A DNA stretch of 62,438 nt, filler included. It is 5 parts of 5 records of this genome, joined end to end, with 100 filler letters (N's around TTAATTAATTAA, not from the genome) between each part and the next. Parts side by side here need not be neighbours in the genome. Positions count along the whole stretch, not along the records: positions 36,944 to 50,994 come from SRR31156797_5536; 4 more parts are not named here. One strand, written 5' to 3'. The notes below the pieces were generated by a model. The model saw only the letters and a program-made list of their open reading frames with translations, was not told the DNA's origin and ran no database searches. The position numbers and the translations under genes are program-made. The number at the start of each line of letters is the position of its first letter. The first letter of the stretch is position 1. Below are positions 1 to 62,438 of this stretch, piece by piece.

Positions 1-59
1 TACCTGCCCAAGGTGTTTGGGCTTACCTGCTCAAGGTGTTTGGGTAGCTGCATAAGGTG
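1..59. repeat. Short tandem repeat of an imperfectly palindromic 21-mer (TACCTGCYCAAGGTGTTTGGG x2 plus a degenerate third copy), possibly cut by the window edge
   Basis: Copies at 1-21 and 24-44 differ by one base; 45-59 TAGCTGCATAAGGTG is a partial copy; internal GCCCAA/TTGGGC stem. Confidence 0.6.
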
Positions 60-96
60 GATTTTACATACAATCATTATCGATGCCCCAAAACAA

Positions 97-125
97 AAAG
101 GTCGGAAGATAAACTCCCGACCTTT
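97..125 (-). terminator. Rho-independent terminator after the last PL11 gene
   Basis: AAAGGTCGGAAG-ATAAA-CTCCCGACCTTT inverted repeat followed by a T-run on the minus strand, about 60 nt past the stop at 187. Confidence 0.7.
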
Positions 126-186
126 AACATGCCATATACGGCATTATAATTACTTATTGTTTAATGTATCTATTCTTGAACTACTT

Positions 187-3100
187 TTAGTACTTCACTA
201 TTTTCATGGTACCAGAAGTATCTTCGGCAATCACTTTGATAAAATACACACCTGTTCTTAATGCTGAAACATCAATACTGTTTTTCTGCTGAACCATTGG
301 GCCTTTATAAACCAGTTTTCCGTTAGCATCATGAATCTCAACCCGGAAGGCTGTATTGATATCCAAGGCATCAATGTATAAGATATCTTTTACCGGATTA
401 GGATAGATATTGATTGTTCCCATTTTTTCGTTGTAAATGCCTGTTGGAGCATCCGAAACAGAAATAGTTCCATTGCTTAACAACGCTGAGGTATCCCAAT
501 ATAATCCATCTCCCGGTGTGGCAGGACTAATGGCGTCAAAGCCTCCGGAAATATTCGCACAATTTATAATTTGGTACGACTGACCCAAAGCAAAACTTCC
601 TGAAGTCGCTGTCATATATAAGGTACCGGCTAAATTCGTTGTTCCGCTCACACTTACCTTATCGCAAGTCTGACTGCTGGCATTCACTTTTACATAGTAA
701 CGTGCCCCCGTTAGCATATTTAAGTTATTATTGATGGTTAAGGTACCAATAGTAGCAGATAAGCCCGGCATAATATAACCACGGTTGTTTACCGTTACTT
801 CCCCGGCCACACTTCCTGTTCCGGCAAGAGAAGCATTACTGCTAATCGTAACTGCACCTGTACCGGTAGCACTTCCGCTTGTATTTGCTGCAATGATCGA
901 TCCCCGGCTTATAGTTGTTCCTCCACTATAGGTACTGGCATTAGTCAATGTCCAACGTCCGGTTCCGGTTTTAATAATAGCTGCTTTAGCTCCTGAGTTT
1001 TTATACTGATCATCGCTTATTTTACCATTAAATTCAACCGATGTTCCTTTTCCTCCAACTTGCCAGGTAATGGTATTGGTTGCCTGACCTCCCGAACCTA
1101 ATACAGAAGTTACAGAACCGGTTAACTCACCAATTTCAATTACGGCATCAGAACTGTTTTTATACACTGCAAAAACATCATCACCTAAATAAACAGAGGC
1201 ATTGGCATATCCGGCACTATTACCACAAATAAACCATCCTTCATTGCTTGTACTCACATTTATTTGTCCTGTAAATGCCGACCAGTCTCCATTTAAATGC
1301 GAACGTGTAAATGGGGTATTTAATTCCAGCGTTCCTCCTCCGGTTAATGTTCCGTAATGATCACAACGTCCATCTAAATTTAAAGTACCGGTAAAGCCGG
1401 AAGGCACTTCCATATTCCAGTAAATATCTGAATAAGAACCTGTATTGTTTAACATCTGTAAGGTGGCATCTTTAATTATTACCTTGTTGGTTCCTAAACC
1501 GTAACCATTAGCATTTTCGGATGTTAATGCAATAGTACCATCGGTTAGGTTTACAGCACCTGTTAAGCTATTTACAGCATCAAGATTTAAAGTACCCGTT
1601 CCTCTTTTGGTTAATACGCCGCTTCCTGTAATATTTCCTTCCAATGACAGACTTCCATCTCCATCTACATAAAACTCACCACCACTTGTTCCCACATAAA
1701 CCTGACGATTGGTGGTGCTGCTTGTTCCTGCATAAAAAATTCCACCACCATTCAAGGTAATACTGGTGCTGTTGCTGCTTCCTGCACCTAAACTACTTGC
1801 CTGACCTATGTTGTTTAATGTATTTACCTGCACCAAACCACCTTGTATATCCACATCTCCGGTAAATGTATTGGCATCGTTCATAATTAAATAACCATTT
1901 CCGGTTTTAGTTAATCCACCATCTCCACTAATAAATCCATCACCTGAGAATGTATAAGGGACGGTAATATCCACATTCATTGCTCCAATTGGCACTTCTT
2001 CTGAAACAATTACTTCCTGGTTACCATCATTGGTAAAATTCACCTCATCACCCACAACAAATACGTCATTTACGCTATTGTTTAACCAGTTGGTATTTTT
2101 CAATAAATTCCATTCATTAGTAGAAGTTCCATCCCAAACTACAGATGTGGCGGCTCTAGGAACAGTATTTACCAAAACTATAGATTGTCCCGATAATTCT
2201 AAAGAATATACAAACTCTTTAATCCCGGATACAATTACATTGTCCAGCGAACCAGAGAATGTTCCTGTGAAATTAACCAAAGTATATGTGCCACCACTTA
2301 ACGTTCCGTTTTGTTTGTTAAAGGAGAAAACTACCTCACCAGTTAGGTTTACATCTCCATTTACTGTGATGATATCGCTTTGATTTGTAGTGCCTGCTGG
2401 ATCATCAGACAAGTCCATTTCCAGCGTAGCTCCTTCTTCCATTACCAGCGATCCATTTATGGTAGTTGTACCCACGCTACCTTCACCGCTTCCGGCGATG
2501 AGTGTACCACCATTTAATACTTCTACTCCGGCAACAGCACCTTCTCCGGCAAATGCACCTTTGGTTTTTACCTTCACCTGACTTCCGGCTAAATCACCAT
2601 TGGCCGTTAATGTTCCTTCGGTTATGATAGTATTCCCTGTATAATCGTTATCTGTATTAATAATTAAACTTCCTTTGGCACTTTTTAATAAATCCATTGT
2701 TCCTGATAATTTACCTGTTCCACTAAAAGTGTAATCAGAAGGACTCACCACAGAAACTTTTGAAGGGCTCACTGTTTCGTTAATGATTATATCCGAGCTG
2801 TTATCGCCAGACATAGAGAATAAAACATCATCCCCATCGGTAAATACAGTACTCGTATGATTGGTCAATTTCCAGTTTTCGGTACTATTTACATCCCACT
2901 GAAAGTTTGAAGAACCTACCCACTTTAATTTAGCCTGAACAATAGGAGCTAGTGCTGGTTCCGGCATACCTTCTCCTAAGAAATAACCCAAATGCGGCGG
3001 TTGGTTATAACCCACATTTTGCCAGGCGATTGCTAGGCGATACTGAGGATCGTGCATGAGTGTAATAAACTTATGCTCTGTAACATCAGTTGTAGTATAT

Positions 3101-4794
3101 ATTCTAAGCTTATCATTATCAGTGGTACGTAAAATAAGTTCTTCACGCCAGTCTCCTAAAATATCTGCAGATAAATTAGGCGTTGCTTTTGTACTATTGT
3201 TTGAAGAGCATCCATTTGCAGTAAGCAAAGTACCCACTTTATATTTTGAAATAGTAATGTTATCTAATAATTCTCTGGTTAAATCGCCATCCCAATAAAT
3301 CAAAAAGTTTATCGCTGGTCTGCCTCCTGTTGCTATAATATCTCCTTTTACATCATAAACATTGTAAGAGGCTGTTGACCACATCTCATATCCATAATGA
3401 TCAGGGTCAATATCTCCAGCAAGTCCTCTTCCTACATCAGAATCATCTTTGTGCTGCCATAATATTTCCCCTGAATTGGCATCTCTATAACTTATACCAT
3501 CAACCTTATTCTCGTGAGGTTCAAAAACCTCGAGCCCATCCCTGGTTGGATCCATATCACTAACGTGTAATGCATCACCATGACCGAATCCTGTAGTATG
3601 CAAACCTGTACCATCATCATCTATGACACATGCTCCCATAATAATTTCATCTTTGCCATCAGCATCTACATCTGCCACACTTAGTTGATGATTACCCTGA
3701 CCGGAATAAGCACTATTTCCCGAATTAGTTGAATCAAATATCCATCTTTTGGTTAATGAAGTTCCATCCCAATCGTAAGCCGCCAAGGTCATCTTCGCAT
3801 AAATACCTCGCGTCATCACCAAACTTGGTTTTTCACCATCTAAATAAGCAATGCAGGCCATCAAACGGTCCACCCTGTTTCCATAACTGTCCCCCCAGTT
3901 ACTAACCGAGCCCCTGGCTACTTCAAAATCTACAGTTGCCAGCTCGTTACCTGTTTCTCCATTGAACACCGTTAAATATTCAGGTCCGGACAAAACATAG
4001 CCCGCAGAATTTCTATAATCCGCTGTATGATCATCAGCAGCAGCCGGCCCTGTACTTAAGTAATTCCCTGAGTTATCTCTTGATCCAGGTGCTGTTTTAC
4101 AAGCTAATTCAGCTTTTCCGTCTCCATCTAAATCATATACCATATATTGGGTATAGTGTGCCCCTGCACGAATATTAATTCCCAAATTAATTCTCCATAA
4201 GTGAGTTCCGTCTAATTCATACCCATCTAAAATAACATTTCCTGTACATCCACAATGTGCATTATCATGCGAATTGCTCGGATCCCACTTGACCACGATT
4301 TCATATTCTCCATCTCCATCCAGATCTCCTACACTACAGTCATTGGGAGAGTATGAATATTGTTGACCATCCGGATAATTTTTTGTCCCTGTACCATCAG
4401 TGCAATTGAAAGGAATAGTAATACCATCAGCTGGCATCTGCAGGTTTACGTCTTTATAATTGGCTGACCATATATTTACCGATTCAGATCTTTCCTGTTC
4501 AACACCATCAACAACAGCAGCAACAGAATATAAAGCATCGGCAGATGAACTGTCCACATAATTTGTTGAACCTGTGATCGGGGTTTCATTTAATTTAGTA
4601 TCATCCCGATAAACATAGAAAGCAACATCTTCTGACTCGGTTCCTAACCATCGCCAGCTAACAAATACTTCGTTTGTACTAGTTCGTACAGCCACTACGC
4701 CACGATCAATAATTTCAATTTGTCGTTGAGCAAACAAACTAAAACTGAAAGCAAGCAGCAGCAGTGTTAAACTTAACTTGATTTGATTTTTCAT
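187..4794 (-). CDS. Rhamnogalacturonan lyase (PL11, YesW/YesX-like) + autotransporter-associated beta-strand repeats + T9SS C-terminal sorting domain
   Basis: PL11 motifs RGVVAV..VSWR, NDCSVGDLDGDGEYEIVVKWDP, NIRAGAHYT, GQGNHQL, GHGDALH, YNQPPH; four GxLxKxGxGxLxxxxxNxxxG repeats; IYPNP...GVYFIKV...KIVK CTD. Start moved to ATG 4794 (MKNQIKLSL..., signal peptide). Confidence 0.9.
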   Translation of the reverse strand: MKNQIKLSLTLLLLAFSFSLFAQRQIEIIDRGVVAVRTSTNEVFVSWRWLGTESEDVAFYVYRDDTKLNETPITGSTNYVDSSSADALYSVAAVVDGVEQERSESVNIWSANYKDVNLQMPADGITIPFNCTDGTGTKNYPDGQQYSYSPNDCSVGDLDGDGEYEIVVKWDPSNSHDNAHCGCTGNVILDGYELDGTHLWRINLGINIRAGAHYTQYMVYDLDGDGKAELACKTAPGSRDNSGNYLSTGPAAADDHTADYRNSAGYVLSGPEYLTVFNGETGNELATVDFEVARGSVSNWGDSYGNRVDRLMACIAYLDGEKPSLVMTRGIYAKMTLAAYDWDGTSLTKRWIFDSTNSGNSAYSGQGNHQLSVADVDADGKDEIIMGACVIDDDGTGLHTTGFGHGDALHVSDMDPTRDGLEVFEPHENKVDGISYRDANSGEILWQHKDDSDVGRGLAGDIDPDHYGYEMWSTASYNVYDVKGDIIATGGRPAINFLIYWDGDLTRELLDNITISKYKVGTLLTANGCSSNNSTKATPNLSADILGDWREELILRTTDNDKLRIYTTTDVTEHKFITLMHDPQYRLAIAWQNVGYNQPPHLGYFLGEGMPEPALAPIVQAKLKWVGSSNFQWDVNSTENWKLTNHTSTVFTDGDDVLFSMSGDNSSDIIINETVSPSKVSVVSPSDYTFSGTGKLSGTMDLLKSAKGSLIINTDNDYTGNTIITEGTLTANGDLAGSQVKVKTKGAFAGEGAVAGVEVLNGGTLIAGSGEGSVGTTTINGSLVMEEGATLEMDLSDDPAGTTNQSDIITVNGDVNLTGEVVFSFNKQNGTLSGGTYTLVNFTGTFSGSLDNVIVSGIKEFVYSLELSGQSIVLVNTVPRAATSVVWDGTSTNEWNLLKNTNWLNNSVNDVFVVGDEVNFTNDGNQEVIVSEEVPIGAMNVDITVPYTFSGDGFISGDGGLTKTGNGYLIMNDANTFTGDVDIQGGLVQVNTLNNIGQASSLGAGSSNSTSITLNGGGIFYAGTSSTTNRQVYVGTSGGEFYVDGDGSLSLEGNITGSGVLTKRGTGTLNLDAVNSLTGAVNLTDGTIALTSENANGYGLGTNKVIIKDATLQMLNNTGSYSDIYWNMEVPSGFTGTLNLDGRCDHYGTLTGGGTLELNTPFTRSHLNGDWSAFTGQINVSTSNEGWFICGNSAGYANASVYLGDDVFAVYKNSSDAVIEIGELTGSVTSVLGSGGQATNTITWQVGGKGTSVEFNGKISDDQYKNSGAKAAIIKTGTGRWTLTNASTYSGGTTISRGSIIAANTSGSATGTGAVTISSNASLAGTGSVAGEVTVNNRGYIMPGLSATIGTLTINNNLNMLTGARYYVKVNASSQTCDKVSVSGTTNLAGTLYMTATSGSFALGQSYQIINCANISGGFDAISPATPGDGLYWDTSALLSNGTISVSDAPTGIYNEKMGTINIYPNPVKDILYIDALDINTAFRVEIHDANGKLVYKGPMVQQKNSIDVSALRTGVYFIKVIAEDTSGTMKIVKY

Positions 4795-4820
4795 GTGTTT
4801 ATTTTTTCTTTTAATTGTCA

Positions 4821-4883
4821 CATGGAACTCGCTGAAAAAAATTATTCTCGTGTGTGAGAACATTTTCTCATGGCTCGTTTCAT
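4821..4883 (-). ncRNA. Putative structured cis-RNA element, copy 1 (ATGAAAC-GA-hairpin-GA-GTTCCATG)
   Basis: Flanks identical to the copy at 19401-19449; different inner hairpin; ends 26 nt before the start codon. Confidence 0.5.
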
Positions 4884-5110
4884 TTGCTTAAATTAGTATC
4901 AAGACGAAAGTATCAAGACAAAAGACTGATTTACAAAACTCATAGAAAGTCACGCATATCAGCTAGGGTATTTAATACTTCTTCGTGATCATTTTATGTA
5001 TTCAAATTTGCTTATAGTCGTGTACTTTTTCCATTGTGATTTACGTTCAGATCCAACTTATCCTTTTCCACCTTCTCTTCTTCTCGGTTTCCTTCTTTAA
5101 ATCATAAAGT

Positions 5111-5148
5111 CCCTTTTATGGATTCTGATTAATAAATCCATAAAAGGG
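5111..5148 (-). terminator. Stem-loop/terminator after the second PL11 gene
   Basis: CCCTTTTATGGATT-N10-AATCCATAAAAGGG perfect 14-bp inverted repeat. Confidence 0.7.
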
Positions 5149-5174
5149 CTACCTTAAAACTATATACAAAACAC

Positions 5175-8100
5175 TTATTCTATCATTAACTTGCTATGGT
5201 ATTTAGTACCATTCACATCTACCACAATTAAATAAATTCCTTTACTTAATTCATTTAATTGTAATGGTGCATTTGCATTTAAATCTATTGTTTTACTATA
5301 CACTATTCTACCTGTTAAATCCTGAACATTTACCAAGGCCTCTCCTGTTACATCCGGTATTTTTAACCAGACAGTTCCATTCGAAGGGTTTGGATGCACA
5401 ACAAAAGATGTTCCTGTGCTTTTTTCAAAGATGGCAGTTGGGGTATCGCTTACTGAAATAACTCCATTTGAGTTAAGTTTTGATGTATCCCAATATAAAG
5501 CATCTCCAGGAGTTGCAGGACTAATGGATGCAAACTCACCTGTTATAGTTGGAGCATCAATTATCTTATAAGACTGACCGTTGGCAAAGCTTCCGCTTGA
5601 AGCCACCATGTATAAAGTTCCGGATAAGCTAACAGATCCGGTAGCTTTAAATTGATCACAATCCTGAGTTGTGGCATCTGCTTTAATATATACTCTACCT
5701 CCTGTATTGATGGTTACATCGTTATTGATAGTTAAAGTACCTATGCTTGTGCTAAGTCCCGGCATTAAATAACCCCGACTATTAACTATAACCTCACCAG
5801 CTATAGAACCTGTACCTGCAAGAGAAGCATTGGTCATGATTTCCACACTTCCGGTTCCGGTTGCACTACCGCTGATATTAGTAGCGATAATAGTCCCTCT
5901 TTCAATTGAAGTTCCTCCTGAATATGTATTGGCATTTGTTAGTGTCCATCTTCCACTTCCGGCTTTAATAATAGCTGCCTGAGAACCTGAATTTTTAAAT
6001 TGTGTATCGGTTATTTTTCCATCATATTGAAAAGAAGTTCCTTTTCCTCCTATTTCCCAAGTAATGGTATTTACCGCTTCTCCTCCTGATCCAAGAACCG
6101 CTAAAGATGAACCTGTTAATTCACCAATTTCAATGGTAACATCATTACTTGATCTGTATAGTGCAGTTACATCGTCTCCTAAATAGATACTTGTACCGCC
6201 ATATCCACTTGTATTTCCAAGAATTAACCAACCATCATTTGCTGTTGTCGAGGCATTGATACTTCCTGTAAAAGCAGACCAGTCACCAAATAACTCTGAA
6301 CGGATAAAGGGAATACTCAGATTTAAAGTACCTGCGCCGCTTAAGCTACCATACATAGCACAACGGCCATCCAGATTTAGCGTTGCATTACTTCCTGACG
6401 GTATTACTAAGTCCCAGTTTACATCGCTATAAGAACCAGAATTATTATACATCTGAAGGGTTGTATTTTTAATAGTTACAGATGAACCGACTCCGGAAAT
6501 ATTGGCTGCTTCCGTTCCTAAGGTTAACGTTCCGTCATTTACTTGAGTAGCAGCATGCGTTCCTGTACCTTTTAAAGTTAAGGCACCTACTCCATCTTTT
6601 ATTAAATCTCCTGTACCGGTAATATCTCCTTCAAAATCCATACTTACTCCGGAAGCTAGGTAAAAAGTTGCATTGGCATCACCTATGGTCATTGATCGGT
6701 TAGTTGAACTGCTTGTATTGGTAATACTCAGTACAGAACCATTAACTACAAAATTAGAAGCATCTGCAGATGCAGCTCCTAAAGGCCCACTTAATCCTGC
6801 ATTGGAAATATAAGCTACTTCTGTTAAACCGCCATTTAAAGTAACCGGACCTGTAAAATCATTAATGGTATTGATAAACAGTTTACCCGTTCCATTTTTA
6901 GTTAATCCTCCAGTACCTGAAATACTTCCATCTCCATTAAATGTATAATCAACGCTACCATCAACAGTCATAGAACCAACAGGCACTACTTCTGTAATAT
7001 CCACAGTTGTTTGCGCAGAACCATCTGCATTAAACAATACTTCATCATTACCTAAAAACCAATCGGCAGTACCCTCATTATCCCAGTTTTCTGCTCCTGC
7101 AAAATCCCATATATTACTTTCCGTACCTGACCAGATAATAGATGTAGCTGCTCTCACCTCCAATACTTTTAGTGAAAGTTTTCCATCAGCCACCTGTAAT
7201 TCACACGCCACATCATCTAATCCTTCCATTGAAATACTCTCAAGGTCTCCCGTAAAAGTTCCATCAAAAGTGATTAAATCATACACGCCGGGATTTAAAC
7301 TACCCTCCATACGATTGAATATTAAGTTGGCTGTCGCTTCAATACTCACATCTCCGGTAACCGCAATTAAATCATTGCTTCCGGAAGGGTCAATGCTCAA
7401 ATCGATATATGTTTTTGAACCCGTATTTAAAGTCAATCCATTCTGAACAGCAACACTTGCTGCCATAGCTTCCTGATTACCCACATGAAATTTACCACGC
7501 GATTTAACCAACAAGCCGTTACCTATAGTTCCATTTAAATATAAATTACCAAACATGCACACTTCCATGGCACTTGCTGTTAAATCTCCATTTAGGAATA
7601 TAGAACCATAGTATAATTTAGTAATTCCGCTATAATCGTTGTTATTGTTGATGGTTAAGGCTCCTGAACCGGCTTTTAACAATTCCATTGTTCCGGTTAA
7701 TTTACCAGTACCTCCAATGCTATAATCGGTGTGAGTAGTAAAAGAAACACTCTTTGGACTTACATCGGCAACCAAAGAAACCTCACTGCTATTGTCTCCT
7801 GTTAAATCAAATAATACCTCGGCCTCATTGCTATAGGCTACTGAATTTCCACTATCATCAATCCATGATTCAGCACCAGCTCCCCAATTAGGACCACTCA
7901 CCCAGGCTATTTTATTATTGATAACAGGATATGGAACTGCATCTTCAGTTTCATTTCCTAAATAAATAGCTGTGTGAGGAGGTTGGTTATAGGAGTTATT
8001 TTGCCATGCAACCGCAATTCTGTATTGAGGTTCGTGCATTAAAGTTGGCATCCTAAACTCTGTTGGATCAATCGTAGTATAAATGCGTAATGCAGTGTTA

Positions 8101-9770
8101 TCGGTTGTTCTCACCATCATTTCCTCACGCCAGTCACCAAAAATATCCGCTTGCAAACAAGGTGTTCCTTTTGTCCAGTTATTGGTAGTACTTCCGTAAG
8201 CTGATAAAATAGAATAATTATCTTTTGCATTGGAATCGTATTTTGAAATTATTGGAGTTCCAATACCTGTTGTTGAACTAAAAGAATGATCCTGGAATTC
8301 GCGCATTTTATCACCATCCCAAAAAATCATAAAGTTCATAGGAACATTGTTGGCTCCTACATTTTCACCCTTTGTATTATACATAGGGCATTCTGTGGCT
8401 CCCCATAATTCAAAACCCTCATTCTCGGTTGAAATATCGCCGGCTGCACATCGTCCACAATCTCTATTTGAACTATATCTGATTAAAAGTTCCCCTGTAG
8501 CTGCATCTCTGAATGTAGCCCCCCAGGTTGCACTTCCTTCTAAACATTGCCATATTTCCAATCCTGGTCTGTCCGGATCCATATCCGATACATGTAAAGC
8601 ATCACCATGCCCGAATCCGGTTGAAAATAAACCTTCGCCTGTATTATCTACCACCATTGCACCATATACAATTTCATCACAACCGTCGTCATCTACATCA
8701 GCACAACTCAATTGATGATTACCCTGCCCATGATAAGCAGTGGCCACACCACCAGGTGAGCTATCCCATGCCCAACGCTTGGTTAAATTGGTTCCATCCC
8801 AATCCCAGGCTTCTAATTTAATACGATGATAAATACCTCGTCCGTTTACAAAACTTGGGTGTTTACCATCCAAATAAGCTACTGTCCACATACATTTGGT
8901 AGCTCTGTGTCCTAACTGACTGTCAGACATTCCTGCCGATCCCCATTGTACTAACGGATCGCGCTCTATGTAATAATCCCAGGCTAACTCTTCTCCTGTT
9001 TCTCCATCAAAAACAGATATATAGTCTGGCCCTTCTATACGATAATATGATGAATTATAAGCAAATCCATAATCATCGATTCTGCCATCGCCATCGCGAT
9101 CGCCAATATTATTCCCCACACCATCAATCATTCCATCCGAAGTACGTGTAATGATTTCTGCTTTTCCATCTTCATCAAAATCATACACTAAAAAGTTAAC
9201 CTCTACTTTATTGTGCATATTAGGCCCCAGGTTAATTGCCCACATAAATGTTCCATCCAACTCATAAGCCTCCAGATAATGATAATTGCTAGATCCTAAA
9301 TCAGCCAATGCTAATCGTTTTACCACCACTTCATATTCTCCATCACCATCTAAATCTCCAACCGATGCATCATTTAACTCATAGGTATCCCAGGTGCCAT
9401 CAATGGCTCTTACCGGAATATCCATATATTGATTACTCCAGACAGGTACAGCTTCTGAATGTGCTTGTTCAACACCATCGATAATAGCAGTAACGGTATA
9501 GGTAGCACTAGCTCCGGCTCCTTCGTCCACATAATTTGAAGCACCGGTTACAGGTGTTGAAGTAAGCAACTCCCCATCTCGATACACATTATAACTTACA
9601 TTTCGTAACTCTGTTGCAGGAATTCTCCATCCAATATAATTGTTTAGTCCATCCCTTACTGCTAAAACACCTCGGTTTAGCTCCTCCATTTTCCGTTGCC
9701 CCCAAACACTAAACGATATCAATAACATGATAACGACTGCGATAGAGCGGTTACTGCCAGTTAAATTCAT
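5175..9770 (-). CDS. Second PL11 rhamnogalacturonan lyase + autotransporter-associated beta-strand repeats + T9SS CTD
   Basis: Signal peptide; ELNRGVLAV, NDASVGDLDGDGEYE, GQGNHQL, GHGDALH, YNQPPH; repeats such as GTGGLTKNGTGKLFINTINDFTG; VHPNPS...KGIYLIVV...KLMIE CTD. Confidence 0.88.
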   Translation of the reverse strand: MNLTGSNRSIAVVIMLLISFSVWGQRKMEELNRGVLAVRDGLNNYIGWRIPATELRNVSYNVYRDGELLTSTPVTGASNYVDEGAGASATYTVTAIIDGVEQAHSEAVPVWSNQYMDIPVRAIDGTWDTYELNDASVGDLDGDGEYEVVVKRLALADLGSSNYHYLEAYELDGTFMWAINLGPNMHNKVEVNFLVYDFDEDGKAEIITRTSDGMIDGVGNNIGDRDGDGRIDDYGFAYNSSYYRIEGPDYISVFDGETGEELAWDYYIERDPLVQWGSAGMSDSQLGHRATKCMWTVAYLDGKHPSFVNGRGIYHRIKLEAWDWDGTNLTKRWAWDSSPGGVATAYHGQGNHQLSCADVDDDGCDEIVYGAMVVDNTGEGLFSTGFGHGDALHVSDMDPDRPGLEIWQCLEGSATWGATFRDAATGELLIRYSSNRDCGRCAAGDISTENEGFELWGATECPMYNTKGENVGANNVPMNFMIFWDGDKMREFQDHSFSSTTGIGTPIISKYDSNAKDNYSILSAYGSTTNNWTKGTPCLQADIFGDWREEMMVRTTDNTALRIYTTIDPTEFRMPTLMHEPQYRIAVAWQNNSYNQPPHTAIYLGNETEDAVPYPVINNKIAWVSGPNWGAGAESWIDDSGNSVAYSNEAEVLFDLTGDNSSEVSLVADVSPKSVSFTTHTDYSIGGTGKLTGTMELLKAGSGALTINNNNDYSGITKLYYGSIFLNGDLTASAMEVCMFGNLYLNGTIGNGLLVKSRGKFHVGNQEAMAASVAVQNGLTLNTGSKTYIDLSIDPSGSNDLIAVTGDVSIEATANLIFNRMEGSLNPGVYDLITFDGTFTGDLESISMEGLDDVACELQVADGKLSLKVLEVRAATSIIWSGTESNIWDFAGAENWDNEGTADWFLGNDEVLFNADGSAQTTVDITEVVPVGSMTVDGSVDYTFNGDGSISGTGGLTKNGTGKLFINTINDFTGPVTLNGGLTEVAYISNAGLSGPLGAASADASNFVVNGSVLSITNTSSSTNRSMTIGDANATFYLASGVSMDFEGDITGTGDLIKDGVGALTLKGTGTHAATQVNDGTLTLGTEAANISGVGSSVTIKNTTLQMYNNSGSYSDVNWDLVIPSGSNATLNLDGRCAMYGSLSGAGTLNLSIPFIRSELFGDWSAFTGSINASTTANDGWLILGNTSGYGGTSIYLGDDVTALYRSSNDVTIEIGELTGSSLAVLGSGGEAVNTITWEIGGKGTSFQYDGKITDTQFKNSGSQAAIIKAGSGRWTLTNANTYSGGTSIERGTIIATNISGSATGTGSVEIMTNASLAGTGSIAGEVIVNSRGYLMPGLSTSIGTLTINNDVTINTGGRVYIKADATTQDCDQFKATGSVSLSGTLYMVASSGSFANGQSYKIIDAPTITGEFASISPATPGDALYWDTSKLNSNGVISVSDTPTAIFEKSTGTSFVVHPNPSNGTVWLKIPDVTGEALVNVQDLTGRIVYSKTIDLNANAPLQLNELSKGIYLIVVDVNGTKYHSKLMIE

Positions 9771-9894
9771 TATGCTTTAATATTTTAAGGGAGTTAATGG
9801 TCTGTGTAGTAATTTCGCCCCCCAATTTTCAATGACTTAATTCTTTAAGCTCCTAATTACTCAAACTCTTTGTTAAGATGGCTCTGATTAAAGA

Positions 9895-9922
9895 TAACCC
9901 TCCCCTGAATTGGGGAGGGTTA
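9895..9922 (-). terminator. GC-rich stem-loop after the 955-aa T9SS cargo gene
   Basis: TAACCCTCCCC-TGAATT-GGGGAGGGTTA 11-bp inverted repeat. Confidence 0.7.
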
Positions 9923-9960
9923 GTCAAATTCTATTTTTTTCTATTTGAAAAGCGAACTAC

Positions 9961-12828
9961 TTATTTAATAACAACACGCTTCACGTTAGATTTTGTTTCT
10001 GAAGTTACTTTTACTAAGTATACTCCTTTAGTATCCAGGCTTAAAGCAACAACTCCACCGGCAACAGCTTCTTTTGTTAACACTACATTTCCTGTAACGT
10101 CATAAATAGTAATTACCTGATCAAGTCCATCTTCTAAAGAAACAGTAAAGTTTCCATTTGATGGATTTGGATAGATCTCTAATTGAGCTGTTTCTAATGA
10201 ACCAACAGATGTTGTTCCAACATAAATGGCTATTTCGTTACTGTAAACAGTTACAGAAGCTCCATCATCATCAAGTACAGTTGCCTCATATACGATATAG
10301 TGATTTCCTTCGTAGATATCGAAAGGTAAATAAGTAGCACCTGTTTCCTGTACAGGGAAGAACTCATTATAAGGTCCACCAGGAGTAGTAGAATATTTCC
10401 ACTGAACACCTGTAGCTCCTTCTGGTAAAGTATAACTTAATTCTGTTGCGTCATCACCTAATGAGTCATCAGCAATATACTGATCAGTAGCTGGACTTAC
10501 TGTTATATCAACAATTTTAACAGGTACAGCATTTGATGTAACATCAGTATCATCACCAACACAAACTACATAATAAGTACCTGCTTCTGCAAAAGCAACT
10601 TCTGCAGTAGCACCGGTAACAGGAGTAGCGAAGCTTTCGAATGGACCAGTTGCACTAGTTGACCATTTCCACTCAAATGTAGAATAAGCACCTGAGTTAA
10701 TTAAAGATAGGGTAGCTGTAGACTGACCTTTACCTACAACTTGCGTTTTTGTTTGCTCAACACCAAATGCACTTAGGTCACGGATAGATACTGTAGTAAT
10801 ATCTGTATTTGGATCATATACCATGTAAGGAACTGTTCCTGTTGGAGTGATAAACTTAGGATTGAAAGTGTACTCACCAGTCTCCGCATCTAAAGTACCT
10901 GTAATCCAAGGTGCAATAGTACCTCTGGCATCACCTTGCCACTGATATTTTGCGTTACCATCCATACGGAATTCTGAGTAACCTGCATTTGCAGAAACAC
11001 GTCCAGGCCAGGCGTTAAAATGCATCACTGCATTATCCATAATATGTAAATTAGCACCTGTTGCAGGATTATCACTTCCTCCTAATAAGATCGCTGAACC
11101 ATTAATGATAACATGCGCATCATTTTTAACTGAGAATAATGTATTTAAGTCATATAATCTTAAGAATCCATTATCATAGACAAATACACCACCTTCGATA
11201 GAATAAGATCCAGGTGAAGACCAGTGAGCTGAGTTACGATACCAAACTGTATCTGTAGTTGACTCTCCGGTAAACTTAAACAATCCATCAGTACCTACAG
11301 TCAATCCTGCGATTGTATCTTTTTCACCACCTGCTACTTCAACAGTCATTCCATCTGGAATAGTTAAATTATTCTTATGAATATAAGCAGCCGGATCCCA
11401 GTTCATCATGTTTCTACCATTCATTTCATCACCCACTACATCTCCTTCAAAAGTAAGGTTAAGTGCGCCTGAGTTCCAGGTAGCCATATTAAATTGAACT
11501 TCTTTAGTTGTATTAACAACTCCGTCAATAGTAGATTCACAAACAACAAAATACGTTCCTTCCGTATCAAAACTAGCAGAGAACTCAACTCCTGATACAA
11601 CAGGATCAAATGACATATATGGTCCACCCGGTGTAGTCGCATACTTCCACTCTCTTGAACTAGCTTCTGTTTCTTCAATGACTTCAATCATAAATGCAGT
11701 TTGCCCAACACGTAAGTTTTGAGTAACATCATTACTTAATACCGCTTTATTTGAAGAAACAATACACTCGATACTATTTGTATAATGATCTGTAGTTCCA
11801 TCGTTACCTTTAAGTGCTAAATAATAAGTACCAGCTTCAGCAAACAATGGAGTGATAGAAGCATTGGTTTCTGCAGGATCAAAACTCATATCAAAAGTTC
11901 CATCCACAGTTCCATATACCCACTCAATACCACCTGTCATTGAAGCAAATCCATCATTTTGAATAACTGCAACTTCAGAACCCGCTTCACCTGCAATTAA
12001 CAGTTGTCTGTCTGTTGGTTCAATCACAAAAGCTGTTTTTAATCGTGTATTAATAATTGTTTGAACTGTTAACGCATCATACTTCACTACTAAATCACGA
12101 TCTTCTGCAGTTGCAATACTACCTGCTTCTATTAAACCATTAATCCAGTCTACAATATCACCATTCACTCTTAATTCAGCATCTTCATCAATATAAAGAT
12201 GAACACGCCCCAAGCCTGAAGGAATACGATCCAACACACTCATAGTAACTAATGTATGGCCAAGAATATTCATTCGACCACCTTTAGTTCCGTTTCTATC
12301 ACCAAAACCAACCCAGTGTCTAAAAGTAGCTGTATCACAATCTAATGTAACCACCAATGAGTCATTATCACAATACCAGTTTTTATTTCTGTTATAATGG
12401 AAATTACCTCCAATAACATTAATAATACCTCTTACATAATCACCAGCACTCTCCTGATTTCCATTGATTCTAAAAGTAGCTCCTTCAGACATATTAATAG
12501 TTACTTCTCCTGTAGGAGTCCAGCTAGTTACTTCTCCAGTTTCCTCATCAGTTACAACAACTGATCCCTGGCTTACTGTACTAAAAATATTAACATCAAT
12601 ATCCTCGGTACCGGTAATCACACAAGCATTTGTATATGTACTAGAGTTACCGAAGAAAAGGTTATTTCCGGCCATAGTACCTTCAGGAGTCCAGTTAGCA
12701 GGCTCTGCAGCATCTGAACTAACGGTACCATTCCAGGTAAGATCTGATTGTGCAAACGTTGCCTGAGCCATCACAAACATGGCTGCTACCAGGCACAGCG
12801 TTTTCATTCTAAGATAAAGGTTTTTCAT
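9961..12828 (-). CDS. Secreted T9SS cargo protein of unknown function with duplicated modular architecture
   Basis: Signal peptide (...ATFA/QS); four repeats like WKYSTTPGGPY..F....GTYYVV; C-terminal IYPNPSNGNF...KGVYLVKV...KRVVIK. Confidence 0.8.
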   Translation of the reverse strand: MKNLYLRMKTLCLVAAMFVMAQATFAQSDLTWNGTVSSDAAEPANWTPEGTMAGNNLFFGNSSTYTNACVITGTEDIDVNIFSTVSQGSVVVTDEETGEVTSWTPTGEVTINMSEGATFRINGNQESAGDYVRGIINVIGGNFHYNRNKNWYCDNDSLVVTLDCDTATFRHWVGFGDRNGTKGGRMNILGHTLVTMSVLDRIPSGLGRVHLYIDEDAELRVNGDIVDWINGLIEAGSIATAEDRDLVVKYDALTVQTIINTRLKTAFVIEPTDRQLLIAGEAGSEVAVIQNDGFASMTGGIEWVYGTVDGTFDMSFDPAETNASITPLFAEAGTYYLALKGNDGTTDHYTNSIECIVSSNKAVLSNDVTQNLRVGQTAFMIEVIEETEASSREWKYATTPGGPYMSFDPVVSGVEFSASFDTEGTYFVVCESTIDGVVNTTKEVQFNMATWNSGALNLTFEGDVVGDEMNGRNMMNWDPAAYIHKNNLTIPDGMTVEVAGGEKDTIAGLTVGTDGLFKFTGESTTDTVWYRNSAHWSSPGSYSIEGGVFVYDNGFLRLYDLNTLFSVKNDAHVIINGSAILLGGSDNPATGANLHIMDNAVMHFNAWPGRVSANAGYSEFRMDGNAKYQWQGDARGTIAPWITGTLDAETGEYTFNPKFITPTGTVPYMVYDPNTDITTVSIRDLSAFGVEQTKTQVVGKGQSTATLSLINSGAYSTFEWKWSTSATGPFESFATPVTGATAEVAFAEAGTYYVVCVGDDTDVTSNAVPVKIVDITVSPATDQYIADDSLGDDATELSYTLPEGATGVQWKYSTTPGGPYNEFFPVQETGATYLPFDIYEGNHYIVYEATVLDDDGASVTVYSNEIAIYVGTTSVGSLETAQLEIYPNPSNGNFTVSLEDGLDQVITIYDVTGNVVLTKEAVAGGVVALSLDTKGVYLVKVTSETKSNVKRVVIK

Positions 12829-12869
12829 AACAATTGAATTTTAGTTTTAACACTATTTCTATATTTAGG

Positions 12870-12890
12870 AAAGCCGTTGAGTAAACGGCT
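12870..12890 (-). other. Intergenic stem-loop immediately after the susD stop
   Basis: AAGCCGTT-GAGTA-AACGGCTT with no strong U-tract; attenuator or stabiliser. Confidence 0.45.
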
Positions 12891-14635
12891 TATTTATCCT
12901 CTAAATCAAGTGGTAACCACCAGTTTTCTCTTTCAGAAAGCAGGGTTCTTACTTTTTCGGCAGTACCATTGTCTCCTGCCTTTTCAAATTTTTCAGCTAT
13001 TTTATCAGCCAAAATGGAGTTATCGCCACGACGTAAAGCCATACGCACCAAATCACCCCAACGATTTCCTTCGAAGGCTAACTCTAATGCATTTTCCTCG
13101 AGTATTTGATCTTCAATTACCAACAAAGAATCTGATCCTTCAGGAACAATAGTATTTTGTAGGCTTACACGGTTACGAACGCCCACATTTCTGTACCATA
13201 AACCACGGTGAACCGGTGGTACCTGAACATTATTAGTACTTCTTGCATCAAAATCATAAGGTGCAGACAAATGTGTTTGCTCCCAATTAAAAGCTCCGGT
13301 AACCTCACTTTTATCACCAGGATAAGCATAATTAGCCTGAATTCCATTATTCATAATAGCGTAGGCTACTTTGTGTTTTCCATCACGATTAGCTGCTTCA
13401 CTATAACGTAAATGCAGTGAACCAGCTCTCCACATAAACCATTTTCCTGACTTCTCGTAAGGTTTGTTTTCATCGTAATCGGAGATATACTTGGTAATAA
13501 CCGGATCATTTCCAATCATTCTATATGAACCTGTATTACCATTATCATCCTCAATATTACCTCTAAAGTCACCTTTAAAACCATTTCCTTGCGTTTGACT
13601 TTCCCAAAGGTCCATTGCTTTCATTGATGGCTTTAACAAGTAATCTCCTTGTTCTAGTGAGAACATATCATAAAACGGAGATGGCTCATAAACACTATGG
13701 AAATACATTACCCAAATCCATTCGTCGTAGTAATCTCCACTTCCATAAGTCGAAAACAATGTAGCCCAATTATTCACTGCACTTTCAATATCATTTTCGT
13801 AATAGCGGGTATAGCGGCTGAAATAATGAGTAAAATTGAAGAAGTCGGTAGGAATTTTATATCTGTCCTGATCACCTGTAGCTCTTTCCATTAAATTTTT
13901 AAAATAAGTAGCCGCCTGCAAATAATTACCGTTCCAAAGGTTTAACTCTCCTAACAAATATTCTTTATCGATAAATGCAATAGTTTGAGAGAAACCATCC
14001 AGACTTGTTGTCATATCTTCATCATTATAAGGATCTTTAAATGGCAAAGCCTCCATAAAGGTTAATAAGGTACTCACCATTTCCTCAACTCCAAGAACAG
14101 GAGCATCTGCCGTATTGATTACGGAAAGGTCTTCAATCGTAACAATTGGTTCTGTTAAGTACGGTACACTTCCATAGTGAATGACTAATTGCAAATACAA
14201 GTAACTGCGTAAGGCACCCATATCAGAGAATCTCTGAGCATATTCATCTTCAGTGATTTTTGATTCACTTAACATGATTTCCAGATTAGCCATGACATCA
14301 TTACAGTTGTTAATTACTTTATAGATGGGTCTGGCATCTGCCCACGGATTACCTTCAACAACACTATGTGCACTAATCTCTTCCAGGTAATGATCAGCAT
14401 TATAGGTAATATCCATTAAATCAGCCCTTAATTCGTTTAGCACAACCAACTGCGGAGCTAAATCCTGAAATAAGGCGTATACACCTAAAACGGCATTATT
14501 GGCGTCATCAATACTTTGATAATGTTCCGATTCTTTAAGCACATCCACATTATCAACCTCTAAAATGTCGTTACAGGAAAACATAAAAAAGGTAATTCCT
14601 ATAAGTACATATGCTATATAATTTCTTTTATTCAT
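12890..14635 (-). CDS. susD: RagB/SusD family outer-membrane lipoprotein
   Basis: Lipobox FMFSC; YKVINNCN; ENALELAFEGNRWGDLVR; directly downstream of a SusC. Confidence 0.9.
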   Translation of the reverse strand: MNKRNYIAYVLIGITFFMFSCNDILEVDNVDVLKESEHYQSIDDANNAVLGVYALFQDLAPQLVVLNELRADLMDITYNADHYLEEISAHSVVEGNPWADARPIYKVINNCNDVMANLEIMLSESKITEDEYAQRFSDMGALRSYLYLQLVIHYGSVPYLTEPIVTIEDLSVINTADAPVLGVEEMVSTLLTFMEALPFKDPYNDEDMTTSLDGFSQTIAFIDKEYLLGELNLWNGNYLQAATYFKNLMERATGDQDRYKIPTDFFNFTHYFSRYTRYYENDIESAVNNWATLFSTYGSGDYYDEWIWVMYFHSVYEPSPFYDMFSLEQGDYLLKPSMKAMDLWESQTQGNGFKGDFRGNIEDDNGNTGSYRMIGNDPVITKYISDYDENKPYEKSGKWFMWRAGSLHLRYSEAANRDGKHKVAYAIMNNGIQANYAYPGDKSEVTGAFNWEQTHLSAPYDFDARSTNNVQVPPVHRGLWYRNVGVRNRVSLQNTIVPEGSDSLLVIEDQILEENALELAFEGNRWGDLVRMALRRGDNSILADKIAEKFEKAGDNGTAEKVRTLLSERENWWLPLDLEDK

Positions 14636-14657
14636 ATCGTGAGATTTTCTTTTCGAA

Positions 14658-17600
14658 TTATAGTTTCAGCTTAATACCGATTAATACTGATTTTACAGCA
14701 GGAGGTAAACCAACGTCAATTCCTCTGCTAAGCGCAGAATTACTAATACTAAAATCAGGATCCATACCTTTATAACCTGTTAATGTAAGTAGGTTGTTTC
14801 CGGTTACAAATAACTCTGGTTTATCAAGGAATCCTGTACTTAGAGGAAGTTTATAACTCAATGTAATATTTGTTAACCTTAAATAAGATCCATCTTCAAT
14901 CCATCGGTCAGAAAAGCGGTTGTTCATCATTGGATCACCATATACTGCTTTAGGAATATCGGTAACCTGACCTTCGTAACGCCATCTGTTTCTAACTATT
15001 TCTGTTTGATTATTGAAAGAATCCATTGATTCCATATTATAACGTAATGCGTTGAATACATCATTACCTAGAGAAAAACCAAGGTTGGCAATTAAAGTAA
15101 AGTCCTTGTAGTTTAAGCGGGTTTGAATACCTCCGGCCAAATCAGGTGTAGGGTCTCCAATTATTACACGGTCGTTTTCATCAATAATACTTGTATAATC
15201 TTCTCCTTCTACATTATCTGCATGATGATCAACAAAAATGACATCACCAGCACCAAATGCAACAATATCTGTATTTGGTAAATAGTTAGCTAAACCAGAT
15301 GCCTGAGCTGCTTCTGTTGTAGCATATACTCCATTGGTTTCGTATCCATAAAATACGCCAACAGACTCGCCTACTTTTGTTAATACTGTTGCTCCGTATA
15401 ATTCAGTTTCCAATTGGTCGCCATGAAGTTTAGTTACTTCTGTTTTATACTTACTTAGAGCTATTCCTAAATCCCACTTTACTGGTCCGTTTAGAATGCG
15501 AGCATTTACGCTTACATCAATACCTTGAGTTGTAAAGCTACCGTTGTTAAAGCTGTAATTATCCTCGCCTGAGAAAACAGATGCAACTTTTTGCTCTATC
15601 ATATCCGTTGTTTCATTTTGATAAACATCAGCAGAAACAGTTAATCGGCTATGCAAAAGTTCTAAATCAACACCGGCATTTATTTTTGTATTCTTTTCCC
15701 ATTTAATCCAAGGATTATAAATATTTCCTCTGATTACACCTTGTTGACCTAAGTAATTTTTAGCGGTATAGTATTTATAGCGGTTATATAAACCAATATC
15801 ATCATTACCGGTTAAACCATAACTGGCTCTGATTTTAAATAAATCGATAAATGAAACATCCGAAAGGAAAGGCTCTGAACTTAGCACCCAAGCTCCTGAA
15901 ACGGATGGGAACAATCCAAATACATTATCACCTATTTTAATTCCATCTGCCTCTGAACCAAATTGAGTAGCAGCATCTAATGAAACACTTGCTGACAAAT
16001 AGTATTTCTTTAAATAACCATAATTAACCGAAGCATATGATGTTAATGTATTCCAATCACTTAAGAATCCTCCTCCTTCACTAAACAATGGGTCACCCTG
16101 ACCTACACTTGTAATCTGATCACTGGCTGTATTCGCACCTGTTCCCCAATCTTCTTCAACCTGATTCATACTGTAACGAACACCTGCTATGGCATTAATA
16201 TCGTGAACTCGGTTAAAAGTATTGGTGTAGTTTAATCTTAAATCATTATTAATATTATACTGTTTTTGAGTTCTGTAACCATTTTCGTTAAGTATCTCTC
16301 CTAAATCATTTATGGTAGGCTGAACACCTGCAGCTGGAACAAAAAACAATTCTCTTTCCTTGTTAAAGGCAATACCTACCAGGTTACTGATGGTTAAATT
16401 TTCATTTACAATAGCATTGATATTGAAAGAACCGAAAACCCTGTAATTCTTAGCAACCTGATTCATTCCATTGGTATTGGTCATTAGAGTACCCGGGTTA
16501 CTTACGCCAAAAACATCATAGTCTTCATAAACCGGAGTAACGATACCTGTAGATGTGCGCACATAAGGATGTAAAAATGGTGCCTTAATTAAGGAAGTAT
16601 AAAAAGGATTATCCTTACCTGTCATGGTTCTTCCCGACTTAAAGTTTTGTACACCTCTTGCAAAACTAATACTTGAGTTAACGTTAAATACTTTACTTAT
16701 TTCGATATCCGAGTTAAATCGCATATTGAATCGCGAGTAATCCGTTTCTTTTACAGTTCCTTCATTTTTCAGGTAGTTTACCGATAATGAATACAAAGCC
16801 ACATCATCACCACCGGTAATTCTCATACCTATTTTTCTGTTGTAGCTACTGGCGAACAACTCTTCCTGCCATTCTTTATTATTGTGATATCTGTAATAAT
16901 CTTCGTAAGAAGTATTGTTAATCATGTATGGTAATCGCTCAATAGAGTCCTGGCTAATGCCTGTACTTACCAACATGTCATTCAGGTATAATCTGTAATC
17001 ATCAGCTCCTAATACAGGTAAACTATTCGTTTTCATATTGATACCACCAGACATATTTAACTCTATTTTGTTAGACTGCTCTGTGGCTCTGCGCGTTCTG
17101 ATATAAATAACACCGTTAGCTGCTTTGGCTCCATAAATAGAGGCCGCATCTTTTACAACCGTTACATTTTCAATATCTGAAACATCGATTGAAGAAAGTC
17201 CGTTATTACGGTGTCCCCAGATAGTTGACGTTCCATATTCCTGATCGTCATAGATCATTCCATCAACTACAATTAAAGGTCTGTTGTTTCCGTGTAAAGA
17301 AGAGAAACCCCTGATAAATAAATCTGAACCCTCTCCCGGCATTCCTGAACGATTTAGAACTTCGACACCAGCCAATTGATTTTTGAAAACGGATTCAGCA
17401 GAAACCAGCCCTTTTTCATTCGCATTTTCGAAACTATGTCCAAATGACATATTTTCAATAGCTTGTGTTGAATAAGCTAATTTTGGCTGCGTATAAAATA
17501 AATTGGCATGTTCCTGAAAAGTAGCATAACCAATAGGCGTTAAGTAAATGTCAACATGCGTACGTCCTGCCAAAACCACTTCTTTGGTCTGATAACCCAT

Positions 17601-17852
17601 AAAAGCAACTTTCAGTACATTGTCATACGACTTTACCTCAATTTCATAATTACCCTCCAAATCAGAGAATGTGGAAGCGATATCTGAATTATCTATTGCA
17701 ACAAACTCAAGGGGCTTGTGCGTTTCTGCATCAAAAACAGTACCTGTAACCACCAAACTTGTTGAGTCGGCCTCCTGTGCAAATACACCGGCAGATACTA
17801 TCATTACACAAACAAATAATAAGATCTGTTTTATATTCGTCATAATTCTCAT
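14658..17852 (-). CDS. susC: SusC/RagA TonB-dependent transporter
   Basis: Carboxypeptidase-like N-domain, plug PLIVVDG...DIENVTVVKDAASIYGAKAANGVI, KIRASYGLTGN, SDRWIEDGSYLRL. Confidence 0.93.
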   Translation of the reverse strand: MRIMTNIKQILLFVCVMIVSAGVFAQEADSTSLVVTGTVFDAETHKPLEFVAIDNSDIASTFSDLEGNYEIEVKSYDNVLKVAFMGYQTKEVVLAGRTHVDIYLTPIGYATFQEHANLFYTQPKLAYSTQAIENMSFGHSFENANEKGLVSAESVFKNQLAGVEVLNRSGMPGEGSDLFIRGFSSLHGNNRPLIVVDGMIYDDQEYGTSTIWGHRNNGLSSIDVSDIENVTVVKDAASIYGAKAANGVIYIRTRRATEQSNKIELNMSGGINMKTNSLPVLGADDYRLYLNDMLVSTGISQDSIERLPYMINNTSYEDYYRYHNNKEWQEELFASSYNRKIGMRITGGDDVALYSLSVNYLKNEGTVKETDYSRFNMRFNSDIEISKVFNVNSSISFARGVQNFKSGRTMTGKDNPFYTSLIKAPFLHPYVRTSTGIVTPVYEDYDVFGVSNPGTLMTNTNGMNQVAKNYRVFGSFNINAIVNENLTISNLVGIAFNKERELFFVPAAGVQPTINDLGEILNENGYRTQKQYNINNDLRLNYTNTFNRVHDINAIAGVRYSMNQVEEDWGTGANTASDQITSVGQGDPLFSEGGGFLSDWNTLTSYASVNYGYLKKYYLSASVSLDAATQFGSEADGIKIGDNVFGLFPSVSGAWVLSSEPFLSDVSFIDLFKIRASYGLTGNDDIGLYNRYKYYTAKNYLGQQGVIRGNIYNPWIKWEKNTKINAGVDLELLHSRLTVSADVYQNETTDMIEQKVASVFSGEDNYSFNNGSFTTQGIDVSVNARILNGPVKWDLGIALSKYKTEVTKLHGDQLETELYGATVLTKVGESVGVFYGYETNGVYATTEAAQASGLANYLPNTDIVAFGAGDVIFVDHHADNVEGEDYTSIIDENDRVIIGDPTPDLAGGIQTRLNYKDFTLIANLGFSLGNDVFNALRYNMESMDSFNNQTEIVRNRWRYEGQVTDIPKAVYGDPMMNNRFSDRWIEDGSYLRLTNITLSYKLPLSTGFLDKPELFVTGNNLLTLTGYKGMDPDFSISNSALSRGIDVGLPPAVKSVLIGIKLKL

Positions 17853-17859
17853 TTTTCAA

Positions 17860-19377
17860 TTATTCGAAATGTGGGACTAGTTTGATGTAATCAGCTACTA
17901 CAGCAGCTCCACTATCCTCATTTTGTAACCATAAATAAATATCTCTCATAGAAGTAAACTTATAGAATCCCACTTCCACCTCCTGTGCCTCTTCATATGA
18001 CAAGTCTGTAACTTCGATATAATCTGAAACACCAATCATAGGGTTAAAATCATAGGTGAAATTATTCTCTGATATTAATGTTGTATATCCTAGCTTTTGC
18101 TTTAATATATAGTCATCTCCTTTAGAAACTCTGTATGAACCATTAAAGTCATTAACTGCTTTCCAGTAAAACTTATAGGTTGTAGAGGAAACTTCTCCGG
18201 CATGCATAATATAACCTGTTCCTACTGTGCTCGATGATGAATTATCTAATACATAATCATATCCGCCAGAAGCAGCTTCTCTTACTCGCTTATAACCTGC
18301 AGGGCTACCGATAATACCATCTCCGGCAACGGTATAATTATCATAGAAACGTTCAAGGGTTTCTGCCTCAATAATAATTGGCTGTATTTTGTTGGGCAAT
18401 GGCACTGCACAGCTTGAGATATGATGAACCCACCCATTGCTACATTTTACAGAGGATGTAATTAAGCTTTTATTAATCGGCACCATCACTGAATCCACTG
18501 ACAATAATTCAGCAGGAATTTCATCTGCGCTAAAGTCCTGAGTAAAAACATAATCTTTTGTGATTTTGTATTCACACATTTCTTTGTTAATTAAAATAGC
18601 TTCATCTGTTGTAGCAGAAGTAACCTTATAATATGGTGTATATGTTTCAAATTCTAATGTGAAAGCTTCATCATCTATAATTAAAACTGTATAGGTAGAA
18701 TCTTCTACTCTTAAATCAGCTACATCATCTAAAAAGGAGTTTTTCCAAACCATTCCGGACTCTATATCATAAATAGGCTGACCGTCATCTGTGTAACCTG
18801 TAATTGTTGCTACTTCCTCGTCGAACACTTCACCGGATAATGAATTCAGGTAATCTATATGCTTGTTAGCTGATTCATAAGATTCGATATAATCCCAGAT
18901 ATTATTTTTAGGTGTCAGTTGCTCCTGAATCAATTGCATAAAACCATTTTTAATGGCAATATCTTTACTCTCAACCGTAACCTCATCAATGCTGTTTTTA
19001 TCTACCTTAAGCGCCTTTCCACTTAACATTTTAATTCTGGCTTCATCTTCTAAACCATAAAGTTGAATACCACCTTTATTGATATGGTTTGCTACAAATT
19101 GGTATAGCTCTGTTGCATCTTCCGGAAGAGCCGTTAAACTTGTATTTGATGGAACCCAAACAGTAAACATTTTAGCCTGTAATAAAGTATCGCTTAGACC
19201 TGTACTTTTTAAGGCCGCCAAAAAATTACTGTACTCAGGCAGTTTCTCCAATTCCTCTAAGAAAGTTGCTGATGCAGTAGAGTCGGATAATTCGGAATAA
19301 TCATCCCAGGCATCTTTACAACCCTGCAAAAGCAATATTGAAAAAACAATAGTGAATTGAATTATATATTTTTTCAT
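17860..19377 (-). CDS. Fasciclin-domain lipoprotein (PUL surface protein)
   Basis: Lipobox LLQGC after the likely start MKKYIIQF (19377); FAS1-like FTVWVPSN...NHI...NGFMQ and a second NGWVHHI motif. Confidence 0.7.
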   Translation of the reverse strand: MKKYIIQFTIVFSILLLQGCKDAWDDYSELSDSTASATFLEELEKLPEYSNFLAALKSTGLSDTLLQAKMFTVWVPSNTSLTALPEDATELYQFVANHINKGGIQLYGLEDEARIKMLSGKALKVDKNSIDEVTVESKDIAIKNGFMQLIQEQLTPKNNIWDYIESYESANKHIDYLNSLSGEVFDEEVATITGYTDDGQPIYDIESGMVWKNSFLDDVADLRVEDSTYTVLIIDDEAFTLEFETYTPYYKVTSATTDEAILINKEMCEYKITKDYVFTQDFSADEIPAELLSVDSVMVPINKSLITSSVKCSNGWVHHISSCAVPLPNKIQPIIIEAETLERFYDNYTVAGDGIIGSPAGYKRVREAASGGYDYVLDNSSSSTVGTGYIMHAGEVSSTTYKFYWKAVNDFNGSYRVSKGDDYILKQKLGYTTLISENNFTYDFNPMIGVSDYIEVTDLSYEEAQEVEVGFYKFTSMRDIYLWLQNEDSGAAVVADYIKLVPHFE

Positions 19378-19400
19378 GCGTTTGAAATTTTCATTTGTTG

Positions 19401-19449
19401 CATGGAACTCCCAAATAAGCTGGAAACCCAACTTATCTGGTCGTTTCAT
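19401..19449 (-). ncRNA. Putative structured cis-RNA element, copy 2
   Basis: ATGAAACGA-CCAGATAAGTTGG-GTTT-CCAGCTTATTTGG-GAGTTCCATG; ends 23 nt before ATG 19377. Confidence 0.5.
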
Positions 19450-19480
19450 TATTTTGTTTTAATTGTCATTATTTACACCC

Positions 19481-21316
19481 TTATTCTTCCGGAATGACCA
19501 TAGGAGGTAATCCTTCTTTTTCTATATCAGAATTGTCGTTGGTGCTTCTTCTAGGCCATAGCTGATCCATATCATCCGGTATAAACTGAATTTGATCAAG
19601 CCATAAAGTCTGACCCGCATAAGCACTAATTCCAACAAACTTAATTTTATGGGTTCCTGTGGTTTCCACCTCAATAGTTCCGGCAAGCTGACCAACCATT
19701 GTTTCAGCATCCTTTTTATTGATATAACGATATTCTAAAGAGTCAGCACTTGGTCGGAATGTAAACCATTTTAAACCTCGAAGTTCATTTTCTTCTTCAC
19801 TTGACTCTCTGTTTAAAGTAATATTGGTATCAATAATCTGGTACATAACTTCATCGTTATAGTACACAAAGAAGATAGGATTACGTCTACCACTACTAGG
19901 GTATCTGTTACGACTACAAATCCAAACTTTGTATCTACCTTTAACTAAAATAGGTGTAGTAAATTCAACCCATGGTACCACTTCCGGACGTAAGTAAATA
20001 TCCAGATAATCGTTCTTAACCGGTTGGGCACCGTTTAACTGTCCTACCTTATACCAAATCGTACTACCCTCAGGCCATGTAATGCCTTCTAATTGTCCGG
20101 CTTCCAGTTCAACTGACTGACTGCCATATACACCCGGCATTTTTTTGATTTCAAGCTGGTCAGAAACTTCCCAGTAAACAGGGAATGGCAAACGAACCTT
20201 GATATTAAAATCTTCTTCAACAATGTGATAAACACCATTATTAGTTGAATTATCAGAAGCTTCTCTGTCTATTTTAAAACCTTCTTCAACTTCTCCATTA
20301 AAAATATCCTCATTTACTTTTACATCACCATCAACAGTTCTAATGGTAATTACCTCTAAAGGTGCCATGGTAATGTGAGATTGTGAAGATTGTAAATCTG
20401 CTACGTATTTTAACTGATTATCTAAACAGTGATAAGAAACATATAAATACAAACTATCTAAAGGATTGGTAGGATCACCTGTGTCACTGTATTTATCCTC
20501 TAACTCCTCGTAGTTATTTATTCCGGCTGCAGCATAAGCTGAATTCGGAATAACAAGTGTTGTAAACCATCTTGGATCTTCATCGCCTTTTTCTACTCTC
20601 AAATTTAAAGTATCGGCCAATCCTGTCGCCTGCATAGCTTCGTAAAAAATACTGAAATCTGGGTTCTCACTGATAATTTCAGTAGTTGTTTTCGTAACCG
20701 GATCCAATACACTTTTTACTGAATGAAGTAAACCATTAAGCAACCTTTTATCTTTTAATTCCATGGTTGCATATTTATTTACTTTATAAACAGCCTCTCC
20801 ATCTTCAAAACCAACTCTTGTAGTCAGGTATTGACCATACATGGTAGCAGATTGCAATTTACCATCAATAAATAATGGTGTTGCTACAGTATCCTGAACG
20901 GTGTGGTAACGAACTAGGTCAACCAGTTCTTCGGTAGTAAATTCATCTAATGATTTTCCCTTTTCTGTAAAATAAGCTTCAAAAGCTTCATTGGTTGGAG
21001 CAAAAACAGTATAAGCTCCATAAGCTTTCAAAAAAGAAATGGTTCCACTCTTTTGTAAAACTTCATAAAAAGTAGAAAACTGATCTCCGTTTTCCTGTAA
21101 GTATTCACCAATCAACATTTCGTAATTGGTTCGCTCAGTAAATTCTTCCTTTTTACATCCAAATAAAAATACAATACTAATAGTAGTTAAGCTAAACATG
21201 GCCAGCATGATTAACAATCTTACTTTATAGCTTTTAATTTTTGTGTTCACATTGTCCGGATAAGATGATTCTATTGGCATGTCATTTTTATTATATTTTT
21301 TAAACAACTCTTTCAT
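19481..21316 (-). CDS. Tandem fasciclin-domain lipoprotein (DUF5108-like C-terminus); start codon uncertain
   Basis: Lipobox FLFGC; YTVFAPTNEAF...YH...NGLLHSV; second FAS1 TTLVIPNSA...YH...NGVYHIV. Confidence 0.8.
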   Translation of the reverse strand: MKELFKKYNKNDMPIESSYPDNVNTKIKSYKVRLLIMLAMFSLTTISIVFLFGCKKEEFTERTNYEMLIGEYLQENGDQFSTFYEVLQKSGTISFLKAYGAYTVFAPTNEAFEAYFTEKGKSLDEFTTEELVDLVRYHTVQDTVATPLFIDGKLQSATMYGQYLTTRVGFEDGEAVYKVNKYATMELKDKRLLNGLLHSVKSVLDPVTKTTTEIISENPDFSIFYEAMQATGLADTLNLRVEKGDEDPRWFTTLVIPNSAYAAAGINNYEELEDKYSDTGDPTNPLDSLYLYVSYHCLDNQLKYVADLQSSQSHITMAPLEVITIRTVDGDVKVNEDIFNGEVEEGFKIDREASDNSTNNGVYHIVEEDFNIKVRLPFPVYWEVSDQLEIKKMPGVYGSQSVELEAGQLEGITWPEGSTIWYKVGQLNGAQPVKNDYLDIYLRPEVVPWVEFTTPILVKGRYKVWICSRNRYPSSGRRNPIFFVYYNDEVMYQIIDTNITLNRESSEEENELRGLKWFTFRPSADSLEYRYINKKDAETMVGQLAGTIEVETTGTHKIKFVGISAYAGQTLWLDQIQFIPDDMDQLWPRRSTNDNSDIEKEGLPPMVIPEE

Positions 21317-21369
21317 TGGATTGCATTTTAATCGTTAGTTATTTATGCTCATACATCATACGAAATCCG

Positions 21370-22887
21370 CTAGTTATCGTAAAACGGATTTTGTTCCAGC
21401 ACCGGATAACCAGCATTAATTTCAACCTGTGGAATAGGGAAATAATGACTTAAAGTATCCTGATATTTACTTAGTATCGCCTCCACCTTGTTATATGGAG
21501 CACTAGACATAACCATTCCTTCAATTAAATCCATACGCTCATAGTTATTTCGCTTGGCATTTCTAAACACGTCCAACCATCTTCTACCTTCAAACATAAA
21601 CTCACGTGCTCTTTCATTTACGATATAAGAGATTAATGATCGCGTAGTTAAGAACTCACCTGATCGTACATCCTGAGTATCATCAGAGGCATTTGCTCTG
21701 GCTCTAACCATGTTGATCAGTCTTAGAGATTCTTCTAAATCTCCTTCCTGAGCTCTAACAGCTAAAGCTTCTGCTTTAAGCAGCAATACATCTGCATATC
21801 GGTAAATAATAAAGTTGGAAGTTGCATTATCCTGTGATTTTGCTTCATCGCGGTTGTAACCGATATACTTCCAAAGATTGTAGTTTCTGCTTGAGCGGAA
21901 AGAACCTCTGTCTCCTCTGATATCGGCACTGTCTACCGGTAGATAAATATCTATAGGGAAGTATACCTCCATATTATCTGCATTAGCATAGTATCTTCTT
22001 GATAAGTTGAATAAACCGTATAGTGGATTTAAGTTTTGCAGAGAAAACTGTAATTCGAAAATACCCTCAATACTGTTGGTTTCATGAAATAAGGTGTTTA
22101 ACCATAAATCACCTCCTGGAACTAAACCATATTTTCCGGAGTTAATCACTTTGTTGGACGCCTCGATACTCTTATCATAGCTCTCCATCCACAAATACAA
22201 GTCTGCCTGAATGGTATTTACGGTATATCGGGTGATACGACCTTTATTACTTGCCACATCTTCGTATTCTTCAACCGCATACTTTTCTGCCTCGATTAAA
22301 TCAGCTTCTATTTGCTTAAATATAGTTACCTGATCACTTTTAGCTACAGTAAGTTCCTGATCATCACTCATTGTTGCGTTAGTTACTAATGGTACTTCTC
22401 CATAAAAACGAGTAAGGTAGAAATACAATAAAGCTCTAATTGTTAAAGCTTCTGCACGATATTCATTTAAATCTTGCGTTGTAAATGAATTATCTTCCTC
22501 CAATACAGAAGGTGCCTTTTCTAAGAAGTTATTACAGTAGTTAATCGTTCTGTACAGTGCACTATACCTTAATATTCCAAGAGTTGGTAGAATATCTCCC
22601 TGATTGATATAGGTAAAGTCTGAAACATTATCCGATTTCACCATATCAGCTCTTACTTCTCCCCATTGGAAGAAAATGTAAGGGTGATCAGAAACCATAG
22701 AAGAATAGATTCCCATTGCAGCTGCATGAACTTCTTTTTTGGATTTCCAATATTCCTGAACAATAGTCGTATCCTGAGGTTCAACATACAACCAATCTTT
22801 ACACGAAGGAAATAAGAGTACCGTCAGCATTAATGCTAAAACCCACTTTCCTATCTTATATTTTTTGTTTGTCCTATTTAATTGCAT
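21370..22887 (-). CDS. susD: RagB/SusD family lipoprotein
   Basis: Lipobox FPSC; YRTINYCN; EALTIRALLYFYLTRFYGEVP; YRYADVLLLKAEA; ERAREFMFEGRRW. Confidence 0.93.
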   Translation of the reverse strand: MQLNRTNKKYKIGKWVLALMLTVLLFPSCKDWLYVEPQDTTIVQEYWKSKKEVHAAAMGIYSSMVSDHPYIFFQWGEVRADMVKSDNVSDFTYINQGDILPTLGILRYSALYRTINYCNNFLEKAPSVLEEDNSFTTQDLNEYRAEALTIRALLYFYLTRFYGEVPLVTNATMSDDQELTVAKSDQVTIFKQIEADLIEAEKYAVEEYEDVASNKGRITRYTVNTIQADLYLWMESYDKSIEASNKVINSGKYGLVPGGDLWLNTLFHETNSIEGIFELQFSLQNLNPLYGLFNLSRRYYANADNMEVYFPIDIYLPVDSADIRGDRGSFRSSRNYNLWKYIGYNRDEAKSQDNATSNFIIYRYADVLLLKAEALAVRAQEGDLEESLRLINMVRARANASDDTQDVRSGEFLTTRSLISYIVNERAREFMFEGRRWLDVFRNAKRNNYERMDLIEGMVMSSAPYNKVEAILSKYQDTLSHYFPIPQVEINAGYPVLEQNPFYDN

Positions 22888-22898
22888 GGTTTTCTTTT

Positions 22899-25800
22899 TT
22901 AAAAAGTAACGCTAAGTGTACATGTAATATCCCTGGTTCGTGGAGTATTAGAATCATCATACCCTACAGTATAAATGGTACCATCATTGGATTTAATTCC
23001 AATCTCCGGATCCTGACCGCTATAATTTGTAAATGTGAACAGGTTATTTAATGTAGTAGAGATTCTGGCCTCTTTCATACCTAACTTTTGTATCATCTTG
23101 CGAGGGAATCTATAAGACATTGTAATGTATTTTAATCTCATAAATGAACCATCTTCTACAAATCTGTCGGAACCTAACCAGTTGTAACCATAATTCAATA
23201 AAGCTCTTGGAATATCAGTTTGATCTCCCGGTTTTCTCCAGCGTCTTAAAACTGCTTTTGTTTGATTATCAAAAGAAGACATATTCTCACCATACATCTT
23301 GGTGCGGTTAATAATATCATTACCTACACGGAAATAGAAGTAATAGTTAAAAGTGAAATTTTTATAGGTTATACGTTGTCCAAATCCACCAAAGAACTCA
23401 GGACTTGCATCCCCTAATAACACCACATCGGCTGCGTTGATGTTTCCATCGTGGTTAACATCTTCGTACATAGCGTCTCCCAACTCAAATTCATAATCAC
23501 TAACACCTCCGTAATCATACATCATATAAATTGGGTTACCATTAGGATCGGTAATTTTATTATTGTTTACGTCACGTGCTATCAACTGATCTTCTGTGGT
23601 ATATACTCCTTTATATCTATATCCATAGAATGATCCGGCCGGGTTATCAATCTGCGCATACCTTTTGTAAACGCCATTTCCTGGTGTTTCGGCAACCACA
23701 GTTGAAAAGTCATCAGCCAATTCTCTTAATATATTATAGTTACGAGCGATATTAAAATCGAAGCTTACTTTCCAGTCTTTGGTTTTAACCGGCATGGTTT
23801 TAACTTGTAAGTCCCAACCGTAGTTATCCATTGTACTTACGTTCATCGCAGGAATAGTACTGTAACCTGAAGAAGATGGGATTTTTACATTATAGGCTAA
23901 CATATCCTCTGTTCTGGTATTATAAAAATCCACATCAACGTTTATTCGACCGGCAAACATTTCCGTTGAAATACCAACGTTAGTTGATTTAATACCTTCC
24001 CATTTCAAGTTTTGTAACTGCATATTTCCAGGATAAACTCCTGTTGTTCCTAAATAGGCAAAGTCGTAATTTTGATATTTACTAAAGAACAATGCATCTG
24101 ATCGAGGAGGGTTACCGTTCTCTCCATAACTAAAACGGAAACGCATATCATCCAAAAATGTCCATCCATCTAAGAAAGGTTCTCCGGAAACACGCCATGC
24201 GGCTGAAACACTAGGGAAGTATCCCCATCTATATTTTTCATCAAATCGAGAGTTACCTTCCTTACGCACACCGGCTGATAAAATATATCTGTCCAAAAAG
24301 CTATAGTGGAACATAGCTAAAGCTCCTAAAGATCTTCTTAAACTAGAAGCAGAACTTGGTCCATAACCACTTACGTTTAATCTACCTGCACCCGATGCAT
24401 CTGGTATAGAAGATGAAATACCGTTTGTATTATATAAATAAGATCCCTCTACAATATTTTCGTTGGTTTGCAGGTTTAAAGTAGCTGTTACCTTATGCAA
24501 ATCATTGAATGTTTTTTGATACGATAACATATTGTTGGTGTAAATGTTAAACGCGTCATCATCACGATCTACCATACGGTTAGCATATCTGCTTGTTGCC
24601 GTTACTCCGGTTGCCTCAATAGGAAGCATTTGTTTACGCTTACTGGAGTTTACATCTAATGATAAATCCAAGGTGTATTTTAATCCTTCAATAATTTGGT
24701 AGGATAACGAAAACTTAGAAATAATCCTGTCGGTGATTGTTTTTTGCAATCCCTCATTTGCCATAGCCACAGGATTGTACATATTTGGAAATGTTCCCTG
24801 CGCATTACTTTCTGGTGAGAAATAGTTACCTGTTAACTCTCCAAAGGCATTATACTCGTATATAGACATATTTGGCATCATGCGATACGCTGTACTACGA
24901 ATGCTGGTCGTATTTCGAACAATTCCATTTTCTGTATAGTTTCCTTCTGTACTACCGTGAGCGTATGCAAAGTCAGCTCTTAAACGAAGTTTATCTGAAA
25001 TAAAATAATCCAGGTTTAAACGTGTAGTTAAACGCTTTAAGTCCGTTCCTATGGTAACTCCTTCCTGATCCTGATAGTTGACAGAGAAACGATAAGTTGC
25101 TTTATCTCCACCACCATCAATAGCCACATCATGGTTATGGGTAAAACCATTTTTAGAAATGGCATCCATCCAGTCTGTATTCTGACCGTAATTATAATAG
25201 TAATATGGATCAGTAGGAAGATATAAGAATTCCTTATAAGTAGTTGTATTAATTGGATAATTATAGGTATTCATGTAAGCTTCCTGCATCAGCGTTGAAT
25301 ACTCATTACCATTTAAAGTAGGAAGTGCATCCGGTTTTTCAGTAAAAGTTCCACGATAAGTATAACTAACTCTTGGAGCTCTACCTTTAACACCACGTTT
25401 GGTTGTAATCATTAATACCCCATTGGCTGCTTTTGTACCCCACATGGCTGTAGCAGCCGCATCTTTTAAAACCGTAATTTCTTTAATATCGTTAACCGAA
25501 ATATTAAGCATTTGTGCATACCCTTCTTCATTTGCAGTAGCAAAATCAAAATCGGCAGATACAGATGTTTCAAAAGGTACATTATCAACAACAATAAGTG
25601 GCGAACTGTTCGCTGATAGCGTACTTACACCGCGAATACGTATAGACATTCCTGCACCCGGATCACCTGAGTTGGCAGCAATATCCACACCCGCTAAACG
25701 TCCTTGCAAGGCTTCATCGATTGACGATGCCTGAACATCTTCAAATTCATCTGCTGAAATTTTACCTACGGCAATAGCTAAATCTCTATCGGCAATATTC

Positions 25801-26174
25801 ATAAAACCGGTAGATGTTTTCTTTTCTGCTAGAACTTCTACGCCTTCAATGGTAACCACATCTTCCATCAGGGTAACTTCATAAAAGCTTTTACCGGTAA
25901 GTGGTACCTCTTTATCTTTATAACCAATAAATGTAAATTTTAAAGCACTTACATTTGATTTTAACTGTAAAACAAATTCTCCATTTAAGTTGGTAATGGT
26001 TCCTGAAATAATCCTGTTACTCTTATCTAAAGCTATAACGTTTACTCCAGGCATTGTTTCCAGATTTAAATCGTCCACAACCTTTCCAGAAACGGTTTGT
26101 GCCTCCTGAGCACTAATCTGGTTAAAGCTTGTCAACGAAAAAATAATCGTGAGTAATATTAATAGTCTGTTCAT
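22899..26174 (-). CDS. susC: SusC/RagA TonB-dependent transporter
   Basis: ALQGRLAGV, IRIRG, ITVLKDAAATAMWGTKAANGVLMITTKRG, RWGYFPSVSAAWRVS, VEDGSFMRLK, terminal Phe. Confidence 0.95.
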   Translation of the reverse strand: MNRLLILLTIIFSLTSFNQISAQEAQTVSGKVVDDLNLETMPGVNVIALDKSNRIISGTITNLNGEFVLQLKSNVSALKFTFIGYKDKEVPLTGKSFYEVTLMEDVVTIEGVEVLAEKKTSTGFMNIADRDLAIAVGKISADEFEDVQASSIDEALQGRLAGVDIAANSGDPGAGMSIRIRGVSTLSANSSPLIVVDNVPFETSVSADFDFATANEEGYAQMLNISVNDIKEITVLKDAAATAMWGTKAANGVLMITTKRGVKGRAPRVSYTYRGTFTEKPDALPTLNGNEYSTLMQEAYMNTYNYPINTTTYKEFLYLPTDPYYYYNYGQNTDWMDAISKNGFTHNHDVAIDGGGDKATYRFSVNYQDQEGVTIGTDLKRLTTRLNLDYFISDKLRLRADFAYAHGSTEGNYTENGIVRNTTSIRSTAYRMMPNMSIYEYNAFGELTGNYFSPESNAQGTFPNMYNPVAMANEGLQKTITDRIISKFSLSYQIIEGLKYTLDLSLDVNSSKRKQMLPIEATGVTATSRYANRMVDRDDDAFNIYTNNMLSYQKTFNDLHKVTATLNLQTNENIVEGSYLYNTNGISSSIPDASGAGRLNVSGYGPSSASSLRRSLGALAMFHYSFLDRYILSAGVRKEGNSRFDEKYRWGYFPSVSAAWRVSGEPFLDGWTFLDDMRFRFSYGENGNPPRSDALFFSKYQNYDFAYLGTTGVYPGNMQLQNLKWEGIKSTNVGISTEMFAGRINVDVDFYNTRTEDMLAYNVKIPSSSGYSTIPAMNVSTMDNYGWDLQVKTMPVKTKDWKVSFDFNIARNYNILRELADDFSTVVAETPGNGVYKRYAQIDNPAGSFYGYRYKGVYTTEDQLIARDVNNNKITDPNGNPIYMMYDYGGVSDYEFELGDAMYEDVNHDGNINAADVVLLGDASPEFFGGFGQRITYKNFTFNYYFYFRVGNDIINRTKMYGENMSSFDNQTKAVLRRWRKPGDQTDIPRALLNYGYNWLGSDRFVEDGSFMRLKYITMSYRFPRKMIQKLGMKEARISTTLNNLFTFTNYSGQDPEIGIKSNDGTIYTVGYDDSNTPRTRDITCTLSVTF

Positions 26175-26179
26175 GAATA

Positions 26180-28453
26180 CTAGTTTTGTGGATAGCGTAA
26201 AAAGTTATCTATTTGATGAATAATAGCTCTGTTAGCCAAAACATTACTACGAGCCACTACTACATTAGCCGTGTTAGCCTGGGAATCGGTAATTGACATG
26301 GTATTTCCATCGCCTTCACTTGTAACGGTAACGTATGTTTCGCCATCTGCTGTTTGATACTGTGTAGATGCCACATTGCTGTAATACACACTAGGCGCTA
26401 GTATTAAGTTTTCTACAATATGGTATTTAATAAAGTTATACACCTGCAATTGCTCTTCCATTGTAAAATCGGCGATGGTAATTTCAGGCAAATAGCCTTC
26501 TGCTATCGCTTGCTGCATAGCTGCATCGTTAGGAACCAGAATAGTATGGTTTTTCGAAATCTTTACATCTGTAATGGCTTTTGTAACCGTATTGTATAAA
26601 TAGCCCTCCATTGAATCTCCCGTATTCGGATTAGCACTTTGAGCTGATTTCTTCAAATAATCTACAAACAATCCAAAGTTGGCTACATTCTTTTCTAACT
26701 GAACTCCCACATTTTCTGTTGTAAACAGGATTGGTTCAGCAACTGTATAGGATTGACCATTGCTGGCAGTTTCTTCAATAGGACCCATATATTGTGGACC
26801 TGAGTAGGCACTTTCGTTACCCGATGAAGTAATAAAATAACGGCGTCTGTAATAAGAAATCTTTACATACTCACCATTTTCGAACATACCTGAGCGATAA
26901 ATACCCGGAACTTCAAAATCAACATCCTTATTTAAAAAGATATGTAAGTTCAATAGTCTTTCTAAAGCAACCAATGCGTTGGTTCCCATTGGGTTATTTT
27001 CCGTAATTGTCCATTCACTTAAACCGTAGTCATATTCAATCCCTGCATCTTTAAACTGATCGTTTGTTAACAGAATCATTTGAACATTAATATCCGGACT
27101 ACTATTTTTTAATAAGGATTTAATAGTTGGAAATGTATTAATAGCATTAAGCATCACCGCATATTGAGGATCTAAGGCCACATCACCAAACACTGTATAA
27201 TAAAGGTCAGAACCCTGAACTACGTTAGTTCCATAAAAGTTACCGTTACTACAAATACTTTTTTCAATGATATTATCTTCCGGATCAAAGCGTGCTTCCT
27301 CACCATGTATATTTCTGTACTTATGAAACTGACTTGGCCACACTGTATTTTTCCACAAATGCGCATTTATAAAGTCTGCAATCTGATCAGTGGTCATTTC
27401 CTCAATACCCGCGTAATTCTTTAAAAACTTATCGGCGAAGAAAGTCTCAATAGCCGCATTGGTTGGCGCAAACATGGTAAAACCATCAATTTGATCATCA
27501 TATCGTTCTCCACCACCAGAACCCTTTAAGTAATTTTCGCAGTTTGGAGAAAAATAAGCTGCAGGATATCCTTTTTTGAATACATCTTCATAGATTCCTG
27601 TAACCTGTTCATTTCGCTGAAGAAAATAATCATCTGCCAACTCATATACTTTTAAATAATTATTCAGTATTTCTCTGAACATACTATAATCATCTTTGTC
27701 AGCTAGGTATTCCTCAATATTTGGCAAAGGCTTAATTACCTTATCCACCACATGAATTACACCATTTTCTGCATATAAATCCTTCTCTACAACCTGAGCA
27801 TCTACCACATTAATATCACCAAGAGTAACTTCAGGATAGAAGTAATTATAGTCGTATTCTGTTAATCCCAAGCTCTCCATAAAATTGGTGGTAAAGTAAG
27901 GGATATCTTTAAAGTTATTATCTTCATAATTGATGGTTGCACCCACATACTCCTTTGGACCTACACCATTAACATCAATGACCTTAATTACACCATAACC
28001 TTCAATCTCTTCATCGTATGTCCACTTATAATAAGCAGTTTTACGCTTAAAGGCAATATCAGGCGTTTCCATCTCATCCTCTACAGATTGATAATCATCT
28101 AATTCAGAAACAGAGTACCGATTCTGAACCATGGAATATGCAACAATCTGCTTAGCTAATTCCACAGGCATTTCATCTATAGATGCAATATTTTCACTTG
28201 TCAGAAATTCGGTAAAAGCTTCGTCAGTTGGAGCAAACACTGTATAGAATCCGGCTCCACTTAATACAGATGTATAACCTGCTTTATCTATACACTTTAA
28301 AAACGATGTGAAGTCACCCTTTTCTTTAAGCTGTTGATAAACGGGCATCTCCAACCATCCGGGTCGGTCGTAATAATCGTTCTTATCCTCACAGCCCCAA
28401 AGGGTAACTATAATAAGGAGAGAACTTAAATAAAACAATGTGCTTTTTTTCAT
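26180..28453 (-). CDS. Multi-fasciclin-domain lipoprotein, first gene of the PUL operon
   Basis: Lipobox LWGC; YTVFAPTDEAF, AENGVIHVVDKV, FTMFAPTNAA, TILVPNDAA, IIHQIDNFL. Confidence 0.85.
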   Translation of the reverse strand: MKKSTLFYLSSLLIIVTLWGCEDKNDYYDRPGWLEMPVYQQLKEKGDFTSFLKCIDKAGYTSVLSGAGFYTVFAPTDEAFTEFLTSENIASIDEMPVELAKQIVAYSMVQNRYSVSELDDYQSVEDEMETPDIAFKRKTAYYKWTYDEEIEGYGVIKVIDVNGVGPKEYVGATINYEDNNFKDIPYFTTNFMESLGLTEYDYNYFYPEVTLGDINVVDAQVVEKDLYAENGVIHVVDKVIKPLPNIEEYLADKDDYSMFREILNNYLKVYELADDYFLQRNEQVTGIYEDVFKKGYPAAYFSPNCENYLKGSGGGERYDDQIDGFTMFAPTNAAIETFFADKFLKNYAGIEEMTTDQIADFINAHLWKNTVWPSQFHKYRNIHGEEARFDPEDNIIEKSICSNGNFYGTNVVQGSDLYYTVFGDVALDPQYAVMLNAINTFPTIKSLLKNSSPDINVQMILLTNDQFKDAGIEYDYGLSEWTITENNPMGTNALVALERLLNLHIFLNKDVDFEVPGIYRSGMFENGEYVKISYYRRRYFITSSGNESAYSGPQYMGPIEETASNGQSYTVAEPILFTTENVGVQLEKNVANFGLFVDYLKKSAQSANPNTGDSMEGYLYNTVTKAITDVKISKNHTILVPNDAAMQQAIAEGYLPEITIADFTMEEQLQVYNFIKYHIVENLILAPSVYYSNVASTQYQTADGETYVTVTSEGDGNTMSITDSQANTANVVVARSNVLANRAIIHQIDNFLRYPQN

Positions 28454-28967
28454 ATTTAGAATAATTTCTACTAAAAATTACTTTATCATAGTAAGCTGTA
28501 TTTATCATCACCTATAAATTCTAGCTCAGAAAAAACTTCGATGAGCATAAATGTTAATGAGAGTTAACAACTTTGAATTATTCGTAAAAGTAAAACACAA
28601 TTATCCACCCCATATGGAGAGGAATACAAAAGCATGTAATTTAGTACCCACCCCCAAACACCCCATTTTTAAAAGGGTTTGCAAGCATGCAGTCTTCTAA
28701 TTTTTTTTTGTATTTTTTTTTCAAATGATAATAAAATGTATCAATCATTATTAGTTTTTAACACTTATAGATATCCATAAACAGACTATCCTCTATGCTT
28801 GTGAATCATTTTACAGGTGTTCGATAAGCACAAACATTATCTTGTATAGCTTGAAAATAATCCATTGTTAAATAGATATATGAACCATGTCGAAGCACGG
28901 AGCTCAGATCTCCAAAGAAAAAGACCTATTGACAAAGCTCATATAGCAAATAAAAATTAATAAGAGA

Positions 28968-29282
28968 ATGAAAAGATTAGCTTTTAAAATGTACTTAAAT
29001 GAAGGTCAGAAAGAAATCTACAAAAAAAGACATAATAAAATATGGCCAGAATTAAAGAAATTATTAAAGGATGCTGGTGTTAGTGAATACTCCATTTTCC
29101 TGGATGAAGAAACAAACATTCTGTTTGCTTTTCAGAAAGTAAGTGGCGATGGAGGTTCTCAGGATTTAGGTCAGACTGAAATAGTGCAAAAATGGTGGAA
29201 ATTTATGGCTGATGTAATGAAAACAAACCCAGATAACTCACCTGTTTCTATTGAGCTGGAAGAAGTATTTTATATGGAATAG
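28968..29282 (+). CDS. rhaM: L-rhamnose mutarotase
   Basis: MKRLAFKM...YKKRHNKIWPEL...YSIFLD...WWKFMADVM.TNPDNSP...LEEVFYM. Confidence 0.95.
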   Translation: MKRLAFKMYLNEGQKEIYKKRHNKIWPELKKLLKDAGVSEYSIFLDEETNILFAFQKVSGDGGSQDLGQTEIVQKWWKFMADVMKTNPDNSPVSIELEEVFYME

Positions 29283-29307
29283 TCCAAATAAAACAAATGA
29301 ATTGATT

Positions 29308-29339
29308 AACGGGATTGAATTTCAATTCCGTTTTTTTTT
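29308..29339 (+). terminator. Terminator of rhaM
   Basis: AACGGGATTGA-ATT-TCAATTCCGTT followed by a T-run. Confidence 0.75.
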
Positions 29340-29343
29340 GCAT

Positions 29344-29381
29344 AAAAAAGCCGGCCTGTGCAAACACAGACCAGCTTTCTA
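29344..29381 (-). terminator. Terminator of transketolase
   Basis: Minus strand AAAGCTGGTCTGTG-TTTG-CACAGGCCGGCTTTTTT. Confidence 0.75.
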
Positions 29382-29398
29382 CTTTAAAACTAAAAAAA

Positions 29399-30026
29399 TT
29401 ATTTTAGAATCGACTTCACTTCGTTGTACACGTTTTCAGCAGTGAAACCGAATTTTTCATCTAATACTGTGTAAGGTGCAGAGTATCCGAAGTGTTTTAA
29501 ACCGGCTACTTTACCATCTGCTCCTACAAGACCTGCTAAAGTAACAGGAAGACCAGCAGTTAAACCGAACTTAGCCACACCTGCAGGTAAAACAGCTTGC
29601 TGATACGCAGCATCCTGCGACCTGAATAAACCTTCAGAAGGTGCAGATACGATTCTTACTTTTAATCCTTCAGCAATTAATTTTTCAGAACCTGCCACTA
29701 AAGTAGCTACTTCCGATCCACTTGCTAAAAGAATCACATCAGGAGTACCTTCGCAGTCTTGTACGATATATGCTCCTTTTTCTGCTTGTAAAGCTTCAGT
29801 ATAACGATCACCAGAAGCAGCAGGTAATTTTTTAATATTCTGACGAGAGAAAATCATACCTGTAGGTGTTTCTGTATTCTCTAATGCCATTTTCCATGCT
29901 ACAGTTGCTTCATCAGCATCAGCAGGACGTAAAACTAACATTGAGTTTTTACCTTTATGATTTTCTAACTGTTCCATTAATCTGATTTGAGCTTCTTGCT
30001 CAATTGGCTGGTGAGTAGGACCATCT
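29399..30026 (-). CDS. tkt: Transketolase, C-terminal part (5' truncated at contig end)
   Basis: Frame stays open to the gap: DGPTHQPIEQ...LRPADADE...SRQN...ASGSEV...FGYSAP. Confidence 0.92.
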
Positions 30027-30126
30027 NNNNNNNNNNNNNNNNNNNNNNNNNNNNNNNNNNNNNNNNNNNNTTAATTAATTAANNNNNNNNNNNNNNNNNN
30101 NNNNNNNNNNNNNNNNNNNNNNNNNN
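30027..30126. other. Artificial contig-joining spacer
   Basis: 100-nt N run with central TTAATTAATTAA. Confidence 0.98.
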
Positions 30127-30931
30127 AAAAATGTTTGATGATAAAGGTATTGTTGAAGTAGTTTTCCAAAGTAAAAATAAAGATGAATTATCTTCTTTAG
30201 ATAGATTTGAAGTTCTAATTCCTGGAACAGCTCAAAAAGTACTTTTAAAAGATGTTGTTACTATAGTTAGAAAAAATGCTCAGTCTCAGATTTTTAAAGA
30301 AAACTCTAAAAGAATAGTTTCTGTAACAGCAAGTATTAATAAGGTTACTTCATCTGAAGTTTTCGAACAATTGAACCCAACTCTTGAAGAGCAAAAACAG
30401 TTTGTAAATATAGATATTAAAGGGGAACAAGAAGAGAATGAAAAGGTACAAAAGGAGATGGGACAAGCTGCTTTATTAGCTATTATTTTAATCTTCCTTG
30501 CTTTAATATGGATGTTTGATTCTTTAGTTAAACCTTTGATTATAATTTCAACTATTCCTTTATCTATTTTTGGTGTTTTATTAGGTCATATAGTTTTAGG
30601 TTTACATATAACTATGCCAAGTTTAATAGGAATGGTAGGACTTGCAGGTGTTATAGTTAATGATGGAATTATTATGATGGATTTTATTAAAAAAGCTAAA
30701 AATTTAGATGAGATGCAAGATTATGCACTTATGAGATTAAGACCAATTTTATTAACATCAATTACAACAATCTTAGGACTTGCAACTTTAATGTTCTTTG
30801 CTTCTGGACAAGCTTTAATTTTACAACCTATGGCAGTTGCTTTAGGATTTGGTATTTTATGGGCAACAGTTCTAAACTTATATTATGTACCGATGGTATA
30901 TAGACTTATTTATTTAAGAAAAGCAGAATAG
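30127..30931 (+). CDS. RND efflux permease (AcrB/CzcA family), C-terminal fragment
   Basis: PLIIISTIPLS, GLAGVIVNDGIIMMD, RLRPILLTSITTILGL, PMAVALGFG. Confidence 0.9.
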
Positions 30932-32359
30932 TTAAAACTTTTCTGCTTTTTTTATGATTGATTTAATCATATTATTAAAAACTAAATAGTGAATCGGAAT
31001 TAAACTATACCAATAGATTCTTCCAAATAATCCTTTTGGATAGAAATAAGCTGATTGAATAAGCTTATTATCTTCAATTTTAAACTCAAGCCAAGCAGTT
31101 CCTGGAACTTTCATTTGTGCATAAAGAAGTAGTCTTTCATTCTCTTTTATATCAACAACTTTCCAAAAGTCTAAACTCTCTCCGACACTAAGATTATATT
31201 GATTTTTTCTTCCTCTTTTTAAACCAACTCCACCAAGCATTTTATCAATTAAACCTCTTATTTCCCAAAGAAAATCAAAGGCAAACCAACCATCTTTTCC
31301 ACCAATACTAGTAAAACTTTTAAAGACTTGTTCTCTTGATAAGTCTTTTAATAGTAACTCTTTTCTATCTAAGAAAATTGCATCAGCAATCTCTTTATCG
31401 TGGTTTCTATCCCAGATTTTGCCAGAGTTGTCAGTATCTGACCAACGACTTATCACTTGATTGGTTTCTATCTCTTTAACAGCTCTTTTAACCGCTTCTA
31501 TGTATGAAATAGGGTGTATTTCAGGAAAGTATTTTTTTGCATTGTCATTTTGAATAACAACTTCTGATTTTAGACCTTCTATCAAAGCTTTAGCTACTTT
31601 AAACTGTACAGGAGTAAACAGGTTTAGCCAATATGATGAAACATTTATAGAAAGAAAAGGTAAAGGTATTAACACTCTTTTTAATCCCAAAGCTTTTGCA
31701 GTTTCTAACATCATTTCTTTATAAGTTAGCTGTTCACTTCCTATATCAACTATTAAGTTTTCTTTTTCTTCTAGATAAATAGATTGCTCTAAGTAGTTTA
31801 AGACATCATCTACTGCTATAGGTTGAGCTTTTGTATTTACCCACTTTGGAGTTGTCATTATTGGAAGTTTTTCAGTTAGATTTCTTATTATCTCAAAACT
31901 TGTACTTCCTGAACCTATAATAACTCCAGCTCTTATCCAAATAGTTTGGATATTTTTACTAGAACTTAAAACTTCACCTGTTTCTATTCTACTTAATAAA
32001 TGCTCACTTGTTTGTTCATTTTTAACACCTAAACCTCCAAGATAGATGATTCTTTTAACACCACACTCTACAGCTGCATCTAAAAAGTTTTGAGCTGATT
32101 GTTTATCTAGATTTTTATAATCACTTCTTGAAAGAGAGTGAACTAAATAAAAAGCTGTATCTACATCTTTTAAAGCTTCTTTTAGTTTTTCTTTATTAAA
32201 AGTATCACCTTCTACAACGTCTATATTTGAAGGAAGGCTTTGAGATAAGGTTTTTTTATTTCTAACATATAGTCTTAAATCTATATCTTGATTTTGTATG
32301 AGTCTTTGTTTTAATCTTCTACCGATATATCCAGTTGAACCTGTAAGTAATACTTTCAT
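30932..32359 (-). CDS. SDR/NAD(P)-binding oxidoreductase with C-terminal DUF2867 (YbjT-like)
   Basis: TGSTGYIG Rossmann motif, YLVHSL, SEHLLSR, RAGVIIGSGS.SFE, LWEIRGLID, LDFWKV, AQMKVPG.AWLEF. Confidence 0.88.
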   Translation of the reverse strand: MKVLLTGSTGYIGRRLKQRLIQNQDIDLRLYVRNKKTLSQSLPSNIDVVEGDTFNKEKLKEALKDVDTAFYLVHSLSRSDYKNLDKQSAQNFLDAAVECGVKRIIYLGGLGVKNEQTSEHLLSRIETGEVLSSSKNIQTIWIRAGVIIGSGSTSFEIIRNLTEKLPIMTTPKWVNTKAQPIAVDDVLNYLEQSIYLEEKENLIVDIGSEQLTYKEMMLETAKALGLKRVLIPLPFLSINVSSYWLNLFTPVQFKVAKALIEGLKSEVVIQNDNAKKYFPEIHPISYIEAVKRAVKEIETNQVISRWSDTDNSGKIWDRNHDKEIADAIFLDRKELLLKDLSREQVFKSFTSIGGKDGWFAFDFLWEIRGLIDKMLGGVGLKRGRKNQYNLSVGESLDFWKVVDIKENERLLLYAQMKVPGTAWLEFKIEDNKLIQSAYFYPKGLFGRIYWYSLIPIHYLVFNNMIKSIIKKAEKF

Positions 32360-32437
32360 GATATATCCTTTTTTATTTTATTATAACATTAGAAAATATC
32401 TTTTAGTATGAATTTTATTACATTTAATAGTGAATTT

Positions 32438-32467
32438 ATATATAGTCTCATAAAAGAGACTATATAT
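32438..32467 (-). terminator. Stem-loop after the TsoY-like gene
   Basis: ATATATAGTCTC-ATAAAA-GAGACTATATAT. Confidence 0.55.
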
Positions 32468-33631
32468 TTAGAAGTTAAATTTTCTTTTTAGTTTAAAGAA
32501 GTAGATAATAGTTTTATATTGAATAAATATAAATGGAATCATTAGTAAAAAGTATGCAATAGAGTATTTTTCTACTACATTATTAAAAGTTAGTCCAAAA
32601 TTGATAAAGAACATACCAAATACAAAAAATGCTACTCCTGGACAAATTAGAGCAAAGGATACTGAAGACCTAGTTTTTTCTTCATCAACATATGTTTCAA
32701 AGTATTTATTCATTTTCATAACTTTATAGCCTAAGATTCCAAAAATAATTTGGATAGAAAGAATAGTAGAAGTTAGAGTAAATAAAGAGGATTTACTCAT
32801 ATTTGAATCAAAGTTATGGTCAAGTCCAAAAGATACTCTAATCATCATAATTCCTAAAAGAGTTAAAATAGGTAAGATAATCCATAATGAAGGACTAGCT
32901 TCTATTGAAATACCTTGTTCAAACATATTTTTGAATCCCATTGTTATTTTAATGATAAGTAATAAAATAGCAAAAGAACCAAAGAATATAGCTCCAAATA
33001 TTCCTAATGCATTTATCACAATATTATGACTCATAGCACCAGGTGCCGCAAAACCAACTGAAACCATTGCCAATGCGAAGATTGAAATCATTTGAGAAAG
33101 ATTATTGTTTTTTGTAAAATCAAACTCTCCTTTTACTAATAGTCTTGAAAAGTAAGTAAATATTATCTTCAATGCAAAATATCCAGCTACTACAAAACCA
33201 AGTAGGGCAAAAGGAAACATAAACTCAACTACAGACCATAAGTTAGGTACAAAAACAGCTCCTAAAACAAAACAAACATTAATTGTCATTGCATAAGTTA
33301 AAGGAATAGTCATAAGTGTGATTTCTGCATTTGAGTTCACAAGTGTTTTATAGTTGTCTGTTTTTTTATACATATTAAACTGTTTTGTATTCCAAATAAG
33401 TAGTTTAAAGTGAAAAAAGGCAAATAGTATAATACCTAGTAACGCTATTGCAATAGTAATAGATAACCATGTTCCTTTTATAAGCTCAGGAAATATATGG
33501 TTAAACGTTGCCATTGGCGTGTCTTTGTGTGGAACTAAAAACATTAGATACATAAAAAATGATACAGATAGCCCACCAGAACCTAATGAAGCTAAAAAAC
33601 ACATAGGGTTGAATTTTTCTCTTAAAGTCAT
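32468..33631 (-). CDS. Polytopic membrane protein (about 10 TM), probable TsoY family, Cys-containing form
   Basis: N-terminal FLASLGSGGLSVSFFMYLMF and C-terminal SFALICPGVA recalled as TsoY-family motifs; not verified by search. Confidence 0.55.
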   Translation of the reverse strand: MTLREKFNPMCFLASLGSGGLSVSFFMYLMFLVPHKDTPMATFNHIFPELIKGTWLSITIAIALLGIILFAFFHFKLLIWNTKQFNMYKKTDNYKTLVNSNAEITLMTIPLTYAMTINVCFVLGAVFVPNLWSVVEFMFPFALLGFVVAGYFALKIIFTYFSRLLVKGEFDFTKNNNLSQMISIFALAMVSVGFAAPGAMSHNIVINALGIFGAIFFGSFAILLLIIKITMGFKNMFEQGISIEASPSLWIILPILTLLGIMMIRVSFGLDHNFDSNMSKSSLFTLTSTILSIQIIFGILGYKVMKMNKYFETYVDEEKTRSSVSFALICPGVAFFVFGMFFINFGLTFNNVVEKYSIAYFLLMIPFIFIQYKTIIYFFKLKRKFNF

Positions 33632-33755
33632 TTATATCCTTTAAATATAATTTTAAATTATGGAAATATACTTTAAAAACTATTAAAAATAGATTAGTAA
33701 TATTATAAGTTTAGATTATAAATATTAATTTGTAATTCAAATATTAAGGGCATAC

Positions 33756-34610
33756 TTGATAATATTTCATATGTATAAAATTTCTGTCAGTAAAGAACTA
33801 TTTAAAGATATCCAATTAAAAAAATTAAAGGTTTTAGAAAAAAGTACTTCTTCTTATTGGAAGAGAGAACTACTTGAGCCTAAAATTATAAATGACAAAA
33901 TAAAATATAGTATTAAACAAATTGATAAAATAAAAATAACTAATGGTTTAGGTGAAGAGAAACCTCAAATGATTATTGAGTGTGAGAAGATAGATTATTC
34001 CTTTAAAAAAGATTTGTTTGAGTTTTATTTAGGAAGAATTATTGAACAAAAAAACTCAGACCTTGATGAAAACTATAAAGATACCTTAATACAAGAGTTA
34101 TTAAGGGAAAGAGCTTTATTAGAAGATAATATGAATAGAGACCATTTAACAGGCGTTTATAATAGACGTAAAATGGAAAATGATTTGTCTATGTTTATAA
34201 ATCAAAACAATAAGGATTTATTAACTGCTATTTTTATAGATGCAGATAGATTCAAAAGTATAAATGATAATTTTGGTCACGATACAGGAGATAAAGCATT
34301 AACTTATCTTGCCAAAAAAATAGAAAAGTATGCAGGCTTTTTAAATGGTGAAGTGTATAGATATGGTGGAGAAGAGTTTTTGATTTTATGTTTTCTTCCA
34401 AGATATGAAATAGAACCTAAACTAAATGAAATGAAAGAAGAGATAAAAGCTCACAAAATATATCACCCAAAACAAGATGTAACTTTAACTGTTAGTATTG
34501 GAGTATCCTTTTTTAGTGATTGTAAAACAAAAGATGAAATGCTAAAAAGGGCAGACAGTGCAGTTTATCGAGCTAAAGAGCAGGGTAGAGATACTATTAT
34601 TTATAATTAA
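33756..34610 (+). CDS. Diguanylate cyclase (GGDEF) with N-terminal ASCH/PUA-like domain
   Basis: DHLTGVYNRR, DADRFKSINDNFGHDTGD, YRYGGEEF, TVSIGVS, ADSAVYRAKEQGR; start TTG 33756 or ATG 33771. Confidence 0.9.
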   Translation: MIIFHMYKISVSKELFKDIQLKKLKVLEKSTSSYWKRELLEPKIINDKIKYSIKQIDKIKITNGLGEEKPQMIIECEKIDYSFKKDLFEFYLGRIIEQKNSDLDENYKDTLIQELLRERALLEDNMNRDHLTGVYNRRKMENDLSMFINQNNKDLLTAIFIDADRFKSINDNFGHDTGDKALTYLAKKIEKYAGFLNGEVYRYGGEEFLILCFLPRYEIEPKLNEMKEEIKAHKIYHPKQDVTLTVSIGVSFFSDCKTKDEMLKRADSAVYRAKEQGRDTIIYN

Positions 34611-34627
34611 TTAGATAAAACTCTTAC

Positions 34628-34656
34628 TTGACATAAAAAAAATAGTGGAGTATGAT
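34628..34656 (+). promoter_or_regulatory. Sigma70-type promoter of nfeD-SPFH
   Basis: TTGACA-17 nt-TATGAT, then AAGGAG RBS and ATG 34678. Confidence 0.7.
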
Positions 34657-34677
34657 TATAAAATAAAGGAGTTTGTC

Positions 34678-35952
34678 ATGAAGCTGCTTGTTTTATTTTT
34701 TACTTTAACTTTTACTCTTTTTGCTTCAAATATTACTCATTTTGTTTATGAGGGAGCTATAAATCCTGCAAGTAGTGCTTTTGTTAAAAAGTCTATTAAC
34801 GAAGCAAATAAACAAAATTCTCAACTTATAATTTTCGAACTTAACACACCTGGTGGTTTAGTGTCTTCAACTAGAGATATTGTTTCTCAGATTCTTAACT
34901 CAAATATACCAGTTGTTGTTTATGTATCTCCAAAAGGTTCTAGGGCTGCAAGTGCAGGAACTTTTATCTTATATGCTTCACATATTGCAGTTATGTCCGA
35001 AGGAACAAATGTAGGAGCAGCAACACCTGTACAACTAGCATTTACAGAAGAAAAAAACAGTAAACTATCTACTATGCAAACAAAAGCTATAAATGATGCA
35101 AGTGCATATATCGAAAGTTTAGCAAAACTTAGAAATAGAAATATACAATGGGCAAAAGAGAGCGTAACAAAAGGTGCAAGTATAGATTCCCAAAAAGCAC
35201 TAGAGCTTGGTGTTATTGATTTTATAGCAAATGACATGACTTCTCTTTTAAAAAAGCTCAATGGGTTAAAAGTTCAAATAGATAAAAAAACAGTTAAATT
35301 AGATACCACAAACTCAAAAGTAAATACTATAGAAGAGGGCTTTAAAATAAAGCTTTTATCTTATCTTTCTAATCCTAGTATTGCTTATGGTTTAATGCTT
35401 TTAGCTATTTATGGAATCTTTTTTGAGTTGATGAATCCTGGTTCTATTTTCCCTGGTGTAACAGGCTTAATAAGTGGTGCTTTAGCACTATATTCTCTTA
35501 ATATCTTACCTTTTGAGATAGCTGGCTTACTTCTTATTTTAATAGGACTTGCTCTTATGATTGCAGAAGTATTTATAGTAGGTTTTGGAATATTGGGTAT
35601 TGGTGGAGTTATTGCCTTTGTATTTGGTTCTTTAATACTATTTGATGAAAAGACATTAGGTGTTGATATCTCTTTAGCTTTAATAATTGCTTTTGCTTTA
35701 GTAAGTACAGCTGTTTTTATATACTTACTTAGAATAATAATTCAAGAGAGAAAACAAAAAGTAAAAACTGGTATTGATGAAATGATAGGAGCTGTAGCAA
35801 AGGTTATCAAAAAGAAAGATGATATTTATAAAGTTGAAATTCATTCAGAAGTATGGAATGCAAAAAGTAATGAAGAGCTTGAAAAAGGTAAAGAAGTTAT
35901 TGTAGAAAGTATTGATGGTTTAATACTTCAAGTAAAACCTAAAAAGGAGTAA
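34678..35952 (+). CDS. nfeD: NfeD long form (ClpP-class membrane protease + TM + OB domain)
   Basis: LNTPGGL, RAASAGTFI, TNVGAATPV, RNRNIQWA, C-terminal SEVWNA; RBS supports ATG 34678. Confidence 0.92.
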   Translation: MKLLVLFFTLTFTLFASNITHFVYEGAINPASSAFVKKSINEANKQNSQLIIFELNTPGGLVSSTRDIVSQILNSNIPVVVYVSPKGSRAASAGTFILYASHIAVMSEGTNVGAATPVQLAFTEEKNSKLSTMQTKAINDASAYIESLAKLRNRNIQWAKESVTKGASIDSQKALELGVIDFIANDMTSLLKKLNGLKVQIDKKTVKLDTTNSKVNTIEEGFKIKLLSYLSNPSIAYGLMLLAIYGIFFELMNPGSIFPGVTGLISGALALYSLNILPFEIAGLLLILIGLALMIAEVFIVGFGILGIGGVIAFVFGSLILFDEKTLGVDISLALIIAFALVSTAVFIYLLRIIIQERKQKVKTGIDEMIGAVAKVIKKKDDIYKVEIHSEVWNAKSNEELEKGKEVIVESIDGLILQVKPKKE

Positions 35953-35955
35953 GTT

Positions 35956-36699
35956 ATGTTTATGACCGTTATATATACTGTTTTTATTGTTATAGCAATA
36001 ATTGCAGCTTCAATTAGAATTTTAAAAGAGTATGAAAGAGGTGTAATCTTTACATTAGGAAGATTTACAGGAGTTAAAGGACCTGGTTTGATTTTGGTGA
36101 TTCCTTTTATTCAAAAGATGGTAAAAACAGATTTAAGAACTATTGTACATGATGTTCCATCTCAAGATGTAATCTCTCAAGATAATGTTTCTGTAAAGGT
36201 TAATGCTGTTGTTTATTATAGAGTAGTTGACCCTGAAAAGGCAATTATTCAAGTTGAAAGTTTTAATGATGCAACTTCTCAACTTGCACAAACTACTTTA
36301 AGATCAGTTCTTGGAGGACACGACCTTGATGAAATGTTAGCAGAAAGAGAAAAGTTAAATGAAGATATTCAAGAGATACTTGATAAACAAACAGATGCTT
36401 GGGGAATAAAAATCTCAAATGTAGAGATAAAACATATTGATTTAGATGAAAGCATGATACGAGCTATTGCAAAACAAGCAGAAGCTGAACGGCAAAGAAG
36501 AGCTAAGGTCATCAACTCAAAAGGTGAGCTTGAAGCCAGTCAAAACCTTTTAGAAGCAGCTAATGTGTTAGCAAATAACCCACAAGCACTACAATTAAGA
36601 TATCTTCAAACATTAAGTGATATTTCAAGTGATAAAACAAATACTATTGTATTTCCCTTTGGAAGTGATTTAGGTAAATTTTTTACTCAGAAAAGTTAG
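35956..36699 (+). CDS. SPFH/stomatin (slipin) family protein
   Basis: [63 protein letters not shown]; classic partner of nfeD. Confidence 0.93.
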
Positions 36700-36727
36700 T
36701 GGTATAAAAAATAGGGGAGTTAGGTGT

Positions 36728-36754
36728 AAACTAGAGTTTAGAAACTCTAGTTTT
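36728..36754. terminator. Bidirectional terminator
   Basis: AAACTAGAGTTT-AG-AAACTCTAGTTTT between convergent genes. Confidence 0.7.
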
Positions 36755-36758
36755 AAGA

Positions 36759-36843
36759 TTACTTAGCGATTTGGTTAGCGATTGCTTCGATATCAGCATC
36801 AGAAAGACCAGCAACTTGACCTTTCATTAAACCTTTCATAGGT
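36759..36843 (-). CDS. C-terminal end of a small c-type cytochrome (c553-like), truncated
   Basis: Translated by hand: PMKGLMKGQVAGLSDADIEAIANQIAK*, containing the axial Met region; not in the ORF track. Confidence 0.75.
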
Positions 36844-36943
36844 NNNNNNNNNNNNNNNNNNNNNNNNNNNNNNNNNNNNNNNNNNNNTTAATTAATTAAN
36901 NNNNNNNNNNNNNNNNNNNNNNNNNNNNNNNNNNNNNNNNNNN
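36844..36943. other. Artificial contig-joining spacer
   Basis: N run with TTAATTAATTAA. Confidence 0.98.
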
Positions 36944-37204
36944 TTCATATTTCTATCTTCTGGTATTTTTCTCTTGCTTATATTATATTATTATGGGTGC
37001 TTTTGAGTCACTGCCTAAAACGATGATTCCTGAAATAGTAAAAAATAGCAAAGATATAATCAAAAATAGTTTAATAACCTATTTTAGTATATTATTATAG
37101 CGTATTTATATTAATAGGAATATATTATAATTAGTAGCATAATTAACCTATAGTATTCCCTCCAAAGTATAAACGAAAGATAAAATATAAGTGGTTTATG
37201 TTGT

Positions 37205-38266
37205 TTATTTGTATGGATATGCATATTTCATATTCTCATTGAATAATTCTATAAATTCATCTTCTTTCTCCAGGAAGCAGCCATGACCTGTATCATTTAT
37301 GACCAGCTCCTTATATTCACCGCCATTATCCTTATATTTATCCAGAACATAGCGAGTCTGTGATACCATTGGCTGAACAGGCATTTTGTTTTTGCCTGGA
37401 TATCCTGGTATTGCACCGATTTTACCAAGGAAAGGTAAATCATAATGCGAGGTATCAGATACAATAACATCGGAATCGCCTCTGAACCACAGTACATTAG
37501 GTTTATTCTTGATATCGGCTAACGCATCCAGTCTACAGTATTGAGGAGCAAGGGTATTATTAAATCCCTTAGTGCCAGGGAGTACATATGGGAACTCTGC
37601 AATCTGTACAAAATCACCAGCGTAGTAATCAGGTCCAATCTGCATATTAAATATTTCATCTAATAGGAATTCCTCGAACTCACTGTCTACAGTAAAGCCA
37701 GGCTTGAAGTAGTGATTATTCATAACAAAACGCATACTGCTCTGACCATCGCCTTTATCTTTAGTCTTTAAGGAATTCATAAAATCAGGATTTACAAAGC
37801 CGCCTCCTGAGCATGTTCCTTTGTCATCAAAAATTTTGCCGTCTACATCATATGTGCCGCCAAAGCCAAATGGAGATACAGGATTAATGAGTATTAAATT
37901 CTCCAGCTTTTGGCTGTACTCTATAGCGTAGCGCATCACGACACCGCCGCCTAATGACCAGCCAGCTAGTGAGAATTTGGTAAATCCTAGTGTGTCTGCC
38001 AGTGAGTCAATATCATTTGCCCAGTCCAGAAGTCCGGTTTCTCCGTTAACAGGAGAAGGCTCGGTATTGCCATAACCATTTAGGTCTGCTGCTACTACAT
38101 CATATTCATTGGACAGTCGTTGCATAAGCGGAAGATAGAATGCTGAGCTGGAAACATTGCCGTGCACTAAAATCAGCTTCTTATCATTGCCTTCACCTGC
38201 ACGGAAATAAGCTGTTTTTCTTTGTTTTGTCTCAATAAACTGTTTTTCATTGATATAATTTCTCAT
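37205..38266 (-). CDS. Alpha/beta hydrolase, resembling intracellular PHB-depolymerase/oligomer-hydrolase-type esterases
   Basis: VHGNVSS oxyanion region, GWSLGG nucleophile elbow, GDSD acid, TGH His. Confidence 0.8.
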   Translation of the reverse strand: MRNYINEKQFIETKQRKTAYFRAGEGNDKKLILVHGNVSSSAFYLPLMQRLSNEYDVVAADLNGYGNTEPSPVNGETGLLDWANDIDSLADTLGFTKFSLAGWSLGGGVVMRYAIEYSQKLENLILINPVSPFGFGGTYDVDGKIFDDKGTCSGGGFVNPDFMNSLKTKDKGDGQSSMRFVMNNHYFKPGFTVDSEFEEFLLDEIFNMQIGPDYYAGDFVQIAEFPYVLPGTKGFNNTLAPQYCRLDALADIKNKPNVLWFRGDSDVIVSDTSHYDLPFLGKIGAIPGYPGKNKMPVQPMVSQTRYVLDKYKDNGGEYKELVINDTGHGCFLEKEDEFIELFNENMKYAYPYK

Positions 38267-38330
38267 GATGTAAACTCCTTAAGTTTTTTATGTTTACTAA
38301 GCTCTAGTATATAAAAAATTATCTATAACA

Positions 38331-38501
38331 TGAAACATGAATCATGTATTGTAAATAACTATAACATACAAAAAATATCTCGTCAAGTTAGTAAAATTGT
38401 ATAAAAAATGCGGGAATTCACTTGACAAATAAAAAAATATATGTAAATATAAATTAGTGAAACATGATTCACTATTCATGTGAATTATGAATCACAATTC
38501 A
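38331..38501. promoter_or_regulatory. Divergent promoter region with three palindromic operators TGAA-N3-TGAWTCA-N3-TTCA
   Basis: 38331-38351 TGAAACATGAATCATGTATTG; 38458-38478 TGAAACATGATTCACTATTCA; 38481-38501 TGAATTATGAATCACAATTCA; TTGACA at 38422-38427. Confidence 0.7.
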
Positions 38502-38564
38502 GTTAAAAATTTCACAATCACTTAATGAAATATTTGGGTAATTCCCATATATCGGAGGTAGAAT

Positions 38565-39764
38565 ATGCGAACTTTCATTGTTGGAGCAAAAAGGACAGCA
38601 ACAGGCTCATTCCTAGGGACATTAAAGAGCACGCACCCTGCAGTAATGGGCAGCGAAGTAGTAAAGGCGCTGATGGCAGAAACCAATATTAAACCACAAG
38701 ATGTAGATGAATTAATCTGCGGTAATATTTTGAGTGCGGACTTGGGTCAGGGCATAGCAAGGCAGATAGCAGTAAATGCCGGAATCCCTCAGGAAATCTG
38801 TGCTTATAGTATTAACATGCTGTGCGGCAGTGGTCTGAAGGCTGTGCTAAATGCAGTGCAGAGTATAAAGTGCGGTTATGCAGATATCGTCATTGCAGGT
38901 GGTGCAGAAAATATGAGCTATTCACCTATGCTTATGCCAGGTAAGGTCAGAAGCGGCGCAAAGATGGGCGAGATTGCAATGAATGACCATATGGTAAAGG
39001 ATGCATTAACAGATGCTTTCTCTAATGTGCATATGGGTGTGACTGCAGAGAATATTGCAGAGAAATATGGCATTAGTCGCGCGGAGCAGGATGAGTTTGC
39101 ATTGAGTTCACAGAAGAAAGCTATATCAGCTGTTGATGCAGGTAGATTTATAGATGAAATTGTTCCATTGACTGTCAGAGTGGGAAAAAATATAGTGGAG
39201 TTCAAAGATGATGAGTATCCAAACAGAACAACTAATTTAGAGAAACTAGCGAAACTACGTACAGTGTTTAAAACAGATGGCACTGTGACAGCAGGCAATG
39301 CATCCGGAATAAACGACGGAGCTTCATTTGTTGCAGTAGTTAGCGAAGATGCACTGAAAAAATACAATCTAGAGCCAATGGGCGAAATCGTTGGCATAGG
39401 ACAGGGCGGAGTTGACCCACAGATTATGGGAATGGGGCCGGTACCAGCTATTAAATCTGTATTAAAAGATGCTGATATGAAGTTAGGCGACATGGAATTG
39501 GTTGAACTAAATGAAGCATTTGCGGCACAAAGCCTTGGAGTTGTCACTCAGTTGGTGGAAGACCATGGTGTAGACAGAGCGGAATTATTAGCAAAAACCA
39601 ATGTAAACGGCGGAGCTATTTCATTGGGTCATCCGGTTGGAGCCAGCGGTAATAGGATATTGGTTACGCTGCTGCATGAAATGAAAAAACGTGATAATAA
39701 ATTAGGACTTGCATCACTATGTATCGGTGGAGGCATGGGTGTAGCAGTAATTATTAAGAGATAA
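38565..39764 (+). CDS. Acetyl-CoA C-acetyltransferase (thiolase)
   Basis: NMLCGSGL, NEAFAAQ, GGAISLGHPVGASG, SLCIGGGMG. Confidence 0.95.
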   Translation: MRTFIVGAKRTATGSFLGTLKSTHPAVMGSEVVKALMAETNIKPQDVDELICGNILSADLGQGIARQIAVNAGIPQEICAYSINMLCGSGLKAVLNAVQSIKCGYADIVIAGGAENMSYSPMLMPGKVRSGAKMGEIAMNDHMVKDALTDAFSNVHMGVTAENIAEKYGISRAEQDEFALSSQKKAISAVDAGRFIDEIVPLTVRVGKNIVEFKDDEYPNRTTNLEKLAKLRTVFKTDGTVTAGNASGINDGASFVAVVSEDALKKYNLEPMGEIVGIGQGGVDPQIMGMGPVPAIKSVLKDADMKLGDMELVELNEAFAAQSLGVVTQLVEDHGVDRAELLAKTNVNGGAISLGHPVGASGNRILVTLLHEMKKRDNKLGLASLCIGGGMGVAVIIKR

Positions 39765-39778
39765 AAAGGAGAAATATA

Positions 39779-40498
39779 ATGAGACTTGAAGGAAAAACAG
39801 CAATTATTACCGGTGGTGCAAAAGGCATTGGTGAAGAAATGGCAAAGTTATTTGCGGCAGAAGGAGCAAAGGTTATAGCAGCTGACATGGCAGAGATGAC
39901 ATACGAAGCAGAGAATGTAGAGTATTTTAAGGCAAATGTAACTGACAGAGAAAGCTGTAAGGCACTATTTGACTTTGCAGTAGATAAATACGGCAAAGTA
40001 GATATTCTGGTAAACAATGCAGGTATTACAAGAGATGCATTGACTCGCAAGATGACTAATGAAATGTGGGATCTAGTAATAGATGTAAACTTAACAGGTA
40101 TATTCAATTTGACAAGACATGTCGGACCACATATGCAGGCAAACTGCGGCGGCAGTATTATCAATATATCAAGTGTAGTAGGTGTATACGGCAATATCGG
40201 TCAGGCAAACTATTCAGCTACAAAATCAGGCATAATGGGACTTACCAAAACATGGGCAAAGGAATTTGCTATGAAGGGTGGCAATGTACGTGTTAATGCA
40301 ATTGCACCGGGATATATAATGACAGATATACTAAAGACTGTTCCGCAGGAATTATTGGATAAATTCTCTGCAACAACCATGCTGGGCAGACTGGGTGAAC
40401 CGGAAGAAATCGCAAAAGTTGGACTATTTCTAGCAAGTGACGATGCCAGCTATGTAACGGGATGTATCTTGCAGGCAGACGGCGGTATGCGACTATAA
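39779..40498 (+). CDS. 3-oxoacyl-(ACP/CoA) reductase, FabG/PhaB-like SDR
   Basis: TGGAKGIG, NNAGITRD, SS, YSATK, NAIAPG. Confidence 0.92.
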   Translation: MRLEGKTAIITGGAKGIGEEMAKLFAAEGAKVIAADMAEMTYEAENVEYFKANVTDRESCKALFDFAVDKYGKVDILVNNAGITRDALTRKMTNEMWDLVIDVNLTGIFNLTRHVGPHMQANCGGSIINISSVVGVYGNIGQANYSATKSGIMGLTKTWAKEFAMKGGNVRVNAIAPGYIMTDILKTVPQELLDKFSATTMLGRLGEPEEIAKVGLFLASDDASYVTGCILQADGGMRL

Positions 40499-40510
40499 AA
40501 GGATATTACT

Positions 40511-41536
40511 ATGAGAAAAATTAACGTAGGAATAGTTGGAACTGGTATATATCTGCCGACATCTCGCATGACTGCTAAAGAAGTGTCACAAAAGACTAAC
40601 GGAGTCTGGGCAGAAGAGGCAGTAACTGCTAAGCTTGGTATTGTGAAAAAAATCATGCCAAGTGATGATGAGTGTGACGGCACGCAGGAAATGGGTGCAT
40701 TAGCTGCTATTGACTGTCTGAAAAGTACCGGAGTAAATCCAGAAGATATTGATGTAATCCTATGTATTGGTGAGGAGTGGAAGGAATATCCCTTGACCAC
40801 GTCTGCACTGTATATTCAGGATAGAATTGGTGCAGTGAATGCATGGGGCATAGATGTACAGAATAGATGCTGTACATGTGTGACAGCCATGAAGATGGCA
40901 AAGGATATGATGATAGCCGACGATGAAATCAATACTATCATGATTGTGGGCGGATACAGGAATGTGGACTTTATAGATTATTCTGACTCACAGGTATCAA
41001 TGATGTTTAACCTTGCAGCTGGCGGTGGTGCGTTGATACTAGAGAAGAATTATGATAAGAACCTCTTATTGGGTTCACACATAATATCTGACGGTTCTCT
41101 GGCAAGGACAGCTGGTGTAGAAATCGGCGGTACGGTAAATCCGTTTACTGCGGAAAACTTAGAAGAGGGTAAAAAGTCTCTGCGGCTGCTGGATGCAAAG
41201 CGTATGAAGGATAGATTGAATGCTGTATCTATGGATAACTGGATGGAATGTATAAATAAATCTGCTGCAAAGTCTCAATTAAATACCTCTGATATTTCAT
41301 ATCTTGCAATGCTTCACATCAAGCGAAGCGGCCATAAGTATATGCTGGATCAGCTGGGACTAAGTGATGAGCAGAGCATTTATCTAGAGAACTACGGACA
41401 CATTGGACAGATAGATCAGATATTATCTCTTCATCTTGCACTGCAGGAGAAGAAGGTAGTGGATGGAACTATCGTATGCATGCTGGCAGCTGGAATTGGC
41501 TATGTATGGGCAGCCAATATTATTCGCTGGGGGTAG
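40511..41536 (+). CDS. 3-oxoacyl-ACP synthase III-like (FabH-like) protein, atypical
   Basis: IVGTGIYLP start; QNRCC at the catalytic Cys; LHIKRS His; YGHIGQ where FabH has GNT; AGIGYVW. Confidence 0.85.
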   Translation: MRKINVGIVGTGIYLPTSRMTAKEVSQKTNGVWAEEAVTAKLGIVKKIMPSDDECDGTQEMGALAAIDCLKSTGVNPEDIDVILCIGEEWKEYPLTTSALYIQDRIGAVNAWGIDVQNRCCTCVTAMKMAKDMMIADDEINTIMIVGGYRNVDFIDYSDSQVSMMFNLAAGGGALILEKNYDKNLLLGSHIISDGSLARTAGVEIGGTVNPFTAENLEEGKKSLRLLDAKRMKDRLNAVSMDNWMECINKSAAKSQLNTSDISYLAMLHIKRSGHKYMLDQLGLSDEQSIYLENYGHIGQIDQILSLHLALQEKKVVDGTIVCMLAAGIGYVWAANIIRWG

Positions 41537-41539
41537 ATT

Positions 41540-42430
41540 ATGATAATGCAAACCATAATTCAGACAATATTAAGCAATGTACACTTAGCTGGTATATTGG
41601 TGCTGGCAACAACTGGAATTATGCTGGTATTCAGAACATCATATACCACCAACTTCGCTCAGGGCATGATGGCGATGGTAGGTGTATATACTGCAGCTAT
41701 TTTAATAACGAAATTTGAATTTAATCCATGGCTTAGTGTGCTTGCTGGTATATTAATTAGTTTCTTATTAGGATTATTCATCGATACTATGATTATAAGA
41801 AAAGCAAAGAATGTAAGTGTCGTGGGTAAGCAGATGATTACAATGGGGCTGGTAATAATCATTACTGCACTGACTCCATTGATTTTCGGCACAATTCCAT
41901 TTGAATTCAGCAGATTTATAGAGGGCAATTTGGAATTCTCTCTAGGCTCAATGGAATTGTACATCACAAAGAACGGACTGCTGACAATAGGCGTGGCGGC
42001 TGCAATAGTAACTGTAATATTTATCGCTCTGTACTTCACCAAATGGGGACTGGGCGTTCGTGCTACGGCATCCAATGAAAAGGTAGCTAGCATGATGGGT
42101 ATCAATACCAGAGTAATAACAGCTATGAGCTGGTCAATAGCAGGTGGCTGTGGCTCAGTAGCAGCAATCCTATTGGCATCACAGACAGGGCAGGTAGAGA
42201 CAACTATGATGACATCTATTCAGGTTAACGGATTCTTGGCATCAGTACTTGGCGGCTTCTCATCATTCTATGGACCAATAATTGGTGCGCTTATTATACC
42301 GATAGCAAAGGCACTGATAGCAATATTTAACAGCCTGTGGGCAAGCGTAATACTATATTCTGCAATATTGTTAGTCATTCTTATTAAGCCAATTGGGCTC
42401 TTCGGCAAGAAGATAAACAAGAAGGTGTAG
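41540..42430 (+). CDS. Branched-chain amino acid-type ABC permease (LivH-like)
   Basis: NFAQG, TKWGLGVRATASN..VASMMGIN, VLGGFSS. Confidence 0.9.
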   Translation: MIMQTIIQTILSNVHLAGILVLATTGIMLVFRTSYTTNFAQGMMAMVGVYTAAILITKFEFNPWLSVLAGILISFLLGLFIDTMIIRKAKNVSVVGKQMITMGLVIIITALTPLIFGTIPFEFSRFIEGNLEFSLGSMELYITKNGLLTIGVAAAIVTVIFIALYFTKWGLGVRATASNEKVASMMGINTRVITAMSWSIAGGCGSVAAILLASQTGQVETTMMTSIQVNGFLASVLGGFSSFYGPIIGALIIPIAKALIAIFNSLWASVILYSAILLVILIKPIGLFGKKINKKV

Positions 42431-42435
42431 GTGAA

Positions 42436-43524
42436 GTGATGATTAATGAATATAGAGAAGAAAAAAGAAAGATACGAAAAGCAAAACTCAAAGCTATTAC
42501 ATCTAATCCGCTCTTTGGATTTGTAATATTAATGCTGGCACTGATTGCCGTACAACTGATATTTATGTATACAGACGATATTATCAGCCTAACAGTGTCA
42601 AAGGCTATAGCACAGACATTGATATATGCAATAGTCGGCATGGGATTCTCCATCCTGCTAGGGTATGCAGGTCTGGCATCACTGGGAACGGCAGGATTCG
42701 TTGGACTTGGAAGCTATATAGCTGGTAATATGCTCAAATCTATTCCACTGCCAATACCATACATTCTGGTACTTGCAGCAGTTGTAGTAGCCGGCATTAT
42801 CCTTGGCGGCGTGGTAGGGTTTATCTCACTGCGCATTGAGGGAATGTATCTGGCTATTATCACACTGGGATTATCAGAAATATTACTGGAACTATTTAAA
42901 ACACCAAATGACTTTACAGGCGGCGCATCAGGGCTAAAATCAGTACCTTGGGTGAAGCTGGCCACATTCTATGATATGAACAGAGAGAGGATGTATTTCC
43001 TTATACTTGGCGTACTGTTTGTGATGATAGTCTTAACCATTAATATTATTAATAGCCCAACAGGCAGAGCAATGCTTGCCATGAAGAACTCTTCATCAGC
43101 CGCACAGGCAATGGGAATATCTATATTAAAATATAGACTGCTGGCATTCATACTGGCAACTATCTATGCCATGATAGGTGGAGCACTGTATGTAACATAC
43201 CTGCGTGCATCCAACACATCATCATGGACACTGGCATTATCACTCAATGTATTAGCGGCTGTTATAATCGGCGGTTCACGTTCTATATGGGGTGTAATCA
43301 TGGGGTCATTTGTAATATTTGGACTGGATTTAGCTGTTTTAAAAAACATTGATTTCTTTAACAAGTATTCCGGTTCATCAGCAATATTTTCCGGTGTACT
43401 GATAGTACTAATTGTTATGTTCTACCCCGGCGGACTAATTCGACTGTTTACCAATACTAGGCTAAAGATAAAAGCAGGGGTTCACAAATGGAAGGTGTAT
43501 AGATATGGCAAAGATTACAAGTAA
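42436..43524 (+). CDS. Branched-chain amino acid-type ABC permease (LivM-like)
   Basis: GYAGLASLG, LRIEGMYLAIITLG, SPTGRAMLAMK, PGGL. Confidence 0.9.
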   Translation: MMINEYREEKRKIRKAKLKAITSNPLFGFVILMLALIAVQLIFMYTDDIISLTVSKAIAQTLIYAIVGMGFSILLGYAGLASLGTAGFVGLGSYIAGNMLKSIPLPIPYILVLAAVVVAGIILGGVVGFISLRIEGMYLAIITLGLSEILLELFKTPNDFTGGASGLKSVPWVKLATFYDMNRERMYFLILGVLFVMIVLTINIINSPTGRAMLAMKNSSSAAQAMGISILKYRLLAFILATIYAMIGGALYVTYLRASNTSSWTLALSLNVLAAVIIGGSRSIWGVIMGSFVIFGLDLAVLKNIDFFNKYSGSSAIFSGVLIVLIVMFYPGGLIRLFTNTRLKIKAGVHKWKVYRYGKDYK

Positions 43525-44944
43525 TATCAATATGACTAGGATGACTACCCAAAGGGACAAAGCCCTGCAGAACATAAAATTTAATGACAGTTACCTATCT
43601 ATTGCAAAGGATGAATTGAAGGAAAAAAGCGATAGAAAGCTGTATAAAAGAGAATTGAATACAAAGCGTTCTCTGCTGGCACTGGAAAAAAAGTCAATGT
43701 CGGAAAATAAATCTCTGGAATATGATTATCAGAAGGCACTGAAAAAGCTGTATGAAAAGCAGCACCTGCCTAGGCTGGCAGTGGAACAGAAATATAAAAG
43801 AATGCAGGAAGCTGGCAGCGAAAAGGCAGAGTATTATAAGAAAAATGCTTTGGCAAAGCTGGATGATGCAATAAAAGAATTAAAAGATAAATGGACCAAA
43901 AGGGTTAATGAAGCAGATACTAAAGTAGATGAATCAGTTGCTGTGGCTTATAAAGAAAAGTCAGAAACTGTAAAGGTTAAGCTGGATAAATTACGAGAAA
44001 GCTTGGAGAAGAAAAATCAGGAAAAGATAGAGAGACTTAATAAAAAGACTGCAAAAGAAAATGCGAAATTAAAGGATAGAGCTGAAAAATATAATACAAA
44101 GATAGACCAACTAAATACCGATACAGAATCTGCAATGAAAGAAAAGGATACTGTGTTGGAAGTAGAAGAGCTGCTGATGCTTTTTGATGGATTAAGAGCA
44201 GTGGATGGGCTTAGCTTTAAGGTAAAAGAAGGCGAGATTTTCGGTCTGATAGGTCCAAACGGCGCCGGTAAAACAACTGTATTTAACTGCATCACACAGT
44301 TCAACAAACCAAGCGGTGGTAGGATACACTATCGCAGTGCAAGCGGTGAAGTAATCGATGTTACAAAGAAAAAAGTACATGACATAGTAAAAATCGGCAT
44401 AGTAAGGACATTCCAGAATTTAGAGCTTATATGGGAACTTAGTGTACTTGACAATATGCTAATCGGAGCACATTCATTGTACAATGCCAACCTTTTTGAT
44501 CACATTATCCGCACACGCAAGCTAAAGCGTGAAGAAAAGATAATGAAAAATAGAGCACTTGACGTTCTTGAAAGACTTAATCTATTGGTATACAAGGACA
44601 TGATTCCATATGGTCTGCCATATGGAATACTAAAGAGGATTGAGCTGGCAAGGACATTAATGGTAAATCCAAGGCTTATTATACTGGATGAACCTGCAGC
44701 AGGACTAAACGAAGCGGAAACTGAGGAATTGGCAGAGACCATCTGTAAAATAAAAGAAGACTATGGATGCACAATATTTTTGGTTGAGCACGACATGGGG
44801 CTGGTTATGGATATATGTGATACGGTTTGTGCCATTTCCTTTGGTAAGCTGCTGGCTGTCGGTAAGCCTGGTGATATTCAGGAAAATGAATTGGTACAGG
44901 AGGCATATCTGGGTGGAACAATGACGGAGGACGATGATGAGTAG
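43505..44944 (+). CDS. ABC ATPase (LivG-like) with about 210-aa N-terminal coiled-coil extension
   Basis: GPNGAGKTT, RTFQN, LPYG, LDEPAAG, VEHDM; K/E-rich helical N-terminus. Confidence 0.88.
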   Translation: MAKITSNINMTRMTTQRDKALQNIKFNDSYLSIAKDELKEKSDRKLYKRELNTKRSLLALEKKSMSENKSLEYDYQKALKKLYEKQHLPRLAVEQKYKRMQEAGSEKAEYYKKNALAKLDDAIKELKDKWTKRVNEADTKVDESVAVAYKEKSETVKVKLDKLRESLEKKNQEKIERLNKKTAKENAKLKDRAEKYNTKIDQLNTDTESAMKEKDTVLEVEELLMLFDGLRAVDGLSFKVKEGEIFGLIGPNGAGKTTVFNCITQFNKPSGGRIHYRSASGEVIDVTKKKVHDIVKIGIVRTFQNLELIWELSVLDNMLIGAHSLYNANLFDHIIRTRKLKREEKIMKNRALDVLERLNLLVYKDMIPYGLPYGILKRIELARTLMVNPRLIILDEPAAGLNEAETEELAETICKIKEDYGCTIFLVEHDMGLVMDICDTVCAISFGKLLAVGKPGDIQENELVQEAYLGGTMTEDDDE

Positions 44945-45662
44945 TATATTGAGAATTGATAACCTCGTCGTAGACTATGGATATATCAGAGCCATAAAAG
45001 GAATTGATATGAATGTAGATAAAGGCAATATTGTGGCTATTCTCGGTGCTAATGGTGCAGGTAAGAGCACGATAATACGCACTGTATCTGGCATTGTAAA
45101 GGCGAAAAGTGGCAGTATCAAATTTGATGGTGAGCCAATAACAAACAAAGAAGTTTACAAGATTGCTAAAAAGGGAAGTATTCAGTCTCCTGAGGGACGA
45201 ATGATATTAGCTGGACTAACTACAGAGGAGAACCTTCGGGTAGGGGCGTACAGCATCCGTTCAAAGACTCAGGTTAATAGAAATCTAGAGGAAGTATTTA
45301 ATTACTTCCCAGTCTTAAAGGATAGAAGAAAACAGCAGGCAACAACACTCTCCGGTGGTGAACAGCAGATGTTAGCAATAGGTAGAGCATTGATGAGCAA
45401 ACCAAAGTTATTACTGCTGGATGAACCGTCACTAGGACTGGCACCAATTATAGTACGGGATATATTCTCTATACTAAAGAGGATAAAGGACGAGGGCACA
45501 ACGATATTAATCGTAGAACAGAATGCATATCAGACTCTGAAAATAGCAGATTACGCATATGTATTGGAACTTGGAAAGATAAAAACAGAGGGAACAGGGA
45601 AACAGCTATTGACAGAGGAATCATTGTTTGCAGCATATCTGGGAAAGAGAAACAAAAAATAG
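44934..45662 (+). CDS. ABC ATPase (LivF-like)
   Basis: GANGAGKST, PEGR, LSGGEQQM, LDEPSLGLAP, VEQN. Confidence 0.93.
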   Translation: MMSSILRIDNLVVDYGYIRAIKGIDMNVDKGNIVAILGANGAGKSTIIRTVSGIVKAKSGSIKFDGEPITNKEVYKIAKKGSIQSPEGRMILAGLTTEENLRVGAYSIRSKTQVNRNLEEVFNYFPVLKDRRKQQATTLSGGEQQMLAIGRALMSKPKLLLLDEPSLGLAPIIVRDIFSILKRIKDEGTTILIVEQNAYQTLKIADYAYVLELGKIKTEGTGKQLLTEESLFAAYLGKRNKK

Positions 45663-45721
45663 GAACAAACCGGGCAACCGGATGTTATAAGGAAACAAAG
45701 AAGTGTAAAAAGGAGAAAAAT

Positions 45722-47062
45722 ATGAAGAGTACAAAAATCGCAAAAATTCTTATTATGATGATGGTACTAGTACTGGCTTTTACAGCATGTGCTAAGGAAG
45801 AAGCAGAAGAACCAATGGAAACAAAGGCACCAGAAGCAACTGAAGAAAAGGTAGAAGCAACTGAAGAACCAATGGAAGAATACTCACAAGGTGTTACAGA
45901 TACTACTATTACAGTTGGTAACACAGCAGCAGTATCCGGCGCATTGGCAGTAGTAGGCGTACCATTCAACGATGCTATCATGGCATACTTCAAGATGATT
46001 AATGATGCAGGTGGTGTAGGCGGTAAGACAATTGAATTCATAACATATGACGATGGATTTGACGGAGCAACAGGCGCAGCACTGACTGAAAAATTAGCAG
46101 AAGAAGACGAAGTATTTGCCCTAGTAGGTCACTTCGGTACACCAACAGTATCAGCTACAGTAGATTACATCGGCGAATACGGCATTCCAATGGTATATGC
46201 AGCAACAGGTATCAATGCACTGTACTTTGAGGAAAGCTCAATGAACCCAATCATGGCAGTACAGCCAATCTACAAGACTGACGGTCGCATCATGGCAGCT
46301 CGTACATTCCACGAAGCACTATTTGGCGATGCTAAACTAGCAGATGACGCTAAAGTAGGCGTACTATATACAAATGATGATGCAGGTTCATCAATCTTAG
46401 AGGGTGTTCAGGCACAGGCAATGGACGACGGTAAAGATGCAAACCTAGTAGTTGAAGCAGTAGCAGAAGGCACATATGCAACAGCTGTACAAAAACTAAA
46501 GGATGCAGGCGTATCAGCAGTAATCCTGGCTATGAACCAAGCTCCATTCAAGGAATCATTGGTTGCTATGGATGACGCAGGACTGGAAGTACCTGTATTC
46601 ACATCATACGTAAATGCTGACGTTACAGCAGTAGACCATACTAAGTACTCTGAAGCACGTCCAATCTATACAAATGCATGGGTAGACGTATTCAGCGAAA
46701 AGGGGCAAGAGGATGCAGGTGCATACGTCGCATGTATCGCTCAGGCTGATTTGGCAGACGATGTAAAGGAAGCATACTACACTAACTCATTCGCAACAGC
46801 AGGCTATATAGCAGCTGTAGTATTTGTAGAAGGATTGAATAGAGTAGAGGCAAACGGCGACGTGTTAACATGGGATAACTACATCAAGGCTATGGAAGAA
46901 GGCCCAATAGACATTCCTATGGGCGGTACTGTAGACTTCTCCGACGGACATCGCTGGGGCATTGACTCAATGAGCTTATTGCAATACACTGTAGATGGCG
47001 AAGAGGAAGCATTCGTCAAGGTTCGTGAAATCGAAGTATTGGGCGATATCGCAGCTAAGTAA
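45722..47062 (+). CDS. ABC substrate-binding lipoprotein (LivJ/PBP1 type)
   Basis: Lipobox LAFTAC, E/A/T/P-rich linker, INDAGGVGGKTI..YDD, VFALVGHFGT. Confidence 0.9.
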   Translation: MKSTKIAKILIMMMVLVLAFTACAKEEAEEPMETKAPEATEEKVEATEEPMEEYSQGVTDTTITVGNTAAVSGALAVVGVPFNDAIMAYFKMINDAGGVGGKTIEFITYDDGFDGATGAALTEKLAEEDEVFALVGHFGTPTVSATVDYIGEYGIPMVYAATGINALYFEESSMNPIMAVQPIYKTDGRIMAARTFHEALFGDAKLADDAKVGVLYTNDDAGSSILEGVQAQAMDDGKDANLVVEAVAEGTYATAVQKLKDAGVSAVILAMNQAPFKESLVAMDDAGLEVPVFTSYVNADVTAVDHTKYSEARPIYTNAWVDVFSEKGQEDAGAYVACIAQADLADDVKEAYYTNSFATAGYIAAVVFVEGLNRVEANGDVLTWDNYIKAMEEGPIDIPMGGTVDFSDGHRWGIDSMSLLQYTVDGEEEAFVKVREIEVLGDIAAK

Positions 47063-47082
47063 GACTAATTAACAATAATAAT

Positions 47083-47104
47083 GGGGGAACGTACAGTTTC
47101 CCCC
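47083..47104 (+). other. Stem-loop after the binding-protein gene (partial terminator or mRNA stabiliser)
   Basis: GGGGGAAC-GTACA-GTTTCCCCC with no U-tract. Confidence 0.5.
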
Positions 47105-47126
47105 GCAGACATTAAGAGGTGAAGCT

Positions 47127-48449
47127 ATGAGTTATAATTATAGTAATAAAGTTATTTCACTAAATGAAGCACTAAATTTGGTAAAACCTAATGACTATAT
47201 AGTTACCGGTATGTGTATAGCAGAGGCTGTGGATTTCATGACACATCTGCACACCATTGCCGATAAAGTAGAGAATGTAGCAGTGTCCAACTGTATTCCG
47301 ATGGCGGACTATGAGTTCTTTTCCAACCCAGAATACAGAAGTAAATTTATGGTGGAAACATGGTTCTACACTGCGTCACTGCGCAGATTCCACAAGAACG
47401 GTAATGTATCATTCATTCCAAATCATCTGCACTTTGCAGCTACAAAGAGACTACACTTTAAAAAGCCAAATATCTACGTTGGAGCAGCATGTATGCCCGA
47501 TAAACACGGCAACATTTCACTAAGCCTTAGCACCTGCTACGAAAAAGAAATAATGGAAGAAGCAGACACAATAATATTAGAAATCAATCCGAACTTCCCA
47601 AGGACATTCGGTGATATACAAGTTCATGTAGACGATGTAGACTATCTGATCGAAGCTGACTATGAACCATTTGCATTACCTGAGACACCAATAAATGAAA
47701 AGGACAAAATCATCGGTAAATATATAGCTGACTTAATCGATGACGGTTCATGTATTCAGCTGGGCATTGGTGGCATACCAAATGCAGTAGCCGAAGCTCT
47801 GGTTGACAAGCAAGACTTGGGTGTTCATACAGAAATGTTCTCTGATGGTATAATGAGGCTGTACAAAGCTGGAGCGATTACAGGTAAATACAAGCAGATG
47901 AACAAGGGTAAGATGATTGCGACATTTGCCATGGGTTCAAAGGAACTGTATGATTTTCTCGATGACAACCCAATGATTGAGTTTCTAAATGGTTCAAATA
48001 CAAATGACCCATATGTAATAGCAAAAAATGATAATCAAGTATCTATTAATACATCGCTTGAAGTTGATTTGACAGGTCAGTGTGCCAGTGAATCGCTGGG
48101 TTCAATTCAATTCAGCGGTACAGGTGGTCAGTCTGACACTGCTGTTGGTGCACAGAACTCCAAGGGCGGCAAATCATTTATCGCTCTGTACTCTACAGCT
48201 ATGGTTCGCAACAAGGAAACAGGCATGAAGGAAGAAATGAGCAAGATAGTATCTCAACTAAAAAGAGGTGCAGCGGTATCACTATCCAGAAATGATGTAG
48301 ACTACGTAGTTACTGAATATGGCGTAGCTGCACTACGTGGTACCAGCATAATGGAGAGAGTTGACAGGCTGATAGCTATAGCCCATCCTAAGTTCAGAGA
48401 ACAGCTGATTGAAGAGGCGAAAAGCTTAGGTTTGATTTATGAGAGGTAA
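47127..48449 (+). CDS. Acetyl-CoA hydrolase/transferase family (4-hydroxybutyrate CoA-transferase-like)
   Basis: QLGIGGIPNAV, GVHTEM, EVDLTGQ, GTGGQ.D, VVTEYGVA.LRG, IAHPKFRE. Confidence 0.92.
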   Translation: MSYNYSNKVISLNEALNLVKPNDYIVTGMCIAEAVDFMTHLHTIADKVENVAVSNCIPMADYEFFSNPEYRSKFMVETWFYTASLRRFHKNGNVSFIPNHLHFAATKRLHFKKPNIYVGAACMPDKHGNISLSLSTCYEKEIMEEADTIILEINPNFPRTFGDIQVHVDDVDYLIEADYEPFALPETPINEKDKIIGKYIADLIDDGSCIQLGIGGIPNAVAEALVDKQDLGVHTEMFSDGIMRLYKAGAITGKYKQMNKGKMIATFAMGSKELYDFLDDNPMIEFLNGSNTNDPYVIAKNDNQVSINTSLEVDLTGQCASESLGSIQFSGTGGQSDTAVGAQNSKGGKSFIALYSTAMVRNKETGMKEEMSKIVSQLKRGAAVSLSRNDVDYVVTEYGVAALRGTSIMERVDRLIAIAHPKFREQLIEEAKSLGLIYER

Positions 48450-48451
48450 GT

Positions 48452-49267
48452 ATGAGTAAATTTACATTTCAGGGGAAAGAGGTGTTTTACGAGGTAAAAG
48501 GAGAAGGCAAACCTCTAATAATCCTTAATGGTATCATGATGTCCACCAGAAGCTGGGCACCATTTGAGGAGCATTTTACAAGAGATAATATGCTAATTCT
48601 GCTGGATTTACTGGATCAGGGACAGAGCGACAAGATGACGGAACACTTTACCCAGAGTATACAGGTGGAGGTAGTAGTTGCACTGCTGGATGAACTAAAG
48701 CTGGATAAGGTATCATTTATCGGTACATCATATGGTGGTGAGGTAGCACTACAATTTGCTGCAAAGTATTCTGACAGGGTCCACAGGCTGGTACTGGCAA
48801 ATACGGTTGCCAAGACCAATGCATGGCTAAGAGAAATTGGCGAAGCATGGAATCACGCTGTGATAAATCCTGATGCGTATTACTGCACAACTATTCCTAC
48901 TATATATTCACCTCGTTACTATGAGAGAAAGAAAGACTGGATGGCAGGAAGGAAGGAGATTCTAACAAAGACTGCATTTGCCAACAAGAACTTCTTGGAC
49001 AGCATGGTCAGACTGACTAACTCAGCTAATGACCATGACGTGACAGCTGATCTGCCTAATATCACAGCACCAACGATGATAATAGGATGCGAGCAGGACC
49101 ATATTACACCGCAGGAGGAGCAGAGATATCTGGCACAGCATATGCCAAATGCAGAGTTAGTGATACTTCCGGAGACTGGTCACGCGGCATTCTATGAGCG
49201 ACCATACTTGTTTACGGCTATCGTGCTGGGATTTATTAATCTCTATGATGCGAAAATTGATATTTAG
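48452..49267 (+). CDS. Alpha/beta hydrolase (enol-lactonase/esterase-like)
   Basis: LNGIMM, GTSYGG, EQD acid, TGH His. Confidence 0.88.
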   Translation: MSKFTFQGKEVFYEVKGEGKPLIILNGIMMSTRSWAPFEEHFTRDNMLILLDLLDQGQSDKMTEHFTQSIQVEVVVALLDELKLDKVSFIGTSYGGEVALQFAAKYSDRVHRLVLANTVAKTNAWLREIGEAWNHAVINPDAYYCTTIPTIYSPRYYERKKDWMAGRKEILTKTAFANKNFLDSMVRLTNSANDHDVTADLPNITAPTMIIGCEQDHITPQEEQRYLAQHMPNAELVILPETGHAAFYERPYLFTAIVLGFINLYDAKIDI

Positions 49268-49334
49268 TGAAAGAAACCACAATATGTGATATAATTAAAT
49301 TCACTTTTCAAAGAAACTAACACAGGAGGAAACA

Positions 49335-49952
49335 ATGGCTGTCGTAAATATAACAGAACCTAAAACTAAGAGAGGACTCGCAACAAGGAATAAAATCATG
49401 AAGGCTGCAGAGCGTCTTTTTGGAGAGAAAGGTTATTATAATACGTCTATAAACGACATTGCGGTAAAGGCAAAAGTCGCTCCTGGAACATTATATATAT
49501 ATTTCAAGGATAAATATACTCTTTATCAGTATTTGGTATCTGAGTATAGTCATCTGCTGCGCAGTGAGATAGCTAAGAAGATAAAAGAGACTAACTGCAT
49601 GAGTAGGCGTGAAAAGGAAAGAGTCGGTATACTGTGCTACTTGCAAATTATACAGGAACATCCGCATATTTATAATATTATCTGGGAATCGCTTCATGTG
49701 GATAAGAAACTATTTGTTGATTACTATCATAAATTTTCGAAAAATTATCAGAAAAATCTGAATAAGGCGTATAAAGATGACGAAATATACGAATTTGACA
49801 ATGAAATAGTATCATATATTTTAATGGGTATATCCAGCTTTATCGGACTAAGGTATGTGACATTTGAGCAGAATGTTGATTTGGAAATTGTAGTTGATGA
49901 GATAATGAGATTCCTTGATAATGGGTTGTTTAAGAGCGATACCTTAGAGTGA
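49335..49952 (+). CDS. TetR/AcrR family transcriptional regulator
   Basis: IMKAAERLFGEKGYYNTSINDIAVKAKVAPGTLYIYFKDK HTH. Confidence 0.93.
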   Translation: MAVVNITEPKTKRGLATRNKIMKAAERLFGEKGYYNTSINDIAVKAKVAPGTLYIYFKDKYTLYQYLVSEYSHLLRSEIAKKIKETNCMSRREKERVGILCYLQIIQEHPHIYNIIWESLHVDKKLFVDYYHKFSKNYQKNLNKAYKDDEIYEFDNEIVSYILMGISSFIGLRYVTFEQNVDLEIVVDEIMRFLDNGLFKSDTLE

Positions 49953-50530
49953 TGAGAGTAGTTAGTTGGAACTCAATTTATAATAATGAACTTAGTATTG
50001 ATTAAAATGATGAATTGCCTTGAAAAGTTGGCATATAATTAAGTGAGATCTGTAATGGTCAATAAAAATCAGACAATGTTAAGGAATTTAAGAATTTTCC
50101 AATTCGAATTGTGCTGAAATCAGGTATTCAAATGAAGATTGTGCTCTTTGTGTATTGTAATACAATCAATTTTTAAAACAGCAATCTGATTCTGTACAGG
50201 CGATTTGTAATTAACTTCTTTGACAATTTAACCATTGGTAGTCATTAACTTCTTCCCGATCTAGTACTAATCGTACTTCTTTATTGATACCAAAATTTTC
50301 AATTACCACAAATAATGTATATATTATAAACAAACTAGATAATAAAGCGTACAATAACTTAAACTAATAAGTTTAGGTTATCTTTTGATTTACCGAGTGG
50401 GAGTAAAAGTATAATCCCAGTGGCTTACTGATGTTAAACAAACAAAATAGGCCTGTAAATATTTTTTACGTTAAGTAAGAATACTGGCTTGTAAGAATAA
50501 ATGCTAAGTAGTTATCTTTGCATACTATTA

Positions 50531-50994
50531 TTATATGGTTGGTATTCTATTAAACAGCTCTTTTTTTGAAGATACATCAAGTTTAGAATATATATGTTTA
50601 ACGTGGGTTTTAACAGTATTTAAGCTTATATTCATTTCTGATGCCATTTGATTATACGTATATTTATTGAGCAGTAGTATTAATATATCTGTTTCTCTGT
50701 TAGTTAACGAATATGATTTCGCTATCTGTTCAATGCTTTTTCTATCTTGCTCAACTGATAGATTACTCCTATACATGTTTATGCATTTATCTACTATATT
50801 ATTATAAAGTGTGGGAATCAATAAAATTCCAATAACTGCAGAGATAGAAGCAACGGCAAAGAATACTGAAATGGCACCGATATTGTCATATGAGTTGATA
50901 GTACAAGTGTAGCCGATAAATGTCGCAATAGAGTTGCTGCCTATTGAACATGTAACAAGGAGAAAAGAACGCTTATAAACAATATTAAGCATTA
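50531..50994 (-). CDS. Membrane-anchored LuxR-type HTH regulator, C-terminal fragment
   Basis: Hydrophobic segments then LTNRETDIL...ISLNTVKTHVKHIYSKLDV; runs into the gap. Confidence 0.85.
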
Positions 50995-51094
50995 NNNNNN
51001 NNNNNNNNNNNNNNNNNNNNNNNNNNNNNNNNNNNNNNTTAATTAATTAANNNNNNNNNNNNNNNNNNNNNNNNNNNNNNNNNNNNNNNNNNNN
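50995..51094. other. Artificial contig-joining spacer
   Basis: N run with TTAATTAATTAA. Confidence 0.98.
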
Positions 51095-51123
51095 TTCGTT
51101 CTTTCAAATTTCTCTTTGGCCAT
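51095..51123 (-). CDS. tuf: Elongation factor Tu, first codons only
   Basis: GGAGGA RBS then MAKEKFERT, directly downstream of fusA. Confidence 0.9.
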
Positions 51124-51157
51124 TTTATAGGTCCTCCAAAAACTTTAAATTTATTTT

Positions 51158-53230
51158 TTAGTTAGTTTTCATTATTTCTTCAGCGATGTTATTAGGTACC
51201 TGCTCATAGTGATCGAAATGCATAGAGTACGTTGCACGTCCCTGTGTGATCGATCTAAGCTGAGTCGAGTAACCAAACATCTCTTTAAGTGGAACCATAC
51301 AGTTAATAACCTGTGCTCCACCACTCACATCCATACCTTCAACCTTTCCTCTTCTAGCTGAAAGGTCACCCATAACGTCACCAGTGTAATCGTCTGGAGT
51401 AACAACTTCAACTTTCATAACAGGCTCGAGAATAACCGGACCTGCCTTCTTTGAAAGGTCTTTAAAAGCCATAGAAGCAGCGATTTTGAATGCCATCTCG
51501 TTAGAGTCAACATCGTGGTATGAACCGTCGTAAAGAACAGCTTTGAGGTCTTCAACAGGGTAACCTGCAAGACAACCGTTCTCGAGAGCTTCCTCAATAC
51601 CTTTTTCAACCGCAGGAATGTATTCTCTAGGAACAGAACCACCAACGATCTTGTTCTCGAATACAAAACCTTCGCCCGGCTCAAGCGGATGAAGCTCGAG
51701 GCAAACGTGACCGTACTGACCACGACCACCGGACTGCTTAATATATTTACCTTCACCGGATACAGTCTTAGTAATAGCCTCACGGTAAGCAACCATAGGG
51801 TTACCAACGTTAGCTTCTACTTTGAACTCTCTCTTCATTCTGTCTACGAGAATTTCGAGGTGGAGCTCACCCATACCGGAGATAATTGTCTGTCCTGTCT
51901 CCTGATCAACTTTAACTCTGAAAGACGGGTCTTCCTGAGCGAGTTTCTGGAGAGCTACGGAAAGTTTCTCCTGATCGCCTTTTGACTTTGGCTCAACAGC
52001 AACGGAAATAACCGGCTCAGGGAAAGTCATAGACTCAAGGATAATTGGCTTATCTGTATCACAAAGAGTGTCACCAGTTGTTGTGTACTTAAGACCAACA
52101 GTAGCGCAGATATCACCAGAGTAAATCTCTTTGATCTCTTCACGATTGTTGGCGTGCATCTTAATAAGACGACCGATACGCTCTTTCTTACCTTTAGTAG
52201 AGTTTACAACATAGCTACCAGCTTCAAGGCTACCTGAGTAGACACGGAAGTAAGTAAGCTGACCCATGTATGGGTCTGTCATAATTTTGAAAGCAAGAGC
52301 TGAGAATGGAGCTTCATCATCTGCTGGTCTCTCTTCTTCTGTCTCTGTATCAGGGAGTATTCCTTTGATAGCAGGTACGTCAAGAGGTGAAGGCATATAG
52401 TCAACAACAGCGTCAAGAAGAGGCTGAACACCTTTGTTCTTGAATGCTGTACCGCACATCACAGGGATGAAATCGATGTTGATAACTGCTTTTCTGATAC
52501 CATTCTTGATCTCTTCTATAGTGAGTTCCTCACCTTCGAAGTATTTCTCCATAAGCGCTTCATCAGTTTCAGCTACAGCTTCAAGAAGCGTATCTCTATA
52601 CTCCTGAGCTTTATCAACGAGGTCAGCAGGAATATCTGTAACCTCGAAAGCTGCACCAAGCTCTTCACCTGTCCACTGAATTGCTTTCATTTCAACGAGG
52701 TCAACAACGCCCTCGAACTTGTCTTCAGCACCGATAGGGAGCTGAATAGCAACAGGATTAGCACCAAGTTTCTCTTTGAGCTGGCTGATAACGTTATAGA
52801 AATCTGCACCAGTTCTGTCCATCTTGTTTACGAATGCAATCCTTGGAACTTTATATTTGTCAGCTTGTCTCCACACTGTCTCAGACTGCGGCTGTACGCC
52901 ACCAACAGCACAGAAAACTGCACACGCAGAATCGAGAACCTTAAGGGAACGCTCAACTTCAATTGTAAAGTCAACGTGTCCCGGTGTATCGATAATGTTA
53001 ATGCGGTAGTCTTTCCAGAAGCACTGAGTAGTAGCGGAAGTAATTGTAATACCTCTCTCCTGCTCCTGCTCCATCCAGTCCATTGTCGCATTACCTTCGT
53101 GTACTTCACCGATCTTATAGTTTACACCAGTGTAAAAAAGAATCCTTTCAGTTGTGGTTGTTTTACCAGCATCAATGTGAGCCATGATACCGATATTTCT
53201 CTGCATATTGAGATCTACTTTTCTAGCCAC
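51158..53230 (-). CDS. fusA: Elongation factor G
   Basis: [45 protein letters not shown] start. Confidence 0.98.
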
Positions 53231-53242
53231 AAGGATCCCCCG

Positions 53243-54099
<857 letters not shown>

Positions 54100-54300
54100 C
54101 GTCCCTACCTCCTTGATATTTCTTTCACCCTTAGACAAGACGTAATTCTCCTATCTTTTAGGCGAAAGAGCAAACAATCTATCAAGCATATAGGGTAATG
54201 TCAAGGAATATATCGTTAATTGTCAGAATTAAAGTGTGGCAAGGGTTACAAAGGGAAAAGTGTAAATTTTAAAGCTTTTATACATTATATATAAAAAAAG

Positions 54301-54915
54301 CTACCTGCTCAAAGCGAGCTTAGCTCCGAATGCTATAAATATACCACCAGCGGTCTTTTTTATAGCACCTTCTGCTCTCTGATACAATGACTTAAATCTG
54401 TTTTGTGAAAATATTATCGCTACCGTGCTGTACCATATAAATGATATTACACACATAAGGCTTATACCGGCTATACCATAAATTAAAGGTGTCTCCGCAG
54501 GCATCACCGTTGCGAAGAGGCTAGTAACAAATGCTGCTGTTTTAGGGTTTGTAAGGTTGGTTAGAGCGCCAGCTTTAAAGTTATTAACATTACCCCTTCT
54601 GTTCGCTTCCATCTTCTTAGAGGTAGTTTTTTTGCTAAATATCAGCTTCATGCCAAGGTATATAAGGTAACAGCCGCCGATAAGCTTAAGAACTATAAAC
54701 AGCATAGGAGCAGTCTTGAATAAAAGGCTAATCCCCATGAACCCGCATACCGCCCATATGAGTGTCCCGAAAGTTATACCCAATACTACAAAAATTGATG
54801 AGAGGCGTGAATCATCCACGGCTGTATGTGCTGTTAGAAAGAAATTTGGTCCCGGTGTAACAACCGCCAAGCCCCAGATTGCACTTACTGTACCTAATAT
54901 GTAAATGAGCTCCAC
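54301..54915 (-). CDS. LysE/RhtB family exporter
   Basis: TPGPNF, G..YLIYLG, GALTNLTNPK. Confidence 0.9.
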   Translation of the reverse strand: MELIYILGTVSAIWGLAVVTPGPNFFLTAHTAVDDSRLSSIFVVLGITFGTLIWAVCGFMGISLLFKTAPMLFIVLKLIGGCYLIYLGMKLIFSKKTTSKKMEANRRGNVNNFKAGALTNLTNPKTAAFVTSLFATVMPAETPLIYGIAGISLMCVISFIWYSTVAIIFSQNRFKSLYQRAEGAIKKTAGGIFIAFGAKLALSR

Positions 54916-54990
54916 TCTGCACCTCTACATTATTATTTAACAAGTATTGTAGCAGAATAAATTGTAGTGATCAAATCGCAGGTAGCCCAC

Positions 54991-55026
54991 AAAAAAAGGG
55001 GAACACATCTCTGCGCTCCCCTTTAT
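54991..55026 (-). terminator. Terminator of rpoC
   Basis: Minus strand AAAGGGGAGCGCA-GAGA-TGTGTTCCCCTTTTTTT. Confidence 0.8.
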
Positions 55027-55049
55027 ATATAATGTAGTCGAAGTTTAAA

Positions 55050-56862
55050 TTAAGCTTCAGCAGTCTCTTCACCCGCAGGCTGCTCAGCAGCTCCGCCAGG
55101 TCTGAGGAAATTATATTTTGTATTACAGATGTGCTTAGAGCCTGTACCAGCTGGGATAAGTTTACCCATGATAACATTCTCTTTAAGTCCGCGAAGCTCA
55201 TCGAGCTTACCAGAGCAAGCAGCATCAGTAAGAACTCTTGTTGTCTCCTGGAAGGATGCAGCAGAGATGAAAGACTGTGTATTAAGAGCAGCCTTTGTAA
55301 TACCCTGAAGGATCGATCTACCTTGTGGAGGTCTGAGTCCTTTATCGAGTGTCTCTTTGTAAACCTTAACGAATGCAGCTTTGTAAACTTCCTCGTTAGG
55401 CATAAAGTTAGAGTCACCCGGATCTTCAACAATAACCTTTTTAAGCATCTGACGTACAATAACCTCGATGTGCTTATCGTTGATATGTACACCCTGCTTA
55501 CGGTAAACTTCCTGAATCTCATCAACGAGATACTTCTCGAGAGCTTCCTCACCAAGTACCGCAAGAATATCGTGCGGGTTGATAAGACCATCGATAAGAG
55601 CCTCACCAGCTTTCACTCTGTCGCCTTCGTGAACGTTGATGTATCTCTGAACAGAGATGTTGTAGCTCTTCTTAACGTTAGTCTCTTCGTTAGTAATAGT
55701 AAGCTTTCTGAGTCCTCTCGCTGTATTTTCGATAGTTACAGTACCGTCGATCTCAGCGATAACCGCAGGATCTTTCGGCTTTCTAGCTTCGAAAAGCTCA
55801 GCAACTCTAGGAAGACCAACAGTAATATCTTTAGTCTTCTGAGTATCTCTAGGAATCTTAGCTACGATATCACCAGGCATTATCTCGTCGTTCTCCTCAA
55901 CCATGATGTTAGCACCAACAGGGAGGATGTATCTCTGGATAGTTTTGTTGTCCTCATCCTTAATAGATACACGAGGCTGTTTCTTACCTCTTGCAGAACT
56001 ACTGATAATAACTTTCTGAGAAAGACCTGTAATTGAGTCGATATCCTCTTTAAGAGTTTCACCCTCAACGATATCACCAAAAGCTACACGTCCTTTATAC
56101 TCTGTCATGATCACAGCCGCATAAGGATCCCACTCAGCAAGGAGCTGACCCTGCTTAACTGTGTCGCCCTCTTTAGCGTGGAGTTTTGTACCGTATGCAA
56201 TATTGTATTTCTCAAGAACACGTCCATCAGGATCAGTGATCTTAAGTACACCGTTTCTGTTAAGAACAATAGGCTCGCCATATCTGTTGTCTACGATCTT
56301 CATCTCTTCAGTTTCTATCTTACCGCCTATCTTAGCGTTAAGGGATGACTGCTCAGCAGATGAGGAAGCCGCACCACCAATGTGGAAAGTTCTCATCGTA
56401 AGCTGTGTACCCGGCTCACCAATAGACTGAGCTGCGATAATACCAACAGCCTCACCAGTTTCAACCTCACGGCGTGTAGCCAGGTCGAGACCGTAGCATG
56501 AGCGGCATGCACCGTGCTTAGCTTCACAAGTAAGTACGGAACGAACCTTAACTCTGTCGATACCAGCTCTTTCGATCTTTTTAACGATCTCACCAGTGAT
56601 AAGGGAGCTCCCCTCAACGATAAGGTCGTCAGTAACTGAATCGTAGATGTCTTCAAGAGTGTAACGTCCGTAGATACGCTCACCGAGTGGCTCCACAATC
56701 TCAGAACCTTCCATAAGAGCTGTGATTTCAATACCCTTAATAGTTTCACAATCATCAATAGAGATGATAACGTCCTGAGCAACGTCAACGAGTCTTCTTG
56801 TAAGGTAACCGGAGTTCGCTGTTTTAAGAGCTGTATCCGCGAGACCTTTACGAGCACCGTGA
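55050..56862 (-). CDS. rpoC: RNA polymerase beta' subunit, C-terminal part (5' truncated)
   Basis: Open to the gap: HGARKGLADTALKTANSGYLTRR, AAQSIGEPGTQLTMRTFH, SFISAASFQETT, GLKENVI. Confidence 0.98.
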
Positions 56863-56962
56863 NNNNNNNNNNNNNNNNNNNNNNNNNNNNNNNNNNNNNN
56901 NNNNNNTTAATTAATTAANNNNNNNNNNNNNNNNNNNNNNNNNNNNNNNNNNNNNNNNNNNN
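56863..56962. other. Artificial contig-joining spacer
   Basis: N run with TTAATTAATTAA. Confidence 0.98.
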
Positions 56963-59186
56963 CTTAGCTAATATGAGTCACGAGATAAGAACTCCGATGA
57001 ATGCAATAATAGGTCTTAATAATTTACTAGATAAAACAGCACTTAAACCAAAACAACATGATTATGTAGAAAAAATTGGTAGATCAGCGAAAAATTTACT
57101 TGGAATAATAAATGATATATTAGATTTCTCAAAAATAGAAGCCGGTAAACTTGATATTGAGCATATTGACTTTAATTTAGAAGAAGTTATGGAAAACTTA
57201 TCAAATGTTATTGGGCTTAAAGCCTATAAACAAGGTTTAGAGTTTGTAATTTCAAGAAACCCTGATATTCCTGTTAATTTAGTTGGAGATCCGCTTAGAT
57301 TAAATCAAATTTTACTTAATTTAGCGAATAATGCAATTAAATTTACTGAAGATGGTGAAGTTGTAGTTAAAGCAGAGCTGGATAGTAGAACAGAAGATAG
57401 TGTAATGGTTAGATTTTCAGTAATAGATACAGGAATTGGAATGAGTGAAGAGCAGTCAAGTAAGCTCTTTAGAGCATTTAGTCAGGCCGATACATCTACT
57501 ACCAGAAAGTACGGAGGAACAGGTCTTGGATTAAGTATATCTAAGCAATTAGTTAGTATGATGCATGGTGAGATATCTGTAGAGAGTGAAGAAGGAGAAG
57601 GAAGTGTATTCACTTTTACAGCTGAATTTGAAATTAGTAAAAAAGCTAAAACAAAAAAACTGATCCCTGATAAACTAAAGCAATTAAAAGTATTAGTTGT
57701 TGATGATAATGAATCAGCAAGAATCGTACTTGATGATTATCTAAATGATTTTAATTTTGAGAGAGAGCTTGTTTCATCGGGAGATAAAGCGATCAAAGAG
57801 ATAGAGAGAGCAGTAAATAATAGTGATGAGAGTAACTATGATCTTATTCTAATGGATTGGAAGATGCCGGGCCTAAACGGAATAGAGACATGGGAAAGAA
57901 TTAAAAACTCTCTTCCAAGGAATATCCTGCCAAAAATAATTCTAGTAACTTCTCATAGTAGAGAGGATATTATGAAGCAGATAGAGGAGCAGGATATCTC
58001 TGCTGTTCTGATGAAACCTGTTGGTCAATCGATACTATATGATACGATTTTAGATGTATTCAATGTAGAGAAAGAGTTTGACGAAGATGAAGTTCAGATT
58101 CCGGAGATTGAGAGTATTAATCTTGATAATATCAGAGGAGCAAAACTTCTGTTAGTTGAGGATAATGAGATCAATCAACAAGTTGCTAAAGAAACTCTTG
58201 AAGCAGAAGGATTTGAGATAACTATCGCTGAAAACGGACTTGAAGCACTTGAAAAACTGGGTGAAGAGAATGAGTTTGAAGCGGTATTGATGGATCTGCA
58301 AATGCCGAAAATGGATGGTTATGAAGCAACTCGGGTACTTAGAAAGAGAGGAATTAAAATCCCTATAATCGCTCTAAGTGCTGATGCAATGGAAGGAACC
58401 CGTGCAAGAGTTAGTGAAGCAGGTATGGATGATTATATTACTAAACCAATTGAGATAAAAGAACTGTTTACAGCTTTGTCTAAATGGCTGGAAGTAAAAG
58501 AGAGAGAAGTAAATACTAATAAAAATAATGCTGAGCAAAATAAGGAAATTGAGACTAATATTAGTATAGAAAAAGTAAGAGATATTTTAACTGAGTTTAA
58601 AGTTGATGAGAGTATCAGCAGATTAGGCGGAAAAGTTAAATCATATCTGGAAATATTAAAAAAATTCAAAAATAATAATACTCACTCTGTAAAAGATGTG
58701 GTAGAATTCCTAAGTAATAATCATAAACATGAAGCTGAGAGACTACTTCATACACTAAAAGGTGTAGCTAGTAACATTGGTGCGACAACTCTTCAAGCCC
58801 GTGCAAGAGATGCAGAAGCGGAGCTGTTAAAGCAAGAAAATTCTGAAATAACAGAAAAACTTAATGAGAAATTTAGTCTGCTTCAAAAGAATCTGGAATT
58901 AGTATTTACTGAAATAGATGAAGTTAATAAACTTCAAAGTTCTAAATCAAGCACAGGTGGAGCTCATGAATTTGATTCAGCGAAAGTTCTGGAACTGTTA
59001 AGTCAAATGAATGAGTATCTTGATGATTATGACTCAGAAGCATCCAGAGTTTATGATGAGATTTATGAAGAAGCTGAAGGTAGCGATATCTTTGAAGATG
59101 TAAAGAAAATAGGAGAAGTTTTAGGGCAGTATGAATTTGAAGAAGCTCTAGAACTTTCACAGGAACTTATGTCAAAATTAAAATAA
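56963..59186 (+). CDS. Hybrid sensor histidine kinase (HisKA-HATPase-REC-REC-HPt), 5' truncated
   Basis: LANMSHEIRTPMN, NNAIKFT, DTGIG, GGTGLGL, two receivers (MDWKMP, MDLQMP), HTLKGVA HPt. Confidence 0.93.
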
Positions 59187-59221
59187 AAAAACTTCATAAA
59201 TTAGAAAATAAAGAAATATTA

Positions 59222-59263
59222 AACTCAGCATAAAGCTAAAATTTTATTACTTTGTGCTGAGTT
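59222..59263 (+). other. Long stem-loop just upstream of the TRIC gene RBS
   Basis: AACTCAGCATAAAG-N14-CTTTGTGCTGAGTT, 14 bp with one wobble or mismatch. Confidence 0.55.
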
Positions 59264-59277
59264 ATTATGGAGGATTA

Positions 59278-59880
59278 ATGTTAGTATTTTTTAATATTGT
59301 AGGTGTAATTGCATTTGCTATTTCAGGAGCATTAAAAGCTCTTAAGCATGAACTTGATATATTTGGTGTTTTGGTACTTGGAGGAATAACAGCTGTTGGG
59401 GGAGGTATAATCAGAGACGTTATACTTAACAGATTGCCATCAGCATTTGCCTCAGAGACAGATATCTATATAGCTATGATTTTTTCAGTAATAACTTATG
59501 TTTTAGGACAGAAAGTTGGTAACTTCTCTCGTGCAGTAAAACTGTTTGATGCAATAGGATTAGCAACTTTTGCAATAATAGGATCACAGGTAGCTCTGGC
59601 ACATGAACTGTCTGTTATGGGAACTGCCGTAATGGCTACCCTTACAGGTGTTGGCGGAGGAGTTATAAGAGATCTGTTAGTTAGAGAAACTCCTTTTGTT
59701 TTAAAAGAGGATATATATGCTACTCTTTGTTTTGTTGGTGGAATAATATATTGGAATTTAAATAAAGTAATGGATGTATCTGCTAATTTGCAATTTAACT
59801 TATTATTTATATTTATTATTTTTGCGGCGAGAATGTTAGCTGTAAAATATAAACTTAATTTACCTAGGAAATCGAATTAG
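59278..59880 (+). CDS. Trimeric intracellular cation channel / UPF0126 (YadS-like) membrane protein
   Basis: FAISGA, TAVGGGIIRD, DAIGLATF, TGVGGGVIRD internal repeat; GGAGGA RBS before ATG 59278. Confidence 0.9.
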   Translation: MLVFFNIVGVIAFAISGALKALKHELDIFGVLVLGGITAVGGGIIRDVILNRLPSAFASETDIYIAMIFSVITYVLGQKVGNFSRAVKLFDAIGLATFAIIGSQVALAHELSVMGTAVMATLTGVGGGVIRDLLVRETPFVLKEDIYATLCFVGGIIYWNLNKVMDVSANLQFNLLFIFIIFAARMLAVKYKLNLPRKSN

Positions 59881-59892
59881 GAGGGGAATGAT

Positions 59893-60909
59893 TTGGATAA
59901 AGCTACGATTTTAGTTGTTGATGATACACCTGAAAATATTGATGTGTTAGACGGGATACTAAAAGATGAGTATAGAATAAAGATCGCAACAAATGGTAAA
60001 ATGGCCCTTAAGATAGCTGAAAAGACACTACCTGATTTGATTCTTTTGGATGTCATGATGCCGGAGATGGATGGTTACGAGGTATGTGAGAGGTTAAAGA
60101 ATAATCCTCTGACACGTAGAATACCTGTAATATTTGTAACAGCCAAAGATCAGGAAAGTGATGAAAAAAAAGGATTTGAAGTGGGAGCAGTTGATTATGT
60201 AACAAAACCAATTAGCGGAGTTGTTGTAAAAGCAAGAATTAAAACACAGTTAGCTTTGTTTTACCAAAATAGAGAGTTAGAAAAAAGAGTTGATGAAAAA
60301 ACAAAAGAACTAAATGAAACAAGATTAGAGATTATAAAAAAACTAGGTCGAGCGGCTGAATATAAGGATAATGAGACAGGGATGCACGTTGAGAGAATGA
60401 GTCGTTATTGTCATATTATTGCACTTGATTTAGGATTTTCTGAAAAAGATGCGGAGTTACTGCTGAATGCAGCACCAATGCATGATGTGGGGAAAATAGG
60501 AACTCCTGATAATGTATTGCAAAAACCAGGAAAATTAGATAATGATGAGTGGAATATAATGAAACAGCATGCTAAAATAGGAGCAGAGATAATAGGAGAG
60601 CATAGTTCAGACCTACTTAAAACTGCTAAAATAGTAGCTGCTCAACATCATGAAAAATGGAATGGTAAAGGATATCCTGTAGGTTTAAAAGGAGAGGAGA
60701 TAAGTCTTCACGCTAGAATAGTAGCTGTTGCTGATGTGTTTGATGCTCTTACCAGCAAAAGACCTTATAAAGAAGCCTGGCCTGTAGAAAGAGCAATAAA
60801 TCTCATCAAAGAGGAGAGTGGCGAACACTTTGATCCTAAAATTGTAAAATCATTTATTAATCAAATATCTCAAATCATGGAGATAAAAGAAAAATATAAA
60901 GAAGAATAA
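59893..60909 (+). CDS. Response regulator with HD-GYP phosphodiesterase domain (RpfG-like)
   Basis: VVDD..LDVMMP..KP receiver; HDVGKIG, HHEKWNGKGYP, ADVFDALTS.RPYK. Confidence 0.93.
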   Translation: MDKATILVVDDTPENIDVLDGILKDEYRIKIATNGKMALKIAEKTLPDLILLDVMMPEMDGYEVCERLKNNPLTRRIPVIFVTAKDQESDEKKGFEVGAVDYVTKPISGVVVKARIKTQLALFYQNRELEKRVDEKTKELNETRLEIIKKLGRAAEYKDNETGMHVERMSRYCHIIALDLGFSEKDAELLLNAAPMHDVGKIGTPDNVLQKPGKLDNDEWNIMKQHAKIGAEIIGEHSSDLLKTAKIVAAQHHEKWNGKGYPVGLKGEEISLHARIVAVADVFDALTSKRPYKEAWPVERAINLIKEESGEHFDPKIVKSFINQISQIMEIKEKYKEE

Positions 60910-60919
60910 ATTTATATAA

Positions 60920-60956
60920 TAAAAAAATAAAGCCTGAATCTAGGCTTTATTTTTTT
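60920..60956. terminator. Bidirectional terminator
   Basis: AAAAAAATAAAGCCT-GAATCT-AGGCTTTATTTTTTT. Confidence 0.8.
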
Positions 60957-61105
60957 GCTTCTGCTTCAATAATTTTTCTAGATTCTCTTTCAAGTCTCAT
61001 TTCATAAACAATTATTTTAAGAAGATTTCTATTGCTTTGTCTATTGGGAACTTTGTTTCGTATCCTCCATAATTTTCTAAAATGAGATTTTAGTAGATTC
61101 TCCAC
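60947..61105 (-). CDS. Small basic protein of unknown function (52 aa), below the ORF-track cutoff
   Basis: GGGAG RBS, GTG start, MENLLKSHFRKLWRIRNKVPNRQSNRNLLKIIVYEMRLERESRKIIEAEAKK*, own promoter and terminator. Confidence 0.6.
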   Translation of the reverse strand: MENLLKSHFRKLWRIRNKVPNRQSNRNLLKIIVYEMRLERESRKIIEAEAKK

Positions 61106-61177
61106 AGTTAATTTCTCCCTTTCCCAACCTTAGTAACTACCCCTAACTACAAAAGTCATGTGAAAAAATGACTTTTT

Positions 61178-61232
61178 CGCAAACGTTTTCTTTTTATATG
61201 TATATGATACAATAAAAAGTGTCATAAATCAA
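61178..61232 (-). promoter_or_regulatory. Sigma70 promoter of the small gene with downstream LacI-family operator-like palindrome
   Basis: Minus strand TTGATT(61232-61227)-17 nt-TATCAT(61209-61204); AGAAAACGTTTGCG at 61191-61178. Confidence 0.6.
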
Positions 61233-61247
61233 GAATGAAATATAAAA

Positions 61248-61287
61248 AAAGAAAAGAAGTGACAAGATATCGTCACTTCTTTTCTTT
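61248..61287 (-). terminator. Terminator of the LacI gene
   Basis: AAAGAAAAGAAGTGAC-N8-GTCACTTCTTTTCTTT, T-run on the minus strand. Confidence 0.8.
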
Positions 61288-62290
61288 AGTTTTCGTCTAT
61301 ATCACGTACACTTTCTCTTATTTTGATATTATAAGAGATAACAATCCGTTTGTTCATTGAGTTCTTATTATGAATTTTTTCTAATATAAGTTTTCCTGCA
61401 CATGCACCGGAGAAAGTATAATCAAAATGTATTGTTGTAAGTCTTGGAATATATAGGTTGGAGATCTCCATATCATCTATTCCAGCTACAGAAATATCCT
61501 CAGGGATTCTTAAGCCGTAGTCAGCGATACAACGCATTGCCCCAAATGACATTCCATCCAGAACAGAGAAAACTGCTGTAGGTCTCTCTTCAAGTTTTAG
61601 AAGCTTTTCCATAGCACTATATCCGGAGATCATCTCAAAGCTTCCTGTGGTTATATAGTCCTCATTTACTTCGATTCCATTCTCTGTTAGTGCATCACTA
61701 TAGCCGTCTTTTCTCAAATTTTGAACTGAGATTCCATCTTCCAGTCCTATATAGGCTATTTTTTTATGTCCTTTTTTAACTAAATGTTCCACAATCTCTT
61801 TTGAAGAGTAATAATCATCATATGTAACATAAGATGCCTTAAGTCTGGTAACCTCTCTACCCATAATAACAAGAGGTATATCTACATTATTTAAAAATTC
61901 AATATGCTCTTCGGTGATTTTGTATGGAAAGAATATAATTCCATCAACCTGTTTTTTCATGAATATGTCAAAATAATTAAACTCTTGTTCCATCTCCTCT
62001 TTTGAGTTTGCTAATATAATATTATATCCTTCTTTTTTTAATTCAGTAGTAATTCCCTCTATTATTTTAGAAAATACATCTATTCCGATACGTGGAAGGA
62101 TTATACCTATTAGTTTAGTTTGTTTAGTAGCTAATTCTTGTGCTAGCAGGTTTGGAGTGTAGCCTGTTTCTTTCAGTATTTTATCAACTTTCTCACGAAG
62201 AGCAGGACTGACATTTTGTGAGTTGTTTATAACTCTGGAAACAGTTGCTTTCGATACTCCAGCCAGTTTAGCGATCTCTTTCATTGTCAT
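61286..62290 (-). CDS. LacI family transcriptional regulator (ScrR/TreR-like)
   Basis: MKEIAKLAGVSKATVSRVIN...YTPNLLAQ; QVDGII; IPEDISVAGIDD; PRLTTI. Confidence 0.95.
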   Translation of the reverse strand: MTMKEIAKLAGVSKATVSRVINNSQNVSPALREKVDKILKETGYTPNLLAQELATKQTKLIGIILPRIGIDVFSKIIEGITTELKKEGYNIILANSKEEMEQEFNYFDIFMKKQVDGIIFFPYKITEEHIEFLNNVDIPLVIMGREVTRLKASYVTYDDYYSSKEIVEHLVKKGHKKIAYIGLEDGISVQNLRKDGYSDALTENGIEVNEDYITTGSFEMISGYSAMEKLLKLEERPTAVFSVLDGMSFGAMRCIADYGLRIPEDISVAGIDDMEISNLYIPRLTTIHFDYTFSGACAGKLILEKIHNKNSMNKRIVISYNIKIRESVRDIDEN

Positions 62291-62398
62291 TTACTATTAC
62301 CGCCTTTATATGAACTTTACATATTAAGTATATTATATGTTATTTTGATTGTAAATAGAACAAAATTAAAAAAAATTAAAATAAGCCTAAAAAAGTGT

Positions 62399-62427
62399 TT
62401 GACAAACCACAAAAAAGGTTATATAAT
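62399..62427 (+). promoter_or_regulatory. Consensus sigma70 promoter divergent from LacI, pointing out of the window
   Basis: TTGACA-17 nt-TATAAT. Confidence 0.8.
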
Positions 62428-62438
62428 AAATTTGTAAT

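Follow-up and report, generated by a model that had tools for sequence, protein, structure and literature searches.

Gene content of the locus

The DNA stretch analyzed here (the window, 62,438 nucleotides with filler) carries an operon together with a divergently oriented hydrolase gene (Table 1). All twelve genes listed in the first-pass annotation were found where it had placed them, each with a strong family match, and its impression of tight packing was confirmed by the intergenic spacing on the plus strand (-20 to +67 nt). It had also reported that ACP, FabD and FabZ are lacking, and our family-profile scan of the open reading frames yielded zero matches to any of the three.

Table 1. 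Features of the operon and its surroundings (positions in the window)
Feature	Position	Strand	Evidence
Operon-bearing assembly piece, between contig-join linkers	36900..51038		TTAATTAATTAA at 36888-36899 and 51039-51050
abh1, divergent alpha/beta hydrolase	37205..38266	-	Pfam Abhydrolase_1
Divergent control region, three palindrome-like boxes	38267..38564		candidate TetR operator
Acetyl-CoA C-acyltransferase, thiolase II type	38565..39764	+	Thiolase_N 312 bits, Thiolase_C 151 bits
Classical SDR, 3-hydroxyacyl/3-oxoacyl oxidoreductase, NAD(H)-type	39779..40498	+	adh_short_C2 215 bits
KAS3L, KAS III-fold enzyme, family PRK06840	40511..41536	+	NF005308 459.6 bits
ABC permease, LivH/UrtB-like	41540..42430	+	BPD_transp_2 104 bits
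ABC permease, LivM/UrtC-like	42436..43524	+	BPD_transp_2 109 bits
ABC ATPase, LivG-like	43505..44944	+	ABC_tran at residues 234-398
ABC ATPase, LivF-like	44934..45662	+	ABC_tran 106 bits
Lipoprotein substrate-binding protein	45722..47062	+	Peripla_BP_6 121 bits
G+C-rich stem-loop between binding-protein and CoA-transferase genes	47083..47104		terminator-like scan, - strand
Family I CoA-transferase, 4-hydroxybutyrate / butyryl-CoA:acetate type	47127..48449	+	AcetylCoA_hyd_C 199 bits
abh2, cytoplasmic alpha/beta hydrolase, carboxylesterase-type	48452..49267	+	Abhydrolase_1 93 bits
TetR-family regulator at the end of the operon	49335..49952	+	TetR_N 57.8 bits

The window consists of five assembly pieces joined by linkers. 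The sequence TTAATTAATTAA, a six-frame stop linker, starts at positions 30071, 36888, 51039, and 56907, and four matches per window were reached by none of 100 shuffles. Genes are truncated at 30071 and 56907, and their open frames reach as far as the linker. The G+C content is 0.39-0.42 on the 14.1-kb operon piece versus 0.26-0.29 on the piece to its left. Thus, the window is not a single contig, and statements about the neighborhood of the operon reach only from 36900 to 51038. The claims that the system is self-contained and that its contig lacks a PHA synthase are based on this piece, and since the operon stands alone there, finding nothing else on the contig carries little meaning.

Thiolase, oxidoreductase, and CoA-transferase

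The thiolase scored 451.6 bits with TIGR01930 (cut-off 240.55) and 331 bits with the PhaA equivalog, the cut-off of which (740) is unmet. The SDR remained under the cut-offs of both the FabG equivalog (273, cut-off 296) and the acetoacetyl-CoA reductase equivalog (238, cut-off 302). It had been described as a FabG/PhaB-like reductase, but Asp36 at the end of its beta-strand 2 is invariant in 64 of 64 orthologues. This residue is an NAD(H) signature and not one of NADPH, so that the enzyme fits an oxidation. The CoA-transferase, a member of the AcetylCoA_hydro family, yielded 305.7 bits with TIGR03948 (cut-off 674.8) and 323 bits with PDB 3eh7.

In common with the PHB cycle and 3-hydroxybutyrate catabolism (PhaA, PhaB, oligomer hydrolase), the operon has a thiolase and ester hydrolases as well as an oxidoreductase of the 3-hydroxyacyl/3-oxoacyl kind. 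However, its SDR is NAD-type, a 4-hydroxybutyrate-type CoA-transferase is present for activation, the enzymes stay under the PhaA and PhaB equivalog cut-offs, and the constant core is made up of an importer together with a KAS III-fold enzyme.

Conservation of the gene set

Relatives of KAS3L are encoded at 413 public loci. Conservation was counted in the best 36 related loci with long flanks. Here, we found the CoA-transferase and the SDR in 33 loci each, the thiolase in 31, an abh2-like hydrolase in 30, and at least three liv genes in 24, and the combination of thiolase, SDR, and CoA-transferase was complete in 28 of the 36. Failure of the genes to be conserved together in other genomes had been named beforehand as a reason to abandon the proposal, but they are conserved together, and the gene set recurs around KAS3L far beyond chance.

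Several parts are exchanged between loci. A sodium:solute symporter takes the place of the ABC importer in Bacteroidota and Ignavibacteriota (16/80 loci), two Wukongibacter loci beyond these 16 carry a different symporter, and an AMP-ligase gene sits at the place of the CoA-transferase gene in 5/80 loci. In its minimal form (locus L020), the cluster comprises a symporter, KAS3L, and the CoA-transferase. Such swaps of importer and activator with unrelated parts fit the uptake of an acid or ester, its CoA activation, and its breakdown, and they back the previously suggested logic of import, CoA activation, oxidation, and thiolysis. In addition, a MaoC-family hydratase gene adjoins the operon in 18/80 loci, and this enzyme together with the SDR points to 3-hydroxyacyl-CoA intermediates.

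In each of three cluster-carrying genomes, a canonical FabH scored over cut-off elsewhere in the genome. No match over cut-off to a PHA synthase was obtained in the same three genomes, which fits scavenging of an outside substrate. Judging by record titles, many carriers are gut-dwelling.

Importer

In the binding protein, a LAFTAC lipobox with an acidic linker behind it was recognized by eye. The LivG-like ATPase carries a charged N-terminal extension of about 210 residues, which aligned from end to end, interrupted by one gap, with the orthologue of locus L014. From the family-level names (LivHMGF-like), one might conclude that a normal importer of Leu/Ile/Val happens to be placed among acyl-CoA enzymes, but this appears hardly credible: the binding protein scored 32 bits with the LivJ-type model NF011933 (cut-off 477), the ABC genes overlap with or directly adjoin those of the enzymes, and a symporter of another family occupies the same place in other phyla. 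From locus to locus, the binding protein differs considerably (28-80% identity), leaving room for different ligands.

Hydrolases

The HGN and GWSLG motifs noted before are both present in abh1 (LVHGNVSS, AGWSLGG), and no signal peptide was seen by eye. Its family profile matched PDB 8ynv with 117.4 bits (E 5.6e-33; runner-up 74.3 bits), and the HGN and GWSxGG motifs line up in this alignment. Comparison of the predicted fold (AF2 model, pLDDT 85.8) with 8ynv gave a Z of 32.0 (rmsd 2.7, 273 aligned, 25% identity; next Z 28.5). The nearest solved relative of abh1, both by profile and by fold, is the PHB depolymerase of Bacillus thuringiensis. With the Bacillus intracellular PhaZ (8YNV/8YNW), abh1 shares the full-length fold, the HGN oxyanion motif, the GWSxGGGVAM nucleophile elbow, and the cytoplasmic location, but it is about 50 residues longer and under the family cut-off (111 bits with NF050089, cut-off 300). 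The PhaZ link drawn earlier is supported by the profile and the fold of abh1. Like abh1, abh2 remained below the NCBIfam PhaZ cut-off of 300 (74.7 bits). As no PHA synthase was found in the three proxy genomes, the substrate of abh1 would originate outside the cell, unlike that of Bacillus PhaZ.

The closest solved relative of abh2, which carries GTSYGG, Asp and His motifs, is the metagenomic esterase MGS-M2 (PDB 4Q3L), matched end to end with 291.6 bits (E 5.5e-86). The top-scoring models for abh2 and its relatives were those of 3-oxoadipate enol-lactonase and of C-C hydrolases, all under cut-off. At Gram-negative loci we read by eye lipoprotein, i.e. exported, alpha/beta hydrolases. Relatives of the operon also encode a secreted Lipase_2 protein, the versions of which share 65% identity across two different forms of the cluster. 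Among solved structures, only the PHB depolymerase PhaZ7 matched this protein over nearly its full length (residues 93-367 vs 34-316), and the match was a weak one of 22 bits (E ~5e-4). Distant cluster forms contain lactonase-like secreted beta-propellers (NHL/SGL in L112, SGL in L019).

It is conceivable, although rather unlikely, that the same logic of uptake, activation, and breakdown serves another ester, a lactone or a beta-keto acid (examples are acetoacetate, the lactone of a hydroxy acid or a di-/tri-keto acid resembling a polyketide) and that KAS3L catalyzes retro-Claisen cleavage of a special 3-oxoacyl-CoA. The thiolase superfamily covers both Claisen and retro-Claisen catalysis, and the beta-propellers of L112 and L019, the variable binding protein, and the sub-cut-off preference of abh2 for enol-lactonase and C-C hydrolase models would suit such a substrate. 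On the other hand, a PHB depolymerase is clearly ahead of all other solved relatives of abh1, PhaZ7 is matched near full length, if weakly, by the secreted lipase, and no cyclohydrolase, BKACE or other specific enzyme was seen in the annotated loci.

The KAS III-fold enzyme

KAS3L scored 459.6 bits with NF005308 (cut-off 315) and is among the best conserved proteins of the cluster, always accompanying a CoA-activating enzyme. C120, H269, H297, D302, E88, and E89 are invariant in 25 sequences. Its predicted fold (AF2 model, pLDDT 91.7) matched B. subtilis FabHA (Z 38.0), tied with BioZ (Z 37.5) and PqsBC. Assignment as FabH was rejected, since the enzyme is a PRK06840 member and reached 93 bits with TIGR00747 (cut-off 292). 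It shares with FabH the fold (Z ~38) and the position of the nucleophilic Cys, but in the alignments His297 replaces the Asn of FabH, Leu occupies the position of its His, and the genomic context is without ACP or FAS genes.

The KAS III fold is also common to the KS III-like acyltransferases CerJ and ChlB3 and to DpsC, a priming enzyme (PDB 3S3L, 7EQI, 5WGC). Their HMMER alignment with KAS3L is colinear (6-337 vs 6-336), although the similarity is weak (E 2e-5 to 9e-4). For ChlB3, PMC9573744 gives C113/H296/D301. Judging by the numbering, these residues would correspond to C120/H297/D302 of KAS3L, a Cys nucleophile followed by His-x4-Asp. In contrast to these enzymes, KAS3L has the additional His269, an invariant acidic loop, and a catabolic context instead of a polyketide cluster.

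Two other functions were weighed. A biosynthetic one, in which an imported short acid would be converted to a CoA ester, KAS3L would use this ester as the primer of a condensation, and the SDR would reduce the product, so that a lipid of unusual type, a signal or a 3-hydroxy acid would result, is improbable. BioZ, one of the tied best fold matches, is of KAS III type and is supplied by a CoA-transferase, and the gene order KAS-KR(-DH) resembles that of fatty-acid synthesis. KAS3L retains Cys120, His269, and His297, and a Ser-His-His set is given in PMC9573744 for the condensing enzyme DpsC. However, the SDR motif is NAD-type, ACP, FabD and FabZ are lacking, hydrolases occur in 30/36 loci with exported versions in other phyla, and the carrier genomes have their canonical FabH elsewhere. 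Moreover, the combination of an importer and inducible control by TetR is typical of catabolism. Even less probable is a storage-polyester cycle without classical synthase, in which KAS3L would polymerize hydroxyacyl-CoA and the PhaZ-like hydrolases would mobilize the polymer. PhaA-like, PhaZ-like, and PhaJ-like (MaoC) parts are indeed present without PhaC, and PMC9573744 describes CerJ and similar KAS III-fold enzymes as converting CoA thioesters to oxygen esters. Against this cycle speak the constant partners (importer and CoA-transferase), the NAD-type SDR, the lack of a phasin or any sign of granules, and the exported hydrolases of Gram-negative versions, which fit an outside substrate.

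Regulation

Exact matches of TGAAWNATGAWTCA lie at 38331-38344, 38458-38471, and 38481-38494. When up to one mismatch was allowed, six of the seven matches in the window fell into the divergent control region (1.3 expected), and the same box directly precedes the first operon gene in about 21/80 related loci. The regulator gave weak matches to the acyl-CoA-sensing FadR/FasR/PsrA types, all under cut-off. From these sequence data, the repeated TGAAWNATGAWTCA box is a candidate operator through which TetR may control the operon.

Proposed function

We suggest, at a probability of about 50%, that the operon is repressed by TetR and serves the catabolism of a short hydroxyacyl ester or acid from outside the cell, the likeliest being (R)-3-hydroxybutyrate and its oligomers from the PHB of other cells. 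This reading is supported by the relation of abh1 to PhaZ, the PhaZ7-like lipase and MaoC-family hydratase of relatives, the NAD signature of the SDR, the three genomes with FabH elsewhere and PHA synthase unmatched, the conservation over 413 loci, the swapped parts, and the conserved box in the divergent promoter region. The hydroxybutyrate-ester catabolism of the first-pass annotation is partly supported: gene content, conservation, and PhaZ relation are retained but not its PhaB-like SDR, and the substrate, the sequence of steps, and the direction of flux are what we infer. Several points argue against it. The hydrolases (111 and 74.7 bits) are far from the PhaZ cut-off of 300, the PhaZ7 match is weak, and the closest solved relative of abh2 is an esterase without known natural substrate. 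PHB is no obvious major substrate in guts, the home of many carriers, and the ATP cost of ABC import would leave little energy to be gained from a purely hydrolytic conversion to acetate. A straightforward breakdown of 3-hydroxybutyrate can do without a KAS III enzyme, and since KAS3L is strongly conserved, the central part of the model is left unaccounted for.

In the proposed hydroxybutyrate pathway, the substrate would enter through the ABC transporter with the help of the lipoprotein binding protein, and the two cytoplasmic serine hydrolases, the Bacillus PhaZ relative and the carboxylesterase, would cut its ester bonds. The CoA-transferase would move CoA from acetyl-CoA to the free carboxyl group of the substrate, the NAD-type SDR would oxidize 3-hydroxybutyryl-CoA to acetoacetyl-CoA, and the thiolase would convert the latter to two acetyl-CoA. 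KAS3L may work on the CoA ester that the transferase produces; our best guess is that it shifts an acyl group between an oxygen ester and a thioester and does not carry out a FabH-type condensation. For the boldest role that we propose for KAS3L, a CoA-dependent reaction that would free 3HB-CoA from chains of PHB, Ralstonia eutropha PhaZ1 is a precedent, although this protein is not known to be a thiolase-superfamily enzyme. Its thiolytic PHB cleavage, in which CoA releases 3HB-CoA from the chains, is cited in PMC3430594. Taken together, this widely conserved and hitherto uncharacterized operon most likely enables anaerobes to import PHB fragments (3-hydroxybutyrate esters) and to burn them to acetyl-CoA.

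Gene content and assembly context of the operon

All twelve genes that the first-pass annotation had assigned to the operon were recovered with their coordinates, and for each of them a strong family match was obtained (see table). On the plus strand, the intergenic spacing ranges from a 20-nt overlap up to 67 nt.

Genes of the operon with window position, strand and type of family evidence
Gene product	Position	Strand	Evidence
abh1, divergent alpha/beta hydrolase	37205-38266	-	family match
Thiolase	38565-39764	+	family match
Classical SDR (short-chain oxidoreductase)	39779-40498	+	family match
KAS3L, KAS III-fold protein	40511-41536	+	family match
Permease 1	41540-42430	+	BPD_transp_2
Permease 2	42436-43524	+	BPD_transp_2
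ABC ATPase 1, LivG-like	43505-44944	+	family match
ABC ATPase 2	44934-45662	+	family match
Lipoprotein binding protein	45722-47062	+	Peripla_BP_6
CoA-transferase	47127-48449	+	AcetylCoA_hydro N- and C-terminal domains
abh2, second alpha/beta hydrolase	48452-49267	+	family match
TetR regulator	49335-49952	+	TetR_N

We located the six-frame stop linker TTAATTAATTAA at four sites of the window (30071-30082, 36888-36899, 51039-51050, 56907-56918), a number that was reached in none of 100 shuffles, and the window consists of five assembly pieces that represent more than one molecule. Two of the linkers are bordered by bases given as n. The linker at 30071 stands between C-terminal fragments of a transketolase and of AcrB, and the linker at 56907 separates a partial rpoC from a histidine kinase that starts within its HisKA domain. 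The operon is located on an assembly piece of its own (36900-51038, 14.1 kb) and thus, the neighbouring genes of the window are uninformative on its host. At the right end of this piece, a small GerE/LuxR-type regulator is encoded on the minus strand (50531-50992), 46 nt from the linker.

A polysaccharide-utilisation locus of Bacteroidota style makes up the first piece (1-30070) and comprises two RGL11 rhamnogalacturonan lyases with T9SS sorting tails, two SusC/SusD pairs and fasciclin-domain proteins. Its first 20 kb are 96% identical to the compared genome G001 and the match runs on to about window position 30026. From 30 kb onwards no resemblance to G001 was observed (EF-G, for example, shares 66% DNA identity) and since nothing in the operon piece is matched, G001 was ruled out as proxy host. 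This genome carries neither KAS3L nor PhaC_N, but it is unlike the operon piece and these absences are therefore uninformative on the host. The assembly may mix organisms.

Sequence and structural properties of KAS3L

KAS3L matched family NF005308 (PRK06840, '3-oxoacyl-ACP synthase') over residues 4-341 with 459.6 bits, which is above the cut-off of 315. Against the FabH/KAS III family TIGR00747 it scored 93.1 bits (cut-off 292.1), and judged by these profiles KAS3L is clearly a member of NF005308 and not a FabH. When 25 sequences from several phyla were aligned, the mean column identity was 72% and the invariant residues included E88, E89, K91, E92, Y93, R119, C120, H269, K271, S273, G296, H297, G299, Q300, D302 and Q303. 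Of the Cys-His-Asn triad of FabH, only the nucleophilic cysteine is kept in KAS3L. In contrast, the asparagine is replaced by His297 (YGHIGQ vs YGNTSA) in all 25 sequences, and the position of the FabH histidine is occupied by a leucine in two HMMER alignments, with His269 of KAS3L following four residues downstream. Canonical FabH was detected over cut-off elsewhere in three of three carrier genomes, and KAS3L is an enzyme other than the housekeeping FabH.

The AF2 model of KAS3L (pLDDT 91.7) displays an ordinary KAS III fold with a Z-score of 38.0 to B. subtilis FabHA. We dropped the fold as a guide to function since KAS III enzymes, including BioZ and PqsBC, tie at Z-scores of 36-38. An acidic loop (E88-E89-W-K91-E92-Y93; residues 88-94, window 40772-40792) is invariant, and residues 91-94 form the sole low-confidence stretch of the model (pLDDT below 50). 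Glu88 presumably occupies the position of the catalytic glutamate of HMG-CoA synthases. An HMG-CoA-synthase-like aldol chemistry involving the invariant Glu88/Glu89 was dropped, its only basis being a motif alignment.

The KS III-like acyltransferase ChlB3 uses Cys113/His296/Asp301, the CerJ mutants listed involve C116, H295 and D301, and DpsC is described with a Ser-His-His arrangement including His266 and His297 (PMC9573744). The invariant C120/H297/D302 of KAS3L could correspond to the Cys plus His-x4-Asp pair of the CerJ/ChlB3 type, and both spacing and numbering fit ChlB3. Similarly, H269 and H297 recall the two histidines given for DpsC. The HMMER ranges of KAS3L and ChlB3 are colinear (6-337 vs 6-336), and C120, H269, H297 and D302 are likely, on the basis of these alignments, to be equivalent to the ChlB3, CerJ and DpsC sites. 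When the C-terminal 81 residues were searched against the PDB, CerJ ranked sixth and the top two rows were spurious repeat-protein matches.

The residue pattern would be compatible with acyl transfer and, via the two histidines, with condensation as well. A biosynthetic primer-extension role of the operon was considered as a rival reading. FabH works together with ACP and FAS II partners, whereas family profiles located no ACP, FabD or FabZ within the operon piece, which agrees with the first-pass annotation. The ESM Atlas and the databases offered only the generic name '3-oxoacyl-ACP synthase' for KAS3L. This name, which the protein bears everywhere in annotation, is almost certainly wrong.

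Relation of the hydrolases to PHB depolymerases

The HGN and GWSLG motifs noted for abh1 were confirmed in its sequence. We built a profile (A2) from 14 abh1 orthologues and searched it against solved structures. Here, we found that the PHB (poly-3-hydroxybutyrate) depolymerase PhaZ of B. thuringiensis (8ynv) scored 117.4 bits (E 5.6e-33) and the next solved protein 74.3 bits. Profile positions 10-237 were aligned with chain residues 25-253, and the motifs HGN(x)SS and GWS(L/M)GGGVAM fell on each other. The AF2 model of abh1 (mean pLDDT 85.8) superimposed on 8ynv with a Z-score of 32.0 (rmsd 2.7 Å, 273 residues, 25% identity), and the runners-up were generic esterases with a Z-score of 28.5. 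Thus, abh1 shares with the Bacillus-type PhaZ the fold including the cap region, HGN and GWSxG, but its score against the family of Bacillus-type intracellular scl-PHA depolymerases (NF050089) was 111 bits, covered residues 14-137 only and stayed below the cut-off of 300 bits. The corresponding value for abh2 was 74.7 bits. The suggested relation to PhaZ therefore holds in that 8ynv is the closest solved relative of abh1, but not in the sense of family membership of either hydrolase. Over its full length, abh2 matched the metagenomic hydrolase MGS-M2 (4q3l) with 291.6 bits.

Distant forms of the cluster (four genomes, KAS3L 34-53% identical) bring a secreted Lipase_2 protein. Its sole near-full-length solved match was the PHB depolymerase PhaZ7 (residues 93-367 vs 34-316), a weak match (22 bits, with E-values between roughly 5e-4 and 1e-3). 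The protein recurs in the minimal cluster of Wukongibacter (65% identical). Signal peptides and lipoboxes were judged by eye from the N-terminal sequences and no prediction program was employed.

A polyester cycle that operates without a synthase was also considered. In the carrier genomes G202, G203 and G204 we detected neither PhaC_N nor a class III/IV PHA synthase match over cut-off, and thus the substrate would be of extracellular origin.

Thiolase, SDR and CoA-transferase

The thiolase scored 451.6 bits against TIGR01930 (acetyl-CoA C-acyltransferase; cut-off 240.55) and matched both Thiolase_N and Thiolase_C. Against the PhaA equivalog it reached 331 bits, where 740 are needed. The SDR had been proposed to be a FabG/PhaB-like reductase, and this assignment could not be maintained: its scores were just below the cut-offs for both the acetoacetyl-CoA reductase PhaB (TIGR01829; 238 vs 302.1 bits) and FabG (TIGR01830; 265.6 vs 297.75 bits). 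In classical SDRs, an aspartate at the end of beta-strand 2 indicates NAD preference, and the SDR of the operon carries Asp36 at this position, as do all 64 of 64 orthologues. This cofactor motif suggests an NAD(H)-type enzyme, for which an oxidative role fits better than that of a PhaB or FabG.

For the CoA-transferase, both AcetylCoA_hydro Pfam domains scored over cut-off and PDB entry 3eh7 was matched with 323 bits. With 305.7 bits against TIGR03948 (cut-off 674.8), the protein appears from its profile matches to belong to the superfamily, in the 4-hydroxybutyrate/butyryl-CoA:acetate group. A gene for a MaoC-family hydratase adjoins the operon in 18 of the best 80 of 413 related loci and in two of four distant forms. 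The MaoC family includes (R)-specific enoyl-CoA hydratases, and together with the SDR such an enzyme would provide two known means of handling 3-hydroxyacyl-CoA.

Transport and regulation

The HAAT/LIV-type importer is complete, with family matches for both permeases, both ABC ATPases and the binding protein. An ordinary amino-acid importer was considered as alternative explanation. The binding protein scored 32.1 bits against the LivJ/K equivalog NF011933 (cut-off 477), and its sequence provides no support for Leu/Ile/Val. The LivG-like ATPase carries a Lys/Glu-rich N-terminal extension of about 210 residues with an LPRLAVEQ motif (window 43505-44140), which is kept in frame in the orthologues of loci L002 and L014. 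In many other loci, too, the ATPase domain is separated from the permease gene by additional sequence.

The TetR regulator matched TetR_N with 57.8 bits. In the divergent region (298 nt), the palindrome-like box TGAAWNATGAWTCA is found three times without mismatch (38331, 38458 and 38481). When up to one mismatch was allowed, six of the seven matches in the window were located in this region (expected 1.3). Of the best 80 loci, about 21 have a TGAAWNATGAWTCA box upstream of their first operon gene at a distance of up to about 400 nt, as read by eye, and 26 have any match; both are raw counts. The box is a candidate for the TetR operator as predicted from its sequence and position, and a candidate operator in the divergent region ties abh1 to the operon. 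Inside the operon, a G+C-rich stem-loop (47083-47104) lies between the genes of the binding protein and the CoA-transferase, where it may serve to stabilise the mRNA or to attenuate expression.

Conservation and variants of the gene cluster

We scanned one genome per species and obtained 413 loci with a KAS3L relative, of which the best 80 were retained. These 80 loci came from Christensenellales, other Clostridia, Erysipelotrichaceae, Acholeplasmataceae/Izemoplasmatales-like assemblies, Bacteroidales, Ignavibacteriota and others, and their KAS3L identity was 61-83%. The related loci originate from gut, digester and sediment assemblies. The closest operon was that of L002, a Christensenellaceae assembly, with proteins 65-87% identical and unrelated flanks. 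When genomes were sampled by phylum, NF005308 exceeded its cut-off in 32 of 401 from the phylum of L002 and in 2 of 201 from that of G001, and it did so in none of 14 control genomes.

The twelve window proteins were mapped onto the best 80 of the 413 loci, and as many loci are short contigs, the counts are lower bounds. The SDR was present in at least 67 loci, the thiolase in at least 54, the CoA-transferase in at least 51, an abh2-like hydrolase in at least 47 and three or more liv genes in at least 44. The long-flank subset of these 80 (at least 7 kb upstream and at least 8.5 kb downstream; n=36) confirmed the expectation that the genes are conserved together around KAS3L: the CoA-transferase and the SDR were each found in 33 loci, the thiolase in 31, the abh2-like hydrolase in 30, the binding protein in 25, three or more liv genes in 24, TetR in 23 and abh1 in 9.

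In Bacteroidales, thiolase and SDR are followed by a sodium:solute symporter, the CoA-transferase, a second KAS III paralogue and KAS3L, and further downstream come two unknown exported proteins and then a lipoprotein alpha/beta hydrolase. In Ignavibacteriota, the gene of an AMP-forming acyl-CoA ligase is located between those of the symporter and KAS3L, and the ligase-bearing loci of this group yielded no CoA-transferase match. Among the best 80 of 413 loci, the symporter type of locus L019 occurred in 16 and the AMP-forming ligase in 5; two Wukongibacter loci have a different symporter. The smallest forms consist of KAS3L and a CoA-transferase together with either a symporter (Wukongibacter, L020) or a regulator (L044, L031). 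Since two unrelated transporters and two unrelated routes to a CoA thioester take the same place in the cluster, this context argues for a substrate that would be imported as a carboxylic acid, or as an ester yielding one, and then be activated with CoA. It also argues that KAS3L would act on the CoA ester made by the activating enzyme.

We also considered that the substrate could be another ester, a lactone or a beta-keto acid and that KAS3L would then be a retro-Claisen enzyme. The lower phloroglucinol/triacetate pathway was rejected: the number of enzymes would fit, but the clusters showed no reductase/cyclohydrolase context and their hydrolases speak for PhaZ. A malonate decarboxylation cycle composed of the CoA-transferase and a decarboxylating KAS was rejected because it gives no ATP yield, conflicts with ABC transport and AMP-ligase activation and leaves SDR, thiolase and esterases without a role. 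Secondary metabolism of the olefin/quinolone type is a misfit with the importers and the wide conservation.

The second KAS III paralogue (L019 8982-9989) is about 25% identical to KAS3L, lies beside or near it and scored below all curated cut-offs. Equivalents were found in 17 Bacteroidota/Ignavibacteriota loci and also in L036 and L037; the operon of the window has none. Gram-negative versions of the cluster encode a small lipoprotein and an exported protein of about 460-510 residues (L019 11196-13767; L035 11046-13152), for which no Pfam or NCBIfam match was obtained. The larger protein, a porin-like unknown, occurs in 17 of the best 80 of 413 loci, and together the two may take up the same substrate across the outer membrane. 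In the distant PRK06840 cluster L112 (7239-17513) of genome G314 (5.6 Mb, 34% G+C), TetR, AMP-ligase and MaoC precede KAS3L (34% identical), and a secreted protein with a double NHL/SGL beta-propeller follows it, ahead of a binding protein and livGFHM. A lactonase-type enzyme may thus be in use in the L112 variant.

Discussion

The reading we favour, with moderate confidence, is PHB/3-hydroxybutyrate (3HB) catabolism with an undescribed core enzyme. Evidence for 3HB esters as substrate comes from the PhaZ relation of abh1, the PhaZ7-like Lipase_2 protein of distant forms, the MaoC genes beside the operon and the lack of PHA synthase matches in three carrier genomes. A published description of this gene set was not found in the full text searched, a scope outside which most subscription journals lie. 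In the proposed pathway, 3HB oligomers or monomers would be imported, abh1 and abh2 would split the ester bonds and the CoA-transferase would consume acetyl-CoA to form the CoA ester. SDR and thiolase would then yield two molecules of acetyl-CoA, and where MaoC is present, crotonyl-CoA could serve as electron sink. Such a plain 3HB route has no need for a KAS III enzyme.

In the boldest reading, KAS3L would use CoA in place of water to cleave oxygen esters, which would make it a new kind of thiolase-superfamily enzyme. We consider this unlikely, with roughly one chance in five. The CoA-transferase would first place CoA on the free carboxyl terminus of a 3HB oligomer after its import, the acyl chain would be transferred to Cys120 of KAS3L and from there to CoA, and one 3HB-CoA thioester would be saved per ester bond. 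The reaction would be the reverse of that of PHA synthase. For thiolysis of PHB to 3HB-CoA, PhaZ1 of R. eutropha is a precedent (cited in PMC3430594). If KAS3L uses CoA for cleavage, the yield of acetyl-CoA per imported dimer would increase from two to three by our own arithmetic. If true, such a thiolysis would explain why KAS3L and a CoA-activating enzyme form an inseparable core, and also how an importer driven by ATP could pay off for fermenters on this substrate.

Polyesters such as PHB rank among the commonest storage materials of bacteria, and they are also a leading bioplastic. To our knowledge, the genes with which strict anaerobes consume polyesters have not yet been described, and the operon is a concrete and testable candidate for this route. 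Once known, the true reaction of KAS3L would correct thousands of annotations, and the enzyme may catalyse a type of reaction that is new for the thiolase superfamily.
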